Assembly (NCBI GenBank): GCA_029879825.1
Contig: JAOUPL010000001.1
Location: 1 to 38,271 of the forward strand
Reading direction: 5' to 3'
From: Candidatus Bathyarchaeota archaeon
GTDB taxonomy: Archaea > Thermoproteota > Bathyarchaeia > Bathyarchaeales > Bathyarchaeaceae
DNA: 38,271 nucleotides
Shown here: positions 1 to 38,271 of the stretch, one piece after another
How the letters are laid out: every line of letters starts with the position of its first letter
How positions within the stretch are numbered: position 1 is the first letter of the stretch
Made by a program: the position numbers and the translations under genes
The notes under the pieces: generated by a model
What the model was told of the DNA's origin: nothing
Databases searched by the model: none
The model's input: only the letters and a program-made list of their open reading frames with translations

Positions 1-51
1 AAATTCTAAGAGAAGCCTTATGTAAGCCTGTTGCGAGAAAGATGTTTGAGA

Positions 52-126
52 GGGGCCGTCGGCTAGCATGGTCTAGGCTCTGAGCCTCGGGCGCTCGGGA
101 CCCCGGTTCAAATCCGGGCGGCCCCA
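52..126 (+). tRNA. tRNA-Pro (anticodon CGG), intron-less
   Basis: Hand-folded cloverleaf, 75 nt. Acceptor GGGGCCG/CGGCCCC, T arm CCCGG-TTCAAAT-CCGGG, anticodon stem TGAGC/GCTCG with loop CTCGGGC, discriminator A. Confidence 0.8.
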
Positions 127-269
127 CATTAAAAAGCAAAATTCTAAGATAAGCGACTAGCTTAGCATCGCAGCCACATGTAATTTTGTATCTTTAGCTT
201 TTAAAAAACCTTTAAAAGCGAGGTTTAGTAATGCAGAGGGGAGTTTTTGTGTTGTATGGGTGAGGGAAA

Positions 270-1877
270 ATGAGTGAGCGAGTTGACAAAAACTCTTCCT
301 ACCTAAACGCCAAATCCACAGTTGGAACAATAACTAGAGTAAAAGATGTGAGCCCAACGAGCGGCATGTGTCCCCTATGCATCAGAGATTGCTCCTTCTT
401 ATGCGAAGTAGGGTTGTCCACTTTCAGGGGAAGGGAAGCTCTTTACCCAGAGCCGGTACAATTTGGATACAGCACAGCCAGCGCTCTAAAGGACTTTCGC
501 CTAGACTGGTCCGACTTCAACATCCAATCAGCTCTCTTCAAAGCCGAGGGAATAGAAGCAGACTCCGACCAGGCGATATTCCAAAACGTAAACGTAGAAA
601 GCAAAGTTGCGGGAATTCAATTGAAAATCCCCATTTTAACAGGAGCCTTCGGATCCACCGAAGTGGCTAGACTAAACTGGGAAGGCTTAGCCATAGGAGC
701 AGCCCTAGCAGGAGTTATCATAACCATTGGAGAAAACGTATGCGGAATGGACTCTGAATCAAAAATCACAAACGGCAAAGTAACCTACTCGAAGGAACTG
801 AAACGTAGAGTTGAAACTTTCCGAAAATTCTGGGACGGAAAATACGGTGACGTTGCCGTTCAAACAAACGTCGAAGACCAAAGACTGGGAGTAGACGTCT
901 ACGCCTTGTCGAAACTGGAAGTAAACATAATCGAGAGAAAGTGGGGACAAGGAGCCAAAGGTATAGGCGGAGAAGTTAGAATAAGAGACTTAGAAGAAGC
1001 CATCATGCTGAAAAAGCGGGGATACTTCCTATTCCCAGACCCCGAAGACAAAACAGTTCAAGAGGCCTTCAAAGACGGAATATTCCAATCCTTCGAGAGA
1101 CACAGTCGAGTTGGCATCCCCACAGAAAAAAGATTTCTAGAAGACATCGACTGGCTGAGAAGCCAAGGAGCCAAACATGTGATCCTAAAGACAGGCGCCT
1201 ACAGACCATCCGCAGTTGCGTTCACAATGAAACTAGCATCCGAAGCCAAAATAGAAGCGGTGACCTTCGACGGCGCCGGAGGCGGAACAGGTATGAGCCC
1301 AGTGCCAATGATGGATGAAATGAGCACTCCAACGGTTTACCTAGAGACTCAGGTTTTGAAATGCGCAGAAATTTTAAGAAAAAAGGGTAGACACGTACCT
1401 GACATAATAATAGCTGGCGGTTTAATAAAAGAGTCACAAATGCTCAAGGCTATAGCGATGAGTAACTTCGGCGAAGGACCCTACGTAAAGGCTGTTTTGA
1501 TGGCGAGGGCACCCCTCCTCGCGGTCATGAAATCGTCATACTTCGCGGAACTGTCTAAAAAAGGTAAGCTACCGAGAGCGTTTGCAGAACGATACGGAAC
1601 AACACCCGACAAATTCTTCATCACAGCGCCTGAACTGAAGGCAACGTATGGAAAAAGGTTCAAGGAAATTCCTTGGGAAGCAGTTGGCCTCTACACATAT
1701 CTGAATGAAAGGATCAAGGTTGGGTTGATGCAGCTGATGGCTGGGGCAAGAAAATGGAAACTGAACCTACTTGACAGAAAAGACCTTGTTGCGCTGAGTG
1801 AAAGAGCGTCGAAGGTAACTGGAATTCCACTAGTGGAAGAAGCAGAGGAAGAAGCCATCGAAAGAATCCTAAGTTAA
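270..1877 (+). CDS. FMN-binding glutamate synthase domain-2 family protein (GltB-like)
   Basis: 535-aa ORF. N-terminal Cys cluster CPLCIRDCSFLC and an FDGAGGGTG motif typical of the GltS FMN domain. Confidence 0.65.
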   Translation: MSERVDKNSSYLNAKSTVGTITRVKDVSPTSGMCPLCIRDCSFLCEVGLSTFRGREALYPEPVQFGYSTASALKDFRLDWSDFNIQSALFKAEGIEADSDQAIFQNVNVESKVAGIQLKIPILTGAFGSTEVARLNWEGLAIGAALAGVIITIGENVCGMDSESKITNGKVTYSKELKRRVETFRKFWDGKYGDVAVQTNVEDQRLGVDVYALSKLEVNIIERKWGQGAKGIGGEVRIRDLEEAIMLKKRGYFLFPDPEDKTVQEAFKDGIFQSFERHSRVGIPTEKRFLEDIDWLRSQGAKHVILKTGAYRPSAVAFTMKLASEAKIEAVTFDGAGGGTGMSPVPMMDEMSTPTVYLETQVLKCAEILRKKGRHVPDIIIAGGLIKESQMLKAIAMSNFGEGPYVKAVLMARAPLLAVMKSSYFAELSKKGKLPRAFAERYGTTPDKFFITAPELKATYGKRFKEIPWEAVGLYTYLNERIKVGLMQLMAGARKWKLNLLDRKDLVALSERASKVTGIPLVEEAEEEAIERILS

Positions 1878-1878
1878 C

Positions 1879-3273
1879 CTATGTTTCCCTTTTCAAAATC
1901 TCTTCTGCGGTGATGACGCCTGAAGCAGACGCTTGGATGAGACCCCTACTTACCCCAGCCCCATCGCCTATCGTAAACAAATTATGAATTTTTGTTTCCA
2001 AGCAATCGCTCAATTCAAGTCTTGAAGAATAGAATTTTACTTCTATGCCATACAGTAGCGTGTCTTTCGAGTATACCCCTGGAGCAACCTGATCCAAAGC
2101 TTGAAGCATTTCACGAATATCTGCTAAGTATCGATAGGGAAGAACAAAGCTGAGATCGCCTGGCGTAGCATTCTTAAGCGTTGGGACAACCAAGCTTCTT
2201 TTTATCCGCTCTTCGGTTGATCGTCTTCCAACTTCGAAGTCACCCAGCCTTTGAACGATCACGCCTCCGCTGAGAAGGTTGGTGAGCCTTGCAAGGTATT
2301 TTCCATAGGCAATGGGTTCCCGGAAGGGCTCTGTGAAAGAAGTGCTGACCAAAATGGCGAAGTTGGTATTTCCAGTTTTCCTCTCAGCGTAACTCTGACC
2401 GTTTACAGTTAATACACCATTGTACGATTCAGTAATGACTTCTCCCAAAGGCGCAACGCAAAACGTTCTCACCTGGTCGTCAAACGACTTAGAATAGTAA
2501 ATAAACTTGGGTTCATACAAAGCCTCTGTTAGTTCCTCCATAATTGAGGCTTGAACCTCAACCCTAACGCCTACATCAACAGGGTTGTTTAACGTTTTCA
2601 AACCCAAAGACTCTGCCTCGAACTTCAACCATTCGGCTCCGCTTCTACCTGGGGCTACAATTACGTATTTCCCATAAAATCTTTCACCCGTTGTAGTCTC
2701 AACTCCTTCAACCCCATCTTTCTTAACCAGAAGGCTTTTCACATCTGTTTTGGTTCGAATATCAACCCTGTCTTTAACGTGACGACGCATTTTGCGGAGG
2801 GTTTGGGCGCACTTTTCGGTGCCCATGTGGCGTACTTTTTGCGGAATAAGCTTCAACCCAGCGAAGGATGCTCTTCGCGCGATTTCATCAATTTTATCGG
2901 GGTCCACTCCATAAAGGTGTTTAATTGCCCCGAACTTCAGATATACGCTGTCCACGTAGTTCACCAAGTCGCCGAGTTTTTCGTTGGTACAATATTCGTT
3001 GAGCCACCCACCAACCTCGGTGGATAGGGTAAGTTTTCCATCGCTGAAGGCGCCGGCGCCGCCCCAGCCCGATAGCAATGAACAAGGGTCACAGTTTAAG
3101 CATCCTAAACCTCTGTTCGCTGGACACTTGCGTTGATTGATGTCTGGACCCTTCTCGATCATAAGAATATTTAATTCCGTTTTGTCAGCCAGTTCAAGAG
3201 CGGAGAAGATTCCAGCCGGACCGGCGCCGACGATTATAACATCAAATTTCAAGAGGCATCCTCCGGAACCCAA
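1879..3273 (-). CDS. FAD-dependent dehydrogenase (COG2509-like)
   Basis: 464-aa ORF with N-terminal dinucleotide fold VIIVGAGPAGIFSALEL and C-terminal GDGAG motif. Confidence 0.65.
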   Translation of the reverse strand: MGSGGCLLKFDVIIVGAGPAGIFSALELADKTELNILMIEKGPDINQRKCPANRGLGCLNCDPCSLLSGWGGAGAFSDGKLTLSTEVGGWLNEYCTNEKLGDLVNYVDSVYLKFGAIKHLYGVDPDKIDEIARRASFAGLKLIPQKVRHMGTEKCAQTLRKMRRHVKDRVDIRTKTDVKSLLVKKDGVEGVETTTGERFYGKYVIVAPGRSGAEWLKFEAESLGLKTLNNPVDVGVRVEVQASIMEELTEALYEPKFIYYSKSFDDQVRTFCVAPLGEVITESYNGVLTVNGQSYAERKTGNTNFAILVSTSFTEPFREPIAYGKYLARLTNLLSGGVIVQRLGDFEVGRRSTEERIKRSLVVPTLKNATPGDLSFVLPYRYLADIREMLQALDQVAPGVYSKDTLLYGIEVKFYSSRLELSDCLETKIHNLFTIGDGAGVSRGLIQASASGVITAEEILKRET

Positions 3274-3426
3274 AACTACATGTTACAAGTGTAATATATG
3301 TTTTAGCTAGCGGCTCAACCGAAGACTTCTATTAATTTGCAGAGTGAACGGCCAGAAAAGTAGAAGGCTAACAGAGAGGTAAGATGAAACTTTGAAGCAA
3401 CTTTTTTTAAGTCGAATACAATTAAA

Positions 3427-4506
3427 ATGGAGTTTCGTAGGAAGCCATCTAACATGAAGGCTGGAATAGTTGGTTGCGGAGACGTTTCTGGGCTTCATGT
3501 AAATGCATGGAGAGACATAGGAGCGTCCGTAACCACTGTCTGTGACATAAATGAAAAAACTGCCATGCAATTTGCCAAAAAATGGAGAATCCCTTCTCAC
3601 CATACTAGCTTCTCTGAGATGCTCCAAAGCGAAGACCTTTTCGCTATTTCAATCTGTACTCCTCCCCAATTTCACGCGGATCTAGCTACAGAGGCTCTGG
3701 AGTCTGGATGTCACGTGGTCGTGGAAAAACCCTTCACTGTGACGACTAAGGGGGCGGATAAAGTCATGGATACGCTTCAGAATTCATCATCGAGGCTGAC
3801 GATAATTCATAGCCAACTCTTTGAGCCGTCAATGCTACGTGCAACGAAGCGAATTAAAGCAGGAGACATTGGGCAAATCGTTGGAATGAACGTTGGAATT
3901 TTACACAGCAATGATGAACCAATGGCATCAGATAGAAATCATTGGTGCTATAGACTTCCAGGGGGCAGATTTGGAGAAAACTTACCCCACCCCATATATC
4001 TTCTCCAAGCCGTTCTAGGAAAATTGGAAGTCAAATCCGTTTTCACTGACAAACTGGGCCCTTATCCATGGATGCCCTTCGATGAATTGAGAGTAATTTT
4101 GGAGGCCGATGAGAAAAAGATTGGAACCATTTATATCAGCTTTAACGCTCCAGGGTCCCAGAGAACTGATGTCTATACAGACATCTACGGCACTGGAGGT
4201 GCCGTGCAAGCCGGAATCTACCCTATTAGCAGTTTAATTGCAACGAAGCCCGGACGCGGAATATGGCTCGCCGAGAATGTCGTTGACCAGATCAAAATAG
4301 GGCTTTCATACTTGAGCACCATCTTAGCTAAACAGAGAGGACCCAGAAGTTTTAGCACTGCGCATGCAATGATTATCAGGTCATTTGTGGAAAGCATCTG
4401 TGGTAACGGAGAACCACTAGTCACCCCTGAAATGGGATATGAAACCGTGCATGTCGTTGAACAGATATGTAGACAAATAGATAAGACCTCAGTTTCTAAG
4501 AATTAA
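3427..4506 (+). CDS. Gfo/Idh/MocA family oxidoreductase
   Basis: Rossmann start MKAGIVGCGDVS; the likely true ATG is at 3454. EKP motif (VVVEKPF). Confidence 0.7.
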   Translation: MEFRRKPSNMKAGIVGCGDVSGLHVNAWRDIGASVTTVCDINEKTAMQFAKKWRIPSHHTSFSEMLQSEDLFAISICTPPQFHADLATEALESGCHVVVEKPFTVTTKGADKVMDTLQNSSSRLTIIHSQLFEPSMLRATKRIKAGDIGQIVGMNVGILHSNDEPMASDRNHWCYRLPGGRFGENLPHPIYLLQAVLGKLEVKSVFTDKLGPYPWMPFDELRVILEADEKKIGTIYISFNAPGSQRTDVYTDIYGTGGAVQAGIYPISSLIATKPGRGIWLAENVVDQIKIGLSYLSTILAKQRGPRSFSTAHAMIIRSFVESICGNGEPLVTPEMGYETVHVVEQICRQIDKTSVSKN

Positions 4507-4652
4507 CGCGCGCGTAATAGTTTATGACGTTAATAAATTGTTTATCTCGTTTATTATATCATCTTGAAGACTTTTCACGGTCTAGGCTTATCTGCAGGAG
4601 GCAACATTAGAGTTTTTAAGAGGCACTTAATTAGTGATTTGAGGGTTTCTGG

Positions 4653-5828
4653 ATGAGAACTCTAGACGGAGTCAGAGTATTAGACCTAACTAGGCTGTTG
4701 CCTGGAGGCTATTGCACAATGATACTGGGCGATATGGGAGCCGAAGTCATTAAGGTTGAAGAACCTAGCTTAGGCGACTACATACGTTGGGTGCCCCCGC
4801 TCATAAAGGGTCAAAGTGTCTCTCACCTAATGCTGAACAGGAACAAGAAAAGTCTGAAACTGAACCTGAAGTCTGAGAAGGGCAAAGAGGTTTTCTATAA
4901 GTTAGTGGAAAGGTCCGATGTAGTTATCGAATGCTTCAGACCAGGAGTTGTCAAAAGACTCGGCATCGATTACGAGTCTGTCATTAAGGTTAACCAACGC
5001 ATAGTTTATTGTTCAATGTCTGGCTATGGTCAGGATGGACCCTATAGAGACTTGCCAGGACACGATGTAAACTACATAGGCTATGGGGGGGTCCTTGGCA
5101 TAACCGGCCAATCCGGTGAGACTCCTGTAATACCAGGCGTTCAAATCGCGGACTTGACCACGGGCCTTATGACGGTTATGGCGATACTCGCTGCCCTCTT
5201 GGCGCGAGAGAAAATGGGAAGAGGGCAATACATTGACGTATCCTTCCTTGATGTTGTCGCTTCTCTGATAGTCTTACCTGCAGCCTTCTATGTTGGTGAC
5301 GGAAGGCCCCCGAAACGTGGCGAGTGGTTGTTGAATGGTGGTTTTCCCTGCTATAACGTCTATGAGGCCAAAGATGGGAAGTATATAACCATAGGATGCC
5401 TAGAAGAGGAATTTTGGGCTAGCCTCTGTAGGGCCTTGAACGTAACCGACTTCATCAAATACCAGTATACCACCGACGATGCTAAGCTCAAGGAGATGTT
5501 TCAAACCATCAAGAAAATTTTCAAAAGAAGAACTCTGAGCGAGTGGATTAAGTTTTTGTCAAAGGAGGATGTGCCGTGTGGACCTGTCTTCGACATGGAC
5601 GAGGTGTTCAAGGATCCTCAGATATTGCATAGGAAGATGGTTGTGGAAGTTGAGTATCCAGGCGTGGGCAAAATCAAACAACTCGGCACGCCAATGAAAT
5701 TCTCTGAAACCCCTTGTGAGATTAGGAGTCCCCCTCCATCCTTCGGAGAACACACAGAGGAAATTTTGAAGTGGCTTGGTTACGCTGAGGCAGAAATACT
5801 GAGCATGCAGCAGGAAGGCGTCACGTAA
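4653..5828 (+). CDS. Family III CoA-transferase (CaiB/BaiF, acyl-CoA racemase-like)
   Basis: The N-terminus GVRVLDLTRLLPGGYCTMILGDMGAEVIKVE is the family signature. 391 aa. Confidence 0.8.
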   Translation: MRTLDGVRVLDLTRLLPGGYCTMILGDMGAEVIKVEEPSLGDYIRWVPPLIKGQSVSHLMLNRNKKSLKLNLKSEKGKEVFYKLVERSDVVIECFRPGVVKRLGIDYESVIKVNQRIVYCSMSGYGQDGPYRDLPGHDVNYIGYGGVLGITGQSGETPVIPGVQIADLTTGLMTVMAILAALLAREKMGRGQYIDVSFLDVVASLIVLPAAFYVGDGRPPKRGEWLLNGGFPCYNVYEAKDGKYITIGCLEEEFWASLCRALNVTDFIKYQYTTDDAKLKEMFQTIKKIFKRRTLSEWIKFLSKEDVPCGPVFDMDEVFKDPQILHRKMVVEVEYPGVGKIKQLGTPMKFSETPCEIRSPPPSFGEHTEEILKWLGYAEAEILSMQQEGVT

Positions 5829-5908
5829 CGCTAGAAGCTTCGCTACTGAAACGTTGATGATGAGGCTGGGATATGAGGCAACATGCGCCAATGGTCCTCT
5901 ATCTAGTT

Positions 5909-6187
5909 TTAGTCTTTGATGGCTTCGAGGAGACTCATGACATTCCAAAGTTTCACTCTAGTGTAGGGTGGCATGTTAGGGTCTTGCAAGATATCGTCGA
6001 GAATCGATATGGCGCTGGACGCCCTGACGGCTGGAGTGTTTTCCGTCAGCTGAAGCGATTCGATGGACTGCTTTGCAGCCCTTCTTATGTTGCGGGGAGT
6101 TGTGGTGTCTTCGGAAACTAGTCCAAGAACGTTCATGGCTTCTTTTATTCTTTCCTCATATTCCTGCAATTTCTTTTTTCTAACCAT
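5909..6187 (-). CDS. UPF0147 family small protein
   Basis: 92 aa. The TTPRNIRRAAKQ...AISILD...DPNMPPYTRVKLWN pattern matches my recollection of archaeal UPF0147. Confidence 0.6.
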   Translation of the reverse strand: MVRKKKLQEYEERIKEAMNVLGLVSEDTTTPRNIRRAAKQSIESLQLTENTPAVRASSAISILDDILQDPNMPPYTRVKLWNVMSLLEAIKD

Positions 6188-6384
6188 ACAGAAGCCTCCG
6201 GCAATATTGCTTCAGCGAGATGCAACCTGTTTGTTCATATGGTATAGACAGGCGCCGATTTATACTGTTTGCGGATTGGCTTAGCCTTTGGCAGTTTATT
6301 CGACTCATAGAGCCTAGGGAGGGGATGGGTATAATTGACACAGAGATTATATTATTTACGTATAACTAAGTTTGTTAAGGGGCT

Positions 6385-6747
6385 TTGAAGTTGCCTAAGG
6401 AGTCGAAGGACATCAAAACCATGGCGGATATGCTTAGGCGGGGTGCCACCCTCACAGAGCATTCCTGTCCAGCCTGTTCTTCACCTCTCTTCAAACTGAA
6501 AAGCGGGGACCTCTGGTGTGTTCAGTGTCAAAAGCGGGTGATAGTGGTGAAGGAAGGAGAGACACCGACAGAGGCCGCGAGCCTGGTACTTCTCACCAGC
6601 CTAGAGTCAACTATCCTAACGAAGATTCAAGAAATAGAAAAAGAAATCAGAGAAGAGAAGGACGCTGAAAAACTGCAGAGACTTGGATCCATCCTATCTA
6701 CGCTACTTGAAAATCTTGAAAGGATAAGAAAGACGAAAAGAACGTAA
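6385..6747 (+). CDS. UPF0148 / SSSCA1-like zinc-ribbon protein
   Basis: CPACSSPLF...WCVQC zinc ribbon followed by a coiled-coil tail. The ATG at 6421 is a likelier start than the TTG at 6385. Confidence 0.55.
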   Translation: MKLPKESKDIKTMADMLRRGATLTEHSCPACSSPLFKLKSGDLWCVQCQKRVIVVKEGETPTEAASLVLLTSLESTILTKIQEIEKEIREEKDAEKLQRLGSILSTLLENLERIRKTKRT

Positions 6748-6771
6748 TAATCTCAGCAAAAGGCGTGTAGG

Positions 6772-7302
6772 TTGCTAGGGCGTTACGAAAATTTTCCGGA
6801 AGTCATCCACGGTGTTGTTCGATTCACCTGTGAGTCATCAATAAGAAAGGTCCAGCAAACAATTCTCTCCACGCTTCATAATTTAAATCATGAAGCTTGT
6901 GGTTTAAGGGCTGTAACGCCCCATTTGCCACAAGAGTGTGAGGTTAGTTTCGAGCTTGGAGTAGCTGAAGACTTCGATTTCAACTTTTTAGACGAGAAGG
7001 AACTAGATAGGTTTCAGAGAAGCATAGCTGAAAAAGAACTGTCAACACTAGATTTTTTCTTCGTTGTTCGTTACCATGTTGTCAATGACGAGGGGAAACG
7101 AGTTCCATTAAAATTTGATTATCACATGCTCCGCTTCATGTTCCAAGAGAACAGCATGGAGCTGCGGATCTGCCATGAAAGAGGAACCCAACGAGTTCCC
7201 CTAGAAGATTTGATCACTTTTATAACGAAGCGCATAAACGAAGAACTCTCCCAGAGGCAGCTAAAACCGTTAAACTTGGAATATTTGCGAGTTCTCTACT
7301 AA
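6772..7302 (+). CDS. Hypothetical protein
   Basis: 176-aa ORF with a TTG start and coding-like composition. No family recognised. Confidence 0.45.
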   Translation: MLGRYENFPEVIHGVVRFTCESSIRKVQQTILSTLHNLNHEACGLRAVTPHLPQECEVSFELGVAEDFDFNFLDEKELDRFQRSIAEKELSTLDFFFVVRYHVVNDEGKRVPLKFDYHMLRFMFQENSMELRICHERGTQRVPLEDLITFITKRINEELSQRQLKPLNLEYLRVLY

Positions 7303-7655
7303 AACAAACCTAGTGTTACCTTTAACATGGCATATGCGCTCGCTGTGCGTCTAGGCTTAACTTTCCCTATTTTTGTCCCTTAACGCGTGCCGATTTGCTG
7401 GTTGCACGTGCCGTCCCATCGGCATTTTGTCCTATTTCGATACGATGCCTTGAAATCGCATTGTCTTTTGAATTTGCAGTTTGGTAGTTTAGATTTCTGG
7501 TTTGACATTGTGGCTTGACGTTGACTCTGACATTTAATATGAGTTATGAATTGCAAATCAGAATTCAAAATCCATTAAGATGCCAAAAGCTCGCGCTAAC
7601 CAGCAAAACCAAGCTTATAACATTATTTTCCTTATCTTATAAGGAGGAGAGAGCT

Positions 7656-8129
7656 ATGCTAACAAAAAAGAAGAGGTGGACGGAGAAATTGGCAGATAGT
7701 AAGGGTCTGCCGAAAGTGGAAAAAATCACTGATAAAATGAGCAAAAGATGGGGCACAGGCACAGTTGTTATCCCCGCGCCGATTGAAGTCGATGAAATGA
7801 TGAGAAAAGTGCCTGAGGGAAAACTTGTTACCATTAATGAAATTCGTGCGGCGCTAGCGAAAAAACACAAGGCAACGATTGGTTGCCCTATGACAACTGG
7901 TATTTTTGCTTGGGTTGCGGCTCATGCTGCTGAAGAACAAAGACAAGAGGGTGAAAAAGATGTTACCCCTTACTGGCGTACCTTGAAAACTGGTGGAGTG
8001 ATAAACGCGAAATATCCCGGCGGAGTCGAAGGACAGAAAAAACTCTTGGAAAAAGAGGGGCATAAAGTAGTTAAAAAAGGCAAAAAACATATCATCGCCG
8101 ATTACGAAACAACGTTGATAAAGCTTTAG
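7656..8129 (+). CDS. MGMT/ATL-family DNA-binding domain protein
   Basis: ATG at 7656 preceded by AAGGAGG. VTINEIRAALAKKH...CPMTTG...PYWRTLK resembles the MGMT-family wHTH. The upstream part of track ORF 7515.. looks non-coding. Confidence 0.55.
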   Translation: MLTKKKRWTEKLADSKGLPKVEKITDKMSKRWGTGTVVIPAPIEVDEMMRKVPEGKLVTINEIRAALAKKHKATIGCPMTTGIFAWVAAHAAEEQRQEGEKDVTPYWRTLKTGGVINAKYPGGVEGQKKLLEKEGHKVVKKGKKHIIADYETTLIKL

Positions 8130-8150
8130 ACTCTTGGCAAGCGCGTCCAA

Positions 8151-8768
8151 TCATACAGATTGGAAATCTCTATAATTTTTCAAAAAGTCGAGGACAACTG
8201 TCAAAATATCTTTTGCCACTTCATTTTTTCTTCTGTTTCCATCAACGGACACAAGCTTTCCCTTCTCTACAAACTTCATGTAAACCTCCCTAACCCTCCT
8301 TTGAGTCCCCAGCCTTTCCATAACCGACTTTTTCCGCCTCATCCTTTTGACTACAACTTCCGGCGGGACATCAATATATATCGCCAAATCCGGGGTAAGA
8401 GCCAACCTGTTAATCTCTTCAATCCATTTAATATCTAATCCCGCTGCCCCTTGATATGCCAAGGACGAGTAGACGTATCTGTCAGAAACCACAATCTTCC
8501 CCTCCTCCAACGCGGGCTTAACCTCTTTCTCCACGTGATCAAACCGATCAACCGCAAATAAGAGGGCTTCCACAACGCTTGGCACCCGCCTCTTCCTCTG
8601 CAGAATATATGTCCTTATGAACCTTCCAATTTCGCCTAGACTCGGCTCAGTGGTGTATAGAGCGTCAAAACCCTCTCTTCGCAGATTTCTTACAAGCCGA
8701 TGGGCATGGGTAGTTTTTCCGCTGGCGTCAAGCCCCTCGATGCAGACGAAAACTCCCTTCTTCTTCAC
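8151..8768 (-). CDS. tmk: Thymidylate kinase
   Basis: P-loop IEGLDASGKTT, DRY motif (SDRYVYSSLAYQ), 205 aa. Confidence 0.85.
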   Translation of the reverse strand: MKKKGVFVCIEGLDASGKTTHAHRLVRNLRREGFDALYTTEPSLGEIGRFIRTYILQRKRRVPSVVEALLFAVDRFDHVEKEVKPALEEGKIVVSDRYVYSSLAYQGAAGLDIKWIEEINRLALTPDLAIYIDVPPEVVVKRMRRKKSVMERLGTQRRVREVYMKFVEKGKLVSVDGNRRKNEVAKDILTVVLDFLKNYRDFQSV

Positions 8769-8815
8769 CAGTCAGCCCGCCCACTATCCATAATAAATCG
8801 ATTACCTTAATAATA

Positions 8816-10129
8816 ATGCTCAAGATTGACAAGAATAGGAGAAACGTCGCCATGCGACGATACTGGGGCGAAATAAAAGACCCTGTTTATGGGTATGTTT
8901 ACGTTACGGAAGCAGAAAAAGAAATCATCGACTCCTTCCCAGTTCAGAGGCTTCATCGGCTAAGACAACTGGCAGGAGCAGAATTTGTTTATCCAGGCGC
9001 CAACCACACTCGCTTCGAGCACTCCATCGGCGTCATGTACCTAGCCGGCTGTCTCTCAGAGAACCCAAACCTTTCAAGCCACCTCTCAGAAGACGAGAGT
9101 CAAACCATCAGAATAGCCGCCTTACTTCACGACGTAGGCCACGGTCCCTTCTCCCACGTTTTTGAACACCTCCTCGCAAAGTTTCTGAACAAAACCCATG
9201 AAGACATGACCACTTGGATTATCCAAAAATCCGAACTAAGCGACATAATCAAAGGGCTGGGATACGACCCAGATGTTATCGGAAAACTAGCAGTTGGGTC
9301 ACTGCATAAACCGGGCAAGGCTTTCATCGATCAGATCATCCAAAGCTCTGTGGATGTGGACAAACTCGATTTCGTGGTCCGAGACACCTATCACACTGGC
9401 GCAGAATACGGATACGTAGATGTCTTCCGTCTCATCCATATGTTGGACATCCTTGACGAAAACCTTGCGGTTGACTTAGGAGCCCTATCAGCCCTCGAAT
9501 CCTTCATGCTAGCCAGACTGGAATCCTTCAAGAGCATATACTTCCACAGAGTTGCACGAGCAGCGCAAATAATGATTGCAAAGGCCATGGAAGAAGCGAA
9601 AGATGAACTAGGTCTAGTAGACTTCCAGTCACCGGAAGAATATCTGGCCTTAAACGACTACACCGTTTGGGCCATGCTGAGGAAATGCGAAAAATCTAGA
9701 AAGATCATGGGAAACCTAGAAAGACGCAGACTCCTCAAATGCGCCTACGACAGGACTTTCCACGTGAGAGAAAAAACCATGACAAGCATCTTAAGTGTCG
9801 AGGAAATCAGAAACCAAATGAGGGACAAAATCGCCTCAGAGGCAGGAGTTGAAACGCAATCCGTTATGATCGACGTGCCAACACTTCCCTCAGTGCCTTA
9901 CCATCACTCTGTTTTACTAGAACCGATGGAAGTCCCAGTTTTTCAGAAAACTAGGGAAGGAAGAAAAGTTTCTCAACGACTAGGCGACATCTCCGGAGTA
10001 TTCGAAGTTCTCAAAGGATTCATAAACATTCTACGCGTCTACACGGAAGAACAGCATCTTGAAAAGGTGGCTTCAGCTGCGGCGAAACTACTCGGCGGAA
10101 CCCCTTCCTCAGTGACAATATCATACTAG
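8816..10129 (+). CDS. HD-domain phosphohydrolase (dNTP triphosphohydrolase-like, COG1078)
   Basis: RFEHSIGV and LLHDVGHGPFSH motifs, plus DKLDF. 437 aa; the start may be the internal M at 8852. Confidence 0.75.
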   Translation: MLKIDKNRRNVAMRRYWGEIKDPVYGYVYVTEAEKEIIDSFPVQRLHRLRQLAGAEFVYPGANHTRFEHSIGVMYLAGCLSENPNLSSHLSEDESQTIRIAALLHDVGHGPFSHVFEHLLAKFLNKTHEDMTTWIIQKSELSDIIKGLGYDPDVIGKLAVGSLHKPGKAFIDQIIQSSVDVDKLDFVVRDTYHTGAEYGYVDVFRLIHMLDILDENLAVDLGALSALESFMLARLESFKSIYFHRVARAAQIMIAKAMEEAKDELGLVDFQSPEEYLALNDYTVWAMLRKCEKSRKIMGNLERRRLLKCAYDRTFHVREKTMTSILSVEEIRNQMRDKIASEAGVETQSVMIDVPTLPSVPYHHSVLLEPMEVPVFQKTREGRKVSQRLGDISGVFEVLKGFINILRVYTEEQHLEKVASAAAKLLGGTPSSVTISY

Positions 10130-10221
10130 AGGAGGGAGGCTGCATCGACACGGTATGCTTCTTATAAAGTGGAGAAAAGTTAAAACGAGGGAACGGATTA
10201 TTGCATGATGCTCCGGTTTGG

Positions 10222-10360
10222 GCTCCGGTAGAAGAGAGGACACGGCTCCTCTTCTGCCAAATATAGCCAGGTTAAACCTCTTCGGACCAAGTATTTCGGC
10301 CTTTCGACGCTCACCGGAAGAAAGCCGAAGACCCGGGTTCGAATCCCGGCCGGAGCACCA
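10222..10360 (+). tRNA. tRNA-Glu (anticodon UUC) with encoded CCA and about three introns
   Basis: Acceptor GCTCCGG/CCGGAGC, T arm CCGGG-TTCGAAT-CCCGG, discriminator A + CCA. Anticodon arm TCGGC-CTTTCG[16-nt intron 10307-10322]A-GCCGA. The D arm ATAT...GTAT only assembles if 10231-10260 (30 nt) and about 10269-10283 (15 nt) are removed. Exons sum to 75 nt + CCA. Confidence 0.6.
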
Positions 10361-10511
10361 ATTTTAATCATTTAGTGCACAATATGTTTAAATTCACTGA
10401 GCGAGTCGAAGTTTAGCCAGATACTTTGGATTTTTTGTCCGTTTTTTCATCACAAATTTCTGTATTGTTTATTAGGAAGAGGAACCGTATGTCTGTTTCC
10501 ACTAGGTAGGG

Positions 10512-11621
10512 TTGTTTATGGCAGAAGCAGATGTTTACGAGAAACTGAGAAAGAAAATGAGTTTGTGGCCCATAAAGGTTCCGAGAGCGAGAGAAGCGAT
10601 GGAAATGCTTAGGACGCTGTTCACCGAGGAAGAGGCTGAATTTTTAACTCATTTTACGGCTCCTTACCAAGACGCTGAAACAATGGATCAGATTGTTGAA
10701 AGGACAGGAAAGCCTCGGAAAAGGGTCCAAGAAATTGTAGATCGTTTGGTTTTGAGGGGCTTGCTTTTCAGATTCACGGGCAGAAGAGACGGAAATGTAT
10801 ACTACTCTCTGATGCCAATGATTCCGGGCATTTTTGAGTTCTATTTTGTTTCAGTTCGCGATTCCGATGAAAAACGGAAAGTGTCAGAACTTTTCGAAAA
10901 ATATTATGTGGGCGGGGGTGGCATGGAAGGAGGCGCTTCTAACTATCCTTGGGCCCGAGTGATGCCCGTTGAAAAGACGATAACCCTTGACAAAGAAATA
11001 AGTGCAGGACACGAGATTTTACCCTTCGAGAAGATGTCGGAGTACATTACCACTTCTGGTAAGATAGCTGTCATGAATTGCGCTTGTAGGATACATAAGC
11101 AATGTGATCACCCCTTGGAAACTTGCCTCGTCTTTGACTATTTCGCAGAATTTATGGTGGAGAGGGGGCACGGACGCTACTTAACCGTTGAGGAAGCATT
11201 AGAATTGCTAGAAACAATGGAGAAAGCAGGTCTGGTTCATTCAACCACCAACGTTCAAACAAGACCCCAGTTCGTCTGCAATTGTTGTACCTGCTCCTGC
11301 GGCATCTTGAGAGGCCTCTATGAGTTGCACAACCCTAGGGCTATTGCCAAATCAAACTTTCTTCCTGTGAGAGATGATGAGCTCTGCAATACGTGTAGGA
11401 AGTGTATCCGTATTTGCCCCATGGAGGCAAACGTATACCATGCCTCTCACGATGATGAGCCAGATAGAATCTTCTTCTTGGAAGAGAGATGCATAGGATG
11501 CGGGCTTTGCGCCTACAATTGCCCAAACGACGCCATAAAGCTAGTCAAAATCAAAGATGAAGTTCCAGAAAAGACTCCCAGAGAAGCCATGATGAGGGTT
11601 GAAGCAGAAAGAGTTCATTAA
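10512..11621 (+). CDS. 4Fe-4S dicluster domain protein with N-terminal wHTH-like region
   Basis: Two ferredoxin motifs, CNTCRKCIRICP and CIGCGLCAYNCP, plus extra clusters CACRIHKQCDHPLETC and CNCCTCSC. Likely ATG at 10518. Confidence 0.6.
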   Translation: MFMAEADVYEKLRKKMSLWPIKVPRAREAMEMLRTLFTEEEAEFLTHFTAPYQDAETMDQIVERTGKPRKRVQEIVDRLVLRGLLFRFTGRRDGNVYYSLMPMIPGIFEFYFVSVRDSDEKRKVSELFEKYYVGGGGMEGGASNYPWARVMPVEKTITLDKEISAGHEILPFEKMSEYITTSGKIAVMNCACRIHKQCDHPLETCLVFDYFAEFMVERGHGRYLTVEEALELLETMEKAGLVHSTTNVQTRPQFVCNCCTCSCGILRGLYELHNPRAIAKSNFLPVRDDELCNTCRKCIRICPMEANVYHASHDDEPDRIFFLEERCIGCGLCAYNCPNDAIKLVKIKDEVPEKTPREAMMRVEAERVH

Positions 11622-11688
11622 GAAAGTGCGGTAGAAAGGAAAGTCGTAAGACGATTTGGTACCAACTAGCCTTGGGATATTAACAAAC

Positions 11689-11695
11689 TTTTATA
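11689..11695 (+). promoter_or_regulatory. TATA-like box for the SRP RNA
   Basis: TTTTATA lies 25-31 nt upstream of the predicted RNA 5' end at 11720. Confidence 0.35.
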
Positions 11696-11719
11696 CCTTC
11701 TAGGTGCATCATTTTTCTT

Positions 11720-12038
11720 GGCGGCGGGTCTTAGGCGGGGGGCTAGGGGTCCCCTGAACCGTAAACCCTCTATAGGACGGGCTGAGAGCCTTGGCGAGGC
11801 GTCAAAGATCGTCAGGATTCCCCAGTCCTCTAACCTTGACTATCCGTCCCTTGGGGCTGGCGGTCGTGGAGCAACCTTCGTAGGGAGGCTGTGGACCGCG
11901 TTTGCCAGGCGAACCTGGCCAGGCCCGGGAGGGAGCAACCTAAGCTTGGACGTTCAGCGCTTGAGGGGTTGCGGGTACGAGTAAAGAGGTTGAGGAAACT
12001 GGCGAAAACTGGGTTTCGAACCAAGGTGACTCGCCGCC
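11720..12038 (+). ncRNA. Signal recognition particle 7S RNA
   Basis: About 319 nt and GC-rich. The termini pair (GGCGGCGGGTC / GACTCGCCGCC). Alu-domain-like GGGCTAGGGG near the 5' end. Helix-8 motif CCAGGCCCGGGAGGGAGCAACC. ORFs on both strands here are GC artefacts. Confidence 0.8.
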
Positions 12039-12055
12039 TAGAATTATGATTCTGA

Positions 12056-12499
12056 TCAGAGCTTGTGTCGTTTGCTCGGGACTATTCCTCTGCTGTTTTG
12101 GTATAATCCGCGGTAACCTTTTTTCGCTGGGCTTCCAAGTTTATGGAAAACTATCTGAACTATCGGCTCTCCTTCCTTTATCGTGATCTCCTTCTCTCCG
12201 GCGTTATGAAGATTAAGTGTTAGTTGTCCGCGAAATCCGGGGTCTACAACAGCGAAACTTCCGACGATGCCTTCTCTTGCAAGCGAAGAACGTATGTGAA
12301 GAGAACCCGTTGTCTTTAACCCCAATTCGACGGTTTCCAAAGTTGCTGTCAGTTCATATTGTTTAGGTTTTATAGCTACTTCGCTGGAAGACCTTAAGTC
12401 GTAACCAGCAGGGTTGAGACAAGAAGTTTCAAAGGGTGTAATCTTGATCTCTTCGTTTTTCAAGTGTTCAAGTATTTCCTCGTCGGAAAGCACCGTCAA
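12056..12499 (-). CDS. dCTP deaminase/dUTPase family protein (size suggests dUTPase-like)
   Basis: NPAGYDLR and VVDPGFRGQLTLNLHN motifs. 147 aa with a TTG/GTG start. Confidence 0.7.
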   Translation of the reverse strand: MTVLSDEEILEHLKNEEIKITPFETSCLNPAGYDLRSSSEVAIKPKQYELTATLETVELGLKTTGSLHIRSSLAREGIVGSFAVVDPGFRGQLTLNLHNAGEKEITIKEGEPIVQIVFHKLGSPAKKGYRGLYQNSRGIVPSKRHKL

Positions 12500-12545
12500 C
12501 AGGGTTCACAGCCTTAGTAGAAAGCATCTCTGAAAAAGAGTTTTT

Positions 12546-13496
12546 CTATGGCACCTCCAAAAAAATATGGAGTTCTTGTAGCATTTGGCACGGTTTGCAA
12601 ATTTCTCCGACAGTTGGTTCTCCACATTTTCCGCAGTTCTGTAACTTTGCTTTTTCTGCCATAGCTTCCAACGCTGGTCTAATCCTTTCTACGGATCTGA
12701 AGATGGCGAATTTTGTTCCAGCGTGCTTTTCTTCCATGCGGTTGAGCATGGCCCGTATGTCGTTTCTTAGGGCGGTTTGGGCGTAGGGGCAGGGAATGCC
12801 CTGAAACTCGATTCTTCTCAGGTATGCGTAGAAAGCGATTTCTTTTTCCGGCACTTCGCAGAGTGGTTTCACGCGCTGTACAAGTTTTGGATGGATCACT
12901 GTTAACACAGGCTTGACGCGCGCTATCCGTAGGGCATCGCCGTGAATAATGTTGAGAAGCATGGTTTGGGTTTCGTCGTCGAGACTGTGGGCTGTGGCAA
13001 GCTTGTCCACGCCTGCTTCTCGAGCCGCTGTGTTTAGGGCTCTTCTCCTCAGCACCCCGCAATAGGAGCAAGGTGTTAGGCCCTTTTCTTTCCTCTCTCG
13101 AATCATGTTTACGATTTCGTCTAACGTGTGACCGTACATTCCCTTGAAGGAAGTCACTACGTGTTTTACGCCAAGCTTTTGACAATTTTTCATGGCGATT
13201 TTTAGAGCCTCATCTCTATAGCCCTTTATTCCTTCATCAACTGTGACGGCACTCAGAGCTGCGTCTGGGAAGGCTTTTTCAATCCTTGTCAGTATGTGGA
13301 GGAGAGTTACGCTGTCTTTCCCGCCAGACACGGCCACCATGATTTTGTCTTTCGGTTCAAACATCTCGTACTTAGAAATCGTTCCTCGCACTTTGTTTTC
13401 TACAGATTTGCAAAAGCATCTTCCACAAAGTTTCTCCCCTGAGTAACGACGCATGAAAACAGCTTCTTTCTTCTTACATAAGGTGCACATTACCAT
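12546..13496 (-). CDS. tRNA 2-thiolation PP-loop ATPase (TtuA/Ncs6 family)
   Basis: PP-loop SGGKDS, N- and C-terminal CxxC zinc fingers, CSYCGVLRR, GHSLDDE. Confidence 0.8.
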   Translation of the reverse strand: MVMCTLCKKKEAVFMRRYSGEKLCGRCFCKSVENKVRGTISKYEMFEPKDKIMVAVSGGKDSVTLLHILTRIEKAFPDAALSAVTVDEGIKGYRDEALKIAMKNCQKLGVKHVVTSFKGMYGHTLDEIVNMIRERKEKGLTPCSYCGVLRRRALNTAAREAGVDKLATAHSLDDETQTMLLNIIHGDALRIARVKPVLTVIHPKLVQRVKPLCEVPEKEIAFYAYLRRIEFQGIPCPYAQTALRNDIRAMLNRMEEKHAGTKFAIFRSVERIRPALEAMAEKAKLQNCGKCGEPTVGEICKPCQMLQELHIFLEVP

Positions 13497-13841
13497 TTTT
13501 CACGTCATCTCAGATCGGAGACAGGCCGCTGTTTCTATCTCCCAGACTCTTTCCAAGCAGGAATTAACTAAATAATACTATGATATTTAAAAATTAACCA
13601 GACTCCCTAAAGGAGCTTAGTTTGAGCTTCTTTTCTGATTGTAGATTTCAAAGGTTCTCAACCTCTGGCACAATTGACAACAATTTGCTTATGATTTTAA
13701 CATTGTTTCACAGACGGATTCGCGGGGTAGGATTACTCCAGATGCATTTAACTGGTTCTTTGACTATTTGTTTAAGAGATAATCTAAATGTTCTATAAAG
13801 AAAAAAGAGGGGAGGTTAAGAGTTGGTTTCTGGTTCAGGAC

Positions 13842-14141
13842 CTACAATTCCATTACGAGAGGTATGGCATCTTCGGCTGTCATTGCAGGGGAAACCTTAA
13901 GCATCTTGAAGAGACCGGGTTTTGCGTTTTCCCAGACGAGTGCACCTTTCATAACTTGCTCTACGGTTTCTGCCTCTTCTAGGGTAATGCCCCAATGAGG
14001 CACGTCGCAGGTGATGTACCAGCCAAGGATTTTTACTCCTTCCACGGGCCAGAGTTTCTTCTCCATTAATTCAGCCGCCAGTTTTGCAACATCCCTAGGA
14101 GTAAAGGTTTCTTTTAATTCCCAGTAGCTCAGGAACAGCAT
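13842..14141 (-). CDS. Small conserved protein, DUF3303-like
   Basis: 99 aa. The GVKILGWY...ITLEEAETVEQV...KVSPAMTAEDA pattern resembles DUF3303 from memory only. Confidence 0.4.
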   Translation of the reverse strand: MLFLSYWELKETFTPRDVAKLAAELMEKKLWPVEGVKILGWYITCDVPHWGITLEEAETVEQVMKGALVWENAKPGLFKMLKVSPAMTAEDAIPLVMEL

Positions 14142-14327
14142 AACAATTTTCCACCTTATTTCATTATGAAGGAAAAACTCCCATCAAAATTATGTCACTT
14201 AGGAATATTCCTTCGTATTATATCTCTTGTTCAACTTTTTTAAAATTTTGGGTAAAACCAAGAATTACAAGAAAATCCTTTAAGACTGATGTTCCTTCCA
14301 AACTCTATTAGTTCTTAATCCTAAACT

Positions 14328-14777
14328 TTGATAGGTGATGTTTTCTATTATGTGCTAAAGTTAGGAGTGGTAACAAACTTGCCATTGGAATATGTGGAAG
14401 CTTCAGATGTTAAGAGGTTGGTAAGTGAAATCATAGATGGTCTGGACTTATTTCATGTTGTAGCCCAATTTGTTTATTGTTATCGAAGTAAGGGTTCTAA
14501 ATCTAGAAGTACTGTTGCTCGTATTCATGGGTTAAGTAGAATGTGGCAAGAAGTACTACTACGACCACCAGCATATGTCATTGAAGTTATCTCTGAACGA
14601 TATGACAGGTTGAGTGAAGAAGAGAAGGAAAAAACGTTGATTCATGAACTGTTGCATATTCCTAAAGGATTTTCAGGAGGCTTTCGTCCACACAAAGGTT
14701 ACATTAACAGGAAACGAATAGAAAAAATGCACAAAACCTTGCTAGAAAAAAGATTGTTAAGAGACAATGTGATGTAA
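14328..14777 (+). CDS. Predicted zinc metallopeptidase (HExxH)
   Basis: LIHELLHIP motif in a roughly 150-aa archaeal-type protein. The start is uncertain (TTG). Confidence 0.5.
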   Translation: MIGDVFYYVLKLGVVTNLPLEYVEASDVKRLVSEIIDGLDLFHVVAQFVYCYRSKGSKSRSTVARIHGLSRMWQEVLLRPPAYVIEVISERYDRLSEEEKEKTLIHELLHIPKGFSGGFRPHKGYINRKRIEKMHKTLLEKRLLRDNVM

Positions 14778-14785
14778 TAGTCTTT

Positions 14786-15130
14786 ATGGGAGAACCCATG
14801 TCTTACGTCGTTGTGATTATAACTACGCCTAACAAGGAAGAAGCTTTGAAAATTGTTCGCAGTTTGCTCAAGGAAAGGTTGATTGCCTGCGCAAACATCG
14901 TGGGTCCAGTCTCATCTCTATTTTGGTGGCAAGGAAAGGTCGATGAGGAAAACGAGTTTCTGGTTTTCATGAAATCCCACAAAAGTCTCTTCGAAAGACT
15001 ATCAGAAAGGGTTACGGAAATCCATAGCTATGATGTGCCAGAAATCATTGCACTTCCCATAATAGAGGGTTCGCCACCTTACCTGGACTGGCTGAAGACT
15101 TCCCTCCAACCGGTGAGCGAAGATGACTAA
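14786..15130 (+). CDS. cutA: Divalent-cation tolerance protein CutA
   Basis: 114 aa. ACANI...S.FWWQGKV...E..L..K...YDVPEI pattern. Confidence 0.8.
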   Translation: MGEPMSYVVVIITTPNKEEALKIVRSLLKERLIACANIVGPVSSLFWWQGKVDEENEFLVFMKSHKSLFERLSERVTEIHSYDVPEIIALPIIEGSPPYLDWLKTSLQPVSEDD

Positions 15131-15836
15131 AAAACCAGTGAAACGCGCCGAACGCGTAGAGGTCGTCTACGACAAGAAATGCTGGAACCTGCTAAGAGAG
15201 TTGAGGTCCAAGACAGTTCAAATAATGGAGATTCTAGAAGAGTTCCATCTGCGCTCTATCGCGCATGGAAGCATCGCCCGAGGCGACGTTTCGGAGACAA
15301 GCGACATCGACGTATTCCTGCCAGACCCACCCTCCTCCTTCATGATAGAAACGGCTCTCGAGCGCTCCGGCGTTCAAGTTAATCGTCGAATAGTTGTACA
15401 AGCTACGCCTTTCTACGCGGTGAAGGGATACATTGAGATAGACAAACAACGGTGCATATCTTTTCCTTTAGCAAAGCTTCGCCCAGTGGAGAAAGACTTC
15501 TACAAGTTTGGCGGCGAAGCGTCGCTTTCTATGCTCAAAAAAGACATGCGAGTCCCAGGCGTGGACAAACGCCTCATGCTCATCGAACCCACGCCGGAAG
15601 GCCATGTTGAAAGCGCCATTGTGGGTCGAGAGGAGGCAGTTGCCAACCTTTTAGGCGTCTCTCTCAACACCGTGTTAGACCGTGTTCACGCCCTCTTGCG
15701 TCGCGACGAAGTTGGCAGAACAGGGGTCTTTATTGAGAGAGAGTTGTCACCTGACGAAACGTTTGAGTTGGTTCTGAAGAAACTCGCTGATCAAAATCCA
15801 GCTGTCCGTAGGCGTCTCAAGTTTTTCGGAAAATAA
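15123..15836 (+). CDS. Pol-beta superfamily nucleotidyltransferase domain protein
   Basis: GSIARGDVSETSDIDVF motif. Overlaps the cutA stop by 8 nt, suggesting an operon. Confidence 0.6.
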   Translation: MTKKPVKRAERVEVVYDKKCWNLLRELRSKTVQIMEILEEFHLRSIAHGSIARGDVSETSDIDVFLPDPPSSFMIETALERSGVQVNRRIVVQATPFYAVKGYIEIDKQRCISFPLAKLRPVEKDFYKFGGEASLSMLKKDMRVPGVDKRLMLIEPTPEGHVESAIVGREEAVANLLGVSLNTVLDRVHALLRRDEVGRTGVFIERELSPDETFELVLKKLADQNPAVRRRLKFFGK

Positions 15837-15856
15837 CCGAGGGCATAGATGAATTT

Positions 15857-16936
15857 TCAGCCTAACGGGAAGCGGAGAAGTGCAGCGACGCCACCCAGTG
15901 AAAGTAGTTGGGTTCCTGCCTCGTGCTCCGTGCTAATGACCATGATTTGTCCACCTTTTTCTTCAACTTCCTTCATGATTTTCTCTAAGGCTTTTCTTTT
16001 TTCGTCCGGAGTTTCTCTTAGCGTAGTATCTGCCACGAGAAGTTTTTCAACTGCACCGTAAGCGCTTGCTTTTTCAACTTCGACGAATCCGTATGTTATG
16101 TCTCTCCTTCCCTTTCCAAGTCTTGCTAGAACTTCTTCCATAACCTTTGTTTCTTCAGCTATGCGCACATGCTTCAGCGCTTTGGTAAAGACTCCGGAAC
16201 GCAGTGCTTCGTGTATCCCGGCTACGCCTGCGTTGTTCACACCTTTTACGTCGATAACAGCGTTTGCAACGTCTAGAGCCTCTCTCCTCACATACTTGGA
16301 GAAGTCATTTTTTATGAACCCTGGTCCAATGATGACTATTGGGCTGCGAAGGCTTATCCACGCTTCTCTCAGAGATTTTAAGGCTGTTTTAAAAAATTCA
16401 CTTGTGGCCTTTGTCCTTTTTTCTGCCTCCAACTTTCCCGGAAGTCTCGTTTTTTCCTCTGCCTTTACGTCAATGCCATATTGTCGTAAAACAGCCACGC
16501 AGTATTCTTCGTCATCTATGGACATTATGACGAGGGGTGCCGCTGTTACCCTGCTTGCTCTTTTTAATCTATCGATTTGATGTTTCGGCCACTCAGTTTT
16601 TACGATGGTTATAGGCTTGTTCACGGTTACATCTATGGTGTGACGTGATCCCTTTATGCTTATTTTCTCAGGCGCCTCGCAAACGATTCCATGTATCCGC
16701 AACCGGTTGAGGATTTTGTCCCACAACACCTTTTCAACTTCTACGCCTAAAAAAACTGGAACCCTTTTCCCTTTTTTTGGACGGGCATAATGGTCTTCAA
16801 CTTTAACTTCTCGGGTGGTTCGGGCATGTACTGTATCTTTTTGAAGAATTATGTTGTAGAGGTGCCATAAATCGTCTAGACTCTCTGGTAAGACCTTTGC
16901 GATACCTTTCTTGAGGTTCATCTGCAGGATTTTCAA
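15857..16936 (-). CDS. pelA: Pelota (mRNA surveillance / ribosome rescue factor)
   Basis: 359 aa. The N-terminus MKIL...LPESLDDLWHLYNII and an eRF1-like C-terminal domain are typical of archaeal Pelota. Confidence 0.85.
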   Translation of the reverse strand: MKILQMNLKKGIAKVLPESLDDLWHLYNIILQKDTVHARTTREVKVEDHYARPKKGKRVPVFLGVEVEKVLWDKILNRLRIHGIVCEAPEKISIKGSRHTIDVTVNKPITIVKTEWPKHQIDRLKRASRVTAAPLVIMSIDDEEYCVAVLRQYGIDVKAEEKTRLPGKLEAEKRTKATSEFFKTALKSLREAWISLRSPIVIIGPGFIKNDFSKYVRREALDVANAVIDVKGVNNAGVAGIHEALRSGVFTKALKHVRIAEETKVMEEVLARLGKGRRDITYGFVEVEKASAYGAVEKLLVADTTLRETPDEKRKALEKIMKEVEEKGGQIMVISTEHEAGTQLLSLGGVAALLRFPLG

Positions 16937-17017
16937 AAGGGTGCTTCCTTTCTATGACTGGCGTCGTGCAATAAGTCATACTGAAAACCGTTAAAAACGT
17001 ATTGGCGCCTTATCTTT

Positions 17018-19408
17018 GTGGAGAAAGGCTTGATGAAGAAGACCTTCTGGCTTTTAGATGTTAATCACGAAGTCAAGGATCATCGACCTGAAGTGTGGAT
17101 TTGGGGCATAGACGAAGAGGGAAAACGTATCCTCATCATCGACCGAAACTTCTTAGCATATTTTTATCTTCTAATCAAGGAAAAAGAGAATCCTCAAGCT
17201 GTGATGGAAAGAATACAGACGCGCAAAGAAGACTTTCCCTTTCTTGTTAAGTTGAAAACCGTGGAAAAAAGATTTTTCGGGAGACCCGTGAAGGCAATTA
17301 AAGTTTCTTGTCAGGATCCCGATCTCATAGGCAGGTATTCTAATGTTCTTAGAAAAGTAGAAGGCGTTGAAAAATGTCTTGAAGACGACATTCGTTATTC
17401 CATGCGCTACCTCATAGACAACGACGTAACTCCCTGCGATTGGCATGAAGTCAAAGTAGAAGAAACAGAAAACGAACTTGGGGTTCAAGTTGACGGAGTT
17501 TATCTGGCGAAGTCGTTTCCTCAAGGCGTAAGAAGGACAGAAGCCCCGCAACTGAGGATTTTGGGCTTTTCAATGATCTGTTTCAGTCCTAAAGGTACGC
17601 CCAAACCGGAGAAAAATCCGGTGGCGATAATTTCGGTGGCTACAAACGCTGGCGACGAGGTACAGTTTGTAGCAGAAGATTCTGACGACAAACCCGTCTT
17701 GGAATCCTTCATAAAGTACGTTCGGAGGTTTGACCCCGACATCCTCGTTGGCTACGGCACCAATAGACAGGACTGGCCATACCTCCTCGTTCGTTCTAGA
17801 AAATTGGGCGTCGACTTGTATGTGGACAGGGCGAAAACTGAACCGCATAGAAGCGTTTTTGGTCACGTGTCGGTCATGGGTCGAGTGAACATTGATTTTT
17901 TCGACTTCGCAGAAGATTTTCCGGAGGTGAAAGTGAAGACCTTAGAAAACGTAGCCGACTTTCTTGGCGTCATGAAACTTGAAAAACGCAAGATCATCGA
18001 AGACGTAGACTTTCTTACATATTGGCAGAGTCCAGAAAAACGCCCCTTGTTGCTAAAGTTTTCCAAAGAAAACACTCAATGCGTTATGGGCATAGCTGAC
18101 GCCATGCTGGATTTTGCCATGCAACTATCGAATCTCGTTGGCTTACCCTTAGACTACGTGGGAACCGCTGCGGTCGGCTTTAGGGTTGAATGGTTCCTGA
18201 TTCGGAGAGCCTACAAAATAGGCGAGCTTATTCCAGAAAGAGTTGAACGTCCATACTTCCCATACGTGGGGGCGATTGTTCTTGAACCTAAGCCAGGGGT
18301 TCATGAAGACATAGCCGTGCTCGACTTCAAGGCCATGTATCCCAATATTATGATCACTCAAAACGTTTCACCCGACACCTACGTATCACCTACCGAACCA
18401 GAGCCACCAGGCGGCGTGAATGTAGCTCCAGAAGTAAACCACAGATTTAGAGCCGAGCCACCAGGATTTTACAAAAAAGTTCTGTCCCACCTCATTGATG
18501 TTCGAGATGAAATCACACCTAAACTCGAAAAACTTTCTCCTAAAAGTGCGGAATACCGAGTTCTCGACGCCCGCCAAAAAGCTGTAAAGGTAATCACCAA
18601 TGCCTCATATGGCTATACTGGCTGGATCGGCGCTCGATGGTACATCAAACCGGTTGCCGAAGCCACAACAGCTTGGGGTCGCCAAACCATTTTAAACACC
18701 ATCGAATTGTCCAAAAAAAGTGGATTAGAAGTTGTATACGGTGACACAGACAGCATTTTCGTGAAGGATGATCCCGAGAAAATCAAAAAAATCTCTGAAG
18801 AAGTCGGCAGGAAGTTTGGATTAGAGATAAAGCATGACAAGATATACGTCCGTGTTTTGTTCACCGAGGCTAAGAAACGGTATTGCGGGCTTTTGCCTGA
18901 TGGACGACTGGACATAGTGGGTTTGGAGGTGGTGAGGGGAGACTGGGCGGAAGTCGCTAAAAAAGTGCAGGAAAGGGTGTTAGAAATAATACTTAAGGAG
19001 CAAAAGCCTGAGAAAGCTGTGAAATTCGTACGCCAATACATTTCTGATCTGCGACAAAAAACAGTGCCCTACAGAAACCTCATTATATGGAAAACCTTGA
19101 CCAAACCAATCGAAAAATACGCTGTTAGGGCTCCGCATGTTGAAGCTGCGAGAACGTTGATGAAGGAAGGGTGGGATTTATCCATGGGCGACAAAATCGG
19201 TTACGTCATTGTCGCTGGTCCTGGCCGGTTGTACGAAAAGGCGAAGCCCTATGTTTTAGCCTCCTACGACGAAGTGGACCTCGAATATTACGTTTCGAAC
19301 CAAGTAGTGCCAGCTGCGGCACGAATTCTAGCCATGTTTGGGGTAACCAAAGAAGGGTTGTTGCCTTCAAAAACGCCTAAAACTCTTCTCGAATTTATGG
19401 AAGATTAA
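17018..19408 (+). CDS. polB: Family B DNA polymerase (exonuclease motifs degenerate)
   Basis: Pol motifs LDFKAMYPNIM (A), KVITNASYGYTGW (B), YGDTDS (C). The Exo I/III positions read FSMIC and FSKEN instead of FDIET and YxxxD. The start is GTG 17018 or ATG 17033. Confidence 0.9.
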   Translation: MEKGLMKKTFWLLDVNHEVKDHRPEVWIWGIDEEGKRILIIDRNFLAYFYLLIKEKENPQAVMERIQTRKEDFPFLVKLKTVEKRFFGRPVKAIKVSCQDPDLIGRYSNVLRKVEGVEKCLEDDIRYSMRYLIDNDVTPCDWHEVKVEETENELGVQVDGVYLAKSFPQGVRRTEAPQLRILGFSMICFSPKGTPKPEKNPVAIISVATNAGDEVQFVAEDSDDKPVLESFIKYVRRFDPDILVGYGTNRQDWPYLLVRSRKLGVDLYVDRAKTEPHRSVFGHVSVMGRVNIDFFDFAEDFPEVKVKTLENVADFLGVMKLEKRKIIEDVDFLTYWQSPEKRPLLLKFSKENTQCVMGIADAMLDFAMQLSNLVGLPLDYVGTAAVGFRVEWFLIRRAYKIGELIPERVERPYFPYVGAIVLEPKPGVHEDIAVLDFKAMYPNIMITQNVSPDTYVSPTEPEPPGGVNVAPEVNHRFRAEPPGFYKKVLSHLIDVRDEITPKLEKLSPKSAEYRVLDARQKAVKVITNASYGYTGWIGARWYIKPVAEATTAWGRQTILNTIELSKKSGLEVVYGDTDSIFVKDDPEKIKKISEEVGRKFGLEIKHDKIYVRVLFTEAKKRYCGLLPDGRLDIVGLEVVRGDWAEVAKKVQERVLEIILKEQKPEKAVKFVRQYISDLRQKTVPYRNLIIWKTLTKPIEKYAVRAPHVEAARTLMKEGWDLSMGDKIGYVIVAGPGRLYEKAKPYVLASYDEVDLEYYVSNQVVPAAARILAMFGVTKEGLLPSKTPKTLLEFMED

Positions 19409-19410
19409 CC

Positions 19411-20541
19411 TTAGATTTCTGTGAAGGTTAACAAATTTACCTGCAATGGTTGCTTTATTGCCTCTGAGACGCGAGCAGCCACGAGGAACTTGATGTTCTT
19501 TTCAGCTGCAACATCTACGAGTCTTTGAGTTATAACACCGTCAAAGATCACTGTGTCCACATCCTTTATTCCCTGAAGTTTCTCTGCGAGTTCACTTACG
19601 GGCAGTCGCTCTATTTGCTGCATCTTATTGTTTAGTAGCACAGCCTCTAAGGTTCCTTCCAGTTCTTTTGCGGTTTTAACAATTTGTTGAGGAACTAGTA
19701 TTTTCCGCCGCGCTTTCTTGGCTTTTATTTTTCCTATGGGAACCTTTTCTTTGAGGGCTTTTTCGATTTTTTTGGGGCTTAACTCTTCTACTTCTTTACC
19801 TGGGGGCGCTCTGGCAATGTACTTAACGTCGGTTACCTGCAGCAGTTCTTTGAGGATAAGGTCTCCGCCTCGGTCTCCGTCGAGGAATGCTGTGGCTTCT
19901 TTTTCTCGGCATAGTTTTATGATGGTTTGCGGGATTTTGGCGCCTTCGAGAGCGATGACGTTTTGTATTCCAGTTTTTAACATGTTTATAACGTCTGCTC
20001 TTCCTTCTACTATGATTATTTCCTTTGCACTTTCGATGTCTGGTCCCGCTGTTAATCCGTCAGGTCCATATTTTTCGACTCTTGCCAACCTTAATGTTTC
20101 TGAAACTTCTCTAAAAATTTCATCTGTGCCAGGCATGGTTTCGAGGGTCCATTCATGGAGAACCTCCTTCGCTCTGTCTATGATTGTCCTCCGCCTTGCG
20201 TCGCGTATATCTTCTATTTTATCCAAAGTGACCTTTGCTTCGCATGGTCCTACCCTGTTTATGCTTTCGATGCTCGCTGCGATGATTGCTGTGGAGACTC
20301 TGTCTAGGCTTGTTGGTATGGTTATCGTGCCGGTTGTCTTATCCTGTTTTGATTCTAAACTGATTTCTATTCTTCCTATTCTTCCCGATTTCTGGAGTTC
20401 TCGGAGGTCAAGTTCGGGTCCAAACAAGCCTTCTGTTTGTCCAAAAACTGCTCCGATGACGTCTGGTTTTTCAACCACTCCCTCCACTTCGAATCGGGTT
20501 CGTATAACATACTTTACCGTAACGGTTTGTGACGATTTCAT
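19411..20541 (-). CDS. dnaG: Archaeal DnaG primase (Toprim)
   Basis: N-terminus YVIRTRFEVEGVVEKPDVIGAVFGQTEGL is characteristic of archaeal DnaG. Toprim IIVEGRADV ... DGDRGG. Confidence 0.85.
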   Translation of the reverse strand: MKSSQTVTVKYVIRTRFEVEGVVEKPDVIGAVFGQTEGLFGPELDLRELQKSGRIGRIEISLESKQDKTTGTITIPTSLDRVSTAIIAASIESINRVGPCEAKVTLDKIEDIRDARRRTIIDRAKEVLHEWTLETMPGTDEIFREVSETLRLARVEKYGPDGLTAGPDIESAKEIIIVEGRADVINMLKTGIQNVIALEGAKIPQTIIKLCREKEATAFLDGDRGGDLILKELLQVTDVKYIARAPPGKEVEELSPKKIEKALKEKVPIGKIKAKKARRKILVPQQIVKTAKELEGTLEAVLLNNKMQQIERLPVSELAEKLQGIKDVDTVIFDGVITQRLVDVAAEKNIKFLVAARVSEAIKQPLQVNLLTFTEI

Positions 20542-20630
20542 TATTTTTCACCTCAATCATGAATTTGTCCTCACTATGTTTAAGAGGCCTTCTAGCTTTA
20601 ATCTGTTTGCACCTATTATACTTTACGACT

Positions 20631-21044
20631 TTATGCTCCTACTTTTTTCCTTAAAGTTTCCAGATAGGTTGCCAAACCTTCTATGTCCTTGACATCGTGC
20701 CCCACAAGGCCGAGAAGCTCTCTCCAGAAAAGAAGGTTGGGGGTTATTTTCATTTCTTCTAGGCGACGAGCTAAACGGTTGGTCCATTCCTTGCCATGTC
20801 TGTCAAAGTCCATTAGAAGGATGACTTCACGTTTTCCTTTTCCTTCTATTTCGCCGAGAACGTCGAGGAACGATTTTCCAGAGGATTTTGCTGAGATGAT
20901 GTCGCCTTCTAAACCCAGCTTATGTAGGGCGTTGATGTCGTTTCTTCCTTCCACTATTATTGGGGTGCCTTTGGTTGATTCTGTTGCGAGTCTTTCTAAA
21001 AGTTTAAGGATTTTCTCCAGTTTTTTCTCTGATTTGGTTGACAA
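20631..21044 (-). CDS. Small Toprim-domain protein
   Basis: IIVEGRNDINAL ... LLMDFDRHG, a Toprim E...DxD pattern. 137 aa. Confidence 0.6.
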   Translation of the reverse strand: MSTKSEKKLEKILKLLERLATESTKGTPIIVEGRNDINALHKLGLEGDIISAKSSGKSFLDVLGEIEGKGKREVILLMDFDRHGKEWTNRLARRLEEMKITPNLLFWRELLGLVGHDVKDIEGLATYLETLRKKVGA

Positions 21045-21049
21045 CGTTT

Positions 21050-22167
21050 CTACCTTGTTACCTCTATCTCCATCATTTTTTCTAACAGTTGTGGGTGCCT
21101 ATGGAAATGTTCTCTAACTGGCTTCAGAATTTCGATGAGGGCTTCTGTGACGCCGTTTTTTAGGTCTAGCGGATGGATTTTGCCTTCGACATAGGCTCTT
21201 TCCATTTTCTCATAGTTTTCGAAGTTTTCTGGGCCTCCGTATTTGGTTGGTCTCGGTATCTCTAGATTTTCTCTTTCGGCGAACACTACATATTTTGATA
21301 GTTCAAGTATGGGGTTTCCTTTCACCTGTTTGGGGGGGCAGTAGGCTTCTTTTATTTTGGTCTTTATGTCGTCGGGGGTGTCGTGGACGAATATGCAACT
21401 CTTGGGTATGCTTTTGGACATTTTTGAGCTGATCTGTATGTTTAGGTCCGCGTTTTCGTCAAATTCTTTTTCAACTGTTTCGGGTCCTTGGAGTCCCATG
21501 AGGAGATGGGTGTGGACGCACGAGGGTTTTTTCCAGCCGAGTTTTTCAGCTACGTCTCTTGCCAGCATGTGAGCCTTTCTTTGGTCTATGCCTGCGCAGG
21601 CTACGTCAAGGTCCATGTGAAAAATGTCTGCCGACTGCATACAGGGATAGTATACCCACGCCGTTTCGACGTCGGTCATGCTCATTTCACGACCCATAAT
21701 TGGTAAGGCGCGCCACGTTCTCTGCAGCGAAGCGCCTTTCGCTATTCGAATGACTTTTTCCCAGTATTCTATGTCTTTGGCTATGTCTGAAGCCCAGAGG
21801 TATTCCACGCTGACCGGTGTTACTCCGAGGGCTGTAAAGCATTGTTTTATGTATTCGCCGCAGGTATGGATTTTTTCCATGTCTCCGCCTAGTTTGTTGT
21901 TTATCCATGAGTGCCAGTCAGCGAGAAAGACGATGAAATGGAAGCCAGCTTTTGTCATGTCTTTGATTTTGGATGTGCAGACTAGGCCCATTCCGATGTG
22001 CATTATTCTGGGTGACCGTGAAGGTTCACGGCTCACTGTCCAGAGCACTCGAAGCCCCAGTAGGCTCTGGGCTTAGTCTTTGTTTCCAGTAATGTGCGGA
22101 TTTCTTGGGGAATTATGATTTCTTCTACGTTTCTTGTGACAAGGTCTATTCTTTGTTCTAAATCCAA
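21050..22167 (-). CDS. tyrS: Tyrosyl-tRNA synthetase, interrupted by a 32-nt intervening sequence
   Basis: Exon 1 (22167..22038, TTG start) encodes MDLEQRIDLV...KPRAYWGFECSG and then a stop. Track ORF 21050..22048 continues in another frame with MHIGMGLV...FLADWHSWINNKLGG...KMSKS...LHPLDLKN. Removing 22006..22037 restores one 361-codon frame. Confidence 0.8.
22006..22037 (-). other. Candidate BHB (bulge-helix-bulge) intron within tyrS mRNA
   Basis: RNA: CUGG(ACA)GUGAgCCGUGAAccUUCACGGUCAC-CCAG(AAU). This is a 4-bp helix flanked by two 3-nt bulges plus an inner hairpin. Excision of 32 nt is in frame. Confidence 0.55.
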
Positions 22168-22211
22168 GCAGATCGCCCTCTTACATCCTCATTCGCTTTT
22201 GTTAACTTAAA

Positions 22212-22463
22212 AGTTCTTGTCGCGGGCGTTGTGTCCCACGTAACTAACACTCAACCTCACAGTTGGAGCCTTACGCTCCTCTCAGGTGAGCTCTCTCTGA
22301 CGTGGGCTGGTAGGCGCCCGCGCCCACCGTGTCCCATGCCTGGGTAAACCCTTCGTCAACGGTAGATGAAATCACCAGCCTCTGTTGGGTCCGTCTGCAT
22401 GAGCCCTGTTAAGGTTCCGGTGGGATTATGCTCCAGCCTAGTGTCATCGCCACTAAGAAGACT
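22212..22463 (+). ncRNA. Structured RNA, RNase P RNA-like (tentative)
   Basis: GC-rich spacer with no ORF. GGCTGGTA, GGGTAAACCC (22342-22351) and GGTAGATGAAATCACC (22361-22376) resemble RNase P CR-III/IV. The termini AGTTCTTGTCGCG / CGCCACTAAGAAGACT can pair. Candidate P4 is GTGTCCCAC (22231) with GGTGGGATTAT (22419). The universal GGAAAGUCC is not seen. Confidence 0.4.
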
Positions 22464-22512
22464 GGAATCCATGGACATAAGATTTTCCTAAACCGGGAAG
22501 CTGGATAGGCTT

Positions 22513-24180
22513 TTAGCGTGTTGTTTTTATGATTCTTTGCAGGTCTATTTCGAAGGCGCTTGTTGGATTTTCTAGTTCAAAATTGTTGAGAACCTCTGGG
22601 TGGATTTCTCCTACAACGCCGATCTTTCTGCCTTTAACATAGATCGCAGCCGCTCTCCCCTGCAAGAAACTTGGATGCTTAGTCCCTTTGATCTCCCAGT
22701 TTTTCAAGTCGAGATTGGCGAGCAAAGCTTCCACGTAAGACTTTATCTCAGTGAAGTTGGCTGTTGGGTGGGAGGAGACGCATGCTACGTGAAGCCTTCG
22801 TTCTGTGCGGGTTTCAGCCTTCTCGTTGATTTCTATCACGTCGGAAACTTCGAACATTCGTTGGGGATATGCTTGGTGTTTGTTGTCTGCCAGATTCTTC
22901 ATCAAGCGGGGCAACAAATCGTTTCGAACTATGGAATACTCTGTGGAAACGGGGTTCGCCAGCCTAATCATCTTTCCAGCCTTCCTTCTCATTTTTTGAT
23001 AGTGGTCAACCTCGTTGGCGAGAATGAAGTTCATAGCTTCCACGAAGCCTAGTCCAACCATTATTTGTCGAACGTAATTCGCCACTGCACTCACTTCGTG
23101 TTCTCTGCCCGTTGTCACAGTCGTCGGCTTCGTGGGTTTCAGTCTAAAATAGCCGTAGCCGATGGCAACCTCCTCAACCAAGTCAATTTCATGCATTATA
23201 TCAATTCGATAGGCGGGAATCAGAACCTCCAAAACTCCTTTGCTTATCCTTCTTGCGTCAAGTCTAGACTTCTGGAGGGCTTGTATAGTTTTGGTTTCTG
23301 AAAGCTTGAGACCCAACAACGCGTTGGCATAGTCAACCCTCAACTCCATCTGCTGAGGCGTCAAGTCAGGAGTAACTAAGACGTGATCAGAGTATCCAAC
23401 GCGAACACTTTCTATGGTTGCGCCCATGTCTGCCAACGCTGTGACCAAAACGTTCAAGCTTCTTGAAATGGCGTTAGGCTCCGTACCAGTCACATCGATG
23501 AACAGGTTTCGCGTTCGACTGTCCACCCGTGTCAGTTCGCCATTGATTATCGGGGGAAAAGAGAGAACCCGCCCCAACTTGTCCACGATTAGGGGATACC
23601 TTGAGGCCCAATCCACGTGACCTTTATACGCGATTCCCTTCTCATGCTTCTCCAGAATTTCTTGCAGAGTCATCTCTTCGGTCTTGTCTAAGGGGACAAA
23701 TTTGACTTCATTTGGGGCGCTGGTTGTGTAAGCGAAGGGAGGTTCAACAGCGTCTAAGTTGTGCACTCCGATAGAAGCTTTTTTCCGGTCCCTGCCCACC
23801 CCCCAGTGAAGATCCTCCTGCATCTCCATAAGTTCTCTAACAGTATCATAGTCAAGCTTCACGTTGCGTATAACAGCGGATACGACGTAGGGCCTAACCT
23901 CAGCCACCGTTGGATCCACTTTCAAAACAATTTTTCCTTCCTTCACCTCGTACTTCGGCAGTCCAGTCTCCCAACCCATCAGTCCACGGAAAGCTCTGGC
24001 CACTCCACCGTAGCTTGAAAAGTCCACACGGTTTGGGTTAAACTCGATTTTCACGTAGTCTGGTCCGATTTCGTCTGTGTCAACGCCCAGCCAAGGAAGC
24101 CATTTAGCCATCTCTTCTACACTAAGGGGCCGCCCGACGAACGAGGAGAAGCGGTCTCTGTCTAGAGTTAACGCTGGCAT
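22513..24180 (-). CDS. pheT: Phenylalanyl-tRNA synthetase beta subunit
   Basis: 555 aa with archaeal-type B3/4 and B5 domain layout. Overlaps the pheS stop by 13 nt. Confidence 0.9.
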   Translation of the reverse strand: MPALTLDRDRFSSFVGRPLSVEEMAKWLPWLGVDTDEIGPDYVKIEFNPNRVDFSSYGGVARAFRGLMGWETGLPKYEVKEGKIVLKVDPTVAEVRPYVVSAVIRNVKLDYDTVRELMEMQEDLHWGVGRDRKKASIGVHNLDAVEPPFAYTTSAPNEVKFVPLDKTEEMTLQEILEKHEKGIAYKGHVDWASRYPLIVDKLGRVLSFPPIINGELTRVDSRTRNLFIDVTGTEPNAISRSLNVLVTALADMGATIESVRVGYSDHVLVTPDLTPQQMELRVDYANALLGLKLSETKTIQALQKSRLDARRISKGVLEVLIPAYRIDIMHEIDLVEEVAIGYGYFRLKPTKPTTVTTGREHEVSAVANYVRQIMVGLGFVEAMNFILANEVDHYQKMRRKAGKMIRLANPVSTEYSIVRNDLLPRLMKNLADNKHQAYPQRMFEVSDVIEINEKAETRTERRLHVACVSSHPTANFTEIKSYVEALLANLDLKNWEIKGTKHPSFLQGRAAAIYVKGRKIGVVGEIHPEVLNNFELENPTSAFEIDLQRIIKTTR

Positions 24181-25679
24181 ACCGGGGTCCTCCTCATCCA
24201 GCCCAGATCGTTTTTGTACAAGAGCCGTATGTCTTCAATGCCAAGCTTGAGAATTATCAGGCGTTCCAAGCCTCCTCCCCAGGCTAAAACTGGATATTTT
24301 ATGCCAAGGGGAGCCAAAACTTCTGGGCGAAAGATGCCCATTCCACAGAGTTCCACCCAAGTTTTGAGCTCTGGAACGTAAACCGTGGACTGCATTGAAG
24401 GCTCCGTGTACGGGAAGTAGCTGGGCCAAAACTGCACTTTTTTCAATCCAAGTTTAAGGTAGAACTCCTTCAAAGTTCCCATCAAGTCTCGCAGGGTCAC
24501 CTTTTTGTCCATGACTATTCCTTCAATCTGATGGAATTCCGCGAGGTGTTTGTAGTCTACCTTCTCGTTGCGGTAGACACGGTCCACGGAAAAAACCTTC
24601 ACCGGCGGCTCCTTATGCTCAGCGAGGTAGCGGATGGTCACCGCGGTTGTGTGGGTCCTCAGTATCAGCCTCTTCGCCTCGTCAGCACTCCAAGTGTACT
24701 CCCAACCTCTCGAACCCGTTATCCAACCGTCTTCATGGGTTTTCGCCACCGCATCCACAACATCTTTTTTGGGCAGTTTTCCCTTTCTTGGCTGCGCCAG
24801 ATAGAAAGTGTCCATCATCTCCCTAGCCGGATGATCTTGAGGTTGGAACAAGGCATCGAAGTTCCAGAAGGCTGTTTCAACGATGGAGCCTCGAATTTCT
24901 GTGAAGCCCATCTCTAGGAAAATTTCCCTAACCCTCTGGATTATCTGCTGTGCTGGATGAATTTTTCCAGGATGAATTATTGGACCAGGCGCGGTTACGT
25001 CAAACCGTCTGAGTTTTGCCTTTCGCCATCTCCCTGTTCGGATGAGCTCAGGAGTTAGTTGACTGACTTCCTCAACGATTTCTATTCCTTTCTCAGCCAA
25101 GTCCCAGCCGGCATCCGTTAATTCCAGTTCACGCAGGGTTTTCTTACTCACCTTCACAAGTCTTCGTTTTTTTAGAAGGGAAACAGCCTTTTGCAGTTCT
25201 TGGCTCAAATCCTCAACAATTAAAGGTTCCTTTTCAGCTAGGAGAGATAGAAGTTTTTCGTCATTTCCAGTCAGCGGTTCCCTCAAGGATTTCAGTACAC
25301 GTTCCTTTTTCTTTATGGTCGCCCAGTCCTTACGGCTAAGCCACCCCAAGGCTATGGTTAAGAACTTCTTTTCTAACCCTGCAGCATCAGCAACATCGTC
25401 AACAGAAGCCTCGCCGCCCAACTTGATCAACGAGTTGATTAAACGTCTTTCGGGAAGCCTTTTTTTCGCGTGATAACTTCCCTCTTTAGTTAAAGCGATT
25501 GCGGTTTGCTTTCTTTCATGCGTTCTTACTAGTTTCTTTGTGGTAAGGGAGAGGGCAGCACGCATGACTGCTGCATGAGCTAGGCCACTAACCTTGACTA
25601 ACTGGTCGACGGGGCCTCTCCCCCTTAGCCTTTCCAAGGCAAGTAGGGTTTTTTGTTCGTTCTCTCGAAGTTCAGCCAC
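24168..25679 (-). CDS. pheS: Phenylalanyl-tRNA synthetase alpha subunit
   Basis: 503 aa. N-terminal wHTH repeats and class II core motifs (HPAREMMDTFY, FRNE-like YRNEKVD, GMGIFRPEV...AWGGGLERL). Confidence 0.9.
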   Translation of the reverse strand: MAELRENEQKTLLALERLRGRGPVDQLVKVSGLAHAAVMRAALSLTTKKLVRTHERKQTAIALTKEGSYHAKKRLPERRLINSLIKLGGEASVDDVADAAGLEKKFLTIALGWLSRKDWATIKKKERVLKSLREPLTGNDEKLLSLLAEKEPLIVEDLSQELQKAVSLLKKRRLVKVSKKTLRELELTDAGWDLAEKGIEIVEEVSQLTPELIRTGRWRKAKLRRFDVTAPGPIIHPGKIHPAQQIIQRVREIFLEMGFTEIRGSIVETAFWNFDALFQPQDHPAREMMDTFYLAQPRKGKLPKKDVVDAVAKTHEDGWITGSRGWEYTWSADEAKRLILRTHTTAVTIRYLAEHKEPPVKVFSVDRVYRNEKVDYKHLAEFHQIEGIVMDKKVTLRDLMGTLKEFYLKLGLKKVQFWPSYFPYTEPSMQSTVYVPELKTWVELCGMGIFRPEVLAPLGIKYPVLAWGGGLERLIILKLGIEDIRLLYKNDLGWMRRTPVCQR

Positions 25680-25893
25680 TAATTTTGCCTCCTCCTAGAC
25701 TTCGCCGTAACAGGGATCAGTAAACTGGTTTAGCATTGTAATAAGAATGTTTTAAAGGTTTCAACCTCAGATGCCCTAAACTAGTTGAAAAGGAAGTTAA
25801 AGGCGAAAGATTGGAAATTGGTAGGGCATCCCTTCACCTTCACTAGTGAGTACCGACAAAGATTATTTATAATTTGTCTGTCACCTTCGATGG

Positions 25894-27021
25894 CTACGCG
25901 ACCTGCATTATTTCCCTTGCTTTGTCAACGAATTTTCGCCGTTTTCGTTTATGATCCTTCACGAAGTTTAGAACGAGTTCTGTCGTCTTAGCTTTATGTT
26001 CTCCGCACAAGAGTTTCCCGCTTTTACAATCGTTGTAAACCTTCACAACGTCGTCGTCTTTTTCGACAAAATGGTACATTTCAATCTCGTATATGGGACA
26101 AATCTCCGGCACTCCGCCCAGTCTCCTCTGCTCTTCCACGGTGGGCCGTCCGCCGGTGAAGGCGTTTGAAATTTTCTTTGCTATAGATTCGGGGTTTTCG
26201 TGTAAAGTGAAGTAGCTCATGGAGTTTCGTTTAGCCATTTTTGGAGAACCGTCCAATCCCTTCATGATTTTGTGGTAGGTGGAGGAAGGTGAAACAAAAT
26301 TGAACTTGCGGCGAAACTTGCTGGCGAGGTCCCGAGTTAAACGTAGGTGGGCGTCTTGGTCAATACCTACAGGGACGACTGTTGGTTTTGGTCCGTCAAA
26401 ATCTTCGAGTTGAGGCATCAGTATGTCTCCCGCCTGTACGAGGGCGGACAAGTAGAGTCCAATGTTCCGTTCACCGTAGATGGCTTTCATTGTAGCCAGA
26501 GTTACGCTTCTTCCAAAAAGAACTGCTAAGTCTCTAACCCGCTGTTCCTTATACTGTCGATAAATGAAGCCACGCTTCGGGTCGAATCCTAGGGCGAGTA
26601 AATCTGCAACGTTGCCTGCAGCAATTTTTTCGCTTTTTTCGAAGGGGATTTTGTTGTCTTCGTAGGCTTCGATGTCTGCGATACAGTAGAAGGCAGTGGC
26701 TCCCTGTTGTTGGAAATAGATGATTTCCCGGGCGGTCATGAGGGTTCCTAAGTGAAACTCTCCTGTTGGTTTGATGCCACTCATTACTGCAAACTTTTCG
26801 TGGCTTTTCATATTTTCTAAGACGCTTTCGAAATCTCTGTGTCCGAAGATGACGCCGCGCCTCATATACATGCTTGGGTTCGGTATCTCCGCCAAAAGAG
26901 ATTTAAATCGCTGTATCCCGAACTCTTCGCAGAGGCGGTTGTAGTCCTCAACTACCGTTGTTCCCCAAGGGTCAAGCACCGTTTTCCTGTTACCAGCCGT
27001 CGACAACTTTTGACGTCCCAC
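25894..27021 (-). CDS. trpS: Tryptophanyl-tRNA synthetase (archaeal/eukaryal type)
   Basis: LDPWG...YNRLCEEFGI N-terminus, GIKPTGEFHLGT (HIGH region), GIDQDAHLRLTRD, KMAKRN in the KMSKS position. Confidence 0.85.
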   Translation of the reverse strand: MGRQKLSTAGNRKTVLDPWGTTVVEDYNRLCEEFGIQRFKSLLAEIPNPSMYMRRGVIFGHRDFESVLENMKSHEKFAVMSGIKPTGEFHLGTLMTAREIIYFQQQGATAFYCIADIEAYEDNKIPFEKSEKIAAGNVADLLALGFDPKRGFIYRQYKEQRVRDLAVLFGRSVTLATMKAIYGERNIGLYLSALVQAGDILMPQLEDFDGPKPTVVPVGIDQDAHLRLTRDLASKFRRKFNFVSPSSTYHKIMKGLDGSPKMAKRNSMSYFTLHENPESIAKKISNAFTGGRPTVEEQRRLGGVPEICPIYEIEMYHFVEKDDDVVKVYNDCKSGKLLCGEHKAKTTELVLNFVKDHKRKRRKFVDKAREIMQVA

Positions 27022-27128
27022 CGTTGCTAAATCATTAGGGTTGAGAAGTTTCTTTAAGGTTTCCGGAAATCAAATATTCACGTGGGAAACATGATAACAG
27101 ACAATATAAAAATTGAGCAGAGGAATGA

Positions 27129-27701
27129 TTGTTGAAGACAGAAAAAGTCGAAGTTCCTTTGTCCTCATCGTATAGGCTACTACATCCAAGGCTTACCGTG
27201 TTGGTGAGCTGCGTAGACAAAGCAGGCAAAGCAAACGTCATAACTCTGGCATGGTCCATGCCCGTGTCCATCAACCCACCCATAGTTGCCATAAGCATCG
27301 CTCCAAAAAGATATTCCCACCAACTGATTGAGGAGACGAAAGAATTTGTGATTAACATTCCAACGATGGACATCGTCCAAGAAACTCTATTTTGTGGCAG
27401 GAGAAGTGGAAGAAGTTACGACAAGTTTAAGGAAACACGGCTAACTACTCTGCCAGCCAAATTGGTTAAGCCGCCCATAATCAAAGAATGCGTAGCACAT
27501 TTAGAATGCAAGTTGGAGGAACAAATAACCGTGGGAGACCACACTCTCTTCATCGGCCGCGTTCTAACAGCCTACACGAATAAAGGAATCTTCGACGAAA
27601 AGTTTGACGTTAAACAGGTGAAAACCGTCTATCACATGGGAGGAGACGACTTCGTAACCCTTGCTCCCGAAATATTCTCGCCTCAATTGCAGGAACAATG
27701 A
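27129..27701 (+). CDS. Flavin reductase-like FMN-binding domain protein
   Basis: 190 aa with a TTG start. VITLAWSMPVS...PPIVAISI...FVINIP pattern of the flavoredoxin/flavin reductase family. Confidence 0.65.
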   Translation: MLKTEKVEVPLSSSYRLLHPRLTVLVSCVDKAGKANVITLAWSMPVSINPPIVAISIAPKRYSHQLIEETKEFVINIPTMDIVQETLFCGRRSGRSYDKFKETRLTTLPAKLVKPPIIKECVAHLECKLEEQITVGDHTLFIGRVLTAYTNKGIFDEKFDVKQVKTVYHMGGDDFVTLAPEIFSPQLQEQ

Positions 27702-27746
27702 AAGACAAAGAATAGTTGTTGACAAAAACATTGTTTCCGTCAAAAA

Positions 27747-28418
27747 TCACGGTTGATAGGCTTCTCCGGGTTTCAACGCAACAACCTTAACCTTTGGCGC
27801 TTTCTCCTTGACGAATTTTATGAAATCCTCAGCTGAAGGAGACAAAACTGGAAAGGTTTGGTAGTGCATCGGGATGACTACAGCAGGCTTGATCAACTTC
27901 ACCGCCTCAGCCGCCTCCTTAGGTCCCATGGTATAATAGTCGCCGATGGGAATCAGCGCCACATCCGGAAGATGAATTTCGCCGATAAGCTTCATGTCTC
28001 CAAAGAGTCCTGTGTCACCGGTATGATAGATGGTTTTTCCCTCTGCCTTTATAACGAAGCCTGCAGGCGCTCCCCGAGTTGAGGAATGGAAAGCCTGAAC
28101 CATGGTTACGCTTATCCCTTCTACGTCAACGGTTCCGCCGATGTTGATTCCAACAACGTCTTTTACGCCATTTTCCTTAGCAAAGACACCTAGTTCGTAT
28201 ATGCCAACAAAGGTCGCCCCGGTTCTTTTACAAATTTCAATAGCATCACCTAGATGGTCCCCGTGATCGTGGGTGACGCAAACTACGTCGGCTTTCTTGA
28301 TGTCTGAAGCCTTCATGGTGGCCAGTGGATTGCCAGTTAACCAAGGGTCTATCAGCAATATTTTGTTCGCCAACTCAACCTCGAAACCTGAGTGACCTAA
28401 CCACCTTATTTTTGCCAC
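27747..28418 (-). CDS. UPF0173 metallo-beta-lactamase-fold hydrolase
   Basis: MAKIRWLGHSGFEV start, VTHDHGDH motif, 223 aa. Confidence 0.75.
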   Translation of the reverse strand: MAKIRWLGHSGFEVELANKILLIDPWLTGNPLATMKASDIKKADVVCVTHDHGDHLGDAIEICKRTGATFVGIYELGVFAKENGVKDVVGINIGGTVDVEGISVTMVQAFHSSTRGAPAGFVIKAEGKTIYHTGDTGLFGDMKLIGEIHLPDVALIPIGDYYTMGPKEAAEAVKLIKPAVVIPMHYQTFPVLSPSAEDFIKFVKEKAPKVKVVALKPGEAYQP

Positions 28419-28483
28419 GGCACATCACCTTTTCTAAACTTTTTTTAACTCCTCCCTCATTTAAGGGATTTACGTGTAAGACT

Positions 28484-29386
28484 ATGGCAATACCTGGAGA
28501 AGTCTTCCAAAAATACCGACTCGCTGGAAAAATCGCTAGAGAAGTTCGAGAAGAGATGAGAAGAACCGTTCGTGAAGGAATGCCAATAATTGACATATGT
28601 GAAAAAGCAGAGTCTCTAATTAGGAAAAAGGGAGGAAAGCCTGCGTTTCCCTGCAACGTGTCCGTCAATGAAATAGCCGCGCACTATACGTCTCCGCCGC
28701 AGGATAAGCGGACTGTTCCCGAAAATTCCATAGTTAAAATAGACATCGGCGTTCACGTTGACGGTTACATTGCCGACACAGCTGTAACCGTTTGTTTCAA
28801 TCCAGAATATGACGACCTCGCAGACACGGCAGAAGAAGCCCTGAAAAAGGCTGTAGAAATACTTCAACCTGGGCTGTCCTTGTCACGCTTCGGCTCAACT
28901 ATTCAAAAGACGATTAAGACCCGTGGGTTCAAACCCGTCTCGAATCTCACTGGACATTTGATTGGACGTTATTTAATACACGCAGGAAAATCTTTACCCA
29001 ACGTGTTTCACGTCTCCACCTCCAGAGTGAAGGAAGGGGAAATCTACGGAGTCGAACCTTTCACAACGGTTGCTAAGGCTGCTGGTAGAGTTGAGAACGG
29101 TGAAGAAGCACACATTTTCAGATATCTGAAGCATAAGTCTTTGAAAGACCCCTACGCGAAACGACTTTTGAACCATATCAGAAAGAACTTTCAGACTCTT
29201 CCTTTCACAGAGCGGTGGCTTCAAGGATGCGTGCCGCCTAGTAGCTATGAAACTGCGTTTTCCGGGCTCCTATCTTCAAAAGCTTTGATGTCTTATCCCG
29301 TCTTTGTAGAAGCAAGTAGAAAGCCTGTGGCGCAGGCTGAACACACGATTTTGGTGGTAAAAGACGGCTGTAAGGTGTTAACTTAG
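28484..29386 (+). CDS. map: Methionine aminopeptidase type 2
   Basis: ATG at 28484. NEIAAHYTP-like (NEIAAHYTS), DIGVHVDGYIADTA, AQAEHTILV. The upstream part of track ORF 28325.. overlaps the neighbouring gene start. Confidence 0.85.
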   Translation: MAIPGEVFQKYRLAGKIAREVREEMRRTVREGMPIIDICEKAESLIRKKGGKPAFPCNVSVNEIAAHYTSPPQDKRTVPENSIVKIDIGVHVDGYIADTAVTVCFNPEYDDLADTAEEALKKAVEILQPGLSLSRFGSTIQKTIKTRGFKPVSNLTGHLIGRYLIHAGKSLPNVFHVSTSRVKEGEIYGVEPFTTVAKAAGRVENGEEAHIFRYLKHKSLKDPYAKRLLNHIRKNFQTLPFTERWLQGCVPPSSYETAFSGLLSSKALMSYPVFVEASRKPVAQAEHTILVVKDGCKVLT

Positions 29387-29391
29387 CTGTT

Positions 29392-29796
29392 CTACTTCTC
29401 TTTTTCCTTAACCTCGCGATAGATCGAGGTAATCATCATGTTATCGCTGCATTTCGGGCAAGGTTCCGTTTCTTTGAAGATGTAGTCTCCTCTTTCGAAG
29501 TCTCGAATGTTTTTGAACCCACATTTTTGGCATAGTATTGTTGTGACTACTTGAGGCATTTCAAAGGCTTCTCGCAGAGTCCTTCTCTTTGTTTGTAAAA
29601 GCAGGTAAGCTGATATGGCGAGTCCAATGAAGCCTATCAACATGTAAATTTGCGCACTGGGGTCCTGACTTTTATACGTGGCAAATCCCATAAAGAGGGC
29701 GATGACCGACAAAACAACGGTTATTAAAACCATTACAACAGAGAACAAGGAAATATTTGCTTTCGGAGGCTCAGCCTTATCAGTCATTTCTTTCAC
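29392..29796 (-). CDS. Membrane protein with C-terminal zinc ribbon
   Basis: Two predicted TM helices followed by CQKCG...CPKC. 134 aa. Confidence 0.45.
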   Translation of the reverse strand: MKEMTDKAEPPKANISLFSVVMVLITVVLSVIALFMGFATYKSQDPSAQIYMLIGFIGLAISAYLLLQTKRRTLREAFEMPQVVTTILCQKCGFKNIRDFERGDYIFKETEPCPKCSDNMMITSIYREVKEKEK

Positions 29797-30918
29797 CTAC
29801 TGTCCAATACCTATCGTGTTCCCGATGCCCGCTATTATAACTACGTCTCCCTCCTTTGTCCTTTCCAGAAGCAGCCTCTTAATTCGTTGAATCGCCGTAT
29901 CCGCGGCGTCGAATACTTCTTTTCGCATAGGAGAAACAGCGTCTCCGATGTCTTGCTTGATAATGACGGCATTCACAGGAATCTTGTATTTAAGCACCGA
30001 TTCCTCTATCTTGAATTGGTCGACTCCTGGCCCACCGATAGCTGCACCTACTCCCTCAGCCACATCGCCAGGTTTCTCTCCTTCAAGCTTTTGTGCAGCA
30101 TCTATCATAACTATTGTGGCAATCTTTCCCTTAGTTTCGTTTATGATCTTTATTATCCCATCTCCAGGTTTACCCACGGTTCCACCCGGGCCTTCTGACT
30201 TCAGAACGTGTGCTATTCGGCCTTCTAGGGGCACTGTGGCTGCAACAATGTCCTTGGCTATCTTTCTTGTTTTATGTCCATGCATCAGTTTAGCGGCGAC
30301 GAGAGCACCTGCTCCGTCACCTATGGGTTGACCAGTTGCGAAGGCCTTTAGAGCGCTGGCGAAGGCTTCTGCTTCTTTCATAATCAGAGGTAAAACCATT
30401 TGAAGTTGCATGATTATGTAGAGGCTCAGGGTTTTTTTGCCGAGTATATAGAAATGCCTTATAACCTTGTAGATAATGTGTAGTGCCATGGCAGCCTCAA
30501 GAGTGTTTTCCAAATTATTCAATTGTACTTCATCTGCTTCCGGCGCCATGAGCTTAACTTCATCCTTAAAGCGAACATCTCGAACGTCCAACAAGTGGTC
30601 CAGTTTCCAAACTATGCCTGAAGGATCCATACTCTGAGGAGTTATGGCTATGTATTCCAAAAATTGGTCAACCCTCTCGGTGGGGTCTTCCGGAGGTTTT
30701 CCTATTTCCTTTATTGTCTCCATGGTCAGCTTCCGCCCTTCGTCTCTTATGAATTTGAGGCGGTGCAGATGTTTTTCAACGTCCCTCAGCATGACGGTCA
30801 TTTGGAAGCGTTGCCCATAAAACATGAAAAACACGAAAAAACCGAGCCAAGCTATTTGTAAAACCCATCCTATAATATCGCTTCCGCCCGGGAACAACTG
30901 AGAAACTTGTGAAATCAT
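29797..30918 (-). CDS. Conserved archaeal membrane-anchored protein (DUF1512-like)
   Basis: 373 aa with one N-terminal TM helix. The family assignment is from memory only. Confidence 0.45.
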   Translation of the reverse strand: MISQVSQLFPGGSDIIGWVLQIAWLGFFVFFMFYGQRFQMTVMLRDVEKHLHRLKFIRDEGRKLTMETIKEIGKPPEDPTERVDQFLEYIAITPQSMDPSGIVWKLDHLLDVRDVRFKDEVKLMAPEADEVQLNNLENTLEAAMALHIIYKVIRHFYILGKKTLSLYIIMQLQMVLPLIMKEAEAFASALKAFATGQPIGDGAGALVAAKLMHGHKTRKIAKDIVAATVPLEGRIAHVLKSEGPGGTVGKPGDGIIKIINETKGKIATIVMIDAAQKLEGEKPGDVAEGVGAAIGGPGVDQFKIEESVLKYKIPVNAVIIKQDIGDAVSPMRKEVFDAADTAIQRIKRLLLERTKEGDVVIIAGIGNTIGIGQ

Positions 30919-31163
30919 TAGCTATTCACACATCTCAAAGACTACGCGGTTGGTAATAAATTTTGAGGATTTATGGTATATCTTTCACTTGAAGTAATAG
31001 CAAACTATAAGACAGGAATTTTTTGGAAGGGCATAATCCCTCAATTCTCTGAGCAGGGGAAGAGCGCTATTTATACCTTCAACATTGTTTGTGTCACAAA
31101 AACACAAACACACACGCATTTCGAGTCATACCTTTTATTCGAAAATGCTTTTAGACGCTAAAA

Positions 31164-31288
31164 GGGGTTGCCAGCTTTCCCGACTTCGCGTGGCCGAAGA
31201 CCACACTAACACCGGAAACGGAGCGCGGTTTAACTTCTGAGTTCGGAATGGGATCAGGTGGGTCCCGCGCCCTATGGCCGGCAACCCC
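31164..31288 (-). rRNA. 5S ribosomal RNA (stand-alone)
   Basis: The reverse strand reads GGGGTTGCCGGCCATAGGGCGCGGGACCCACCTGATCCCATTCCGAACTCAGAAGTTAAACCGCGC...GCTGGCAACCCC. The termini pair. 125 nt. Confidence 0.85.
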
Positions 31289-31344
31289 AATAACTTCGTC
31301 AATCTTTCGTTCATTAAGTTTTCGCTTTAGTCCTGCGAGAAACG

Positions 31345-31354
31345 TATATATTTA
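31345..31354 (+). promoter_or_regulatory. TATA-like box for tRNA-Trp
   Basis: TATATATTTA lies 23-32 nt upstream of the tRNA 5' end at 31377. Confidence 0.4.
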
Positions 31355-31376
31355 GAACCTATAAACTGTTGGACTA

Positions 31377-31599
31377 GGGGCCGTAGTCTAGCTACGCCTC
31401 GTCATCTGATGAGGCGCTGGAAAGGGATGACGACAGTTGATGCGAAGTAGTGTCAACCGTTAAGGGCTCCAGAACAGAATTCACGGGTTTGCTGACCGTG
31501 TCGGGATGAAGAAATTCTGGAGCGGTGAAGAAACCCGTAGGAACGGGGATGAACTGTTCCGGGTAAAGGTCGTCGGTTCAAATCCGGCCGGCCCCACCA
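31377..31599 (+). tRNA. tRNA-Trp (anticodon CCA) with encoded CCA and about four intervening sequences
   Basis: Acceptor GGGGCCG/CGGCCCC, A73, CCA. T arm GTCGG-TTCAAAT-CCGGC. Anticodon loop CTCCAG|A at 31467-31472 + 31533. The stem AC..GGG/CCCGT needs removal of about 31435-31463. Other inserts lie at about 31393-31417 (D loop hairpin), 31473-31532 (37/38) and about 31540-31567 (variable loop). Exons sum to about 78 nt. Confidence 0.65.
31473..31532 (+). ncRNA. Box C/D-like guide element inside the tRNA-Trp 37/38 intron
   Basis: The order is a 12-nt guide, D' CUGA (31492-95), C' AUGAAGA (31506-12), a 12-nt guide, then D-like GUGA (31525-28). The fifth guide nt upstream of D pairs with C34. 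The fifth upstream of D' pairs with nt 39. Box C is degenerate. Confidence 0.5.
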
Positions 31600-32495
31600 C
31601 AAGCCGAACCGGCCCCGCCCGCGCGAAGATCTTCGGCACACTGTGGGAGCTGAAGAAGCGGGGCTACTGCGACATCACCTTGAAGACGAAAGGCGAACGC
31701 CTGAGGTTTCTGGCAAGGCACGTGGACCTGGATGACCCGGAGGCTGTGAAAGGGTTCATCGCAGAACAAACAAGCTGGTCCAATGGCTACAAACAGAGCG
31801 TAGCATACGCTTACGACAACTATGTGAAAACCAACGGCTTGCATTGGACTCTGCCACACTTCCGAGTGGAAGATAAACTGCCCAAGATTCCAACCGAGGA
31901 AAAAATCAACCAGATAATCGTAAGGGCCAGAGGCAAATATGTCCTGGTTTTCAGCATCCTCCGGGACACCGGCATGAGGCCCATCGAACTCGAAAGGACC
32001 AAAGTTAGAGACATAGACTTGGATACAGGAGTTATCACCGTCCGCACGGCGAAAGGCGGCTTAGGACGATCACTGAAGGTGAAGACGCAGACGCTGGCCA
32101 TGCTGAAGGAATACCTCGGGAAGCACGGCTTCGGGCTGAACGACCAGCCTTTTCCGAAGAGGAAGAAGATGACGGGGCGCTGGGTCAGGCTGAGGAACAC
32201 GGTCGCGGGGAAGCTGAAGGACGCCTCTTTCAGGGCGATCAGGCTCTACGACCTGAGGCACTTCGTCGGGACGACGACCTACCACAGGACCAAGGACATA
32301 GTCTACACCCAGAGGGTGCTGGGGCACAGGAGCCTGAAGAACACGATGAGGTATGTCCAACTGATAGACTTTGAAGAAGATGAGTTTACTTCTGCGGTAG
32401 CTAGGAACTTACAGGAAGCTTGCCAACTGATAGAAGTTGGCTTCGAATACGTAACAGAAATAGACGGTGCAAAACTATTCAGGAAAAGAAAGTAG
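31506..32495 (+). CDS. Tyrosine recombinase / integrase (probably the C-terminal part of an SSV-type integrase)
   Basis: Catalytic pattern TGMRPIEL (R), TAKGG (K), LYDLRHF (RH), LGHRS (H), MRYV (Y). The frame is open from 31464 through the tRNA 3' exon. The track ATG at 31506 sits inside the tRNA intron. The first start after the tRNA is TTG at 31680. Confidence 0.75.
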   Translation: MKKFWSGEETRRNGDELFRVKVVGSNPAGPTTSRTGPARAKIFGTLWELKKRGYCDITLKTKGERLRFLARHVDLDDPEAVKGFIAEQTSWSNGYKQSVAYAYDNYVKTNGLHWTLPHFRVEDKLPKIPTEEKINQIIVRARGKYVLVFSILRDTGMRPIELERTKVRDIDLDTGVITVRTAKGGLGRSLKVKTQTLAMLKEYLGKHGFGLNDQPFPKRKKMTGRWVRLRNTVAGKLKDASFRAIRLYDLRHFVGTTTYHRTKDIVYTQRVLGHRSLKNTMRYVQLIDFEEDEFTSAVARNLQEACQLIEVGFEYVTEIDGAKLFRKRK

Positions 32496-32509
32496 CTTTG
32501 TGCACCTAC

Positions 32510-32522
32510 CATGCATGCATGC
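32510..32522. repeat. CATGCATGCATGC alternating Pu/Py repeat, copy 1
   Basis: Exact 13-mer, repeated at 33526-33538. Shorter versions occur at 32738-32750 and 33710-33721. Confidence 0.8.
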
Positions 32523-32735
32523 GATTCGCATACGCCCTGCCCGGTTTCTTCCCGCCCCCCTGCGCAGGACTTAGTTAGAGCAAATAACATGTTAACGCGC
32601 ACGCGATGCAAACAGTTGGAGAGCTTTTTGAAAACCTAGGGGAAAAACCAGGGAGCTAAGTGAAAACATCGACCTGTATCACAAACTGATACTCTCAAGA
32701 ATGAAACCTACGAAAGACGAGTAATATCCAGTTCT

Positions 32736-33482
32736 GTGCGCATGCATGCAAAAAACGACTTGCGCGCGTGTATGAAACAAGAAAACGTTTGTATACCACC
32801 TGTTGAAACATTGTTATATAGTCAGGTGATTTTATTGGCTGAAAAATGGGATGGAGTGGCATTTCTGAAAAATCGTATTGAAGCAATAGACCAACAATGG
32901 GTTGAAAATGTTCGGAAGACCAAATTCTTTCGAGTGGGTGCCTTTAATCTTCCCCACATGGAACCACAATTGAGACAGGTATATATGGATACTTATTTTA
33001 TCACAATGATGGGTTTTTGGAATGTTTCCATAATAATGCAAGGTGTGTTGTTGGAAACTTTGGTCAAAGAGATAATATTTGCAAAAGAGAAGAAAGAGTT
33101 CCAAAAGCCTTTTGGTGACGCCATTGATAGGTGTGAAAAGAAAGGTTACCTAAGCGATGAAGAGATCAGATTTTTGAGGCGATTCAAGGACGAGATTAGG
33201 AACCCCTATCAACATGTAGATGTCAAGAAGATAGTTGGAGAAAGCAAAGTTCGTGCATGGAAGATCTCGCTTAAAAAGGGCAAAGTAGCGGAGTCATTAC
33301 TTAAAGGGGTCGAAAAAGTGTTTAGAGAAGATGCTGGCCATGGCGAGTTGAAAGGTTATGAAGATATGAGACCCGTTGGAGTAGTCATTAAAGATGAGAT
33401 TGACAGACGATTGGCATTGCCTCTTTTCGGTCAAGTTGAAAAATTAGTTAGAAGTTTGTCAACAAAACATTTCAAGGTATAA
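32736..33482 (+). CDS. Hypothetical protein (weak DUF4145-like C-terminal motif)
   Basis: 248-aa ORF; the real start is probably ATG 32772. FLRRFKDEIRNPYQH resembles the RN..H signature of DUF4145, from memory only. Confidence 0.4.
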   Translation: MRMHAKNDLRACMKQENVCIPPVETLLYSQVILLAEKWDGVAFLKNRIEAIDQQWVENVRKTKFFRVGAFNLPHMEPQLRQVYMDTYFITMMGFWNVSIIMQGVLLETLVKEIIFAKEKKEFQKPFGDAIDRCEKKGYLSDEEIRFLRRFKDEIRNPYQHVDVKKIVGESKVRAWKISLKKGKVAESLLKGVEKVFREDAGHGELKGYEDMRPVGVVIKDEIDRRLALPLFGQVEKLVRSLSTKHFKV

Positions 33483-33525
33483 CAAGGCGCGCGCGTTAGA
33501 CTCACTTTCCTTTGTCCCAGTAATT

Positions 33526-33538
33526 CATGCATGCATGC
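33526..33538. repeat. CATGCATGCATGC alternating Pu/Py repeat, copy 2
   Basis: Identical to 32510-32522. The two copies flank ORF 32736..33482. Confidence 0.8.
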
Positions 33539-33806
33539 TTGCTATATCCACACAAAGTTCACACGAAACCCTTCCAGACCCCCGCACACAAACCTTCATG
33601 TTGACAAACCTAGTGGTAATCTTTTCTATTGTTAGTCTAGCTTTTCTTTTTGCGTCAAGAACAGAATTTGCATCGCATGTGCAAGAATTGTGCTAGAAGC
33701 ACGCCTAATCATGCATGCGCGAACGACACATTATAATTTATAATACTTTTTCTAAATTCACAAACTATATTTCTAATTTCTTGAATATTCCAGAAAGGTT
33801 GAGCAA

Positions 33807-34214
33807 TTGAGACTATCAGAATTTATGCACATGCATAAAGGCGTAATCATCGTTCTCGGATTAATCATCGTTGTGGCAGTTGGATACATCGCAGTTAATC
33901 CCAATATAATTGGATTACCTACGCAAATAAGAATCATGGACGGAACTTGGGAAGATATAACCTTTCATGGACACGAATATCGGATTCTAGTAGAAAAAAG
34001 TGAACCAGTTACGTTTGCTAATTTTTCTTCAAGTAATTCTTCTTCATGGATTTTGTATATTTTCCTTACTGAAGGCTGGGATTTCCCAAGAATTGGAGAT
34101 GGAACATATCCAAATATCAAAGAAGGAGACATTATCTTCTACAAAGGTGTGAACATTAAAGTCAACAATATCGATGACTATAGTGTAACATTGTTGGTTA
34201 GTTGGGGAGAATGA
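33807..34214 (+). CDS. Small membrane-anchored / secreted hypothetical protein
   Basis: N-terminal TM helix GVIIVLGLIIVVAVGYIAV. Likely ATG at 33825. Confidence 0.4.
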   Translation: MRLSEFMHMHKGVIIVLGLIIVVAVGYIAVNPNIIGLPTQIRIMDGTWEDITFHGHEYRILVEKSEPVTFANFSSSNSSSWILYIFLTEGWDFPRIGDGTYPNIKEGDIIFYKGVNIKVNNIDDYSVTLLVSWGE

Positions 34215-34257
34215 TGTTTCGCGTGCGTCTTTCCATTAACCGTTAACCGTTGTCCGT

Positions 34258-34276
34258 GGTGGTGGTGGGTGGTGGG
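34258..34276 (+). repeat. (GGT)n G-rich tract
   Basis: GGTGGTGGTGGGTGGTGGG, preceded by tandem TTAACCG x2 at 34236-34249. Confidence 0.7.
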
Positions 34277-34645
34277 TCAAATTTTAACCGCCAAAAGCGT
34301 GCGCTCAGGAGTTAGCCACAGCCCGCAACCAACACACTCGTAAACTCCCGGGGTGCCTCGGACCCAGCCCGCTGTATTTTGGGATGTTGCCCAAGGGTGT
34401 CTGCGGGTTCCGCGTGGAGGGATATACCTGCAGACACATCAACAATGGTAGTTGCATTGAGTCAAATTTCCGGGGAAAACAGCATTAAGTAAAATGGGGG
34501 CCCCAAACTAGAAACCAAATGGAAAGGCCGCGGATTTTGACGCGCGCGCACACGCGAAACAGCTAAAGTGCCCACTTAGATAATTTAATAAATACTTGGA
34601 AATAAGTAGCATTTGTAGTTTAGACGTGTAGGTTGGTCTTGGGTT

Positions 34646-35284
34646 TTGGTCGAAGAAGCTCTTGTTTTTTGGGTCGGAGCGGCGATATTCGGATTCACCT
34701 CATTGATGTTTGCTGCATTAGAAAAGCGAGGACATGGTGGCGAAATGGTTTTCGGATCCAATATCTTTGTAAGTTTTATCACAACGATCTCGTACGTAGT
34801 CATGGCTTTGGCGTTAGGTACTACAATTGCAGAGAATGGACAACCAATCTATTGGACAAGATGGCTTTTCTACATCGCCAGTTGTAGCATACTAACCCTG
34901 GACATCGCCTTCATCGCACGAAAGCCAGCTTCCAAAAAGGTTGAAGTCGCGTTATTCACTGGACTTACAATGTTCTGCGGTTTCTTGGCAAGCATAATTG
35001 TCACGGCTGATCGTTGGTGGTTCTTTGCTCTAAGTACGGCCGCTTATTTCGGCGTGCTCTACACACTATCTAAACGATTAGGAGATGAGAGCGTCAACGT
35101 AACCTCCATAATGTGGTTTGTGATGGTAACTTGGTCTCTGTTTCCAGTAGTTTGGGTGCTTGCGCCAACTGGCTTTGGAGTTCTCACGACATTTGTTGAG
35201 GCTATACTCTATCTTGCACTCGACCTAATAACCAAGGTAGCTTTCGGCTTGTATATTTCAGCACGACAGGACATTGGCAAGTAA
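34646..35284 (+). CDS. Type-1 microbial rhodopsin, schizorhodopsin-like (F-S-D motif)
   Basis: Seven TM segments. PIYWTRWLFYIASCSILTLD aligns to bacteriorhodopsin PIYWARYADWLFTTPLLLLD. WSLFPVVW aligns to WSAYPVVW. LDLITKVAFG aligns to LDVSAKVGFG, giving the Schiff-base Lys with Asp at K-4. TTG start. Confidence 0.8.
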   Translation: MVEEALVFWVGAAIFGFTSLMFAALEKRGHGGEMVFGSNIFVSFITTISYVVMALALGTTIAENGQPIYWTRWLFYIASCSILTLDIAFIARKPASKKVEVALFTGLTMFCGFLASIIVTADRWWFFALSTAAYFGVLYTLSKRLGDESVNVTSIMWFVMVTWSLFPVVWVLAPTGFGVLTTFVEAILYLALDLITKVAFGLYISARQDIGK

Positions 35285-35403
35285 CAATCATAATCAAGCG
35301 CGCGCATGAATACTGTGCAAGTTTAGCATCCGACCTACATCGCTAAAATACATCTTGCTAGTAACCAAAACACAGTTATAACCTCTGCATTCTACATTAC
35401 TTT

Positions 35404-35919
35404 ATGGTCAAAGAAGTGAAATATAGCCTCATCAAAAAACTAGACAATGTGGAAATCAGGCTCTACAACAGCTTGATAATCGCCAAAGTTGACGGTTATG
35501 GTGATGCAGGCTTTAACCTTCTCTTCAACTATATCACAGGCAACAATACTCAAAAAACCACTTTAGAAATGACTTCACCCGTAATATCACAAAACATTGA
35601 AATGACTGCTCCCGTCCTATCAGAAAAAGACTCGATAGCATTCGTTATGCCTGAAAAATACACCTTGGAAACAACACCAAAACCTAATGATGAACGAATC
35701 AAAATCCAACAAATCCCAGAAAGATATGTAGCCGCACTAAGATTCAGCGGTCGCTGGACACCTTCAAATTTCGCAAAAAAATCAAAACAACTATTAAAAG
35801 AACTACAAACAGCAAAAATAAAAACAAGAGGAAACATTTTTGCAATGCGTTACAGCGGACCCTTCACACCATGGTTCATGCGGAAAAACGAAGTAGCAAC
35901 AGAAGTCCAACTCACCTAG
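35404..35919 (+). CDS. SOUL haem-binding family protein
   Basis: VEIRLY..., GFNLLFNYITGNN...LEMTSPV...IEMTAPV, and RFSG pattern. 171 aa. Confidence 0.75.
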   Translation: MVKEVKYSLIKKLDNVEIRLYNSLIIAKVDGYGDAGFNLLFNYITGNNTQKTTLEMTSPVISQNIEMTAPVLSEKDSIAFVMPEKYTLETTPKPNDERIKIQQIPERYVAALRFSGRWTPSNFAKKSKQLLKELQTAKIKTRGNIFAMRYSGPFTPWFMRKNEVATEVQLT

Positions 35920-36112
35920 AACTCTATACCTGCGCGTTCGATTTGGGTATGTGTGGGTGGTTAATTTTCAATCACTTACACTAGCTGGCATGCGTACGCA
36001 GGGCTGAAAAAACATATTGGTAGCGCGCACTTTTCTTGAACACAAGTATCTTAGCGATACTGTGCATGCAGATCGCAAGTCATAAAAGCAGTCTCATACA
36101 GACTTTAGGAAC

Positions 36113-36937
36113 ATGAATAGAACAGAAAGATTAGAGAATATTGCGAAATCACCGATTTCATTTGGCTATCTTAGAAAGTTCAACATGGGAGCAGGCATTC
36201 TTCATTTTGCTCAAGGAATAGTTATGGTAGCTCTTGGGCTTTCTAAAGCCTACAACCGTGACATATTCACTTTCTATTTGAAGTTCAACATAGTGAGCAC
36301 TGACCCGCCCGTTATCCAAGTTGGGCCAGACCCTAAAATCCTGCTGACAATAGGCTACATAGGAGTCGTGGCCGCTCTCTTTCCCCTAATCTCTGCAATA
36401 GCACATTTCACAATCGCGTTTGCGAAGAACAATGCCTACAATGAAAATCTGAAAAAGGGCATGAACCCATACAGATGGTACGAATATGCCCTTTCAAGCT
36501 CAATAATGATATTCCTCATCGCTTCGTTCGTAGGAGTGTGGGAGCTATGGTCACTCGTGATGATATTTGTCTTGAACGCAATGATGATAATGTTCGGATA
36601 TCTTATGGAGAAAATCAATCAGTACACTGAAAAGACTGATTGGTCATCATTCATCCTTGGATGCATTTCAGGCGGAACACCCTGGATAGCGATATACGCT
36701 TATTTCATCGCAGCCATAAGCAGCGTGTCGCAGAACGTTCCCACATTTGTGTACCTGATACTGTTCATCTACTTCATTCTGTTCAACATCTTCGCAGTCA
36801 ACATGGTGTTGCAATACAAAGGCATCGGAAGGTGGAAGGATTACCTTTACGGCGAAAGAATCTACATAATCCTGAGCTTCGTTGCAAAAAGCATTCTGGC
36901 TTGGCTGGTATTCGTAGGAATCTATGCACCTTTCTAG
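36113..36937 (+). CDS. Heliorhodopsin
   Basis: Closely parallels my recollection of HeR 48C12. NPYRWYEYALSSSIMIFLIA matches NIFRWVEYSLSSSVMIVLIA. LQYKGIGRWKDYLYGERIYIILSFVAKSILAW matches LQYKGKGKWSNYLRGERAYIVLSLVAKSALAW, with the Schiff-base Lys and Glu counterion present. Confidence 0.85.
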   Translation: MNRTERLENIAKSPISFGYLRKFNMGAGILHFAQGIVMVALGLSKAYNRDIFTFYLKFNIVSTDPPVIQVGPDPKILLTIGYIGVVAALFPLISAIAHFTIAFAKNNAYNENLKKGMNPYRWYEYALSSSIMIFLIASFVGVWELWSLVMIFVLNAMMIMFGYLMEKINQYTEKTDWSSFILGCISGGTPWIAIYAYFIAAISSVSQNVPTFVYLILFIYFILFNIFAVNMVLQYKGIGRWKDYLYGERIYIILSFVAKSILAWLVFVGIYAPF

Positions 36938-37122
36938 CAGGCGTACGTACTCCTCAAATCAGACTGTTCCAGTATGCTTGTGAGAGATAGTATAGGTTAC
37001 TATCTGCAAGCACACACATGCGCGCGTGCTAGGTGTATGAATTGTAGGCGGAAGAAAAATATTAAAAGAAATATCACCGACCTACGATTATTACGACTGG
37101 ATTATGAGTGTGATAAAATCAA

Positions 37123-37809
37123 ATGGCAAGCGGTTCGCTCGAATTTCGGGCAACAAACCTTGATTGCCTTTTGGCTCTTGTGATCGCATTCGGCCTACCC
37201 GTGGCGTGCGGGCTCCTGTACCCACTGACGGGCGCACTTGTCCCTCTAACACTGTATTATGGCTTGTGCTGCGTAGGCATCGTGAAGTGGCGGCGTGGAA
37301 CACTTGAGTATCGTCGTCCGAAGACTTGGGCCTTCCCCATTTTTCTGACGATGATCGCAATGCAGCTGATCCAACAGATCATTGGTTTTGTGCTAGTGCA
37401 ACCTGTGCCAAGCCCCGACGCAGTCGGAGTGCTCATCTCCCTTATTGTTTGGGCACCACTCAATGCTTTAATGGAGCAGTTGAGTTGGATCTACTGCTAC
37501 GATGCATTCGCCTCACGCTTCACTAAGAAGAGCCAGAGAATAGTGGGGAACATCGTCGGCCTCGTGTTGATGCTATCTCTAGTTGGACTTATCCATGTGC
37601 TCTTCTGGGCGAAATTCACGCCAGCATATTCACCGATCGGTAGCTTCTTCTTAGTTTTCATGGCCCTGCAATTCGTAACCACCGGTCTCTACATCATGCT
37701 GTATCGAAAAGTCCGCTCCATGATCCCTCTGGCATTAGTTCACATCATATCTGATGCGGGCTTGGTTCTCATTCCAGGATTCTCAATCTTCCCGTACCTT
37801 CTGCCATAG
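37123..37809 (+). CDS. Polytopic membrane protein, degenerate CPBP (CAAX protease)-like
   Basis: At least 6 TM segments. Motif-like MEQLSW (versus EExxxR), VGLIH (FxxxH) and HIISD (HxxxD). The first motif lacks the second Glu and the Arg. Confidence 0.3.
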   Translation: MASGSLEFRATNLDCLLALVIAFGLPVACGLLYPLTGALVPLTLYYGLCCVGIVKWRRGTLEYRRPKTWAFPIFLTMIAMQLIQQIIGFVLVQPVPSPDAVGVLISLIVWAPLNALMEQLSWIYCYDAFASRFTKKSQRIVGNIVGLVLMLSLVGLIHVLFWAKFTPAYSPIGSFFLVFMALQFVTTGLYIMLYRKVRSMIPLALVHIISDAGLVLIPGFSIFPYLLP

Positions 37810-37820
37810 GAACAATCGAG

Positions 37821-38137
37821 CTAGCTAGCTATAACTTGCGCGCGCAGCACGTAGTTCGGGTCCTTGCGCGAGAGGAACCTCCTGACGTGCTCGTATTCGC
37901 GCGCCATGAACTTCCTCAGCCTCGGCACTATCACTCGACTCTCCCCCCTTCCAGCCAATTGCCGCGTTCGTCCGGACGCTCCGACTGCTCCAACTTCTTT
38001 CCATTTTTTAAAAAGTTTTTTTCAGGACTACTCTTAGTTGTAGAATTTTTCATTTCCGTATCACAGTTGGAGCGCTTAAGGTCTATGTTCTCCCATACGC
38101 CGATCCGCTTCCCGTCCACGCGCGCTTTTGGACACAT
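37821..38137 (-). pseudogene. Frameshifted or phase-variable small ORF (unknown function)
   Basis: The 68-aa ORF 37931..38137 ends just after a G6 run (plus-strand C6 at 37943-37948). One extra G would extend it by 37 codons to the stop at 37821-37823. Confidence 0.25.
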
Positions 38138-38147
38138 ATTGTATTGA

Positions 38148-38261
38148 CTAACCAGGTATTTCTGGGAAAAGGATTTTCTTTGTGGGAGCTCTGCAATTAG
38201 GGCACTCTTGCCTATTCACATTGTAAAGGGTCTTACAATATGGACATTCGATTCTGGTCAT
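38148..38261 (-). CDS. Possible 37-aa zinc-ribbon peptide
   Basis: MTRIECPYCKTLYNVNRQECPNCRAP... has CxxC...CxxC. It is below the track threshold and close to the window edge. Confidence 0.3.
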   Translation of the reverse strand: MTRIECPYCKTLYNVNRQECPNCRAPTKKILFPEIPG

Positions 38262-38271
38262 CTCATTGAAA

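Follow-up and report, generated by a model that had tools for sequence, protein, structure and literature searches.

A probable bulge–helix–bulge intron in the tyrosyl-tRNA synthetase gene of Bathyarchaeia

An interrupted tyrS gene

On the minus strand of the window (the whole 38,271-nucleotide (nt) stretch of DNA that was analysed), the gene for tyrosyl-tRNA synthetase (TyrRS), tyrS, is broken one codon upstream of its catalytic HIGH motif by a 32-nt insert at 22037..22006, AGTGAGCCGTGAACCTTCACGGTCACCCAGAA, which lies between two exons (Table 1). Reading from the TTG at 22167 gives MDLEQRIDLVTRNVEEIIIPQEIRTLLETKTKPRAYWGFECSGQ* and then a stop, and the open reading frame (ORF) at 21050..22048, which contains ...RIMHIGMGLV..., is in a different frame from exon 1. 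In the unspliced mRNA, a UGA stop stands two codons past Gly43. A TTG start is common to 23 of 25 insert-bearing and 119 of 133 intronless tyrS homologues. In public annotation only exon 2 is called, as a 317-amino-acid (aa) 'tyrosine--tRNA ligase', and a 44-aa ORF is orphaned.

Deletion of the 32 nt produces a single 361-codon ORF (...GFECSG-L-MHIGMG...) in which 26 residues separate SG from FLADWH, and this computed product is the one that the first-pass annotation of this DNA had proposed, with the same excision and the same spacing. The joined product matches the equivalog model for archaeal and eukaryotic-type TyrRS, NCBIfam NF006330, in a single stretch at 444.4 bits (cutoff 220), with residues 1–356 aligned to positions 1–340 of the 342 in the model, and both MHIG and KMSKS are intact. 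The product is colinear both with homologues that lack an interruption and with TyrRS enzymes of solved structure; its best match in the Protein Data Bank is the Aeropyrum enzyme (2cya, E = 2e-105), and the alignment has no gap at the junction. Exon 2 alone would be without the N-terminal strand and its tyrosine-binding Tyr, which we take to be Y32 in the Methanocaldococcus jannaschii (M. jannaschii) enzyme and equivalent to Y36 here, so that an active TyrRS should depend on splicing. Upstream of tyrS lies a gap of 345 nt (22168..22512), in which we found no tRNA, with or without intron removal, and no Rfam match.

Table 1. Coordinates of the tyrS exons, the putative intron and its predicted structural elements
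Feature	Position	Strand	Remarks
tyrS exon 1	22038..22167	-	TTG start, 43 codons (MDLEQ...YWGFECSG) plus C, the first nt of the split Leu44 codon
Putative BHB intron, 32 nt, AGUGAGCCGUGAACCUUCACGGUCACCCAGAA	22006..22037	-	Without it, tyrS encodes an intact TyrRS of 361 aa; 24 other loci have homologous inserts (30-35 nt) at this nucleotide
tyrS exon 2	21050..22005	-	UA (last two nt of Leu44), then MHIGMG...KMSKS...EIEVTR and stop
Outer helix h, 5' strand GUGCU	22044..22048	-	Codons Glu40/Cys41/Ser42; 84.5% of cells paired across 22 sequences
Central 4-bp helix H, 5' strand CUGG	22040..22043	-	Codons Ser42/Gly43; pairs with 22008..22011 in 22/22 distinct sequences
5' bulge A-C|A	22037..22039	-	Predicted cut between 22038 and 22037; AC|A in 18/22, AU|A in 4/22 distinct sequences
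Inner hairpin h', GUGA-g-CCGUGAA / UUCACGG-UCAC, loop CC	22012..22036	-	First five pairs kept in 19-22 of 22
Central helix H, 3' strand CCAG	22008..22011	-	Within the putative intron; conserved pairing, covariation
3' bulge A-A|U	22005..22007	-	Predicted cut between 22006 and 22005; AA|U in 19/22, AU|U in 2/22, AG|U in 1/22
Outer helix h, 3' strand AAUGCAC	21998..22004	-	Codons Met45/His46; pairs with 22044..22048

Conservation across Bathyarchaeia

An insert occurs at the same nucleotide of tyrS in 25 independent loci (22 distinct sequences) from Bathyarchaeia genomes and metagenomes. At least eight species-level genomes are represented, among them the published BA2 (LIHK01000055) and two chromosomes that are closed (CP070791 and CP070749), and many JGI metagenomes also contribute loci, for example from estuarine and sediment projects (Ga0209978, Ga0209636 and Ga0315306-14). 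The distribution of the insert is patchy. The comparison with related genomes that had been suggested as a check on the initial reading has been made, and the position is conserved in the 24 other assemblies. Removal of the insert restores an ORF of 361 or 362 aa in every one of the 25 loci, without any other frame disruption, and a stop codon follows exon 1 by no more than two codons in all of them. In the window, the predicted cuts recreate a Leu codon (GGA C|UA AUG), and the split codon encodes Leu throughout, as in uninterrupted homologues, by means of four synonyms (C|UA, U|UA, C|UG and C|UC). The placement of the cuts two nt into each 3-nt bulge, which had been derived from the window alone, holds at each of these loci. 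The junction peptide WGFECSGLMHIGMGLV is the same as in nine intronless loci, and the junction nucleotides GGA CTA match those of the closest intronless genes exactly.

Insert lengths of 30, 31, 32, 33, 34 and 35 nt cover all three frame phases with fixed boundaries, and thus neither a translated insertion nor a fixed frameshift can account for them. That the 32 nt are an assembly or sequencing artefact, absent from the real genome, has only the general fallibility of metagenome assemblies in its favour; because the same nucleotide is interrupted in 24 other independent assemblies, which derive from different projects, assemblers and samples and carry varying and covarying sequence, we regard this idea as already refuted. 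Of the 120 best protein clusters, about 39 are the matching truncated gene calls.

A decaying pseudogene, in which a small insertion killed tyrS while the real TyrRS is encoded elsewhere, would explain the broken frame and the in-frame stop that follows, and a paralogue outside the window is not excluded, as only the window was scanned for a second tyrS (none is present there, the neighbouring class-I gene being trpS). Purifying selection on both exons, with dN/dS among the insert-bearing loci at 0.17 in exon 1 and 0.12 in exon 2, speaks strongly against decay, as do the intact HIGH and KMSKS motifs, the absence of further frame disruptions and the retention of the insert at one nucleotide across TyrRS lineages that diverge by up to about 35–40% in protein sequence. 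The two closed chromosomes with the insert have one tyrS locus each among the best 80 genome matches, a search that was not exhaustive. We consider a pseudogene highly improbable.

A conserved fold around the insert

The minimum-energy fold of the 62-nt region contains the CUGG/CCAG helix, the 3-nt ACA bulge and the inner hairpin, all of which had been described in the first-pass annotation. Its energy, −27.2 kcal/mol (z = −4.85), is not equalled by any of 200 shuffles. The 5' bulge (ACA or AUA) is 3 nt long in every fold and a 3' bulge of AAU is possible in every sequence; RNAfold and RNAalifold favour an extra U:A pair and a 3' bulge of 5 nt, and on these predictions the motif is relaxed on its 3' side compared with a textbook bulge–helix–bulge (BHB). 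With two opposed 3-nt bulges, a 4-bp helix between them and the flanking helices h and h', the insert satisfies the structural criteria for a BHB, subject to that relaxation.

The outer helix had been called weak, which is correct for the window, where a U:A pair is followed by a C.A mismatch at the second pair. This weakness is in part a peculiarity of the window: five contiguous pairs (U:A, U:A, G:U, U:G and G:C) are formed in 14 of the 22 distinct sequences, and one locus (L110) has a compensated C:G.

Across the 22 distinct sequences, 90.9% of the cells in the BHB pairing are paired, compared with at most 50% in slid registers, and seven pairs have changed on both sides, compared with 1.0 ± 0.9 in shuffles (0 of 500). 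At one locus (L074), the exonic UCUGG has become AGCGG, which retains Ser-Gly through a switch of the Ser codon from UCU to AGC, and the change is balanced within the intron by CCAG to CCGC. Another (L043) has two double compensatory changes in the inner hairpin, GUGAGCG to GCAAGCG with CGCUCAC to CGCUUGC; the loop of this hairpin is free to vary in sequence and length. RNAalifold recovers H, the 5' bulge and h' independently. As far as aligned sequences can tell, it is the structure of the insert, and not its sequence, that is conserved.

These patterns bear on the possibility that tyrS is a split gene, with a 44-aa peptide and a 317-aa protein that starts at Met45 forming a non-covalent TyrRS and the hairpin serving as a mere intercistronic spacer. 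Exon 2 does start with AUG in 21 of the 22 distinct sequences (GUG in L110), so that a truncated protein could, formally, be translated on its own; the stop one or two codons past exon 1 in 25 of 25 loci, the purifying selection on both parts and the two ORFs in gene-caller annotation would also fit. However, a spacer does not need its 3' end to stay paired with codons of exon 1 through compensated changes, such as those in L074, and a split gene gives no reason why the nucleotide that follows GGA, together with the two that precede AUG, should spell Leu in four synonymous ways. Met45 is not a dedicated start, because it is also Met in most uninterrupted homologues, and it is not preceded by a Shine–Dalgarno-like motif (GGUCACCCAGAAUA-AUG). 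Such a break would moreover separate strand 1 of the Rossmann fold from the HIGH helix. Together, these points make two separate proteins improbable in our view.

Translational recoding, either by a programmed frameshift or by bypass of the hairpin, is the other way in which a continuous protein could arise. In the bypass of T4 gene 60, a stop is close to the take-off site and a hairpin stands at the start of the gap, and the stop and the stable hairpin in tyrS resemble this arrangement. No single frameshift could be conserved, because the inserts span three phases, and the bypass criterion is not met: no landing GGA is found at the 3' end of the gap to match the take-off GGA, and the next GGA is within HIG, so that landing there would remove the HIGH motif. 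Bypass would also leave both the pairing of CCAG with exon codons and the restored Leu codon unexplained, and we find recoding scarcely credible.

Intron-rich tRNAs and motif scans

Two tRNA genes in the window become perfect once BHB introns are removed by the cut rule that was used for tyrS: tRNA-Trp(CCA) at 31377..31599, with four introns, and tRNA-Glu(UUC) at 10222..10360, with three. The seven introns are 15–60 nt in length; all finish with AA and six start with A, and the putative tyrS intron likewise starts with A and finishes with AA. Six of the seven are at or near non-canonical positions and several have an outer helix of only 0–1 bp. The window had been described as having heavily intron-laden tRNAs, a description that falls short of these counts and positions. 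Introns with weak outer helices at non-canonical sites are therefore a feature of tRNA-Trp and tRNA-Glu in this genome. This is indirect evidence that the host endonuclease accepts relaxed motifs at non-canonical sites; the subunit type of EndA was not examined. ARAGORN, run with its intron option, miscalled both genes, as Val(CAC) and Pro(AGG), and many spurious calls arose when combinations of introns were enumerated blindly. The two genes were resolved only once the introns with long inner helices had been fixed.

A generic BHB scan of the window (4-bp H, 3-nt bulges, h and h' of at least 3) returned 197 hits in the window, where shuffles gave 130–159 (about 146), and its filter on h excluded the tyrS intron. 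A genome-specific scan (intron start A, end AA, h' of at least 4) returned 41 hits, compared with 22–44 (about 33). By itself the motif is no more than chance would give, and motif scans alone can neither nominate nor validate introns here. Taken together, the motif, the exact restoration of the frame, the shared position in 25 loci and the covariation go far beyond what chance would give. A short BHB candidate in an intergenic gap (7380..7409, minus strand) was dropped, as no tRNA-like context was seen in the sequence. A group I or group II self-splicing intron was also rejected for tyrS, given inserts of 30–35 nt compared with a catalytic core of hundreds of nt and no Rfam match at the locus at E ≤ 1.

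A predicted intron in the tyrS pre-mRNA

The reading that we favour, and hold to be very probable, is that the 32 nt are a BHB intron in the tyrS pre-mRNA. The transcript can form, in order, an outer helix, a bulge of 3 nt, the 4-bp CUGG/CCAG helix, a second 3-nt bulge and an inner hairpin; cuts after the second nt of each bulge and joining of the exons give an uninterrupted TyrRS of 361 aa. By inference, EndA, the tRNA-splicing endonuclease of archaea, would make the cuts and leave ends with a 2',3'-cyclic phosphate and a 5'-OH, and the exons would be joined by an RtcB-type ligase, with the intron released, probably as a circle. The endonuclease would presumably have to be of a type that accepts relaxed motifs even where there is no tRNA body. 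Neither EndA nor RtcB is encoded in the window.

The expected junction in the spliced RNA is ...UCUGGAC|UAAUGCAC..., and the expected peptide across it is ...AYWGFECSGLMHIGMGLVCTSK. No spliced transcript has been found, and splicing is inferred from comparative evidence only. In a protein collection of 5.8 billion clusters, which is mostly genomic, so that absence says little, we found no spliced-junction protein above 77% identity and no copy of the exact spliced TyrRS sequence; a full-length TyrRS query returned only truncated calls at 80% identity or more, and a 90-aa query spanning the junction had no full-coverage match above 72% identity.

Relation to known introns

BHB introns in archaeal coding sequences have been known since 2002 from one gene, cbf5 (pseudouridine synthase), in Crenarchaeota (Watanabe et al. 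2002; Yoshinari et al. 2006; Yokobori et al. 2009 (PMC2738675)), which was still the sole case in a 2020 review (PMC7714728). Splicing of cbf5 was demonstrated by RT-PCR, immunodetection and in-vitro cleavage, and the enzyme that cleaves it is a hetero-oligomeric EndA (PMC2738675). The tyrS insert resembles the cbf5 intron in being short, in interrupting the coding region of an archaeal housekeeping gene, in its lineage-specific, patchy distribution (read as old gain with secondary losses) and in having been missed by gene finders. It differs in its host, an aminoacyl-tRNA synthetase split one codon ahead of HIGH; in its lineage, Bathyarchaeia rather than Desulfurococcales and Sulfolobales; and in the comparative nature of the evidence for splicing, which for cbf5 has been shown.

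The first-pass annotation had named cbf5 as the only protein-gene precedent, and the literature that we searched agrees for coding sequences, although the mRNA of Haloferax volcanii HVO_1309 has a BHB intron in its 5' UTR (Schwarz et al. 2020, PMC7714728). As is inferred for tyrS, this mRNA is processed at a BHB motif by the tRNA splicing endonuclease, but the HVO_1309 intron is in the untranslated leader of a euryarchaeal gene and leaves the reading frame uninterrupted. The Haloferax endonuclease is of the homodimeric type and has a strict specificity.

Non-canonical and multiple BHB introns are well described in archaeal tRNAs (Marck & Grosjean 2003; work of Sugahara, Fujishima and Kanai, PMC4033280, PMC5829648). 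The tyrS insert shares their geometry and cut rule, a similar size range and the combination of a weak outer and a strong inner helix (HBh'-like), and its boundary nucleotides (N N|A ... A A|N) are also those of the seven introns of tRNA-Trp and tRNA-Glu in the window. Unlike tRNA introns, it resides in an mRNA, where no tRNA body is present, where codons also constrain the exonic sides of its helices and where the product must stay in frame.

We found no report of an intron in tyrS or in any Bathyarchaeia mRNA in the literature searched, in which subscription journals are thinly covered, so an earlier report is not excluded. tyrS is apparently the second archaeal protein-coding gene with a BHB intron, and apparently unreported as such. 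A second independent case, in an essential translation enzyme and in a different, environmentally abundant lineage, would mean that the tRNA-splicing machinery can be used on mRNA more broadly than one oddity had suggested. Because annotation pipelines report the 317-aa ORF and the 44-aa orphan, an essential gene is wrongly modelled in metagenome-assembled genomes (MAGs) with this intron, which may affect what is inferred from them about completeness or metabolism. The 22 natural covarying variants are a ready substrate set for the motif range of a broad-specificity EndA outside tRNA, and the patchy occurrence of the intron offers a second system in which to study how protein genes of archaea gain and lose introns.

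In eukaryotes, HAC1 and XBP1 mRNAs undergo unconventional, IRE1- and RtcB-dependent splicing that acts as a regulated stress switch. Like these, the putative tyrS intron is small, non-spliceosomal and frame-changing; a protein endonuclease would make the cuts at stem-loops and a tRNA ligase would seal the ends, and the spliced and unspliced forms would have different products; unlike them, it would rely on EndA rather than IRE1 and on another recognition motif, and regulation has not been shown for tyrS. It is conceivable, but in our estimation unlikely, that the intron is a control device that ties TyrRS synthesis to the tRNA-splicing capacity of EndA and RtcB, and not a neutral passenger. 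The conserved stop one or two codons into the intron would then be a selected part of a splice-or-terminate switch, as would the placement of the central helix in codons 42–43, where a translating ribosome would melt it, and the whole would be a functional analogue of IRE1-XBP1/HAC1. As a wider consequence of this reading, more protein genes of Bathyarchaeia may contain BHB introns that are hidden as 'truncated' gene calls. The tRNAs of this lineage have up to four introns each.

An insert in tyrS whose removal restores the frame

A 44-codon minus-strand ORF (MDLEQRIDLVTRNVEEIIIPQEIRTLLETKTKPRAYWGFECSGQ, then a stop) begins with the TTG at 22167, and the ORF 21050..22048 resumes in a different frame (...RIMHIGMGLV...FLADWHSW...KMSKS...). 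Exact excision of 32 nt (22037..22006; AGTGAGCCGTGAACCTTCACGGTCACCCAGAA) gives a single 361-codon ORF that reads ...GFECSG-L-MHIGMG.... The fused product matches the NCBIfam TyrRS equivalog NF006330 in one stretch (residues 1–356; 444 bits, cutoff 220) and the Aeropyrum pernix TyrRS (PDB 2cya; E = 2e-105), with an ungapped junction (ECSGLMHIG versus EPSGVAHIG). The first-pass annotation had proposed a candidate archaeal mRNA intron just before the HIGH motif, and its coordinates, sequences and 26-residue SG-to-FLADWH spacing were all reproduced when re-derived from the window. Because exon 1 encodes the β-strand bearing Y36 (AYWGFECSG), which we take to be the equivalent of the tyrosine-binding Y32 of Methanocaldococcus jannaschii TyrRS, protein from exon 2 alone should, by analogy, be inactive.

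Public records (for example, MDH5419052.1) call exon 2 alone as a 317–328-aa 'tyrosine--tRNA ligase', whose 90% cluster has 40 members, and annotate exon 1 separately as an unnamed 44-aa protein, present on five contigs. As pipelines call the exons as two separate ORFs, this essential gene is mis-modelled in many Bathyarchaeia MAGs.

Conservation and selection

Homologue comparison identified the source of the window gene as a member of Bathyarchaeia. Among the matches listed from a 5.8-billion-cluster protein collection, all those with at least 80% identity are exon-2-only calls of ~317 aa, which account for 39 of the best 120 clusters; the full-length 361-aa matches among these 120 are all at most 77% identical. 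Neither a junction-spanning search nor an exact look-up found a spliced-junction protein in the protein collection.

We compared 160 tyrS loci, 80 each from species-representative genomes and from metagenome contigs. An insert occurs at exactly the same nucleotide, after base 1 of codon 44, in 25 loci, counting the window (22 distinct sequences); the alignment of relatives suggested by the first-pass annotation therefore finds the position conserved in 24 further loci. Among them are the Bathyarchaeota BA2 genome already published (LIHK01000055), the two closed chromosomes CP070791 and CP070749, and contigs of many unrelated JGI projects; an artefact of assembly, which 24 independent assemblies contradict, is therefore effectively excluded.

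With insert lengths of 30, 31, 32, 33, 34 and 35 nt, each of the three phases is represented, which rules out a translated insertion or a single conserved frameshift, and every insert-bearing locus has an in-frame stop no more than 1–2 codons past Gly43. Frameshifting or bypassing of the gene-60 type is also contradicted by the variable length, as well as by the missing landing codon, and is scarcely credible. Excision between the conserved boundaries, ...CUGGA(C/U)↓A ... A(A/U/G)↓U... (arrows, cuts), yields a 361- or 362-aa ORF in 25 of 25 loci. The junction peptide WGFECSGLMHIGMGLV matches nine uninterrupted loci exactly, and the closest uninterrupted tyrS genes likewise have the nucleotides GGA CTA at this point. 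The rejoined codon is always leucine, in four synonyms (C↓UA, U↓UA, C↓UG and C↓UC), a pattern that would make sense only if the three nucleotides of the junction are read together. Judged from these sequences, the insert must be removed from the RNA.

Both exons are under selection (dN/dS among intron-bearing loci: exon 1, 0.17; exon 2, 0.12), and additional frame disruptions occur in none of the 25 loci. No second tyrS was found in the window, where the other class-I W/Y synthetase gene, 25894..27021, is trpS (TIGR00233, 251.6 bits; cutoff 176.75). That tyrS is a pseudogene is contradicted by this selection and conservation and is very improbable; on the sequence evidence, we conclude that it is not one.

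A covarying bulge–helix–bulge-like fold

Folding of the 62-nt region that contains the insert yields −27.2 kcal/mol (z = −4.85), with 0 of 200 dinucleotide shuffles as stable. The fold has an outer helix and the helix CUGG/CCAG, together with a 3-nt bulge (ACA) and an inner hairpin. In the structure of minimum energy, an extra U:A pair on the 3′ side leaves a 5-nt bulge; the textbook bulge–helix–bulge (BHB) register is possible too, with the bulge AAU and an outer helix (U:A, C.A, G:U, U:G, G:C) whose C.A mismatch weakens it in the window. By itself, the motif is no evidence, because generic scans match shuffled sequence about as often (197 matches in the window versus ~146; with a sharper signature, 41 versus ~33).

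Structure counts were anchored on the two splice sites and are therefore alignment-independent (n = 22 distinct sequences). The central helix is paired in all 22, and inner-helix pairs 1–5 are retained in 22, 22, 22, 21 and 19. In one relative (locus L074), the Ser-Gly codons UCU GGA become AGC GGA and the intron strand CCAG becomes CCGC, two compensated pairs that leave the protein the same; in another (L043), two compensated pairs turn the inner helix GUGAGCG/CGCUCAC into GCAAGCG/CGCUUGC, and in a third (L110) C:G replaces C.A in the outer helix. By pair counting, 90.9% of cells are paired versus 21–50% in slid registers, and pairs changed on both sides number seven versus 1.0 ± 0.9 in shuffles (0/500). 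When no structure is imposed, RNAalifold still finds the central and inner helices and the 3-nt bulge on the 5′ side; the hairpin loop varies freely in sequence and length. Separate translation of the two parts as a split protein would leave both the exon–intron covariation and the reconstituted leucine codon unexplained, and we consider it unlikely.

A BHB-like fold that is conserved and covaries, exact boundaries that restore the frame, and selection on both exons are established. We infer that EndA, the tRNA-splicing endonuclease, would cleave in both bulges, that the ligase RtcB would join the exons and probably circularise the intron, and that active TyrRS would come only from spliced mRNA; no spliced RNA or full-length protein has been shown. 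The window contains no EndA or RtcB gene.

Intron-rich tRNA genes as an internal control

The intron search of ARAGORN gave two unusual tRNA genes in the window, each carrying long inserts. Under the rule used for tyrS (4-bp helix, 3-nt bulges, cleavage after bulge nucleotide 2), removing four introns from one gives a perfect 77-nt tRNA-Trp(CCA), and removing three from the other a perfect 78-nt tRNA-Glu(UUC), which substantiates an earlier remark that the window holds intron-laden tRNAs. Because the same rule restores both genes, the endonuclease of this genome would appear routinely to handle such relaxed substrates, and BHB splicing of tRNAs is active here. Most of these introns lie at non-canonical positions and have inner helices that are long and outer helices that are all but absent, a relaxed architecture that the tyrS intron shares; 7 of 7 end in AA and 6 of 7 begin with A, and the tyrS intron (AC↓A...AA↓U) does both.

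The ARAGORN identities were wrong: tRNA-Pro(AGG) with a single 135-nt insert for the tRNA-Trp gene, at which Rfam finds only a weak tmRNA-like fragment, and tRNA-Val(CAC) for the tRNA-Glu gene. Intron 1 of tRNA-Trp holds CUGAUGA, and intron 3 holds CUGA, AUGAAGA and GUGAAGA; these strings are box C/D- or k-turn-like and, in sequence likeness only, reminiscent of a guide RNA, such as the euryarchaeal tRNA-Trp intron contains. Intron 3 of tRNA-Glu with its two preceding exon bases (GA↓CGCUCACC...) contains a 10-mer, GACGCUCACC, also found in the 3′ half of the tyrS intron of several relatives (for example, L078, L110, L111 and L152), which may be coincidence or may hint that the introns share an origin. 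A short BHB-like match in an intergenic gap (7380..7409, minus strand) has the central helix GACG/CGUU and A...AA ends, as in tRNA-Trp intron 2; no tRNA-like context was recognised around it, and it is probably chance.

Relation to known introns and evolution

A cbf5 pre-mRNA intron was reportedly described by Watanabe in 2002 and Yoshinari in 2006. The closest known case is this intron in Desulfurococcales and Sulfolobales (Yokobori 2009, PMC2738675), which shares with that of tyrS its class, relaxed motif, patchy distribution and omission by gene finders. Schwarz et al. (2020, PMC7714728) give cbf5 as the only other BHB intron reported besides their Haloferax 5′-UTR case. In full-text literature that leaves out most subscription journals, we found no report of such introns in tyrS, in any aminoacyl-tRNA synthetase or in Bathyarchaeia. 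The tyrS intron is mechanistically ordinary for archaeal BHB splicing; its host gene and lineage are rare and apparently unreported.

A single-gene neighbour-joining tree built from 148 distinct TyrRS sequences groups 19 sequences with the intron in one clade of their own, and L152, L078, L043 and the pair L054 and L074 fall among uninterrupted sequences. The introns are alike in boundaries and stem sequences. An old insertion with several precise losses since then would be the simplest reading of these sequences; a tree of this kind does not exclude that the site gained an intron repeatedly or that recombination transferred it. For the cbf5 intron, an old insertion with later losses has been proposed (PMC2738675).

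Gene neighbourhood

Features of the window and their coordinates
Feature	Position	Strand	Basis or detail
Publicly annotated tyrS pieces	22033..22167 and 21050..22003	minus	public gene calls
tRNA-Trp(CCA)	31377..31599	+	introns 31394-31422, 31435-31463, 31473-31532 (canonical 37/38), 31539-31566
tRNA-Glu(UUC)	10222..10360	+	introns 10232-10261, 10276-10290, 10308-10323
tRNA-Pro(CGG), intron-free	52..127		Rfam E-value run only, 46.2 bits (gathering 29)
Archaeal SRP RNA	11722..12036	+	Rfam, gathering threshold
5S rRNA	31166..31285	-	Rfam, gathering threshold
Bacteriorhodopsin-like gene	34646-35284	+	
SOUL haem-binding protein	35404-35919	+	
Heliorhodopsin	36113-36937	+	

The minus-strand cluster 19411..27021 comprises trpS, pheS, pheT and tyrS, then a small Toprim-domain protein and a DnaG-like primase; these aromatic-amino-acid synthetase genes are 4 kb from the tRNA-Trp gene. 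Between pheT and tyrS is an ORF-free gap of 345 nt (22168..22512), partly GC-rich and strongly structured. Rfam has no match to it, and it yields no tRNA with or without trial removal of introns. It contains a TATA-like TTTTAAGTTAA ~40 nt upstream of the tyrS TTG, and an unclassified small RNA is one possibility for the remainder.

An ORF for a tyrosine recombinase of the phage-integrase family overlaps the tRNA-Trp 3′ end and is followed on the plus strand by hypothetical ORFs and then the rhodopsin and SOUL genes. The region 31506..37809 looks like an element integrated at a tRNA gene and carrying a pair of rhodopsins; the archaeal group is usually held to dwell in dark sediment.

Follow-up and report, generated by a model that had tools for sequence, protein, structure and literature searches.

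A putative modular integrase element at a tRNA-Trp gene of a Bathyarchaeota archaeon with schizorhodopsin-like, SOUL, and heliorhodopsin genes

The window analyzed in this study (38,271 nucleotides of Candidatus Bathyarchaeota archaeon contig JAOUPL010000001.1) contains an insertion at a tRNA-Trp gene, in which an integrase gene is followed by genes for a schizorhodopsin-like rhodopsin (SzR), a SOUL/HEBP-family protein, a heliorhodopsin (HeR), and a CPBP-like membrane protein. Positions 31600 to at least 38794 (the latter in coordinates extended beyond the window) probably represent a small mobile element in its integrated state, either whole or only its left part; i.e., the best explanation is a modular element of the suicidal-integrase type carrying light-response genes. 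A sequence-only reading of the same DNA had described tRNA-Trp, a tyrosine recombinase, and six same-strand accessory genes (two hypothetical proteins, a schizorhodopsin-like rhodopsin, SOUL, a heliorhodopsin, and a degenerate CPBP-like protein). This order is confirmed, and the integrase, both rhodopsins, and SOUL have clear family matches, as listed below.

31166-31285 (-): 5S rRNA (Rfam RF00001, 77.7 bits), the final conserved host feature ahead of the tRNA
31377-31599 (+): tRNA-Trp(CCA) with four introns (hand-spliced exons, ARAGORN call)
31567-31599 (+): attL core, the 33-bp last exon of tRNA-Trp, AGGTCGTCGGTTCAAATCCGGCCGGCCCCACCA, repeated in sibling elements
31569-32495 (+): int(C), tyrosine integrase whose frame is continuous with the tRNA 3' exon (PF00589, 1.8e-15)
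32530-32573 (+): backbone segment A (84 to 92% identity in nine other loci)
32574-34302 (+): extra block 1, with hyp1 (32742-33482) and hyp2 (33807-34214)
34266-34431 (+): backbone segment B, with a conserved core of about 90 nt (at least 13 integrase loci)
34426-37866 (+): extra block 2, 3.44 kb, delimited by junction alignments (SzR, SOUL, HeR, and CPBP-like genes)
34573-35929 (+): conserved SzR-SOUL two-gene unit, 1.36 kb, shared with other loci
34646-35284 (+): schizorhodopsin-like rhodopsin (PF01036, 1.9e-28)
35404-35919 (+): SOUL/HEBP-family protein, cytoplasmic, 171 aa (PF04832, 5.4e-41)
36113-36937 (+): heliorhodopsin (PF18761, 7.7e-92)
37123-37809 (+): polytopic membrane protein of a rare divergent CPBP/Rce1-like family (PF02517, 17.5 bits, below the Pfam gathering score of 22.4)
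37846-37922 (+): backbone segment D (82 to 88% identity in seven other loci)
37931-38137 (-): small gene for a 68-aa protein
within 37931-38271 (-): small gene for a zinc-ribbon membrane protein, extending beyond the window
38589-38794 (+, extended coordinates, past the window end): backbone segment E (at least 10 integrase loci)

Insertion at the tRNA-Trp gene

The tRNA-Trp gene is real, although neither ARAGORN nor Rfam calls it on the unspliced window because of its four introns. When these were removed by hand, leaving exons 31377-92, 31418-34, 31464-72, 31533-38, and 31567-99 with limits set by relatives that have one to three introns, ARAGORN called tRNA-Trp(cca). The canonical intron is 60 nt long and resembles a box C/D RNA. 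The left flank, composed of a TrpRS/TyrRS-like synthetase, FlavRed, LactB, M24, DUF1512, 5S rRNA, and tRNA-Trp, is conserved in 80 Bathyarchaeia species, and the adjoining of 5S rRNA and DUF1512 is kept in relatives. DNA similarity ends at the CCA end of the tRNA (31596-31605) in about 49 related loci, host synteny terminates at 31599, the end of attL, and the right flanks beyond the tRNA differ in every compared species. Comparison with relatives, which the sequence-only reading had proposed for finding an empty site and for recognizing an ancestral locus, supports an insertion at tRNA-Trp rather than an ancestral arrangement: the island genes are at tRNA-Trp in none of the 80 species, the site is unoccupied in the closest species (L013), and two species bear integrase scars there (L024 and L019).

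The integrase and its attachment site

The integrase open reading frame (31506-32495) continues in frame across the tRNA 3' exon, a portion that its homologs translate as VVGSNPAGPTT. Only the int(C) half is present in the window; it lacks its own promoter and start codon and comprises 308 codons from att to stop, equal to full-length homologs. PF00589 is its only domain, and no PF16795 domain was detected in it. Direct attL/attR repeats of the 32- to 33-bp exon, spaced 1.8 to 10.8 kb apart, were observed in five loci (L113, L114, L118, L121, and L127), which supports the view that this integrase family builds elements with a direct repeat of the tRNA 3' exon at either end. An in-frame ATG lies 9 to 26 codons upstream of att in attP-type loci; in 12 arm-context copies, such an ATG stands ahead of att together with a TATA-like box. 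The attR of L121 bears int(N) alone.

Judged from these reading frames, the enzyme appears to behave like an archaeal "suicidal" (SSV-type) integrase, with att inside its own reading frame, and recombination would take place at the last tRNA-Trp exon. Before integration, or in tandem copies, the promoter and the ATG would stand ahead of att with the integrase frame passing through it; with this layout, integration would split off the promoter, the ATG, and the first codons as int(N) at the far end and leave the remainder of the gene, int(C), fused in frame to the tRNA, as is observed here. Extension of the contig in search of the far att and int(N), also proposed by the earlier reading, yielded neither: all assemblies of the locus stop at 39462, and the 7.9 kb from 31600 to that point contain neither another copy of att, even with up to 9 mismatches allowed in 33, nor an int(N) arm or promoter. 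Circular forms of the elements were not detected.

Backbone segments and cargo blocks

Segment A directly adjoins B in three loci (L098, L106, and L112), where extra block 1 is missing. The two hypothetical proteins of this block have no match in family searches, and their GC3 values are 0.38 (hyp1) and 0.32 (hyp2). Some copies of B contain in-frame stops, and its secondary structure receives weak support from RNAalifold. Compared with L106, L108, and L132, in which B abuts D, extra block 2 is inserted DNA. Segment E consists of a small plus-strand open reading frame and then an invariant CAACCTACTG motif, and it comes right after the integrase in attP-type loci L102 and L104; the present copy of the frame has no in-frame start codon, which suggests its decay. 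The backbone segments are common to at least 20 integrase loci and occur in 0 of 80 integrase-less tRNA-Trp flanks, and the rhodopsin block is nested between segments seen only with integrases. The cargo of sibling elements differs and includes one candidate defense gene.

We propose that the element belongs to a Bathyarchaeia-specific family in which backbone segments A, B, D, and E would be parted by slots holding different genes in each sibling. One slot here would be filled by the 3.44-kb block with the SzR-SOUL pair, the heliorhodopsin, and the CPBP-like gene, each gene apparently having its own promoter-like box. The sequence-only reading had regarded the rhodopsins as integrase-mobilized cargo. 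The insertion at tRNA-Trp and the integrase-linked backbone around the block agree with that idea, whereas the far att was not found, and the 80 related integrase loci contain no rhodopsin. Neither do the related integrase loci contain a SOUL or CPBP gene. Because the related loci have no rhodopsin and SzR-SOUL copies elsewhere have no integrase within 7 to 8 kb, we only infer that the integrase moved the block. L112, considered as a rhodopsin-bearing integrase locus, was rejected, as its match is a 126-nt overlap with the SzR gene at the contig end.

The SzR-SOUL unit

The best solved relative of the SzR-like protein is schizorhodopsin 4 (SzR4; PDB accession number 7e4g; 5.8e-39). The protein carries the motif F-S-D, and its retinal lysine lies in DLITK; a motif census of 106 sequences of the Bathyarchaeota clade gave Asp as the cytoplasmic carboxylate in 94 and Glu in 11. 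It would be the F-S-D variant of a light-driven inward proton pump. SOUL homologs are 65 to 95% identical across Bathyarchaeota. The SzR-SOUL unit, with a TATA-like box (TTTAATAAAT) at about 34587, was found in five other genomic settings, two of which retain only an SzR remnant. Entire units with 84 to 92% DNA identity and sharp ends are present in L182/L183, L178, and L185/L186, and partial copies in L194 (window positions 34909-35906) and L187 (35243-35921) have SzR remnants ahead of SOUL. SOUL is located downstream of SzR or its remnant in all six sampled settings, and the outer neighbors are different in each.

No integrase was found within 7 to 8 kb of the other SzR-SOUL copies, and their light-related neighbors include MsrA, UvdE, Staygreen, lycopene cyclase, and amino oxidase. 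The linkage of SzR and SOUL is conserved, and no report of it was found in the literature searched. This constant partner may offer a first handle on the purpose of the pump: SOUL would handle a hydrophobic ligand for SzR, possibly a photosensitizing tetrapyrrole that needs sequestering when light is present, or else the chromophore retinal, which the lineage may have to scavenge.

The heliorhodopsin and the CPBP-like protein

The heliorhodopsin scores 343 bits against the NCBIfam HeR equivalog NF038020 (cutoff, 100) and aligns with TaHeR (PDB accession number 6is6; 4e-55), including the counterion Glu and the Schiff-base Lys. It would be a slow-cycling light sensor. HeR genes lie within about 2.5 kb of SzR-SOUL in two other settings, but the HeR copies there are only about 70% identical. 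The gene at 37123-37809 is polytopic and CPBP-like, as the earlier reading had it, but its assignment to PF02517 is below the Pfam threshold. Its family has 68 matches in 1.84 billion representatives; 7 of 15 members match PF02517, and its invariant residues are N114, E118, W122, H158, W162, and H207. Of the photo-module suggested by the sequence-only reading, the SzR-SOUL pair holds up as a conserved unit, whereas HeR is nearby in only those two other settings and the CPBP-like gene has no recurrent linkage to the pair; SzR, SOUL, and HeR may together form a light-response set. The occurrence in Bathyarchaeota of HeR (Bathy-6/-8; PMC7110647) and of SzR (PMC7495880) was published previously.

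Composition and junctions

The composition of the region is a mosaic. The description of the region as AT-richer applies to 32496-37122 (41.9% GC versus 45.7% in the core) but not to the integrase (52.7%) or the CPBP-like gene (51.1%), which exceed the core in GC content. GC3 varies between 0.32 and 0.70, versus 0.484 ± 0.045 in the core, with SzR (0.46) and HeR (0.53) within the host range, and the tetranucleotide distance (z = 3.3 to 6.4) is a statistic biased by membrane-protein genes. The spacers between accessory genes, estimated earlier as 120 to 430 nt, measure 119 to 431 nt, and the shared motifs noted in them are enriched after the tRNA relative to before it (GCGCGCG, 8 versus 1; CATGCATG, 6 versus 0). 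Alternating purine/pyrimidine runs of at least 12 nt occur at 1.27/kb after the tRNA versus 0.06/kb before it, and at 0.76/kb in element loci versus 0.11/kb in genome loci. These tracts, in which the spacers are rich, coincide with homology breakpoints and are frequent also in the other SzR-SOUL settings. The junctions tend toward such tracts, where blocks may be exchanged.

Alternative explanations

The integrase could instead be a dead remnant, left after an old element lost its right part, and the rhodopsins could be host accessory genes that were never its cargo; these fast-rearranging genes would occupy a variable region beside tRNA-Trp, having been placed there by homologous or illegitimate recombination. 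The missing attR and int(N) are in line with this explanation, as are the scars in other species (i.e., decay of elements at the site), the integrase-free state of SzR-SOUL in all other settings, where the purine/pyrimidine tracts are also common, the host-like GC3 of SzR and HeR, and the lack of rhodopsins in sibling elements. We consider it unlikely, though worth keeping in mind, as B and D enclose the block, the segments B, D, and E accompany only integrases, int(C) is undecayed over its full length, and E stands right behind the integrase in attP-type loci. The modular element is preferred.

A provirus or provirus end with the rhodopsins as viral auxiliary genes is very improbable. Distant integrase relatives (34 to 36% identity) do lie at the ends of IMG/VR contigs of about 33 kb, and the integrase matches PHROG integrase families; however, PHROGs match no other gene, no capsid, terminase, or portal gene was found, siblings with both att copies span just 1.8 to 10.8 kb, and the viral collection holds no close integrase relative. 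A chimeric assembly at the conserved tRNA is scarcely credible: related contigs often break at the tRNA, and the overlap ending L112 is typical of an assembly-graph junction, but the order DUF1512-5S-tRNA-Int-...-CPBP was assembled independently in JGI 3300022205, JGI 3300022204, and ENA ERZ27296354, and the hyp1-to-CPBP part in Logan SRR7134474, with proteins 99.5 to 100% identical among these assemblies.

Comparison with known systems

Suicidal (SSV-type, type I) integrase elements include SSV1, pTN3, and pT26-2 and underlie the "gene capture" concept (She et al. 2001, Nature 409:478; PMC8371274); according to the review (PMC8371274), PF16795 is present in all known suicidal families, and the hosts are Sulfolobales, Thermococcales, and Archaeoglobales. 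As in those elements, attP lies within the integrase gene, integration targets the 3' portion of a tRNA gene and divides the integrase gene, leaving int(N) at one end and int(C) beside the intact tRNA, direct repeats of the tRNA segment bound the elements, and tandem copies and scars occur. On the other hand, the present enzyme has PF00589 without PF16795, the host belongs to Bathyarchaeia of estuarine or marine sediment, int(N) is tiny (9 to 26 codons plus att-encoded residues), att is a single exon of a four-intron tRNA, and the window shows int(C) alone. Like tRNA-linked genomic islands and cassette arrays (bacterial integrative islands and integrons), the element has a tRNA target, an integrase at one end, variable slots between conserved segments, atypical composition, and, in a sibling, defense-type cargo. 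Unlike them, it has no attC-like imperfect inverted repeat, the feature that recurs at its junctions is an alternating purine/pyrimidine tract, and it offers no support for integrase action at internal junctions.

Schizorhodopsins SzR4 and AntR are described as using light to pump H+ inward (Inoue et al. 2020, as cited in PMC7495880). The present protein shares with them a short seven-transmembrane form of about 200 aa, Phe where BR has D85, Ser where it has T89, and the retinal Lys with its preceding Asp, whereas its cytoplasmic carboxylate is Asp rather than Glu (F-S-D versus F-S-E), the majority state in the Bathyarchaeota clade, and its conserved SOUL partner gene does not appear in the searched literature. 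Compared with known heliorhodopsins (structures of TaHeR, 6is6, and 48C12, 6su3), HeR is full length and above curated cutoffs. Published HeR neighborhoods contain UvdE, carotenoid, and oxidative-stress genes (PMC8612252), which other Bathyarchaeia SzR-SOUL loci (two with HeR) also bear; here, in contrast, HeR is 193 nt from SOUL, shares a block with SzR within integrase-associated DNA, and has no histidine kinase, photolyase, or glutamine synthetase partner nearby. Finally, SOUL resembles HEBP1 (2gov) and HEBP2 (3r8j) in its full-length Pfam SOUL match, with weak direct similarity, and differs from them as an archaeal, stand-alone protein of 171 aa that follows SzR or its remnant in six sampled settings.

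Insertion at the tRNA-Trp gene

The locus is a real insertion at the tRNA-Trp gene of a Bathyarchaeia archaeon. The host is assigned from the DUF1512 protein (29797-30918), which shares 68-91% identity with proteins from 80 Bathyarchaeota/Bathyarchaeia genomes, together with the archaeal SRP RNA and the 5S rRNA that the window also contains. The RNA features and the cargo genes with predicted families are as follows.

52-127, tRNA-Pro(CGG), ordinary host feature
11722-12036, archaeal SRP RNA, ordinary host feature
31377-92, 31418-34, 31464-72, 31533-38 and 31567-99, exons of tRNA-Trp, from hand splicing and relatives
34646-35284, schizorhodopsin-like rhodopsin (SzR)
35404-35919, SOUL protein
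36113-36937, heliorhodopsin (HeR)
37123-37809, CPBP-like gene

The tRNA-Trp gene is overlooked by standard tRNA finders: neither ARAGORN nor Rfam reported a tRNA near 31.4-31.6 kb, and the ARAGORN runs, with or without introns allowed, yielded either no call or a false tRNA-Pro(agg). The gene occupies 31377-31599, starts with GGGGCCGTAGTCTAGC and ends with the T arm, the acceptor stem and CCA; the same tRNA-Trp is found in relatives with one to three introns, and once four introns are spliced out by hand, ARAGORN reads tRNA-Trp(CCA). The introns are located in the D loop, on the 5' side of the anticodon stem, at the canonical 37/38 site and in the variable region. The clade of the window has four of them, one comparison locus (L059) has one, and the others have two or three. 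The canonical intron is 60 nt long and box C/D-like (GGGATGAAGA...CTGGAGC).

The left flank, conserved in 80 species, comprises a PF00579 aminoacyl-tRNA synthetase, a flavin reductase, a metallo-beta-lactamase, an M24 peptidase, a 131-aa protein, DUF1512, 5S and tRNA-Trp. DNA similarity to the window ends at 31596-31605, the CCA end of the tRNA, in approximately 49 loci, and the sequence after tRNA-Trp varies even among close relatives. Neither the integrase nor any one of the six cargo genes is encoded within 10 kb in the 80 related loci. In the closest species (locus L013; 95% identity over 5S-tRNA), a T-run directly follows the tRNA, which represents an empty site, while in L024 (CP070754.1) and L019 the tRNA is followed by the 5' end of an integrase gene (about 25 and 9 codons, respectively); these remnants are scars of earlier occupants. 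The tRNA-linked island proposed in the sequence-only reading is thus confirmed by the absence of the occupied site from 80 species and the empty site in L013. Its gene list is likewise borne out, i.e., a PF00589 integrase, two proteins without a family match, SzR, SOUL, HeR and the CPBP-like gene, and the gene order is identical in several independently assembled public datasets.

Integrase and attachment site

At E <= 0.1 the integrase matches PF00589 alone in Pfam, and the Phage_integr_3 catalytic domain (PF16795) is absent; the NCBIfam matches are weak, of XerA or integron type, and under their cutoffs. Most homologues (48-100% identity) carry the N-terminal peptide (V/A)(V/A)GSNP in frame, which is the translated T arm of the tRNA. 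The att site is the 33-bp last exon of tRNA-Trp (31567-31599), and the spliced tRNA stays intact. Two copies of the tRNA 3' end were observed in 5 of 80 metagenomic integrase loci; there the last exon (32-33 bp) is repeated, and its copies, 1.8-10.8 kb apart, enclose the element.

In 12 copies in which element DNA (the arm) precedes att, an in-frame ATG precedes the att core by 9-26 codons, and the ORF continues through att into the integrase; most of these copies have a TATA-like TTAAATA 68-118 nt upstream of att. With att inside the integrase ORF and the start codon in the arm, the recombination site falls within the gene, so that integration removes its promoter and start. The attR of the sibling L121 consists of the arm, the ATG, nine codons and att, without an integrase behind, and corresponds to the start part of the gene, int(N). 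The part fused to the tRNA-Trp 3' exon, int(C), is of full length in the window: like intact homologues, it has 308 codons between att and the stop. This int(C) has no ATG, GTG or TTG in the stretch that separates the tRNA from its conserved N-terminal region, and the annotated integrase ORF opens only at an ATG within a tRNA intron (31506). Judged from its sequence, the integrase is predicted to operate like a suicidal SSV-type enzyme, although we do not assign it to those families.

The ATG at 31506 sits in a box C-like motif, in frame with int(C) and with no stop between, and is common to all integrated siblings (MKKFWSGEETRR...). It may be there by chance, or it may provide a route to int(C) expression after integration. 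Tandem arrays with several att copies and full or truncated integrases are present at tRNA-Trp in four loci (L114, L117, L118 and L127). They fit repeated integration and hybrid int genes, as described for other suicidal integrases in a review (PMC8371274).

Backbone and cargo of the element

Five backbone segments, A to E, are common to the window and its sibling integrase elements.

32530-32573, segment A, collinear with siblings
34266-34431, segment B, collinear with siblings
34453-34541, segment C, collinear with siblings
37846-37922, segment D, collinear with siblings
38589-38794, segment E, collinear with siblings, beyond the window end on the extended contig

All six cargo genes are absent from the close sibling loci (integrase 74-90% identity). 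Since A adjoins B in L098, L106 and L112, the stretch at 32574-34302 with the two cargo proteins hyp1 and hyp2 is extra in the window; since B abuts D in L106, L108 and L132, so is 34426-37866 (3.44 kb), which contains SzR, SOUL, HeR and the CPBP-like gene. Segment E consists of a small ORF on the + strand with an invariant CAACCTACTG motif behind it, and comes directly after the integrase in the attP-type loci L102 and L104. Segments B, D and E are absent from 80 integrase-less tRNA-Trp flanks. It is mainly because the backbone segments flank the rhodopsin block, and are absent from the integrase-less flanks, that this block is placed inside element-derived DNA.

The right end is less clear. 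In 31600-39462, i.e., the window plus approximately 1.2 kb from JGI contig Ga0224511_10001664, there is no second att copy (exact repeats; fuzzy search with up to 9 mismatches in 33) and no int(N)/arm or TTAGAGGnnATTAAATA-type arm promoter (arm BLAST; arm-promoter pattern). Every assembly stops by 39462, at or before a beta-helix repeat gene, so the lack of a flanking repeat in this copy does not prove its absence. The window holds int(C) only, int(N) having been seen at the attR of L121, and the far att and int(N) that the sequence-only reading proposed to look for were not found through 39462 but have a counterpart in siblings with paired att copies. The window has no homologues of the genes that relatives carry 3' of tRNA-Trp, and the right boundary is not inferable from synteny because the right flanks of the relatives are not conserved among themselves either. 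The idea of integrase-mobilised cargo is thus partly supported: the rhodopsin block lies in element-derived DNA, but no far att was found and the siblings lack the cargo genes. No circular element contigs were found, and a viral origin was rejected, as IMG/VR contained only distant relatives of the integrase. A bacterial promoter/terminator scan was uninformative for this archaeal host.

At least 13 integrase loci share the conserved B core of about 90 nt (34336-34425; TTCGTAAACTCCCrGGGTGCCTC...GATGTTGCCCArGGG), which shows no consistent ORF. A gene split by the insertion was rejected on account of in-frame stops at one shared codon in L098 and L108, and a structured RNA is weakly supported (-9 kcal/mol, covariation term +0.4). 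Pfam gave no match to the small ORF of E (12459-12632 in L010, the extended copy of the window; 38571-38744 in extended coordinates; ...AGLVAIHPVAEALKDEYFYFAWLLRHEAFLRFDYDPDAVLSEK..GFRE), which is kept in at least 10 integrase loci. In this copy its usual ATG is out of frame, beside a (CG)n tract; the ORF may encode a regulator of the element and may be inactivated here.

Where the window has rhodopsins, L112 carries a candidate anti-phage defence gene (4625-5314; PADLOC PDC-M57B, 8e-62). L112 was rejected as a rhodopsin-carrying sibling, as its 100%-identical overlap covers only 126 nt at a contig end and starts mid-gene; this overlap is probably an assembly-graph junction. Neither hyp1 nor hyp2 has a match in Pfam, NCBIfam, PHROGs, PADLOC or PDB. 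The sequence EIRNPYQH in hyp1 (32736-33482) is a HEPN-like Rx4H motif, which is not significant, and EIRNRMFH stands at the corresponding position of an unrelated L112 cargo protein (2357-2761), whose pairwise similarity to hyp1 is likewise not significant.

GC3 is 0.70 for the integrase, 0.38 for hyp1, 0.32 for hyp2, 0.46 for SzR, 0.37 for SOUL, 0.53 for HeR and 0.59 for the CPBP-like gene, against 0.484 +/- 0.045 in the core, and the tetranucleotide z of the island is 3.3-6.4. The island had been described as AT-richer; its composition is indeed atypical, but it is a mosaic (GC3 0.32-0.70) that is not uniformly AT-rich.

Cargo proteins

SzR matches PF01036 (1.9e-28) and has a type-1-like 7TM fold, in which the retinal-binding K197 of the DLITK motif is invariant in 106 homologues. 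At the motif corresponding to BR positions 85, 89 and 96, F75 and S79 are as in F-S-E, while position 86 is Asp, a conservative change; in the clade this position is D in 94 of 106 sequences and E in 11. The match is strongest to SzR4 (5.8e-39), followed by AntR (7e-26) and other type-1 rhodopsins (1e-21 or weaker). The schizorhodopsin-like assignment is thus supported by PF01036 and by schizorhodopsin 4 as the best solved relative. Over its full length, HeR scores 307.5 bits for PF18761 (cutoff 26.7) and 343.4 bits for the NF038020 equivalog (cutoff 100), so that its earlier assignment lies well above the Pfam and NCBIfam cutoffs. Its RWYEY and FVAKS align with RWFEY and LVAKS of TaHeR, which contain the Glu counterion and the Schiff-base Lys. 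The SOUL/HEBP assignment also holds, with a SOUL domain at residues 3-166 (140.9 bits) above the Pfam gathering score of 27.

The CPBP-like protein scores 17.5 bits for PF02517, below the gathering score of 22.4, and 7 of 15 family members match PF02517 weakly (best E 5.4e-6). Compared with the CPBP motifs EExxxR, FxxxH and HxxxN/D, the family keeps E118 (NAxxEQLxW), H158 (GLIH) and H207 (HxxxD) invariant at CPBP-like spacing but lacks both the second Glu of motif 1 and its Arg. This family is rare (68 matches among 1.84 billion representatives), and the protein has no detectable similarity to the true Rce1-like neighbour of SzR in L181. A PDB profile search gave no match, and the single-sequence AF2 model (pLDDT 53) was too poor for a structure search.

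SzR-SOUL unit

The most valuable lead is the SzR-SOUL pair. The unit at 34573-35929, which consists of the SzR promoter box, SzR, a 119-nt spacer and SOUL, recurs with 84-92% DNA identity and the same sharp ends in L182/L183, L178 and L185/L186. L194 (CP070730.1) has an SzR fragment (residues 80-208) upstream of SOUL. L187 (CP070828.1; 7845-8000) is without an SzR gene but keeps the spacer and, where similarity begins, about 40 nt of the 3' end of SzR. The two readings are a loss of SzR at this site and a SOUL promoter that overlaps the 3' end of SzR. Taking the whole units, the fragment and the remnant together, SzR or its remnant is directly upstream in all six sampled SOUL settings. The outer neighbours are all different (MsrA; PPDK and UvdE; CN-hydrolase; purine-synthesis genes and glyoxalase; carotenoid genes and UvdE), and more distant SzRs (59-77% identity) are without SOUL. 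A HeR is located 2.4-2.5 kb from the pair in L182 and L185/186, and as these HeRs are only about 70% identical to that of the window, the rhodopsin block is itself composite. What remains of the proposed photo-module is therefore the SzR-SOUL linkage, but not a module held together with one HeR.

The SOUL of L187 stands alone among purine-synthesis genes. Light-related genes surround the pair in other loci: the neighbours in L194 (700-7519) are UvdE, lycopene cyclase, an amino-oxidase (phytoene-desaturase-like) and a fatty-acid-hydroxylase-family gene, and those in L182 (JBFFIF010000022.1) are HeR, UvdE and Staygreen (Mg-dechelatase family). In L181 (7040-8639; CP070828.1), bona fide Rce1-like (CPBP) and ICMT/PEMT-like methyltransferase genes lie beside a 59%-identical SzR, i.e., homologues of eukaryotic CAAX-processing enzymes are next to a rhodopsin.

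Spacer tracts

The shared spacer motifs noticed earlier proved to be alternating purine/pyrimidine runs ((CATG)n, (CG)n and mixed), which occur in nearly every island spacer and are enriched after the tRNA and in sibling loci. Runs of at least 10 nt number 17 after the tRNA versus 7 in the 31.6 kb before it (7.6 +/- 2.8 in mononucleotide shuffles of the island), and runs of at least 12 nt occur at 0.76/kb in sibling integrase loci versus 0.11/kb in 1.19 Mb of Bathyarchaeia genome loci. Such tracts are common in the remaining SzR-SOUL settings too, and homology to the window stops there at or beside one of them. The leading idea is that the tracts would be recombination junctions; at block junctions they may be a new signature of archaeal gene-cassette exchange. 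The searchable literature contains no report of such junction tracts.

Function and comparison with known systems

All functional statements here derive from family knowledge. HeRs are slow-cycling and thought to be sensory, and SOUL/HEBP proteins bind tetrapyrroles. To our knowledge, the physiological role of inward proton-pumping rhodopsins (schizorhodopsins and xenorhodopsins) is still open. A passage of PMC7495880 cites SzRs as inward H+ pumps, and rhodopsin-bearing Bathyarchaeota are reported to have porphyrin synthesis and incomplete retinal synthesis (Pan et al., PMC7110647). For SOUL, sequestering photosensitising porphyrins in the light and handling scavenged retinal were considered; a light-stress or chromophore-handling role is predicted with low confidence. 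As SOUL stays with SzR through repeated relocation, even beside SzR remnants, it is a concrete candidate partner of SzR.

Bathyarchaeota were already known to carry HeR (PMC7110647) and SzR (PMC7495880), and Heimdallarchaeia to have both in a single genome (10.1101/385732); tRNA-targeting suicidal integrases were known as well (PMC8371274). The searchable literature holds no report of SzR-SOUL linkage, of rhodopsins in an integrase-associated island of this group, or of a PF00589-type integrase whose own ORF contains attP. One joint reading, which we regard as rather unlikely, is that SzR, as an inward proton pump, and SOUL, as its dedicated tetrapyrrole/retinoid partner, would form a two-protein Bathyarchaeia light module, a 1.36-kb cassette moving between sites; the Z-DNA-prone tracts would be the exchange junctions, and a hitherto unrecognised PF00589-type suicidal integrase family (estuarine/marine sediment lineage) would pick up and spread such cassettes via tRNA-Trp. 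Light-sensing genes of sediment Bathyarchaeia appear as accessory cargo that varies between strains and sits at an integration hot spot, a pattern that bears on the spread of phototrophy-related traits in a globally abundant archaeal group.

Schizorhodopsin SzR4 has F-S-E, whereas SzR of the window has F-S-D. The UvdE, carotenoid and oxidative-stress genes reported from HeR neighbourhoods (PMC8612252) were also seen in this analysis. As in suicidal SSV-type integrases, attP lies within the integrase ORF and the 3' part of a tRNA is the target. In contrast to the suicidal families reviewed in PMC8371274, all known ones of which are reported there to have PF16795 and a single origin, the enzyme of the window is of PF00589 and without PF16795. 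It would thus extend the suicidal mechanism to another Pfam family and another host group, which questions the single-origin view.

Follow-up and report, generated by a model that had tools for sequence, protein, structure and literature searches.

We found that positions 31377-31599 on the forward strand of the window, the 38,271-nt stretch of DNA analyzed here, hold a Bathyarchaeia gene for tRNA-Trp(CCA), interrupted by four bulge-helix-bulge (BHB) introns and with a precursor of about 223 nt. Excision of 31394-31422, 31435-31463, 31473-31532 and 31539-31566 leaves a clean 77-nt cloverleaf, and ARAGORN reads the spliced sequence as tRNA-Trp(cca), 77 bases, with an acceptor stem of 7 bp, an anticodon stem of 5 bp and a T stem of 5 bp. 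The results below establish the gene structure, the intron borders, the covariation of the BHB motifs and the conservation of the guides and K-turn. We think it probable that the gene is functional, that its four introns are spliced and that the third of them guides methylation of both C34 and C39. The parts of the gene are as follows (an arrow marks the cut within a bulge).

31343-31354, forward strand: CGTATATATTTA, a putative promoter element of the archaeal TATA type that lies about 23-34 nt before tRNA position 1 (direct reading).
31377-31393, forward strand: exon 1, tRNA positions 1-17, with GGGGCCG, U8 A9, D-stem 5' strand GUCU and D-loop start AGCU (ARAGORN on the spliced product).
31394-31422, forward strand: intron 1, 29 nt, in the D loop, with a 4-bp central helix CUAG/CUGG, 5' bulge CU↓A and 3' bulge AA↓A (top match of the BHB scan).
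31423-31434, forward strand: exon 2, the remaining D loop AGGGA, D-stem 3' strand UGAC, G26, A27 and C28 (ARAGORN and homologs).
31435-31463, forward strand: intron 2, 29 nt, at 28/29 in the 5' strand of the anticodon stem, with central helix GACG/CGUU, 5' bulge AC↓A and 3' bulge AA↓G.
31464-31472, forward strand: exon 3, G29 G30 G31 and the anticodon-loop nucleotides C32 U33 C34 C35 A36 G37 (direct reading and ARAGORN).
31473-31532, forward strand: intron 3, 60 nt, at the canonical 37/38 site, with central helix CUCC/GAAG and bulges AG↓A and AA↓A (direct reading).
31533-31538, forward strand: exon 4, A38 and the anticodon-stem 3' strand C39-U43 (direct reading and ARAGORN).
31539-31566, forward strand: intron 4, 28 nt, at the junction of anticodon stem and variable loop, with central helix ACCC/GGGU (from A38-C41) and bulges GU↓A and AA↓A.
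31567-31599, forward strand: exon 5, variable loop AGGUC, T arm, acceptor 3' strand, discriminator A73 and encoded CCA (direct reading and ARAGORN).

The gene thus starts at 31377 with the acceptor 5' strand GGGGCCG and ends at 31599 with the T arm, the acceptor 3' strand and CCA. The upstream element CGTATATATTTA may act as its promoter; AAAC(G/C)TATATAT occurs at an equal upstream distance in four homologs (L021, L027, L024 and L014). As to the presumed charging by TrpRS, the tRNA has A73 and the pair G1-C72, and a trpS gene is located at 25894-27021. No endonuclease gene turned up in the scanned ORFs of the window. Directly adjacent to the tRNA-Trp gene, on its 3' side, is an integrase gene; no direct repeat of the tRNA 3' end, such as an attachment site would leave, was seen downstream within the window.

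Standard finders miss or miscall genes of this kind. Plain ARAGORN on the raw window missed the tRNA-Trp gene, its sole call being a tRNA-Pro at 52-127. Run in intron mode, it reported a tRNA-Pro(AGG) with a 135-nt intron, a miscall of the precursor, which reads as tRNA-Trp(CCA) once the four segments are removed. Rfam returned nothing at the tRNA-Trp locus at gathering thresholds, and a permissive scan gave only subthreshold C/D matches and spurious tmRNA-type matches to the T arm. RF01297 (sR40, the Pyrococcus tRNA-Trp intron family) matched 31465-31525 with 13.9 bits (E = 2.6) and did not reach its gathering score of 50; the stretch common to sR40 and intron 3 is CGGGUUUGCUGACC. Since such genes escape standard finders, genome bins of Bathyarchaeia may be described as lacking tRNA-Trp. 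A purpose-written BHB scan performed differently: its top matches were the three noncanonical introns 1, 2 and 4, with central helices of 4/4 pairs and inner helices of 9, 8 and 7 bp. The minimum-free-energy fold of the naked precursor recovered the inner hairpins and paired the D' guide in cis, and it contained none of the 4-bp central helices; hence, this fold is uninformative on the splice sites.

We compared the gene with 112 distinct pre-tRNA-Trp sequences, labeled Bathyarchaeia wherever the record names the organism. Membership in the homolog sets required this gene's anticodon-stem sequence together with an intron of 41-71 nt. The genome scan imposed the D' guide in its pattern, and a second, exon-anchored scan is therefore the sole independent evidence for that guide. 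Exons are conserved throughout, and introns recur at the same positions, with some, all or none of the window's introns present in a given homolog: 12 genes have one intron, 64 have two, 19 have three and 17 have four. Presence or absence at the same sites is the strongest test of an intron short of RNA data, and the set did contain insertion-free alleles with the same exons as well as compensatory changes in the helices. The earlier note had singled out the finding of both guides in a multi-intron gene. In this lineage the combination is not rare: 17 of the 112 homologs have four introns, and the guides are present in essentially all.

The introns conform to the BHB pattern of a 4-bp central helix with 3-nt bulges on opposite strands and cuts two nt into the bulge. 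Introns 1, 2 and 4 have central helices of 4/4 pairs with 3-nt 5' bulges, and these hairpin mini-introns share one design: each begins with an A, continues with an inner helix of 7-9 uninterrupted pairs and one 4-nt strand of the central helix, and ends in AA. They do not have the strict hBHBh' form, in which outer and inner helices are each at least 2 bp; their outer helices are 1, 1 and 0 bp, respectively, and they are therefore classed as relaxed HBh'. Only intron 3 has both helices, the inner one of 2 bp and the outer one being the anticodon stem. Its central helix in the window has 3/4 pairs, with C34 opposite A, and in most homologs GGAG gives a perfect 4 bp.

Intron 2 has the inner helix GUUGA/UCAAC (8 contiguous pairs in the BHB scan), and its site is either filled or empty in homologs, with unrelated inner sequences of 23-45 nt. 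The inner helix of intron 4 is GGAAC/GUUCC (7 contiguous pairs), and an outer helix is absent. We placed intron 4 at 43/44 by the BHB rule; by sequence alone, any position from 43/44 to 46/47 yields the identical product. It is found in 85 of the 112 homologs at a length of 27-40 nt, its central helix has at least 3/4 pairs in 83 of these 85, and its inner helix covaries. Rereading the sequence gave the same borders that had been drawn earlier for the segments at 28/29 (29 nt), at 37/38 (60 nt) and in the variable region (28 nt).

The D-loop segment had also been recognized correctly as an intron; its length had been given as about 25 nt, and this must be revised to 29 nt, with CUGGAA belonging to the intron. 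Intron 1 consists of an A, a 9-bp hairpin and CUGGAA, with inner helix CGCCUCGUC/GAUGAGGCG and an outer helix of only 1 bp. It is missing from many homologs that have the same exons, and exon 1 recurs with the same or almost the same sequence in 25 intron-less 5' halves. In an alignment of 16 sequences, 92.8% of the cells of this intron were paired, compared with 26-46% in slid controls, and compensatory changes were seen in 6 of the 9 pairs of the inner helix. A parse in which GGAU is the D-stem 3' strand and intron 2 spans 56-87 is contradicted by the intron-less L024.

Could the exon structure nevertheless be right as first drawn, with a 25-nt D-loop intron and AGCCUGGAAAGGGAU as the D loop? 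CUGG does resemble the usual G18-G19 context of archaeal D loops, and the hairpin by itself measures about 22-25 nt. However, no intron-less homolog has AGCCUGGAAAGGGAU: their D loops take the form AGCCAGGGAU, and the corrected borders give AGCUAGGGAU. The 4-bp helix CUAG/CUGG with its bulges sets the cuts between 31393 and 31394 and between 31422 and 31423, CU(A/G)G with a bulge GAA or GAG is kept as the intron end in the 16 aligned homologs, and ARAGORN folds the product of the earlier borders only if an artificial 3-nt intron is invented for it. The 25-nt version is close to untenable. A broader doubt is whether what mimics a multi-intron tRNA here is a tRNA pseudogene in decay or a chimera of the assembly, as the silence of standard ARAGORN, its intron-mode tRNA-Pro with a 135-nt intron and the integrase gene at the 3' end might suggest. 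Against this, four independent metagenome contigs have the identical sequence, the exons form a perfect cloverleaf, and these exons are retained across over 100 distinct homologs whose introns vary and show compensatory changes. Also conserved are the promoter element and, in 68 loci, synteny with the 5S rRNA gene; for Bathyarchaeia 5S rRNA genes, a putative insertion at nt 44/45 is a side lead. We regard a pseudogene or chimera as very improbable and proceed with a genuine four-intron gene.

Intron 3 contains two candidate methylation guides arranged around one K-turn. Its elements are as follows.

31480-31491, forward strand: D' guide UUCACGGGUUUG, 12 nt, pairing over 8 bp with AAACCCGU (31531-31538) across the 3' splice junction.
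31492-31495, forward strand: box D' CUGA; homologs have C(U/G/A)GA, with GA invariant.
31496-31504, forward strand: stem-loop CCG-UGU-CGG that closes the D'/C' K-turn and covaries in homologs.
31506-31512, forward strand: box C' AUGAAGA, with G31508-A31509 opposite G31494-A31495 of D' for tandem sheared pairs.
31513-31524, forward strand: D guide AAUUCUGGAGCG, 12 nt between C' and GUGA, pairing over 9 bp with GCUCCAGAA (31466-31474) across the 5' splice junction.
31525-31528, forward strand: degenerate D-like box GUGA, overlapping the 3' strand GAAG (31527-31530) of the intron 3 central helix.

Both guides have a 12-nt spacer and place their target at the fifth nucleotide (N+5). Counting five nucleotides upstream from D' leads to G31487, whose partner is C39 (C31534); the same count from GUGA leads to G31520, which pairs with C34 (31469). 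We could thus retrace in the window every element that had been proposed for the C34 guide (AUGAAGA, exactly 12 nt and GUGA, 9 bp, the fifth nucleotide on C34) and likewise for the other guide (12 nt before CUGA, 8 bp at the 3' splice junction, the fifth nucleotide on position 39). The internal C'/D' K-turn reads CUGA - CCG UGU CGG - G AUGAAGA. In 20,000 shuffles of the intron core, counted before any register constraint was applied, a 9-nt match arose in 26, an 8-nt match in 143 and both together in none.

These elements are conserved. Box C' is AUGAAGA or AUGACGA in 109 of 111 homologs, although the search pattern did not demand it, and the C34 guide UUCUGGAGC(G/U), which was not imposed either, is present in 99 of the 111. 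Most homologs recovered with the exon-only pattern have the D' guide ACGGGUUU(G/A). The K-turn stem covaries (CCA/UGG, CCU/AGG, CUCGC/GCGAG and others, among 77 distinct linkers), and for two pairs of this stem RNAalifold counted 15 and 4 double-sided changes. For the C34 guide duplex, RNAalifold returned consensus pairs and one compensatory change at an intron position.

The outer boxes present another picture. At the place of box C (RUGAUGA, 12 nt upstream of D') the window has AACAGAA, and among 105 homologs the 7-mer at this canonical place is not conserved. The only recurrent GA in this upstream region of the 105 homologs is formed by exon nucleotide G37 and the first intron A, at variable distance. 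The D-like box is GUCA in 50 of 111 homologs, GUGA in 14, GUUA in 11, GUCU in 7 and AGGA in 6, with others making up the rest, and its GA is kept only in the window's subclade, as GUGA. A caveat about degenerate boxes had been raised before, and it proves to be stronger than stated: box C is unconserved in the lineage, and most relatives have a degenerate D-like box. The term "box C/D-type guides" therefore holds as a description and fails as a claim of full membership in the box C/D family.

Several substitutes for the missing motif were considered and set aside. The exon sequence AUGACGA (tRNA positions 21-27) as box C would form no flanking stem with the D-like box and lies at the wrong distance. 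In the window, G37 plus the first intron A could in principle form a K-turn with GUGA, but L027 and L038, the closest relatives, lack the next pair. A K-loop over the circularization junction would use G31477-A31478, a GA that is absent from L027, L038, L106 and L114. In relatives, GUCA can pair with the D-stem strand UGAC; this amounts to 4 nt only, does not occur in the window and was treated as chance. RNAalifold found no conserved pairing of the lead with the tail of intron 3 beyond the guide duplex and the K-turn stem.

Perhaps, then, the four introns are real and intron 3 is only half a guide, with methylation, at C39, directed by just the D' guide beside the intact K-turn. The element UUCUGGAGC would then be kept for another role, such as holding the anticodon loop to time formation of the BHB, and Cm34, if present, would be the work of a protein enzyme or of another guide RNA. 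Archaeal box C/D particles are reported to need both motifs for efficient methylation. The loss of box C, the lack of GA in the D-like boxes of most relatives (GUCA, GUUA and GUCU among them) and the competition of guide duplex and BHB central helix for nucleotides 32-35 all speak for such a limited role. However, nearly all homologs keep exactly 12 nt between C' and the D-like box and place C34 at N+5, Thermococci use the same register with a D box CUGA, and the window's own clade retains GA as GUGA. Moreover, S. acidocaldarius tRNA-Trp contains Cm34 (PMC7668247), and the related S. solfataricus intron, a 65-nt stable circle, is reported to lack consensus C and D boxes (PMC3326292). We judge the half-guide reading unlikely, if worth keeping in mind, and favor an intron that guides at both C34 and C39. 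C34 methylation is nevertheless the least secure part of this proposal because its box is degenerate and box C is absent.

We propose the following course of events. A precursor of about 223 nt would be transcribed from the TATA-type promoter, the archaeal tRNA splicing endonuclease would cut out the four introns at their BHB motifs, and ligation of the exons would yield the 77-nt tRNA. The central helices of introns 1, 2 and 4 would borrow nucleotides of the D stem and the anticodon stem, so the precursor must fold unlike the mature cloverleaf. The nearly absent outer helices (HBh') imply an endonuclease of broad specificity. Intron 3 would present one well-formed K-turn between two 12-nt guides that pair over both splice junctions. 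C39 on the D' guide and C34 on the D guide, each five nucleotides from a box, would sit at the 2'-O-methylation site of fibrillarin in an L7Ae-Nop5-fibrillarin particle. Transcription, endonuclease cleavage, assembly of this RNP and the methylations themselves are all predictions from the sequence.

Guide duplexes and splicing helices share exon nucleotides, namely 32-35 in the case of intron 3 and 38-41 in that of intron 4. Hence, methylation and splicing may represent alternative states of the precursor, or the excised intron may act in trans. An even more specific scheme is a single-K-turn guide RNA that obeys N+5 without a canonical C/D motif. The tetranucleotide that sets the register of the C34 guide would then be something other than a D box (most relatives have GUCA), and a second K-turn partner, if there is any, would be G37 with the first intron nucleotide, available in the unspliced precursor only. 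If this is true, overlap of the guide duplexes with the central helices of introns 3 and 4, together with the single K-turn, would impose an obligatory order on methylation of C34 and C39 and removal of the four introns. We hold this scheme to be doubtful.

The four-intron, guide-bearing gene is best seen as a well-supported, extreme case of two phenomena known in archaea. With respect to intron number, it resembles the multi-intron tRNA genes of Thermoproteales, in which noncanonical BHB introns of relaxed type likewise interrupt the D loop, the anticodon stem and the variable region; there too, short introns of similar kind are found at several positions, and a broad-specificity endonuclease is implied (PMC4033280, PMC4090602, PMC8450103). 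These belong to a different lineage, and the maximum given in reviews and in the tRNAscan-SE 2.0 paper is three introns per tRNA gene (PMC4033280, PMC4090602, PMC8450103), whereas this gene has four. Four introns in one tRNA gene, validated here by comparison, exceed that quoted maximum, although a four-intron tRNA-Trp of Atabeyarchaeia is already listed. This is the 231-nt tRNA-Trp(CCA) of Atabeyarchaeia-2, at coordinates 779842-780072, with three introns identified by tRNAscan-SE and the fourth by R2DT (Supplementary Data 4, PMC11291895). It is the same isoacceptor, with a near-equal precursor length, four introns and one of them starting about 16 nt into the gene; it comes from an Asgard archaeon and is known as a table row without guide analysis. 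In the Bathyarchaeia family itself, alleles have from one to four introns, spread over six positions, and could be used to study splicing order and the interplay of splicing with methylation.

The second phenomenon is the self-targeting guide intron of tRNA-Trp. The earlier note had called intron-guided Cm34/Um39 methylation established for euryarchaeal pre-tRNA-Trp, and the literature on Haloferax agrees (PMC4090602, PMC7714728). Compared with the introns of Haloferax volcanii and Pyrococcus (sR40, RF01297), intron 3 lies in the same tRNA at the same 37/38 site and has a similar length; its guides span both exon-intron junctions with C34 and position 39 at N+5, and guide duplexes and BHB are mutually exclusive. 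The retrieved Thermococci introns have exactly this D' guide, CGGGUUUG-CUGA. Those Thermococci tRNA-Trp introns, found in the same search, have recognizable C and D boxes, unlike intron 3, where box C is lacking and the terminal D box is a degenerate GUGA that overlaps the BHB helix. Position 39 is C rather than U, the sR40 score falls far short of its threshold, the host belongs to Bathyarchaeia (TACK/Thermoproteota), and the gene has three further introns. The self-targeting guide intron established in Euryarchaeota is conserved in a large uncultured TACK lineage. Within TACK, the Sulfolobus solfataricus tRNA-Trp intron, compared here by its description, is likewise complementary to the 34 and 39 regions without consensus C and D boxes. 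In contrast to that description, intron 3 retains a C'/D' K-turn of textbook form and spacers of exactly 12 nt, which places it between the euryarchaeal and Sulfolobus states. This intermediate form, with the C'/D' K-turn intact and the C/D motif lost, bears on the age of the arrangement and on how much box C/D architecture is needed for site selection.

The earlier note had assembled a tRNA-Trp(CCA) by removing four segments from the locus at 31377-31599. On rereading the window, we found its sequence statements correct throughout, and removal of four introns leaves a 77-nt product that ARAGORN folds regularly. Its shorter D-loop intron (about 25 nt) had to be revised to 29 nt, since ARAGORN otherwise needs an artificial 3-nt intron. 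ARAGORN identified the spliced product as tRNA-Trp(CCA), but it did not call the gene on the raw window sequence, and in intron mode it took the precursor, wrongly, for a tRNA-Pro(AGG) containing an intron of 135 nt. The four insertions were defined against a homologous locus, L024, which has the 37/38 intron only and whose 5' half reads GGGGCCGTAGTCTAGCCAGGGATGACGAC-GGGCTCCAG:

31394-31422, intron 1, 29 nt, D loop
31435-31463, intron 2, 29 nt, 28/29
31473-31532, intron 3, 60 nt, 37/38
31539-31566, intron 4, 28 nt, 43/44

A simple scanner for bulge-helix-bulge (BHB) motifs (central helix of 4 bp, 3-nt bulges each cut after the second nucleotide, inner helix required) returned as its best matches exactly the three non-canonical introns, 1, 2 and 4. 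Their central helices are all 4/4 and their inner helices 9, 8 and 7 bp. With outer helices of 1, 1 and 0 bp, these are relaxed HBh' motifs, which go with broad-specificity endonucleases (PMC4033280, PMC4090602). In intron 3 the anticodon stem serves as outer helix; the central helix of this intron, CUCC/GAAG, has one C-A mismatch and its inner helix is 2 bp. Among the matches listed, most relatives have GGAG, which makes this central helix perfect.

The window is of archaeal origin. Its ORFs include family B DNA polymerase, PheRS, TrpRS, pelota and DnaG primase, and it also carries the following genes:

52-127, plus strand, tRNA-Pro(CGG), intron-less
11722-12036, plus strand, archaeal SRP RNA
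12546-13496, minus strand, NcsA/TtuA-type tRNA thiolation gene
31166-31285, minus strand, 5S rRNA, uninterrupted

The TrpRS gene (25894-27021, minus strand) is 4.4 kb away from tRNA-Trp and belongs to a run of genes that also encodes PheRS alpha, PheRS beta and a second synthetase of class Ib (Trp/Tyr-type) (25894-27021, 24168-25679, 22513-24180 and 21050-22048, all minus strand). In the genome collection, the nearest relatives of the locus are MAGs labelled Bathyarchaeota/Bathyarchaeia; the homologous loci L021 and L027 are 84-95% identical across the tRNA gene and the region upstream of it, and four independent metagenome contigs match the region at 100% identity.

A scan for GCTCCAGA, gap, GGGTTTGCTGA, gap, T loop in one genome per species recovered 31 loci: single-intron Thermococci, many Bathyarchaeia and one Desulfurococcaceae MAG. 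Among the Bathyarchaeia genes the exons are those of the window, but the intron content varies. A second scan, of metagenome contigs with exon sequence as sole anchor (GGGCTCCAGA, 40-70 nt, GAAACCCGTAGG), gave at least 120 loci. Pooled, the two yield at least 112 distinct pre-tRNA-Trp sequences. Selection was by a single anticodon-stem sequence and by an intron 3 of 41-71 nt, and the set is not a census.

Introns per gene among the matches listed (n=112)
One intron: 12 distinct sequences
Two introns: 64 distinct sequences
Three introns: 19 distinct sequences
Four introns: 17 distinct sequences

Six intron positions occur among the matches listed (acceptor stem, D loop, 26/27, 28/29, 37/38 and 43/44). 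The window's set (D loop, 28/29, 37/38, 43/44) is found in 16 of these sequences, itself included; a single one, L063, combines acceptor stem, D loop, 37/38 and 43/44. This minus-strand, 239-nt pre-tRNA-Trp has an acceptor-stem insertion of about 45 nt (GGGGCC|G...GCC|GUAG region) with a central helix of 1/4 under the simple BHB rule and uncertain borders. When intron 1 was aligned (n=16), 92.8% of cells were paired, with both-side changes in 6 of 9 inner-helix pairs; sliding the partners by 1-3 columns dropped pairing to 26-46%. Intron 4, present in 85 of the 112 sequences listed, has conserved ends (AGGA... ...CCGGG(U/G)AA), a central helix of at least 3/4 in 83 of the 85, and inner helices that are variable yet paired.

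Both guides claimed for intron 3 are present in the window. Between AUGAAGA (31506-31512) and the GUGA downstream of it lie 12 nt, and in the 9-bp duplex of this guide C34 (31469) faces the fifth nucleotide upstream of GUGA. The D' guide, the 12 nt before CUGA (31492-31495), is UUCACGGGUUUG; in its 8-bp duplex, position 39 (C31534) likewise faces the fifth nucleotide upstream of CUGA. When the intron core was shuffled 20,000 times, with no register requirement imposed, the first match arose in 26 shuffles, the second in 143 and both in none.

Are these elements conserved? In the exon-anchored set, on which no intron-internal sequence was imposed, AUGAAGA or AUGACGA occurs in 109 of the 111 introns listed, and UUCUGGAGC(G/U) follows C' directly, in the same 12-nt frame, in 99 of 111. 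Most of the listed introns also carry ACGGGUUU(G/A) and, after it, C(U/G/A)GA. Covariation is seen in the short stem that links D' to C' (CCA/UGG, CCU/AGG, CUCGC/GCGAG and more), with 77 distinct linkers among the matches listed. In the window this motif, CUGA - CCG UGU CGG - G AUGAAGA, reads as a regular K-turn: a 3-bp stem, the 3-nt bulge GAU, tandem G-A/A-G, A-U and G-C.

The outer boxes are another matter, and the earlier note's caveats on boxes C and D were well placed. In the window the expected box C site reads AACAGAA, and no conservation of the 7-mer at that site was found in 105 homologs among the matches listed. GUGA stands at the D position in 14 listed sequences including the window; elsewhere we found GUCA (50 sequences), GUUA (11) and GUCU (7). 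Thermococci introns from the first scan, our positive control for boxes, have either GUGAAGA or AUGAGGA exactly 12 nt upstream of D', and their D position reads CUGA or CCGA. Against Rfam sR40, the Pyrococcus tRNA-Trp intron family, window intron 3 is a weak match, at 13.9 bits well under the gathering score of 50. The Desulfurococcaceae MAG locus, L012 (7740-7974), is a crenarchaeal tRNA-Trp whose D' guide, CGGGUUUG-CUGA, is the same as the window's; its D guide is GGUCUGGAAAAAUGAUCG after a C'-like GAUGACA, and a further intron lies at about 30/31 in the anticodon stem. Hence the guide-type intron is also present in Desulfurococcales.

Transcription would begin from a TATA-type element that appears conserved about 23-34 nt upstream in the window and homologs. 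In introns 1, 2 and 4 the central helices use C12-G15, G23-G26 and A38-C41; because these nucleotides are shared, the mature D and anticodon stems are barred while the three BHBs stand. The guide duplexes cross the intron 3 splice junctions and occupy nucleotides 31-37 and 38-43, which the anticodon stem also needs, as do the central helices of intron 3 and intron 4. Guided methylation and splicing are thus alternative states. As cited in PMC4090602 and PMC3326292, the same conflict is solved in Haloferax by the intron-encoded particle acting in trans. By analogy, the K-turn would recruit L7Ae, Nop5 and fibrillarin, and C39 and C34 would be 2'-O-methylated. Of the two putative targets C39 is the better supported, since its register is set by an intact D' box; C34 we infer from the conserved guide and its register. 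Cm34 is present in Sulfolobus acidocaldarius tRNA-Trp (PMC7668247), and the intron of the related S. solfataricus is reported to be without consensus boxes, yet complementary to both sites (PMC3326292); together these lend C34 further, indirect support.

Among the matches listed, tRNA-Trp has a 5S rRNA gene as its conserved neighbour in 68 loci. Four relatives carry a BHB-type insertion at one site in that 5S gene, between nucleotides 44 and 45 (...CCGAA / insert / CUCGGAAG...; homologous window site 31241/31242):

L021, 669-1082, 414 nt, 131-aa LAGLIDADG ORF
L094, about 778-1188, 411 nt, 131-aa LAGLIDADG ORF, read by eye
L083, about 452-479, minus strand, 28-nt hairpin
L097, about 5939-5966, minus strand, 28-nt hairpin

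The L021 ORF matches Pfam PF14528 (E = 3.6e-11). The 28-nt insertions (AAUAAGAGAUUUCGUCUCUUAUCGGCAA) have the A-hairpin-4 nt-AA design of the tRNA-Trp mini-introns. No account of an archaeal 5S rRNA intron came up in literature searches, and the insertion may therefore be new.

Downstream, homology to the relatives L027 and L038 ends at 31626, 27 nt past the tRNA. A tyrosine-recombinase ORF abuts the tRNA, followed by a strain-specific region:

31506-32495, plus strand, tyrosine recombinase (Pfam Phage_integrase, residues 136-286)
34646-35284, plus strand, bacteriorhodopsin-like protein
35404-35919, plus strand, SOUL haem-binding protein
36113-36937, plus strand, heliorhodopsin

The recombinase frame stays open back through the tRNA 3' half, and no obvious start codon was found past the tRNA, which is the pattern to expect when integration at a tRNA gene splits an integrase gene. 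We found no repeat of the tRNA 3' end further downstream within the window (31600-38271). Because they lie in the strain-specific region downstream of the integrase, the light-sensing genes may sit on an island inserted at tRNA-Trp.

The four-intron, guide-bearing gene is well supported; its component kinds are already known and the mechanism is not new. Literature searches found no publication on tRNA introns in Bathyarchaeia. Thermoproteales are well known for tRNAs with several introns, three being the stated maximum (PMC4033280, PMC8450103), and a supplementary table of an Asgard study includes a 231-nt Atabeyarchaeia tRNA-Trp with four (PMC11291895). The finding has value for annotation and provides a natural series of intron alleles. 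As the earlier note held, intron-guided tRNA-Trp methylation is established in Euryarchaeota. The Sulfolobus intron extends a box-poor form of it to Crenarchaeota. Window intron 3, from Bathyarchaeia, is a form intermediate between the two.

Follow-up and report, generated by a model that had tools for sequence, protein, structure and literature searches.

The window analysed here is a 38,271-nt stretch of DNA from a Candidatus Bathyarchaeota archaeon, and the question raised by its locus at 34646..35284 is whether the gene encodes a functional schizorhodopsin (SzR), and whether the F-S-D motif of the predicted protein is new. An initial annotation had described the product as schizorhodopsin-like, with F-S-D as a variant of the F-S-E motif of the inward proton pumps in this family. 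We consider it very likely that the gene codes for a functional schizorhodopsin, one of the Asp-acceptor (F-S-D) subgroup, and that its carrier is a Bathyarchaeia archaeon.

The gene lies on the forward strand and encodes 212 aa, from the TTG start of the initial annotation to a TAA stop. An in-frame TAG is found upstream at 34616–34618 and no in-frame start lies between the two, so the TTG is the earliest possible start. The next in-frame candidate, M21, was rejected because most of helix A would be lost. The same codon position is ATG in some related loci (L001, L003, L004 and L006) and TTG in others (L002, L007, L008, L044, L047, L048, L051 and L055), and the N-termini of homologs align there as M/L-x-E-E. 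Sequence comparison thus supports the putative TTG start. A practical point is that this codon makes some gene callers shorten helix A, which would account for SzR database entries of 192–195 aa (for example P0008, P0012 and P0017). Compared with six orthologs, the gene had a dN/dS of 0.16–0.24 (about 0.2), with reading frames intact and the D86 codon kept, indicating purifying selection. The reading frame is well beyond chance, given this ratio, the Pfam match to Bac_rhodopsin (PF01036, E = 1.9 × 10−28) and 173 homologs at E < 1 × 10−5 in a large protein database.

PF01036 was the sole Pfam match of the protein. Among all PDB sequences, the best match was schizorhodopsin 4 (SzR4; 7e4g, E = 5.8 × 10−39), followed by Antarctic rhodopsin (AntR; 7 × 10−26) and then RxR, MrHR and SRII, with bacteriorhodopsin (BR) near 1 × 10−13. 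An AlphaFold2 model of the monomer, built on a 35-sequence alignment, had a pLDDT of 87.1 and a pTM of 0.86, and predicted seven transmembrane helices, with a B-C loop that forms a beta-hairpin. When this model was used as a Foldseek query, the top hit was the 199-residue chain of SzR4 7e4g (TM 0.87/0.92, 38% identity) and the second was AntR. The 173 database homologs included a rhodopsin of Methanoculleus taiwanensis (P0099; 60% identity, 99% coverage), which we identify as MtSzR since D40, D87, I35, F36 and L91 sit at the numbers used in the MtSzR cryo-EM preprint. The nearest reference genomes bearing an SzR were Bathyarchaeia MAGs (56–68% identity).

The phylogeny was a BR-rooted neighbour-joining tree of 143 sequences with 100 bootstraps. 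Besides the query, it took in 34 close homologs, full-length representatives at 50% identity from an exhaustive HMMER search, and SzR4, AntR, BR and RxR. The smallest clade that united the query with SzR4, AntR and MtSzR held 67 of the 143 sequences, none of which had Asp or Glu at the BR D85 position. Exactly this clade was recovered in 72/100 bootstraps, BR and RxR always fell outside it, and Asp or Glu at the D85 position was absent from the SzR clade in 93/100 replicates. The query and MtSzR shared a 30-member subclade (27 F-S-D, 2 F-S-E and 1 Y-S-D), and SzR4 and AntR each lay outside the query-MtSzR group in 89/100 replicates. The schizorhodopsin-like assignment is supported: SzR4 is the best match by both sequence and fold, the model is next nearest to AntR, and the residues essential for pumping are kept. 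The three grounds for refutation named with the assignment were each checked and went in its favour, as the tree groups the query with SzR4, AntR and MtSzR in the SzR clade, the multiple alignment has Phe and no carboxylate at the BR D85 position, and the lysine and pocket residues expected to hold retinal are intact.

Which residues these are follows from alignment to a BR reference sequence that is 100% identical to PDB chains such as 1o0a. BLASTP against BR (26% identity) paired R72 with R82, F75 with D85, S79 with T89, C80 with T90, D86 with D96, D193 with D212 and K197 with K216, and the 143-sequence MAFFT alignment gave an identical register. Both confirmed the positions first assigned to R72, F75, S79 and D86 in helix C and to D193 and K197 in helix G, and the multiple alignment, the proposed check for a carboxylate at the D85 position, placed Phe there. 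The helix C motif is encoded at 34859..34903 on the forward strand (R72, 34859–61; W73; F75, 34868–70; Y76; S79, 34880–82; C80; S81; L83; D86, 34901–03, GAC). The helix G codons lie at 35222..35236 on the same strand, with D193, the predicted single Schiff-base counterion, at 35222–24 and K197, the predicted retinal-binding lysine, at 35234–36.

The helix C residues R72, W73, F75, Y76, S79, C80, S81, L83 and D86 are equivalent to SzR4 R67, W68, F70, Y71, S74, C75, S76, L78 and E81, and the SzR numbering given in the initial annotation (R67/F70/S74/E81/D184/K188) agrees with both the literature and this alignment. The protein thus has an aromatic non-carboxylate residue, F75, at the BR D85 position (SzR4 F70), Ser and Cys at T89 and T90, the heliorhodopsin-like helix C residues W73 and S81 (SzR4 W68 and S76), a carboxylate, D86, at D96, Arg at R82 and a single Asp counterion, D193. 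It is compact, at about 200 aa, with a short cytoplasmic TM5-TM6 region and a 7-residue gap relative to BR in the E-F region of the BLASTP alignment. The family-defining SzR residues are present throughout, comprising those of helix C from W73 to D86 (W73, F75, Y76, S79, C80, S81, L83 and D86), E100, an N-terminal Glu pair, W163, P167 and W170 in helix F, and D193, T196, K197 and F200 in helix G. All of the SzR4 residues essential for transport (S74, C75, L78, E81 and D184) are matched, by S79, C80, L83, D86 and D193, and the retinal lysine (K197, aligned with BR K216 and SzR4 K188) and pocket residues are intact, including the Tyr/Trp pair that sandwiches the retinal (Y76/W163, SzR4 Y71/W154). 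In the sequence, basic residues are concentrated at the C-terminus and in the A-B, C-D and E-F loops, consistent with an N-out/C-in protein, an orientation that would place D86 on the cytoplasmic side.

In the 120 homologs closest to the query, the helix C residues R, W, Y, C and L were invariant, and F75 and S79 were each kept in 119/120; D193 was invariant, as was R72. Position 86 was Asp in 109 and Glu in 10 homologs, and the full motif read R-F-S-D-D-K in 106/120 and R-F-S-E-D-K in 10/120.

Other rhodopsin identities were considered for the gene and rejected. A heliorhodopsin would match PF18761, a family of inverted topology, which was matched instead by the neighbouring gene at 36113–36937. 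A xenorhodopsin identity is contradicted by D193, rather than Pro, at the BR D212 position and by F75, rather than Asp, at the D85 position. The same F75 leaves no DTD/DTE-like carboxylate acceptor for an outward pump of the BR/PR type, and a halorhodopsin identity was rejected by both motif and profile tests.

The initial annotation implied that the F-S-D variant was novel, and this did not hold, as F-S-D is the majority motif among the closest homologs (106/120) and is already in print. A 2023 paper lists "FSD/FSE: inward H+ pump" among rhodopsin motifs, and Inoue et al. (2020) reported "glutamate or aspartate" at the BR Asp96 position in 58 of 63 SzRs. Higuchi et al. (2021) found that SzR4 E81D keeps transport and that SzR4 E81Q is dead; the D86E swap suggested for the query has in effect been done in reverse by the former mutant. 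MtSzR (D87) and MsSzR (D82) are natural Asp-bearing inward H+ pumps with cryo-EM structures, and putative SzRs in Bathyarchaeota were already published in 2020. In the Bathyarchaeia/Methanoculleus branch, the usual form is F-S-D and not F-S-E. The query is an ordinary uncharacterised addition to a well-studied family, with a motif that is normal for its branch. Its discovery value is small because SzRs have already been solved by crystallography and cryo-EM and studied by mutagenesis, and several pumps of the family, including some with Asp at this position, have been characterised.

A mechanism can be proposed for the query by analogy with the characterised homologs SzR4 and MtSzR. All-trans retinal would be linked to K197 through a protonated Schiff base. 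The only counterion would be D193, because the usual primary counterion position is occupied by F75. Light would isomerise the retinal to 13-cis between Y76 and W163, a Tyr/Trp pair that was reported to be fully conserved in 85 SzRs (Y71/W154 in SzR4). A shift of helix C (S79, C80 and L83) would then open a hydrophobic gate made up of V35, L83 and I90. The proton of the Schiff base would pass straight to the cytoplasm, pulled by the negative, deprotonated D86, as in the 'untrapped inward release' model; D86 is probably stabilised by N39, the equivalent of SzR4 N34. Reprotonation of the Schiff base from the extracellular side would result in net light-driven inward H+ transport. Both this transport and retinal binding are expected in the query from what has been described for MtSzR, MsSzR and SzR4, all three of which have been reported as trimers.

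Two features bear on which version of this mechanism applies. TM2 of the query is not shortened and no evidence of an MsSzR-like C-terminal Lys clamp was found in the query, so "untrapped release with hydrophobic gating", as in SzR4 and MtSzR, would be expected rather than the electrostatic relay of MsSzR. The local network of the acceptor is not identical to that of SzR4, as T195, the hydrogen-bond partner of E81 in SzR4, is replaced by I204 in the query, as in MtSzR, and SzR4 F153 by T162. The Glu at the D86-equivalent position of AntR is dispensable for transport, and what D86 does in detail may therefore vary from one SzR subgroup to another.

We examined the DNA upstream of the gene for signs of its expression. 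The initial annotation had noted a 431-nt ORF-free spacer, and this is exact: the preceding ORF ends at 34214, so the spacer spans 34215–34645. It contains only mechanical ORFs of at most 50 aa, and in L041, a near-identical contig, gene calling left it empty. Only the last 65–93 nt of the spacer are conserved (75–92% identity in L040, L044–L049, L075, L076 and L080). An A/T-rich TATA-like box, TTTAATAAATA, lies at 34584–34594, which is 52–62 nt upstream of the TTG, and comparable A/T boxes occur at similar distances in L001, L003, L004, L006, L007 and L018. We read this conserved 3' part, at 34573..34645 on the forward strand, as a putative promoter-proximal and 5' leader region. The SzR gene is probably expressed from this archaeal promoter of its own, with a TTG start and in genetic linkage to the SOUL-domain and heliorhodopsin genes described below. 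A structured RNA gene in the GC-rich spacer was considered and rejected: no Rfam family passed the gathering threshold anywhere in the window and none reached E ≤ 1 within 34150–34700, ARAGORN found no tRNA in the spacer, fold z-scores were −1.3 (forward strand) and −0.9 (reverse strand), neither significant, and only the 3' end is conserved. No repeats of the spacer were found elsewhere in the window.

The region around the SzR gene looks recombination-prone and is mosaic. The sequence GCGCGCGC occurs four times in the window, compared with 0.27 expected, and all four copies lie at gene boundaries between 33487 and 37845. Tracts of (GC)≥3 are likewise concentrated, with 9/12 in the last 5.5 kb of the window, and (GC)n tracts flank the SzR gene in some relatives and are absent there in others. 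In L089, the SzR gene breaks off precisely where a (GC)6 tract lies, and pieces of the spacer are present in a different gene arrangement; other 5'-truncated SzR remnants were seen in L038, L039 and L088. An integrase-family gene lies at 31506–32495, 2.2 kb upstream of the SzR gene and beside a 5S rRNA gene. No att-like direct repeats were found, and PHROG gave no matches among the other ORFs. The near-identical strain L041 has the same layout, so there is no empty site to compare. These data speak neither for nor against an integrated mobile element with the rhodopsins as cargo, and a housekeeping XerA-type recombinase is equally possible. The window also contains an archaeal SRP RNA, the 5S rRNA and a tRNA-Pro, and its PheRS-alpha is about 100% identical to a protein of a Candidatus Bathyarchaeota archaeon MAG, 87% identical to that of Bathyarchaeota BA2 and 80% identical to that of Ca. 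Bathyarchaeum.

Two genes downstream of the SzR gene, both on the forward strand, are of interest in relation to light. A SOUL-domain protein of 171 aa (PF04832, E = 5.4 × 10−41) is encoded at 35404..35919, 119 nt downstream, and a heliorhodopsin of 274 aa (PF18761, E = 7.7 × 10−92), a second retinal photoreceptor unrelated to the SzR, at 36113..36937. Fifteen informative loci had an SzR at least 79% identical to the query; in 11/15 the SOUL gene was found on the same strand at +120 to +126 nt, in one at +1978 nt, and in three it was absent. It is also near the SzR gene in L040. In most of the 15 loci a heliorhodopsin is also close by, at about 3 kb or less. Its position varies, and it is no more than about 3.2 kb from the SzR gene in L044–L047, L054–L056, L075, L076, L002, L007, L018 and L071/L072, of which L002, L007, L018 and L071/L072 are the more distant Bathyarchaeia loci with this linkage. 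The linkage was seen in none of the Asgard, Methanoculleus or bacterial loci compared. SOUL genes beside heliorhodopsins have been noted before and tied to oxidative stress, and heliorhodopsins in Bathy-6 and Bathy-8 are already published. No retinal-synthesis (blh, crt) or carotenoid genes were found within the window; a 464-aa FAD protein was rejected as a lycopene cyclase because its profile match ran only through a generic Rossmann N-terminus.

These observations on the neighbourhood are more interesting than the F-S-D motif. Bathyarchaeia, usually seen as dark-sediment anaerobes, are confirmed to carry a predicted inward proton pump and a heliorhodopsin side by side, in line with earlier reports of light sensing in the group. 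A speculative reading, which we hold to be doubtful, is that the SzR, the downstream SOUL protein and the nearby heliorhodopsin form one co-regulated light-response module within a recombination-prone cassette region, its boundaries marked by (GC)n tracts, in which the SOUL protein would be a functional partner for chromophore or tetrapyrrole handling, or for photo-oxidative protection tied to inward pumping. If true, the module might offer a genetic handle on the physiological roles of SzRs and heliorhodopsins. Of everything described here, only the conserved SzR-SOUL adjacency might serve as a lead for experiments on what cells gain from inward proton pumping.

We weighed several other accounts of what the SzR gene does. 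The protein might pump inward by an AntR-like route, with D86 protonated or dispensable and another residue or bulk solvent accepting the proton. Transport by AntR E81Q is almost wild type, SzR2 has a His at the acceptor site that is not needed, and the loss of the SzR4 partner T195 to I204 points the same way. However, the query is much nearer to MtSzR (60% identity) than to AntR (34–35%), the MtSzR subclade excluded AntR in 89/100 bootstraps, Asp or Glu is kept at position 86 in 119/120 close homologs, and N39 matches SzR4 N34, which hydrogen-bonds the acceptor. We therefore regard this route as unlikely. That the protein is mainly a photosensor or regulator, working with the SOUL protein, the heliorhodopsin or both, rather than an energy-relevant pump, seems highly improbable to us. 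Such a role could be read from the same-strand adjacency of the SzR and SOUL genes at about 120 nt in 11/15 close loci, with a heliorhodopsin nearby, but the pump-essential residues are all conserved, the SzR has neither a fused nor a neighbouring Htr-type transducer or signalling domain, and all functionally tested SzRs in the literature consulted are inward pumps. SOUL genes also stand beside heliorhodopsins and outward pumps in other taxa, where they have been read as an oxidative-stress theme rather than as signalling.

The gene might instead be silent or non-functional in its host, having arrived recently as a cassette in a variable part of the genome, where it would be held back by a weak TTG start and a lack of retinal. 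Purifying selection across orthologs with intact frames (dN/dS 0.16–0.24) argues against this, as do the conservation of the TTG across the lineage, with ATG at the same codon in other orthologs, and the conserved promoter-like upstream region. The start codon, the integrase gene 2.2 kb upstream, the mosaic region with 5'-truncated SzR remnants in L038, L039, L088 and L089, and the lack of retinal pathway genes within the window would all suit a silent gene, yet rhodopsin-bearing microbes without a neighbouring blh gene have been described, and we give this account only a very slim chance. Lastly, the query could be a BR-, halorhodopsin- or xenorhodopsin-type pump that exports protons or moves some other ion. 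It shares the general type-1 rhodopsin fold and Pfam family with such pumps, but we find this account scarcely credible. F75 at the D85 position removes the proton acceptor of outward pumps, F70D/E mutants of SzR1 do not turn into outward pumps (Inoue et al. 2020), the residue at the D212 position is Asp and not the Pro of xenorhodopsins, and the TSA, NTQ and NDQ motifs are absent. Our preferred reading thus remains a functional SzR of the Asp-acceptor subgroup.

Among known systems, this SzR is most usefully compared with MtSzR, with which it shares 60% identity over 99% of its length. MtSzR has been reported as an inward H+ pump with a cryo-EM structure; D87, the equivalent of D86 in the query, has been named as its proton acceptor, and its thermostability has been linked to Pro-rich loops. 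The two proteins fall in the same neighbour-joining subclade, each has a single Asp counterion, and both have Ile at the SzR4 T195 position. The gate positions I35, F36 and L91 of MtSzR correspond to M34, V35 and I90 of the query. Unlike the query, MtSzR has Tyr rather than Phe at the BR D85 position (Y-S-D), and its D40 stands where the query has N39, like N34 of SzR4. The host of MtSzR is a methanogen, whereas that of the query is a Bathyarchaeia archaeon.

The Asgard proteins SzR4 and SzR1 (7e4g) are similar to the query in size (about 200 aa for SzR4) and SzR4 has the same B-C beta-hairpin. The R, W, F, Y, S, C, S, L, E95, W, P, W, D, K and F residues are all kept at equivalent positions, as is N34 (N39). 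They differ in the acceptor, which is Glu in SzR4 (F-S-E) and Asp in the query, and the A-B loop of the query is 3 residues longer. AntR (PDB 9or2/9ork) sits in the same family clade, follows the R-F-S-(acidic)-D-K pattern and, like the query, has Cys in place of BR T90; its identity to the query is only 34–35%, it has Phe at the position of W170, it lacks an equivalent of E100, and published work assigns it to the bacterial clade.

The resemblance to xenorhodopsins is one of function. PoXeR and NsXeR are also light-driven inward H+ pumps, but they belong to a convergent, distant family whose members keep Asp at the D85 position, carry Pro in place of D212 and have a helix G Asp acceptor that transiently traps the proton, whereas the query has F75, D193 and a predicted acceptor in helix C. 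BR and the query have in common the seven-helix fold and the equivalents of R82, D212, K216 and W182/P186/W189. In the query, BR D85 is replaced by Phe, W86 by Tyr and T90 by Cys, and the E-F region is about 7 residues shorter. BR pumps in the opposite direction, and D96, which donates a proton in BR, corresponds in SzRs to a residue that acts as an acceptor or attracting charge.

The first gene after the schizorhodopsin (SzR) gene encodes a SOUL-domain protein (window 35404–35919, + strand; 171 aa, PF04832). Of 15 informative close relatives, 11 had a SOUL gene on the same strand, approximately 120 nt 3' of SzR. In L040 it occupies positions 2123–2638, and the observation also draws on loci L044–L047, L049, L054–L057, L063 and L084. 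No SOUL gene was found near SzR at the Asgard, Methanoculleus and bacterial SzR loci sampled. We found no prior description of this tight SzR–SOUL pairing in the literature searched; heliorhodopsin-adjacent SOUL genes have been reported previously. Two genes downstream of SzR is a full-length heliorhodopsin gene (window 36113–36937, + strand; 274 aa, PF18761, E = 7.7 × 10−92), so the cluster codes for two retinal proteins that are not related to each other. Heliorhodopsin genes also occurred within about 3 kb of SzR at many related Bathyarchaeia loci, in varying positions and orientations.

Several database entries for close SzR homologs, including P0008, P0012 and P0017, are just 192–195 aa long because gene callers chose an internal start over the conserved TTG, a choice that removes most of helix A from the called protein. 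At L040, for example, the SzR gene as called (1425–2012) begins about 20 codons downstream of the homologous TTG.

We analysed (GC)n tracts across the window, where they were strongly enriched in, and confined to, the rhodopsin region; nine of the 12 tracts of (GC)≥3 fell in the last 5.5 kb. The sequence GCGCGCGC occurred four times (33487, 34542, 35298 and 37838) against 0.27 expected, with further (GC)n tracts at 32762, 36023, 37020, 37899 and 38120. The tracts were mostly intergenic, at gene boundaries. They also flanked SzR in L048, L051–L053 and L063, but not in other relatives. SzR remnants truncated at the 5' end were present at four loci, namely L089 (Ga0224501_10010808, 1–5125), L038 and L039 (both CP070649.1) and L088. 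In L089 the truncation point coincides exactly with a (GC)6 tract, and the locus carries pieces of the window (32534–32569, 34303–34424 and 34453–34541) in a different gene arrangement. This rearrangement suggests that the region is mosaic and recombination-prone, although the L089 arrangement may itself be an assembly chimera.

Within the 431-nt spacer 5' of SzR, positions 34215–34572 were GC-rich (approximately 0.55, vs 0.37 in the flanks) and gave no Rfam match, tRNA or significant fold. Among the loci sampled, this part was conserved only in L041, from a near-identical strain, and piecewise in L089. The three ORFs flanking the rhodopsin cluster (32736–33482, 33807–34214 and 37123–37809, all + strand) had no significant family assignment, and none was conserved beside SzR in the other loci sampled. 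The 228-aa ORF gave only a sub-threshold Rce1-like/CAAX protease match (E = 0.005), and the 135-aa ORF has a hydrophobic segment at its N-terminal end.

Upstream of the rhodopsin cluster, a tyrosine-recombinase gene (31506–32495, + strand; Phage_integrase family, 329 aa), with a raised local GC content of about 0.56–0.60, directly adjoins a 5S rRNA gene (31166–31285, − strand). We looked for att-like repeats and found none, so the gene could encode either a XerA-type recombinase with a housekeeping role or the integrase of an island.

Elsewhere in the window, four aminoacyl-tRNA-synthetase genes are clustered at 21050–27021 on the − strand: a class I W/Y-type synthetase (21050–22048), PheRS beta (22513–24180), PheRS alpha (24168–25679) and a second class I W/Y-type synthetase (25894–27021). 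Two adjacent Toprim-domain genes (19411–20541 and 20631–21044) adjoin a family B DNA polymerase gene.

SzR-like genes were also present at seven loci whose contigs had been assigned to bins of Flavobacteriaceae, Aminicenantaceae, Buchananbacteria, Anaerolineales and Gammaproteobacteria. The L005 gene, 62% identical to the window SzR, sits on a contig of 4.9 kb that looks possible as a mis-binned bathyarchaeal fragment. The other six (L028, L030, L032, L034, L035 and L037) are consistent with the bacterial clade of SzRs that was described recently.
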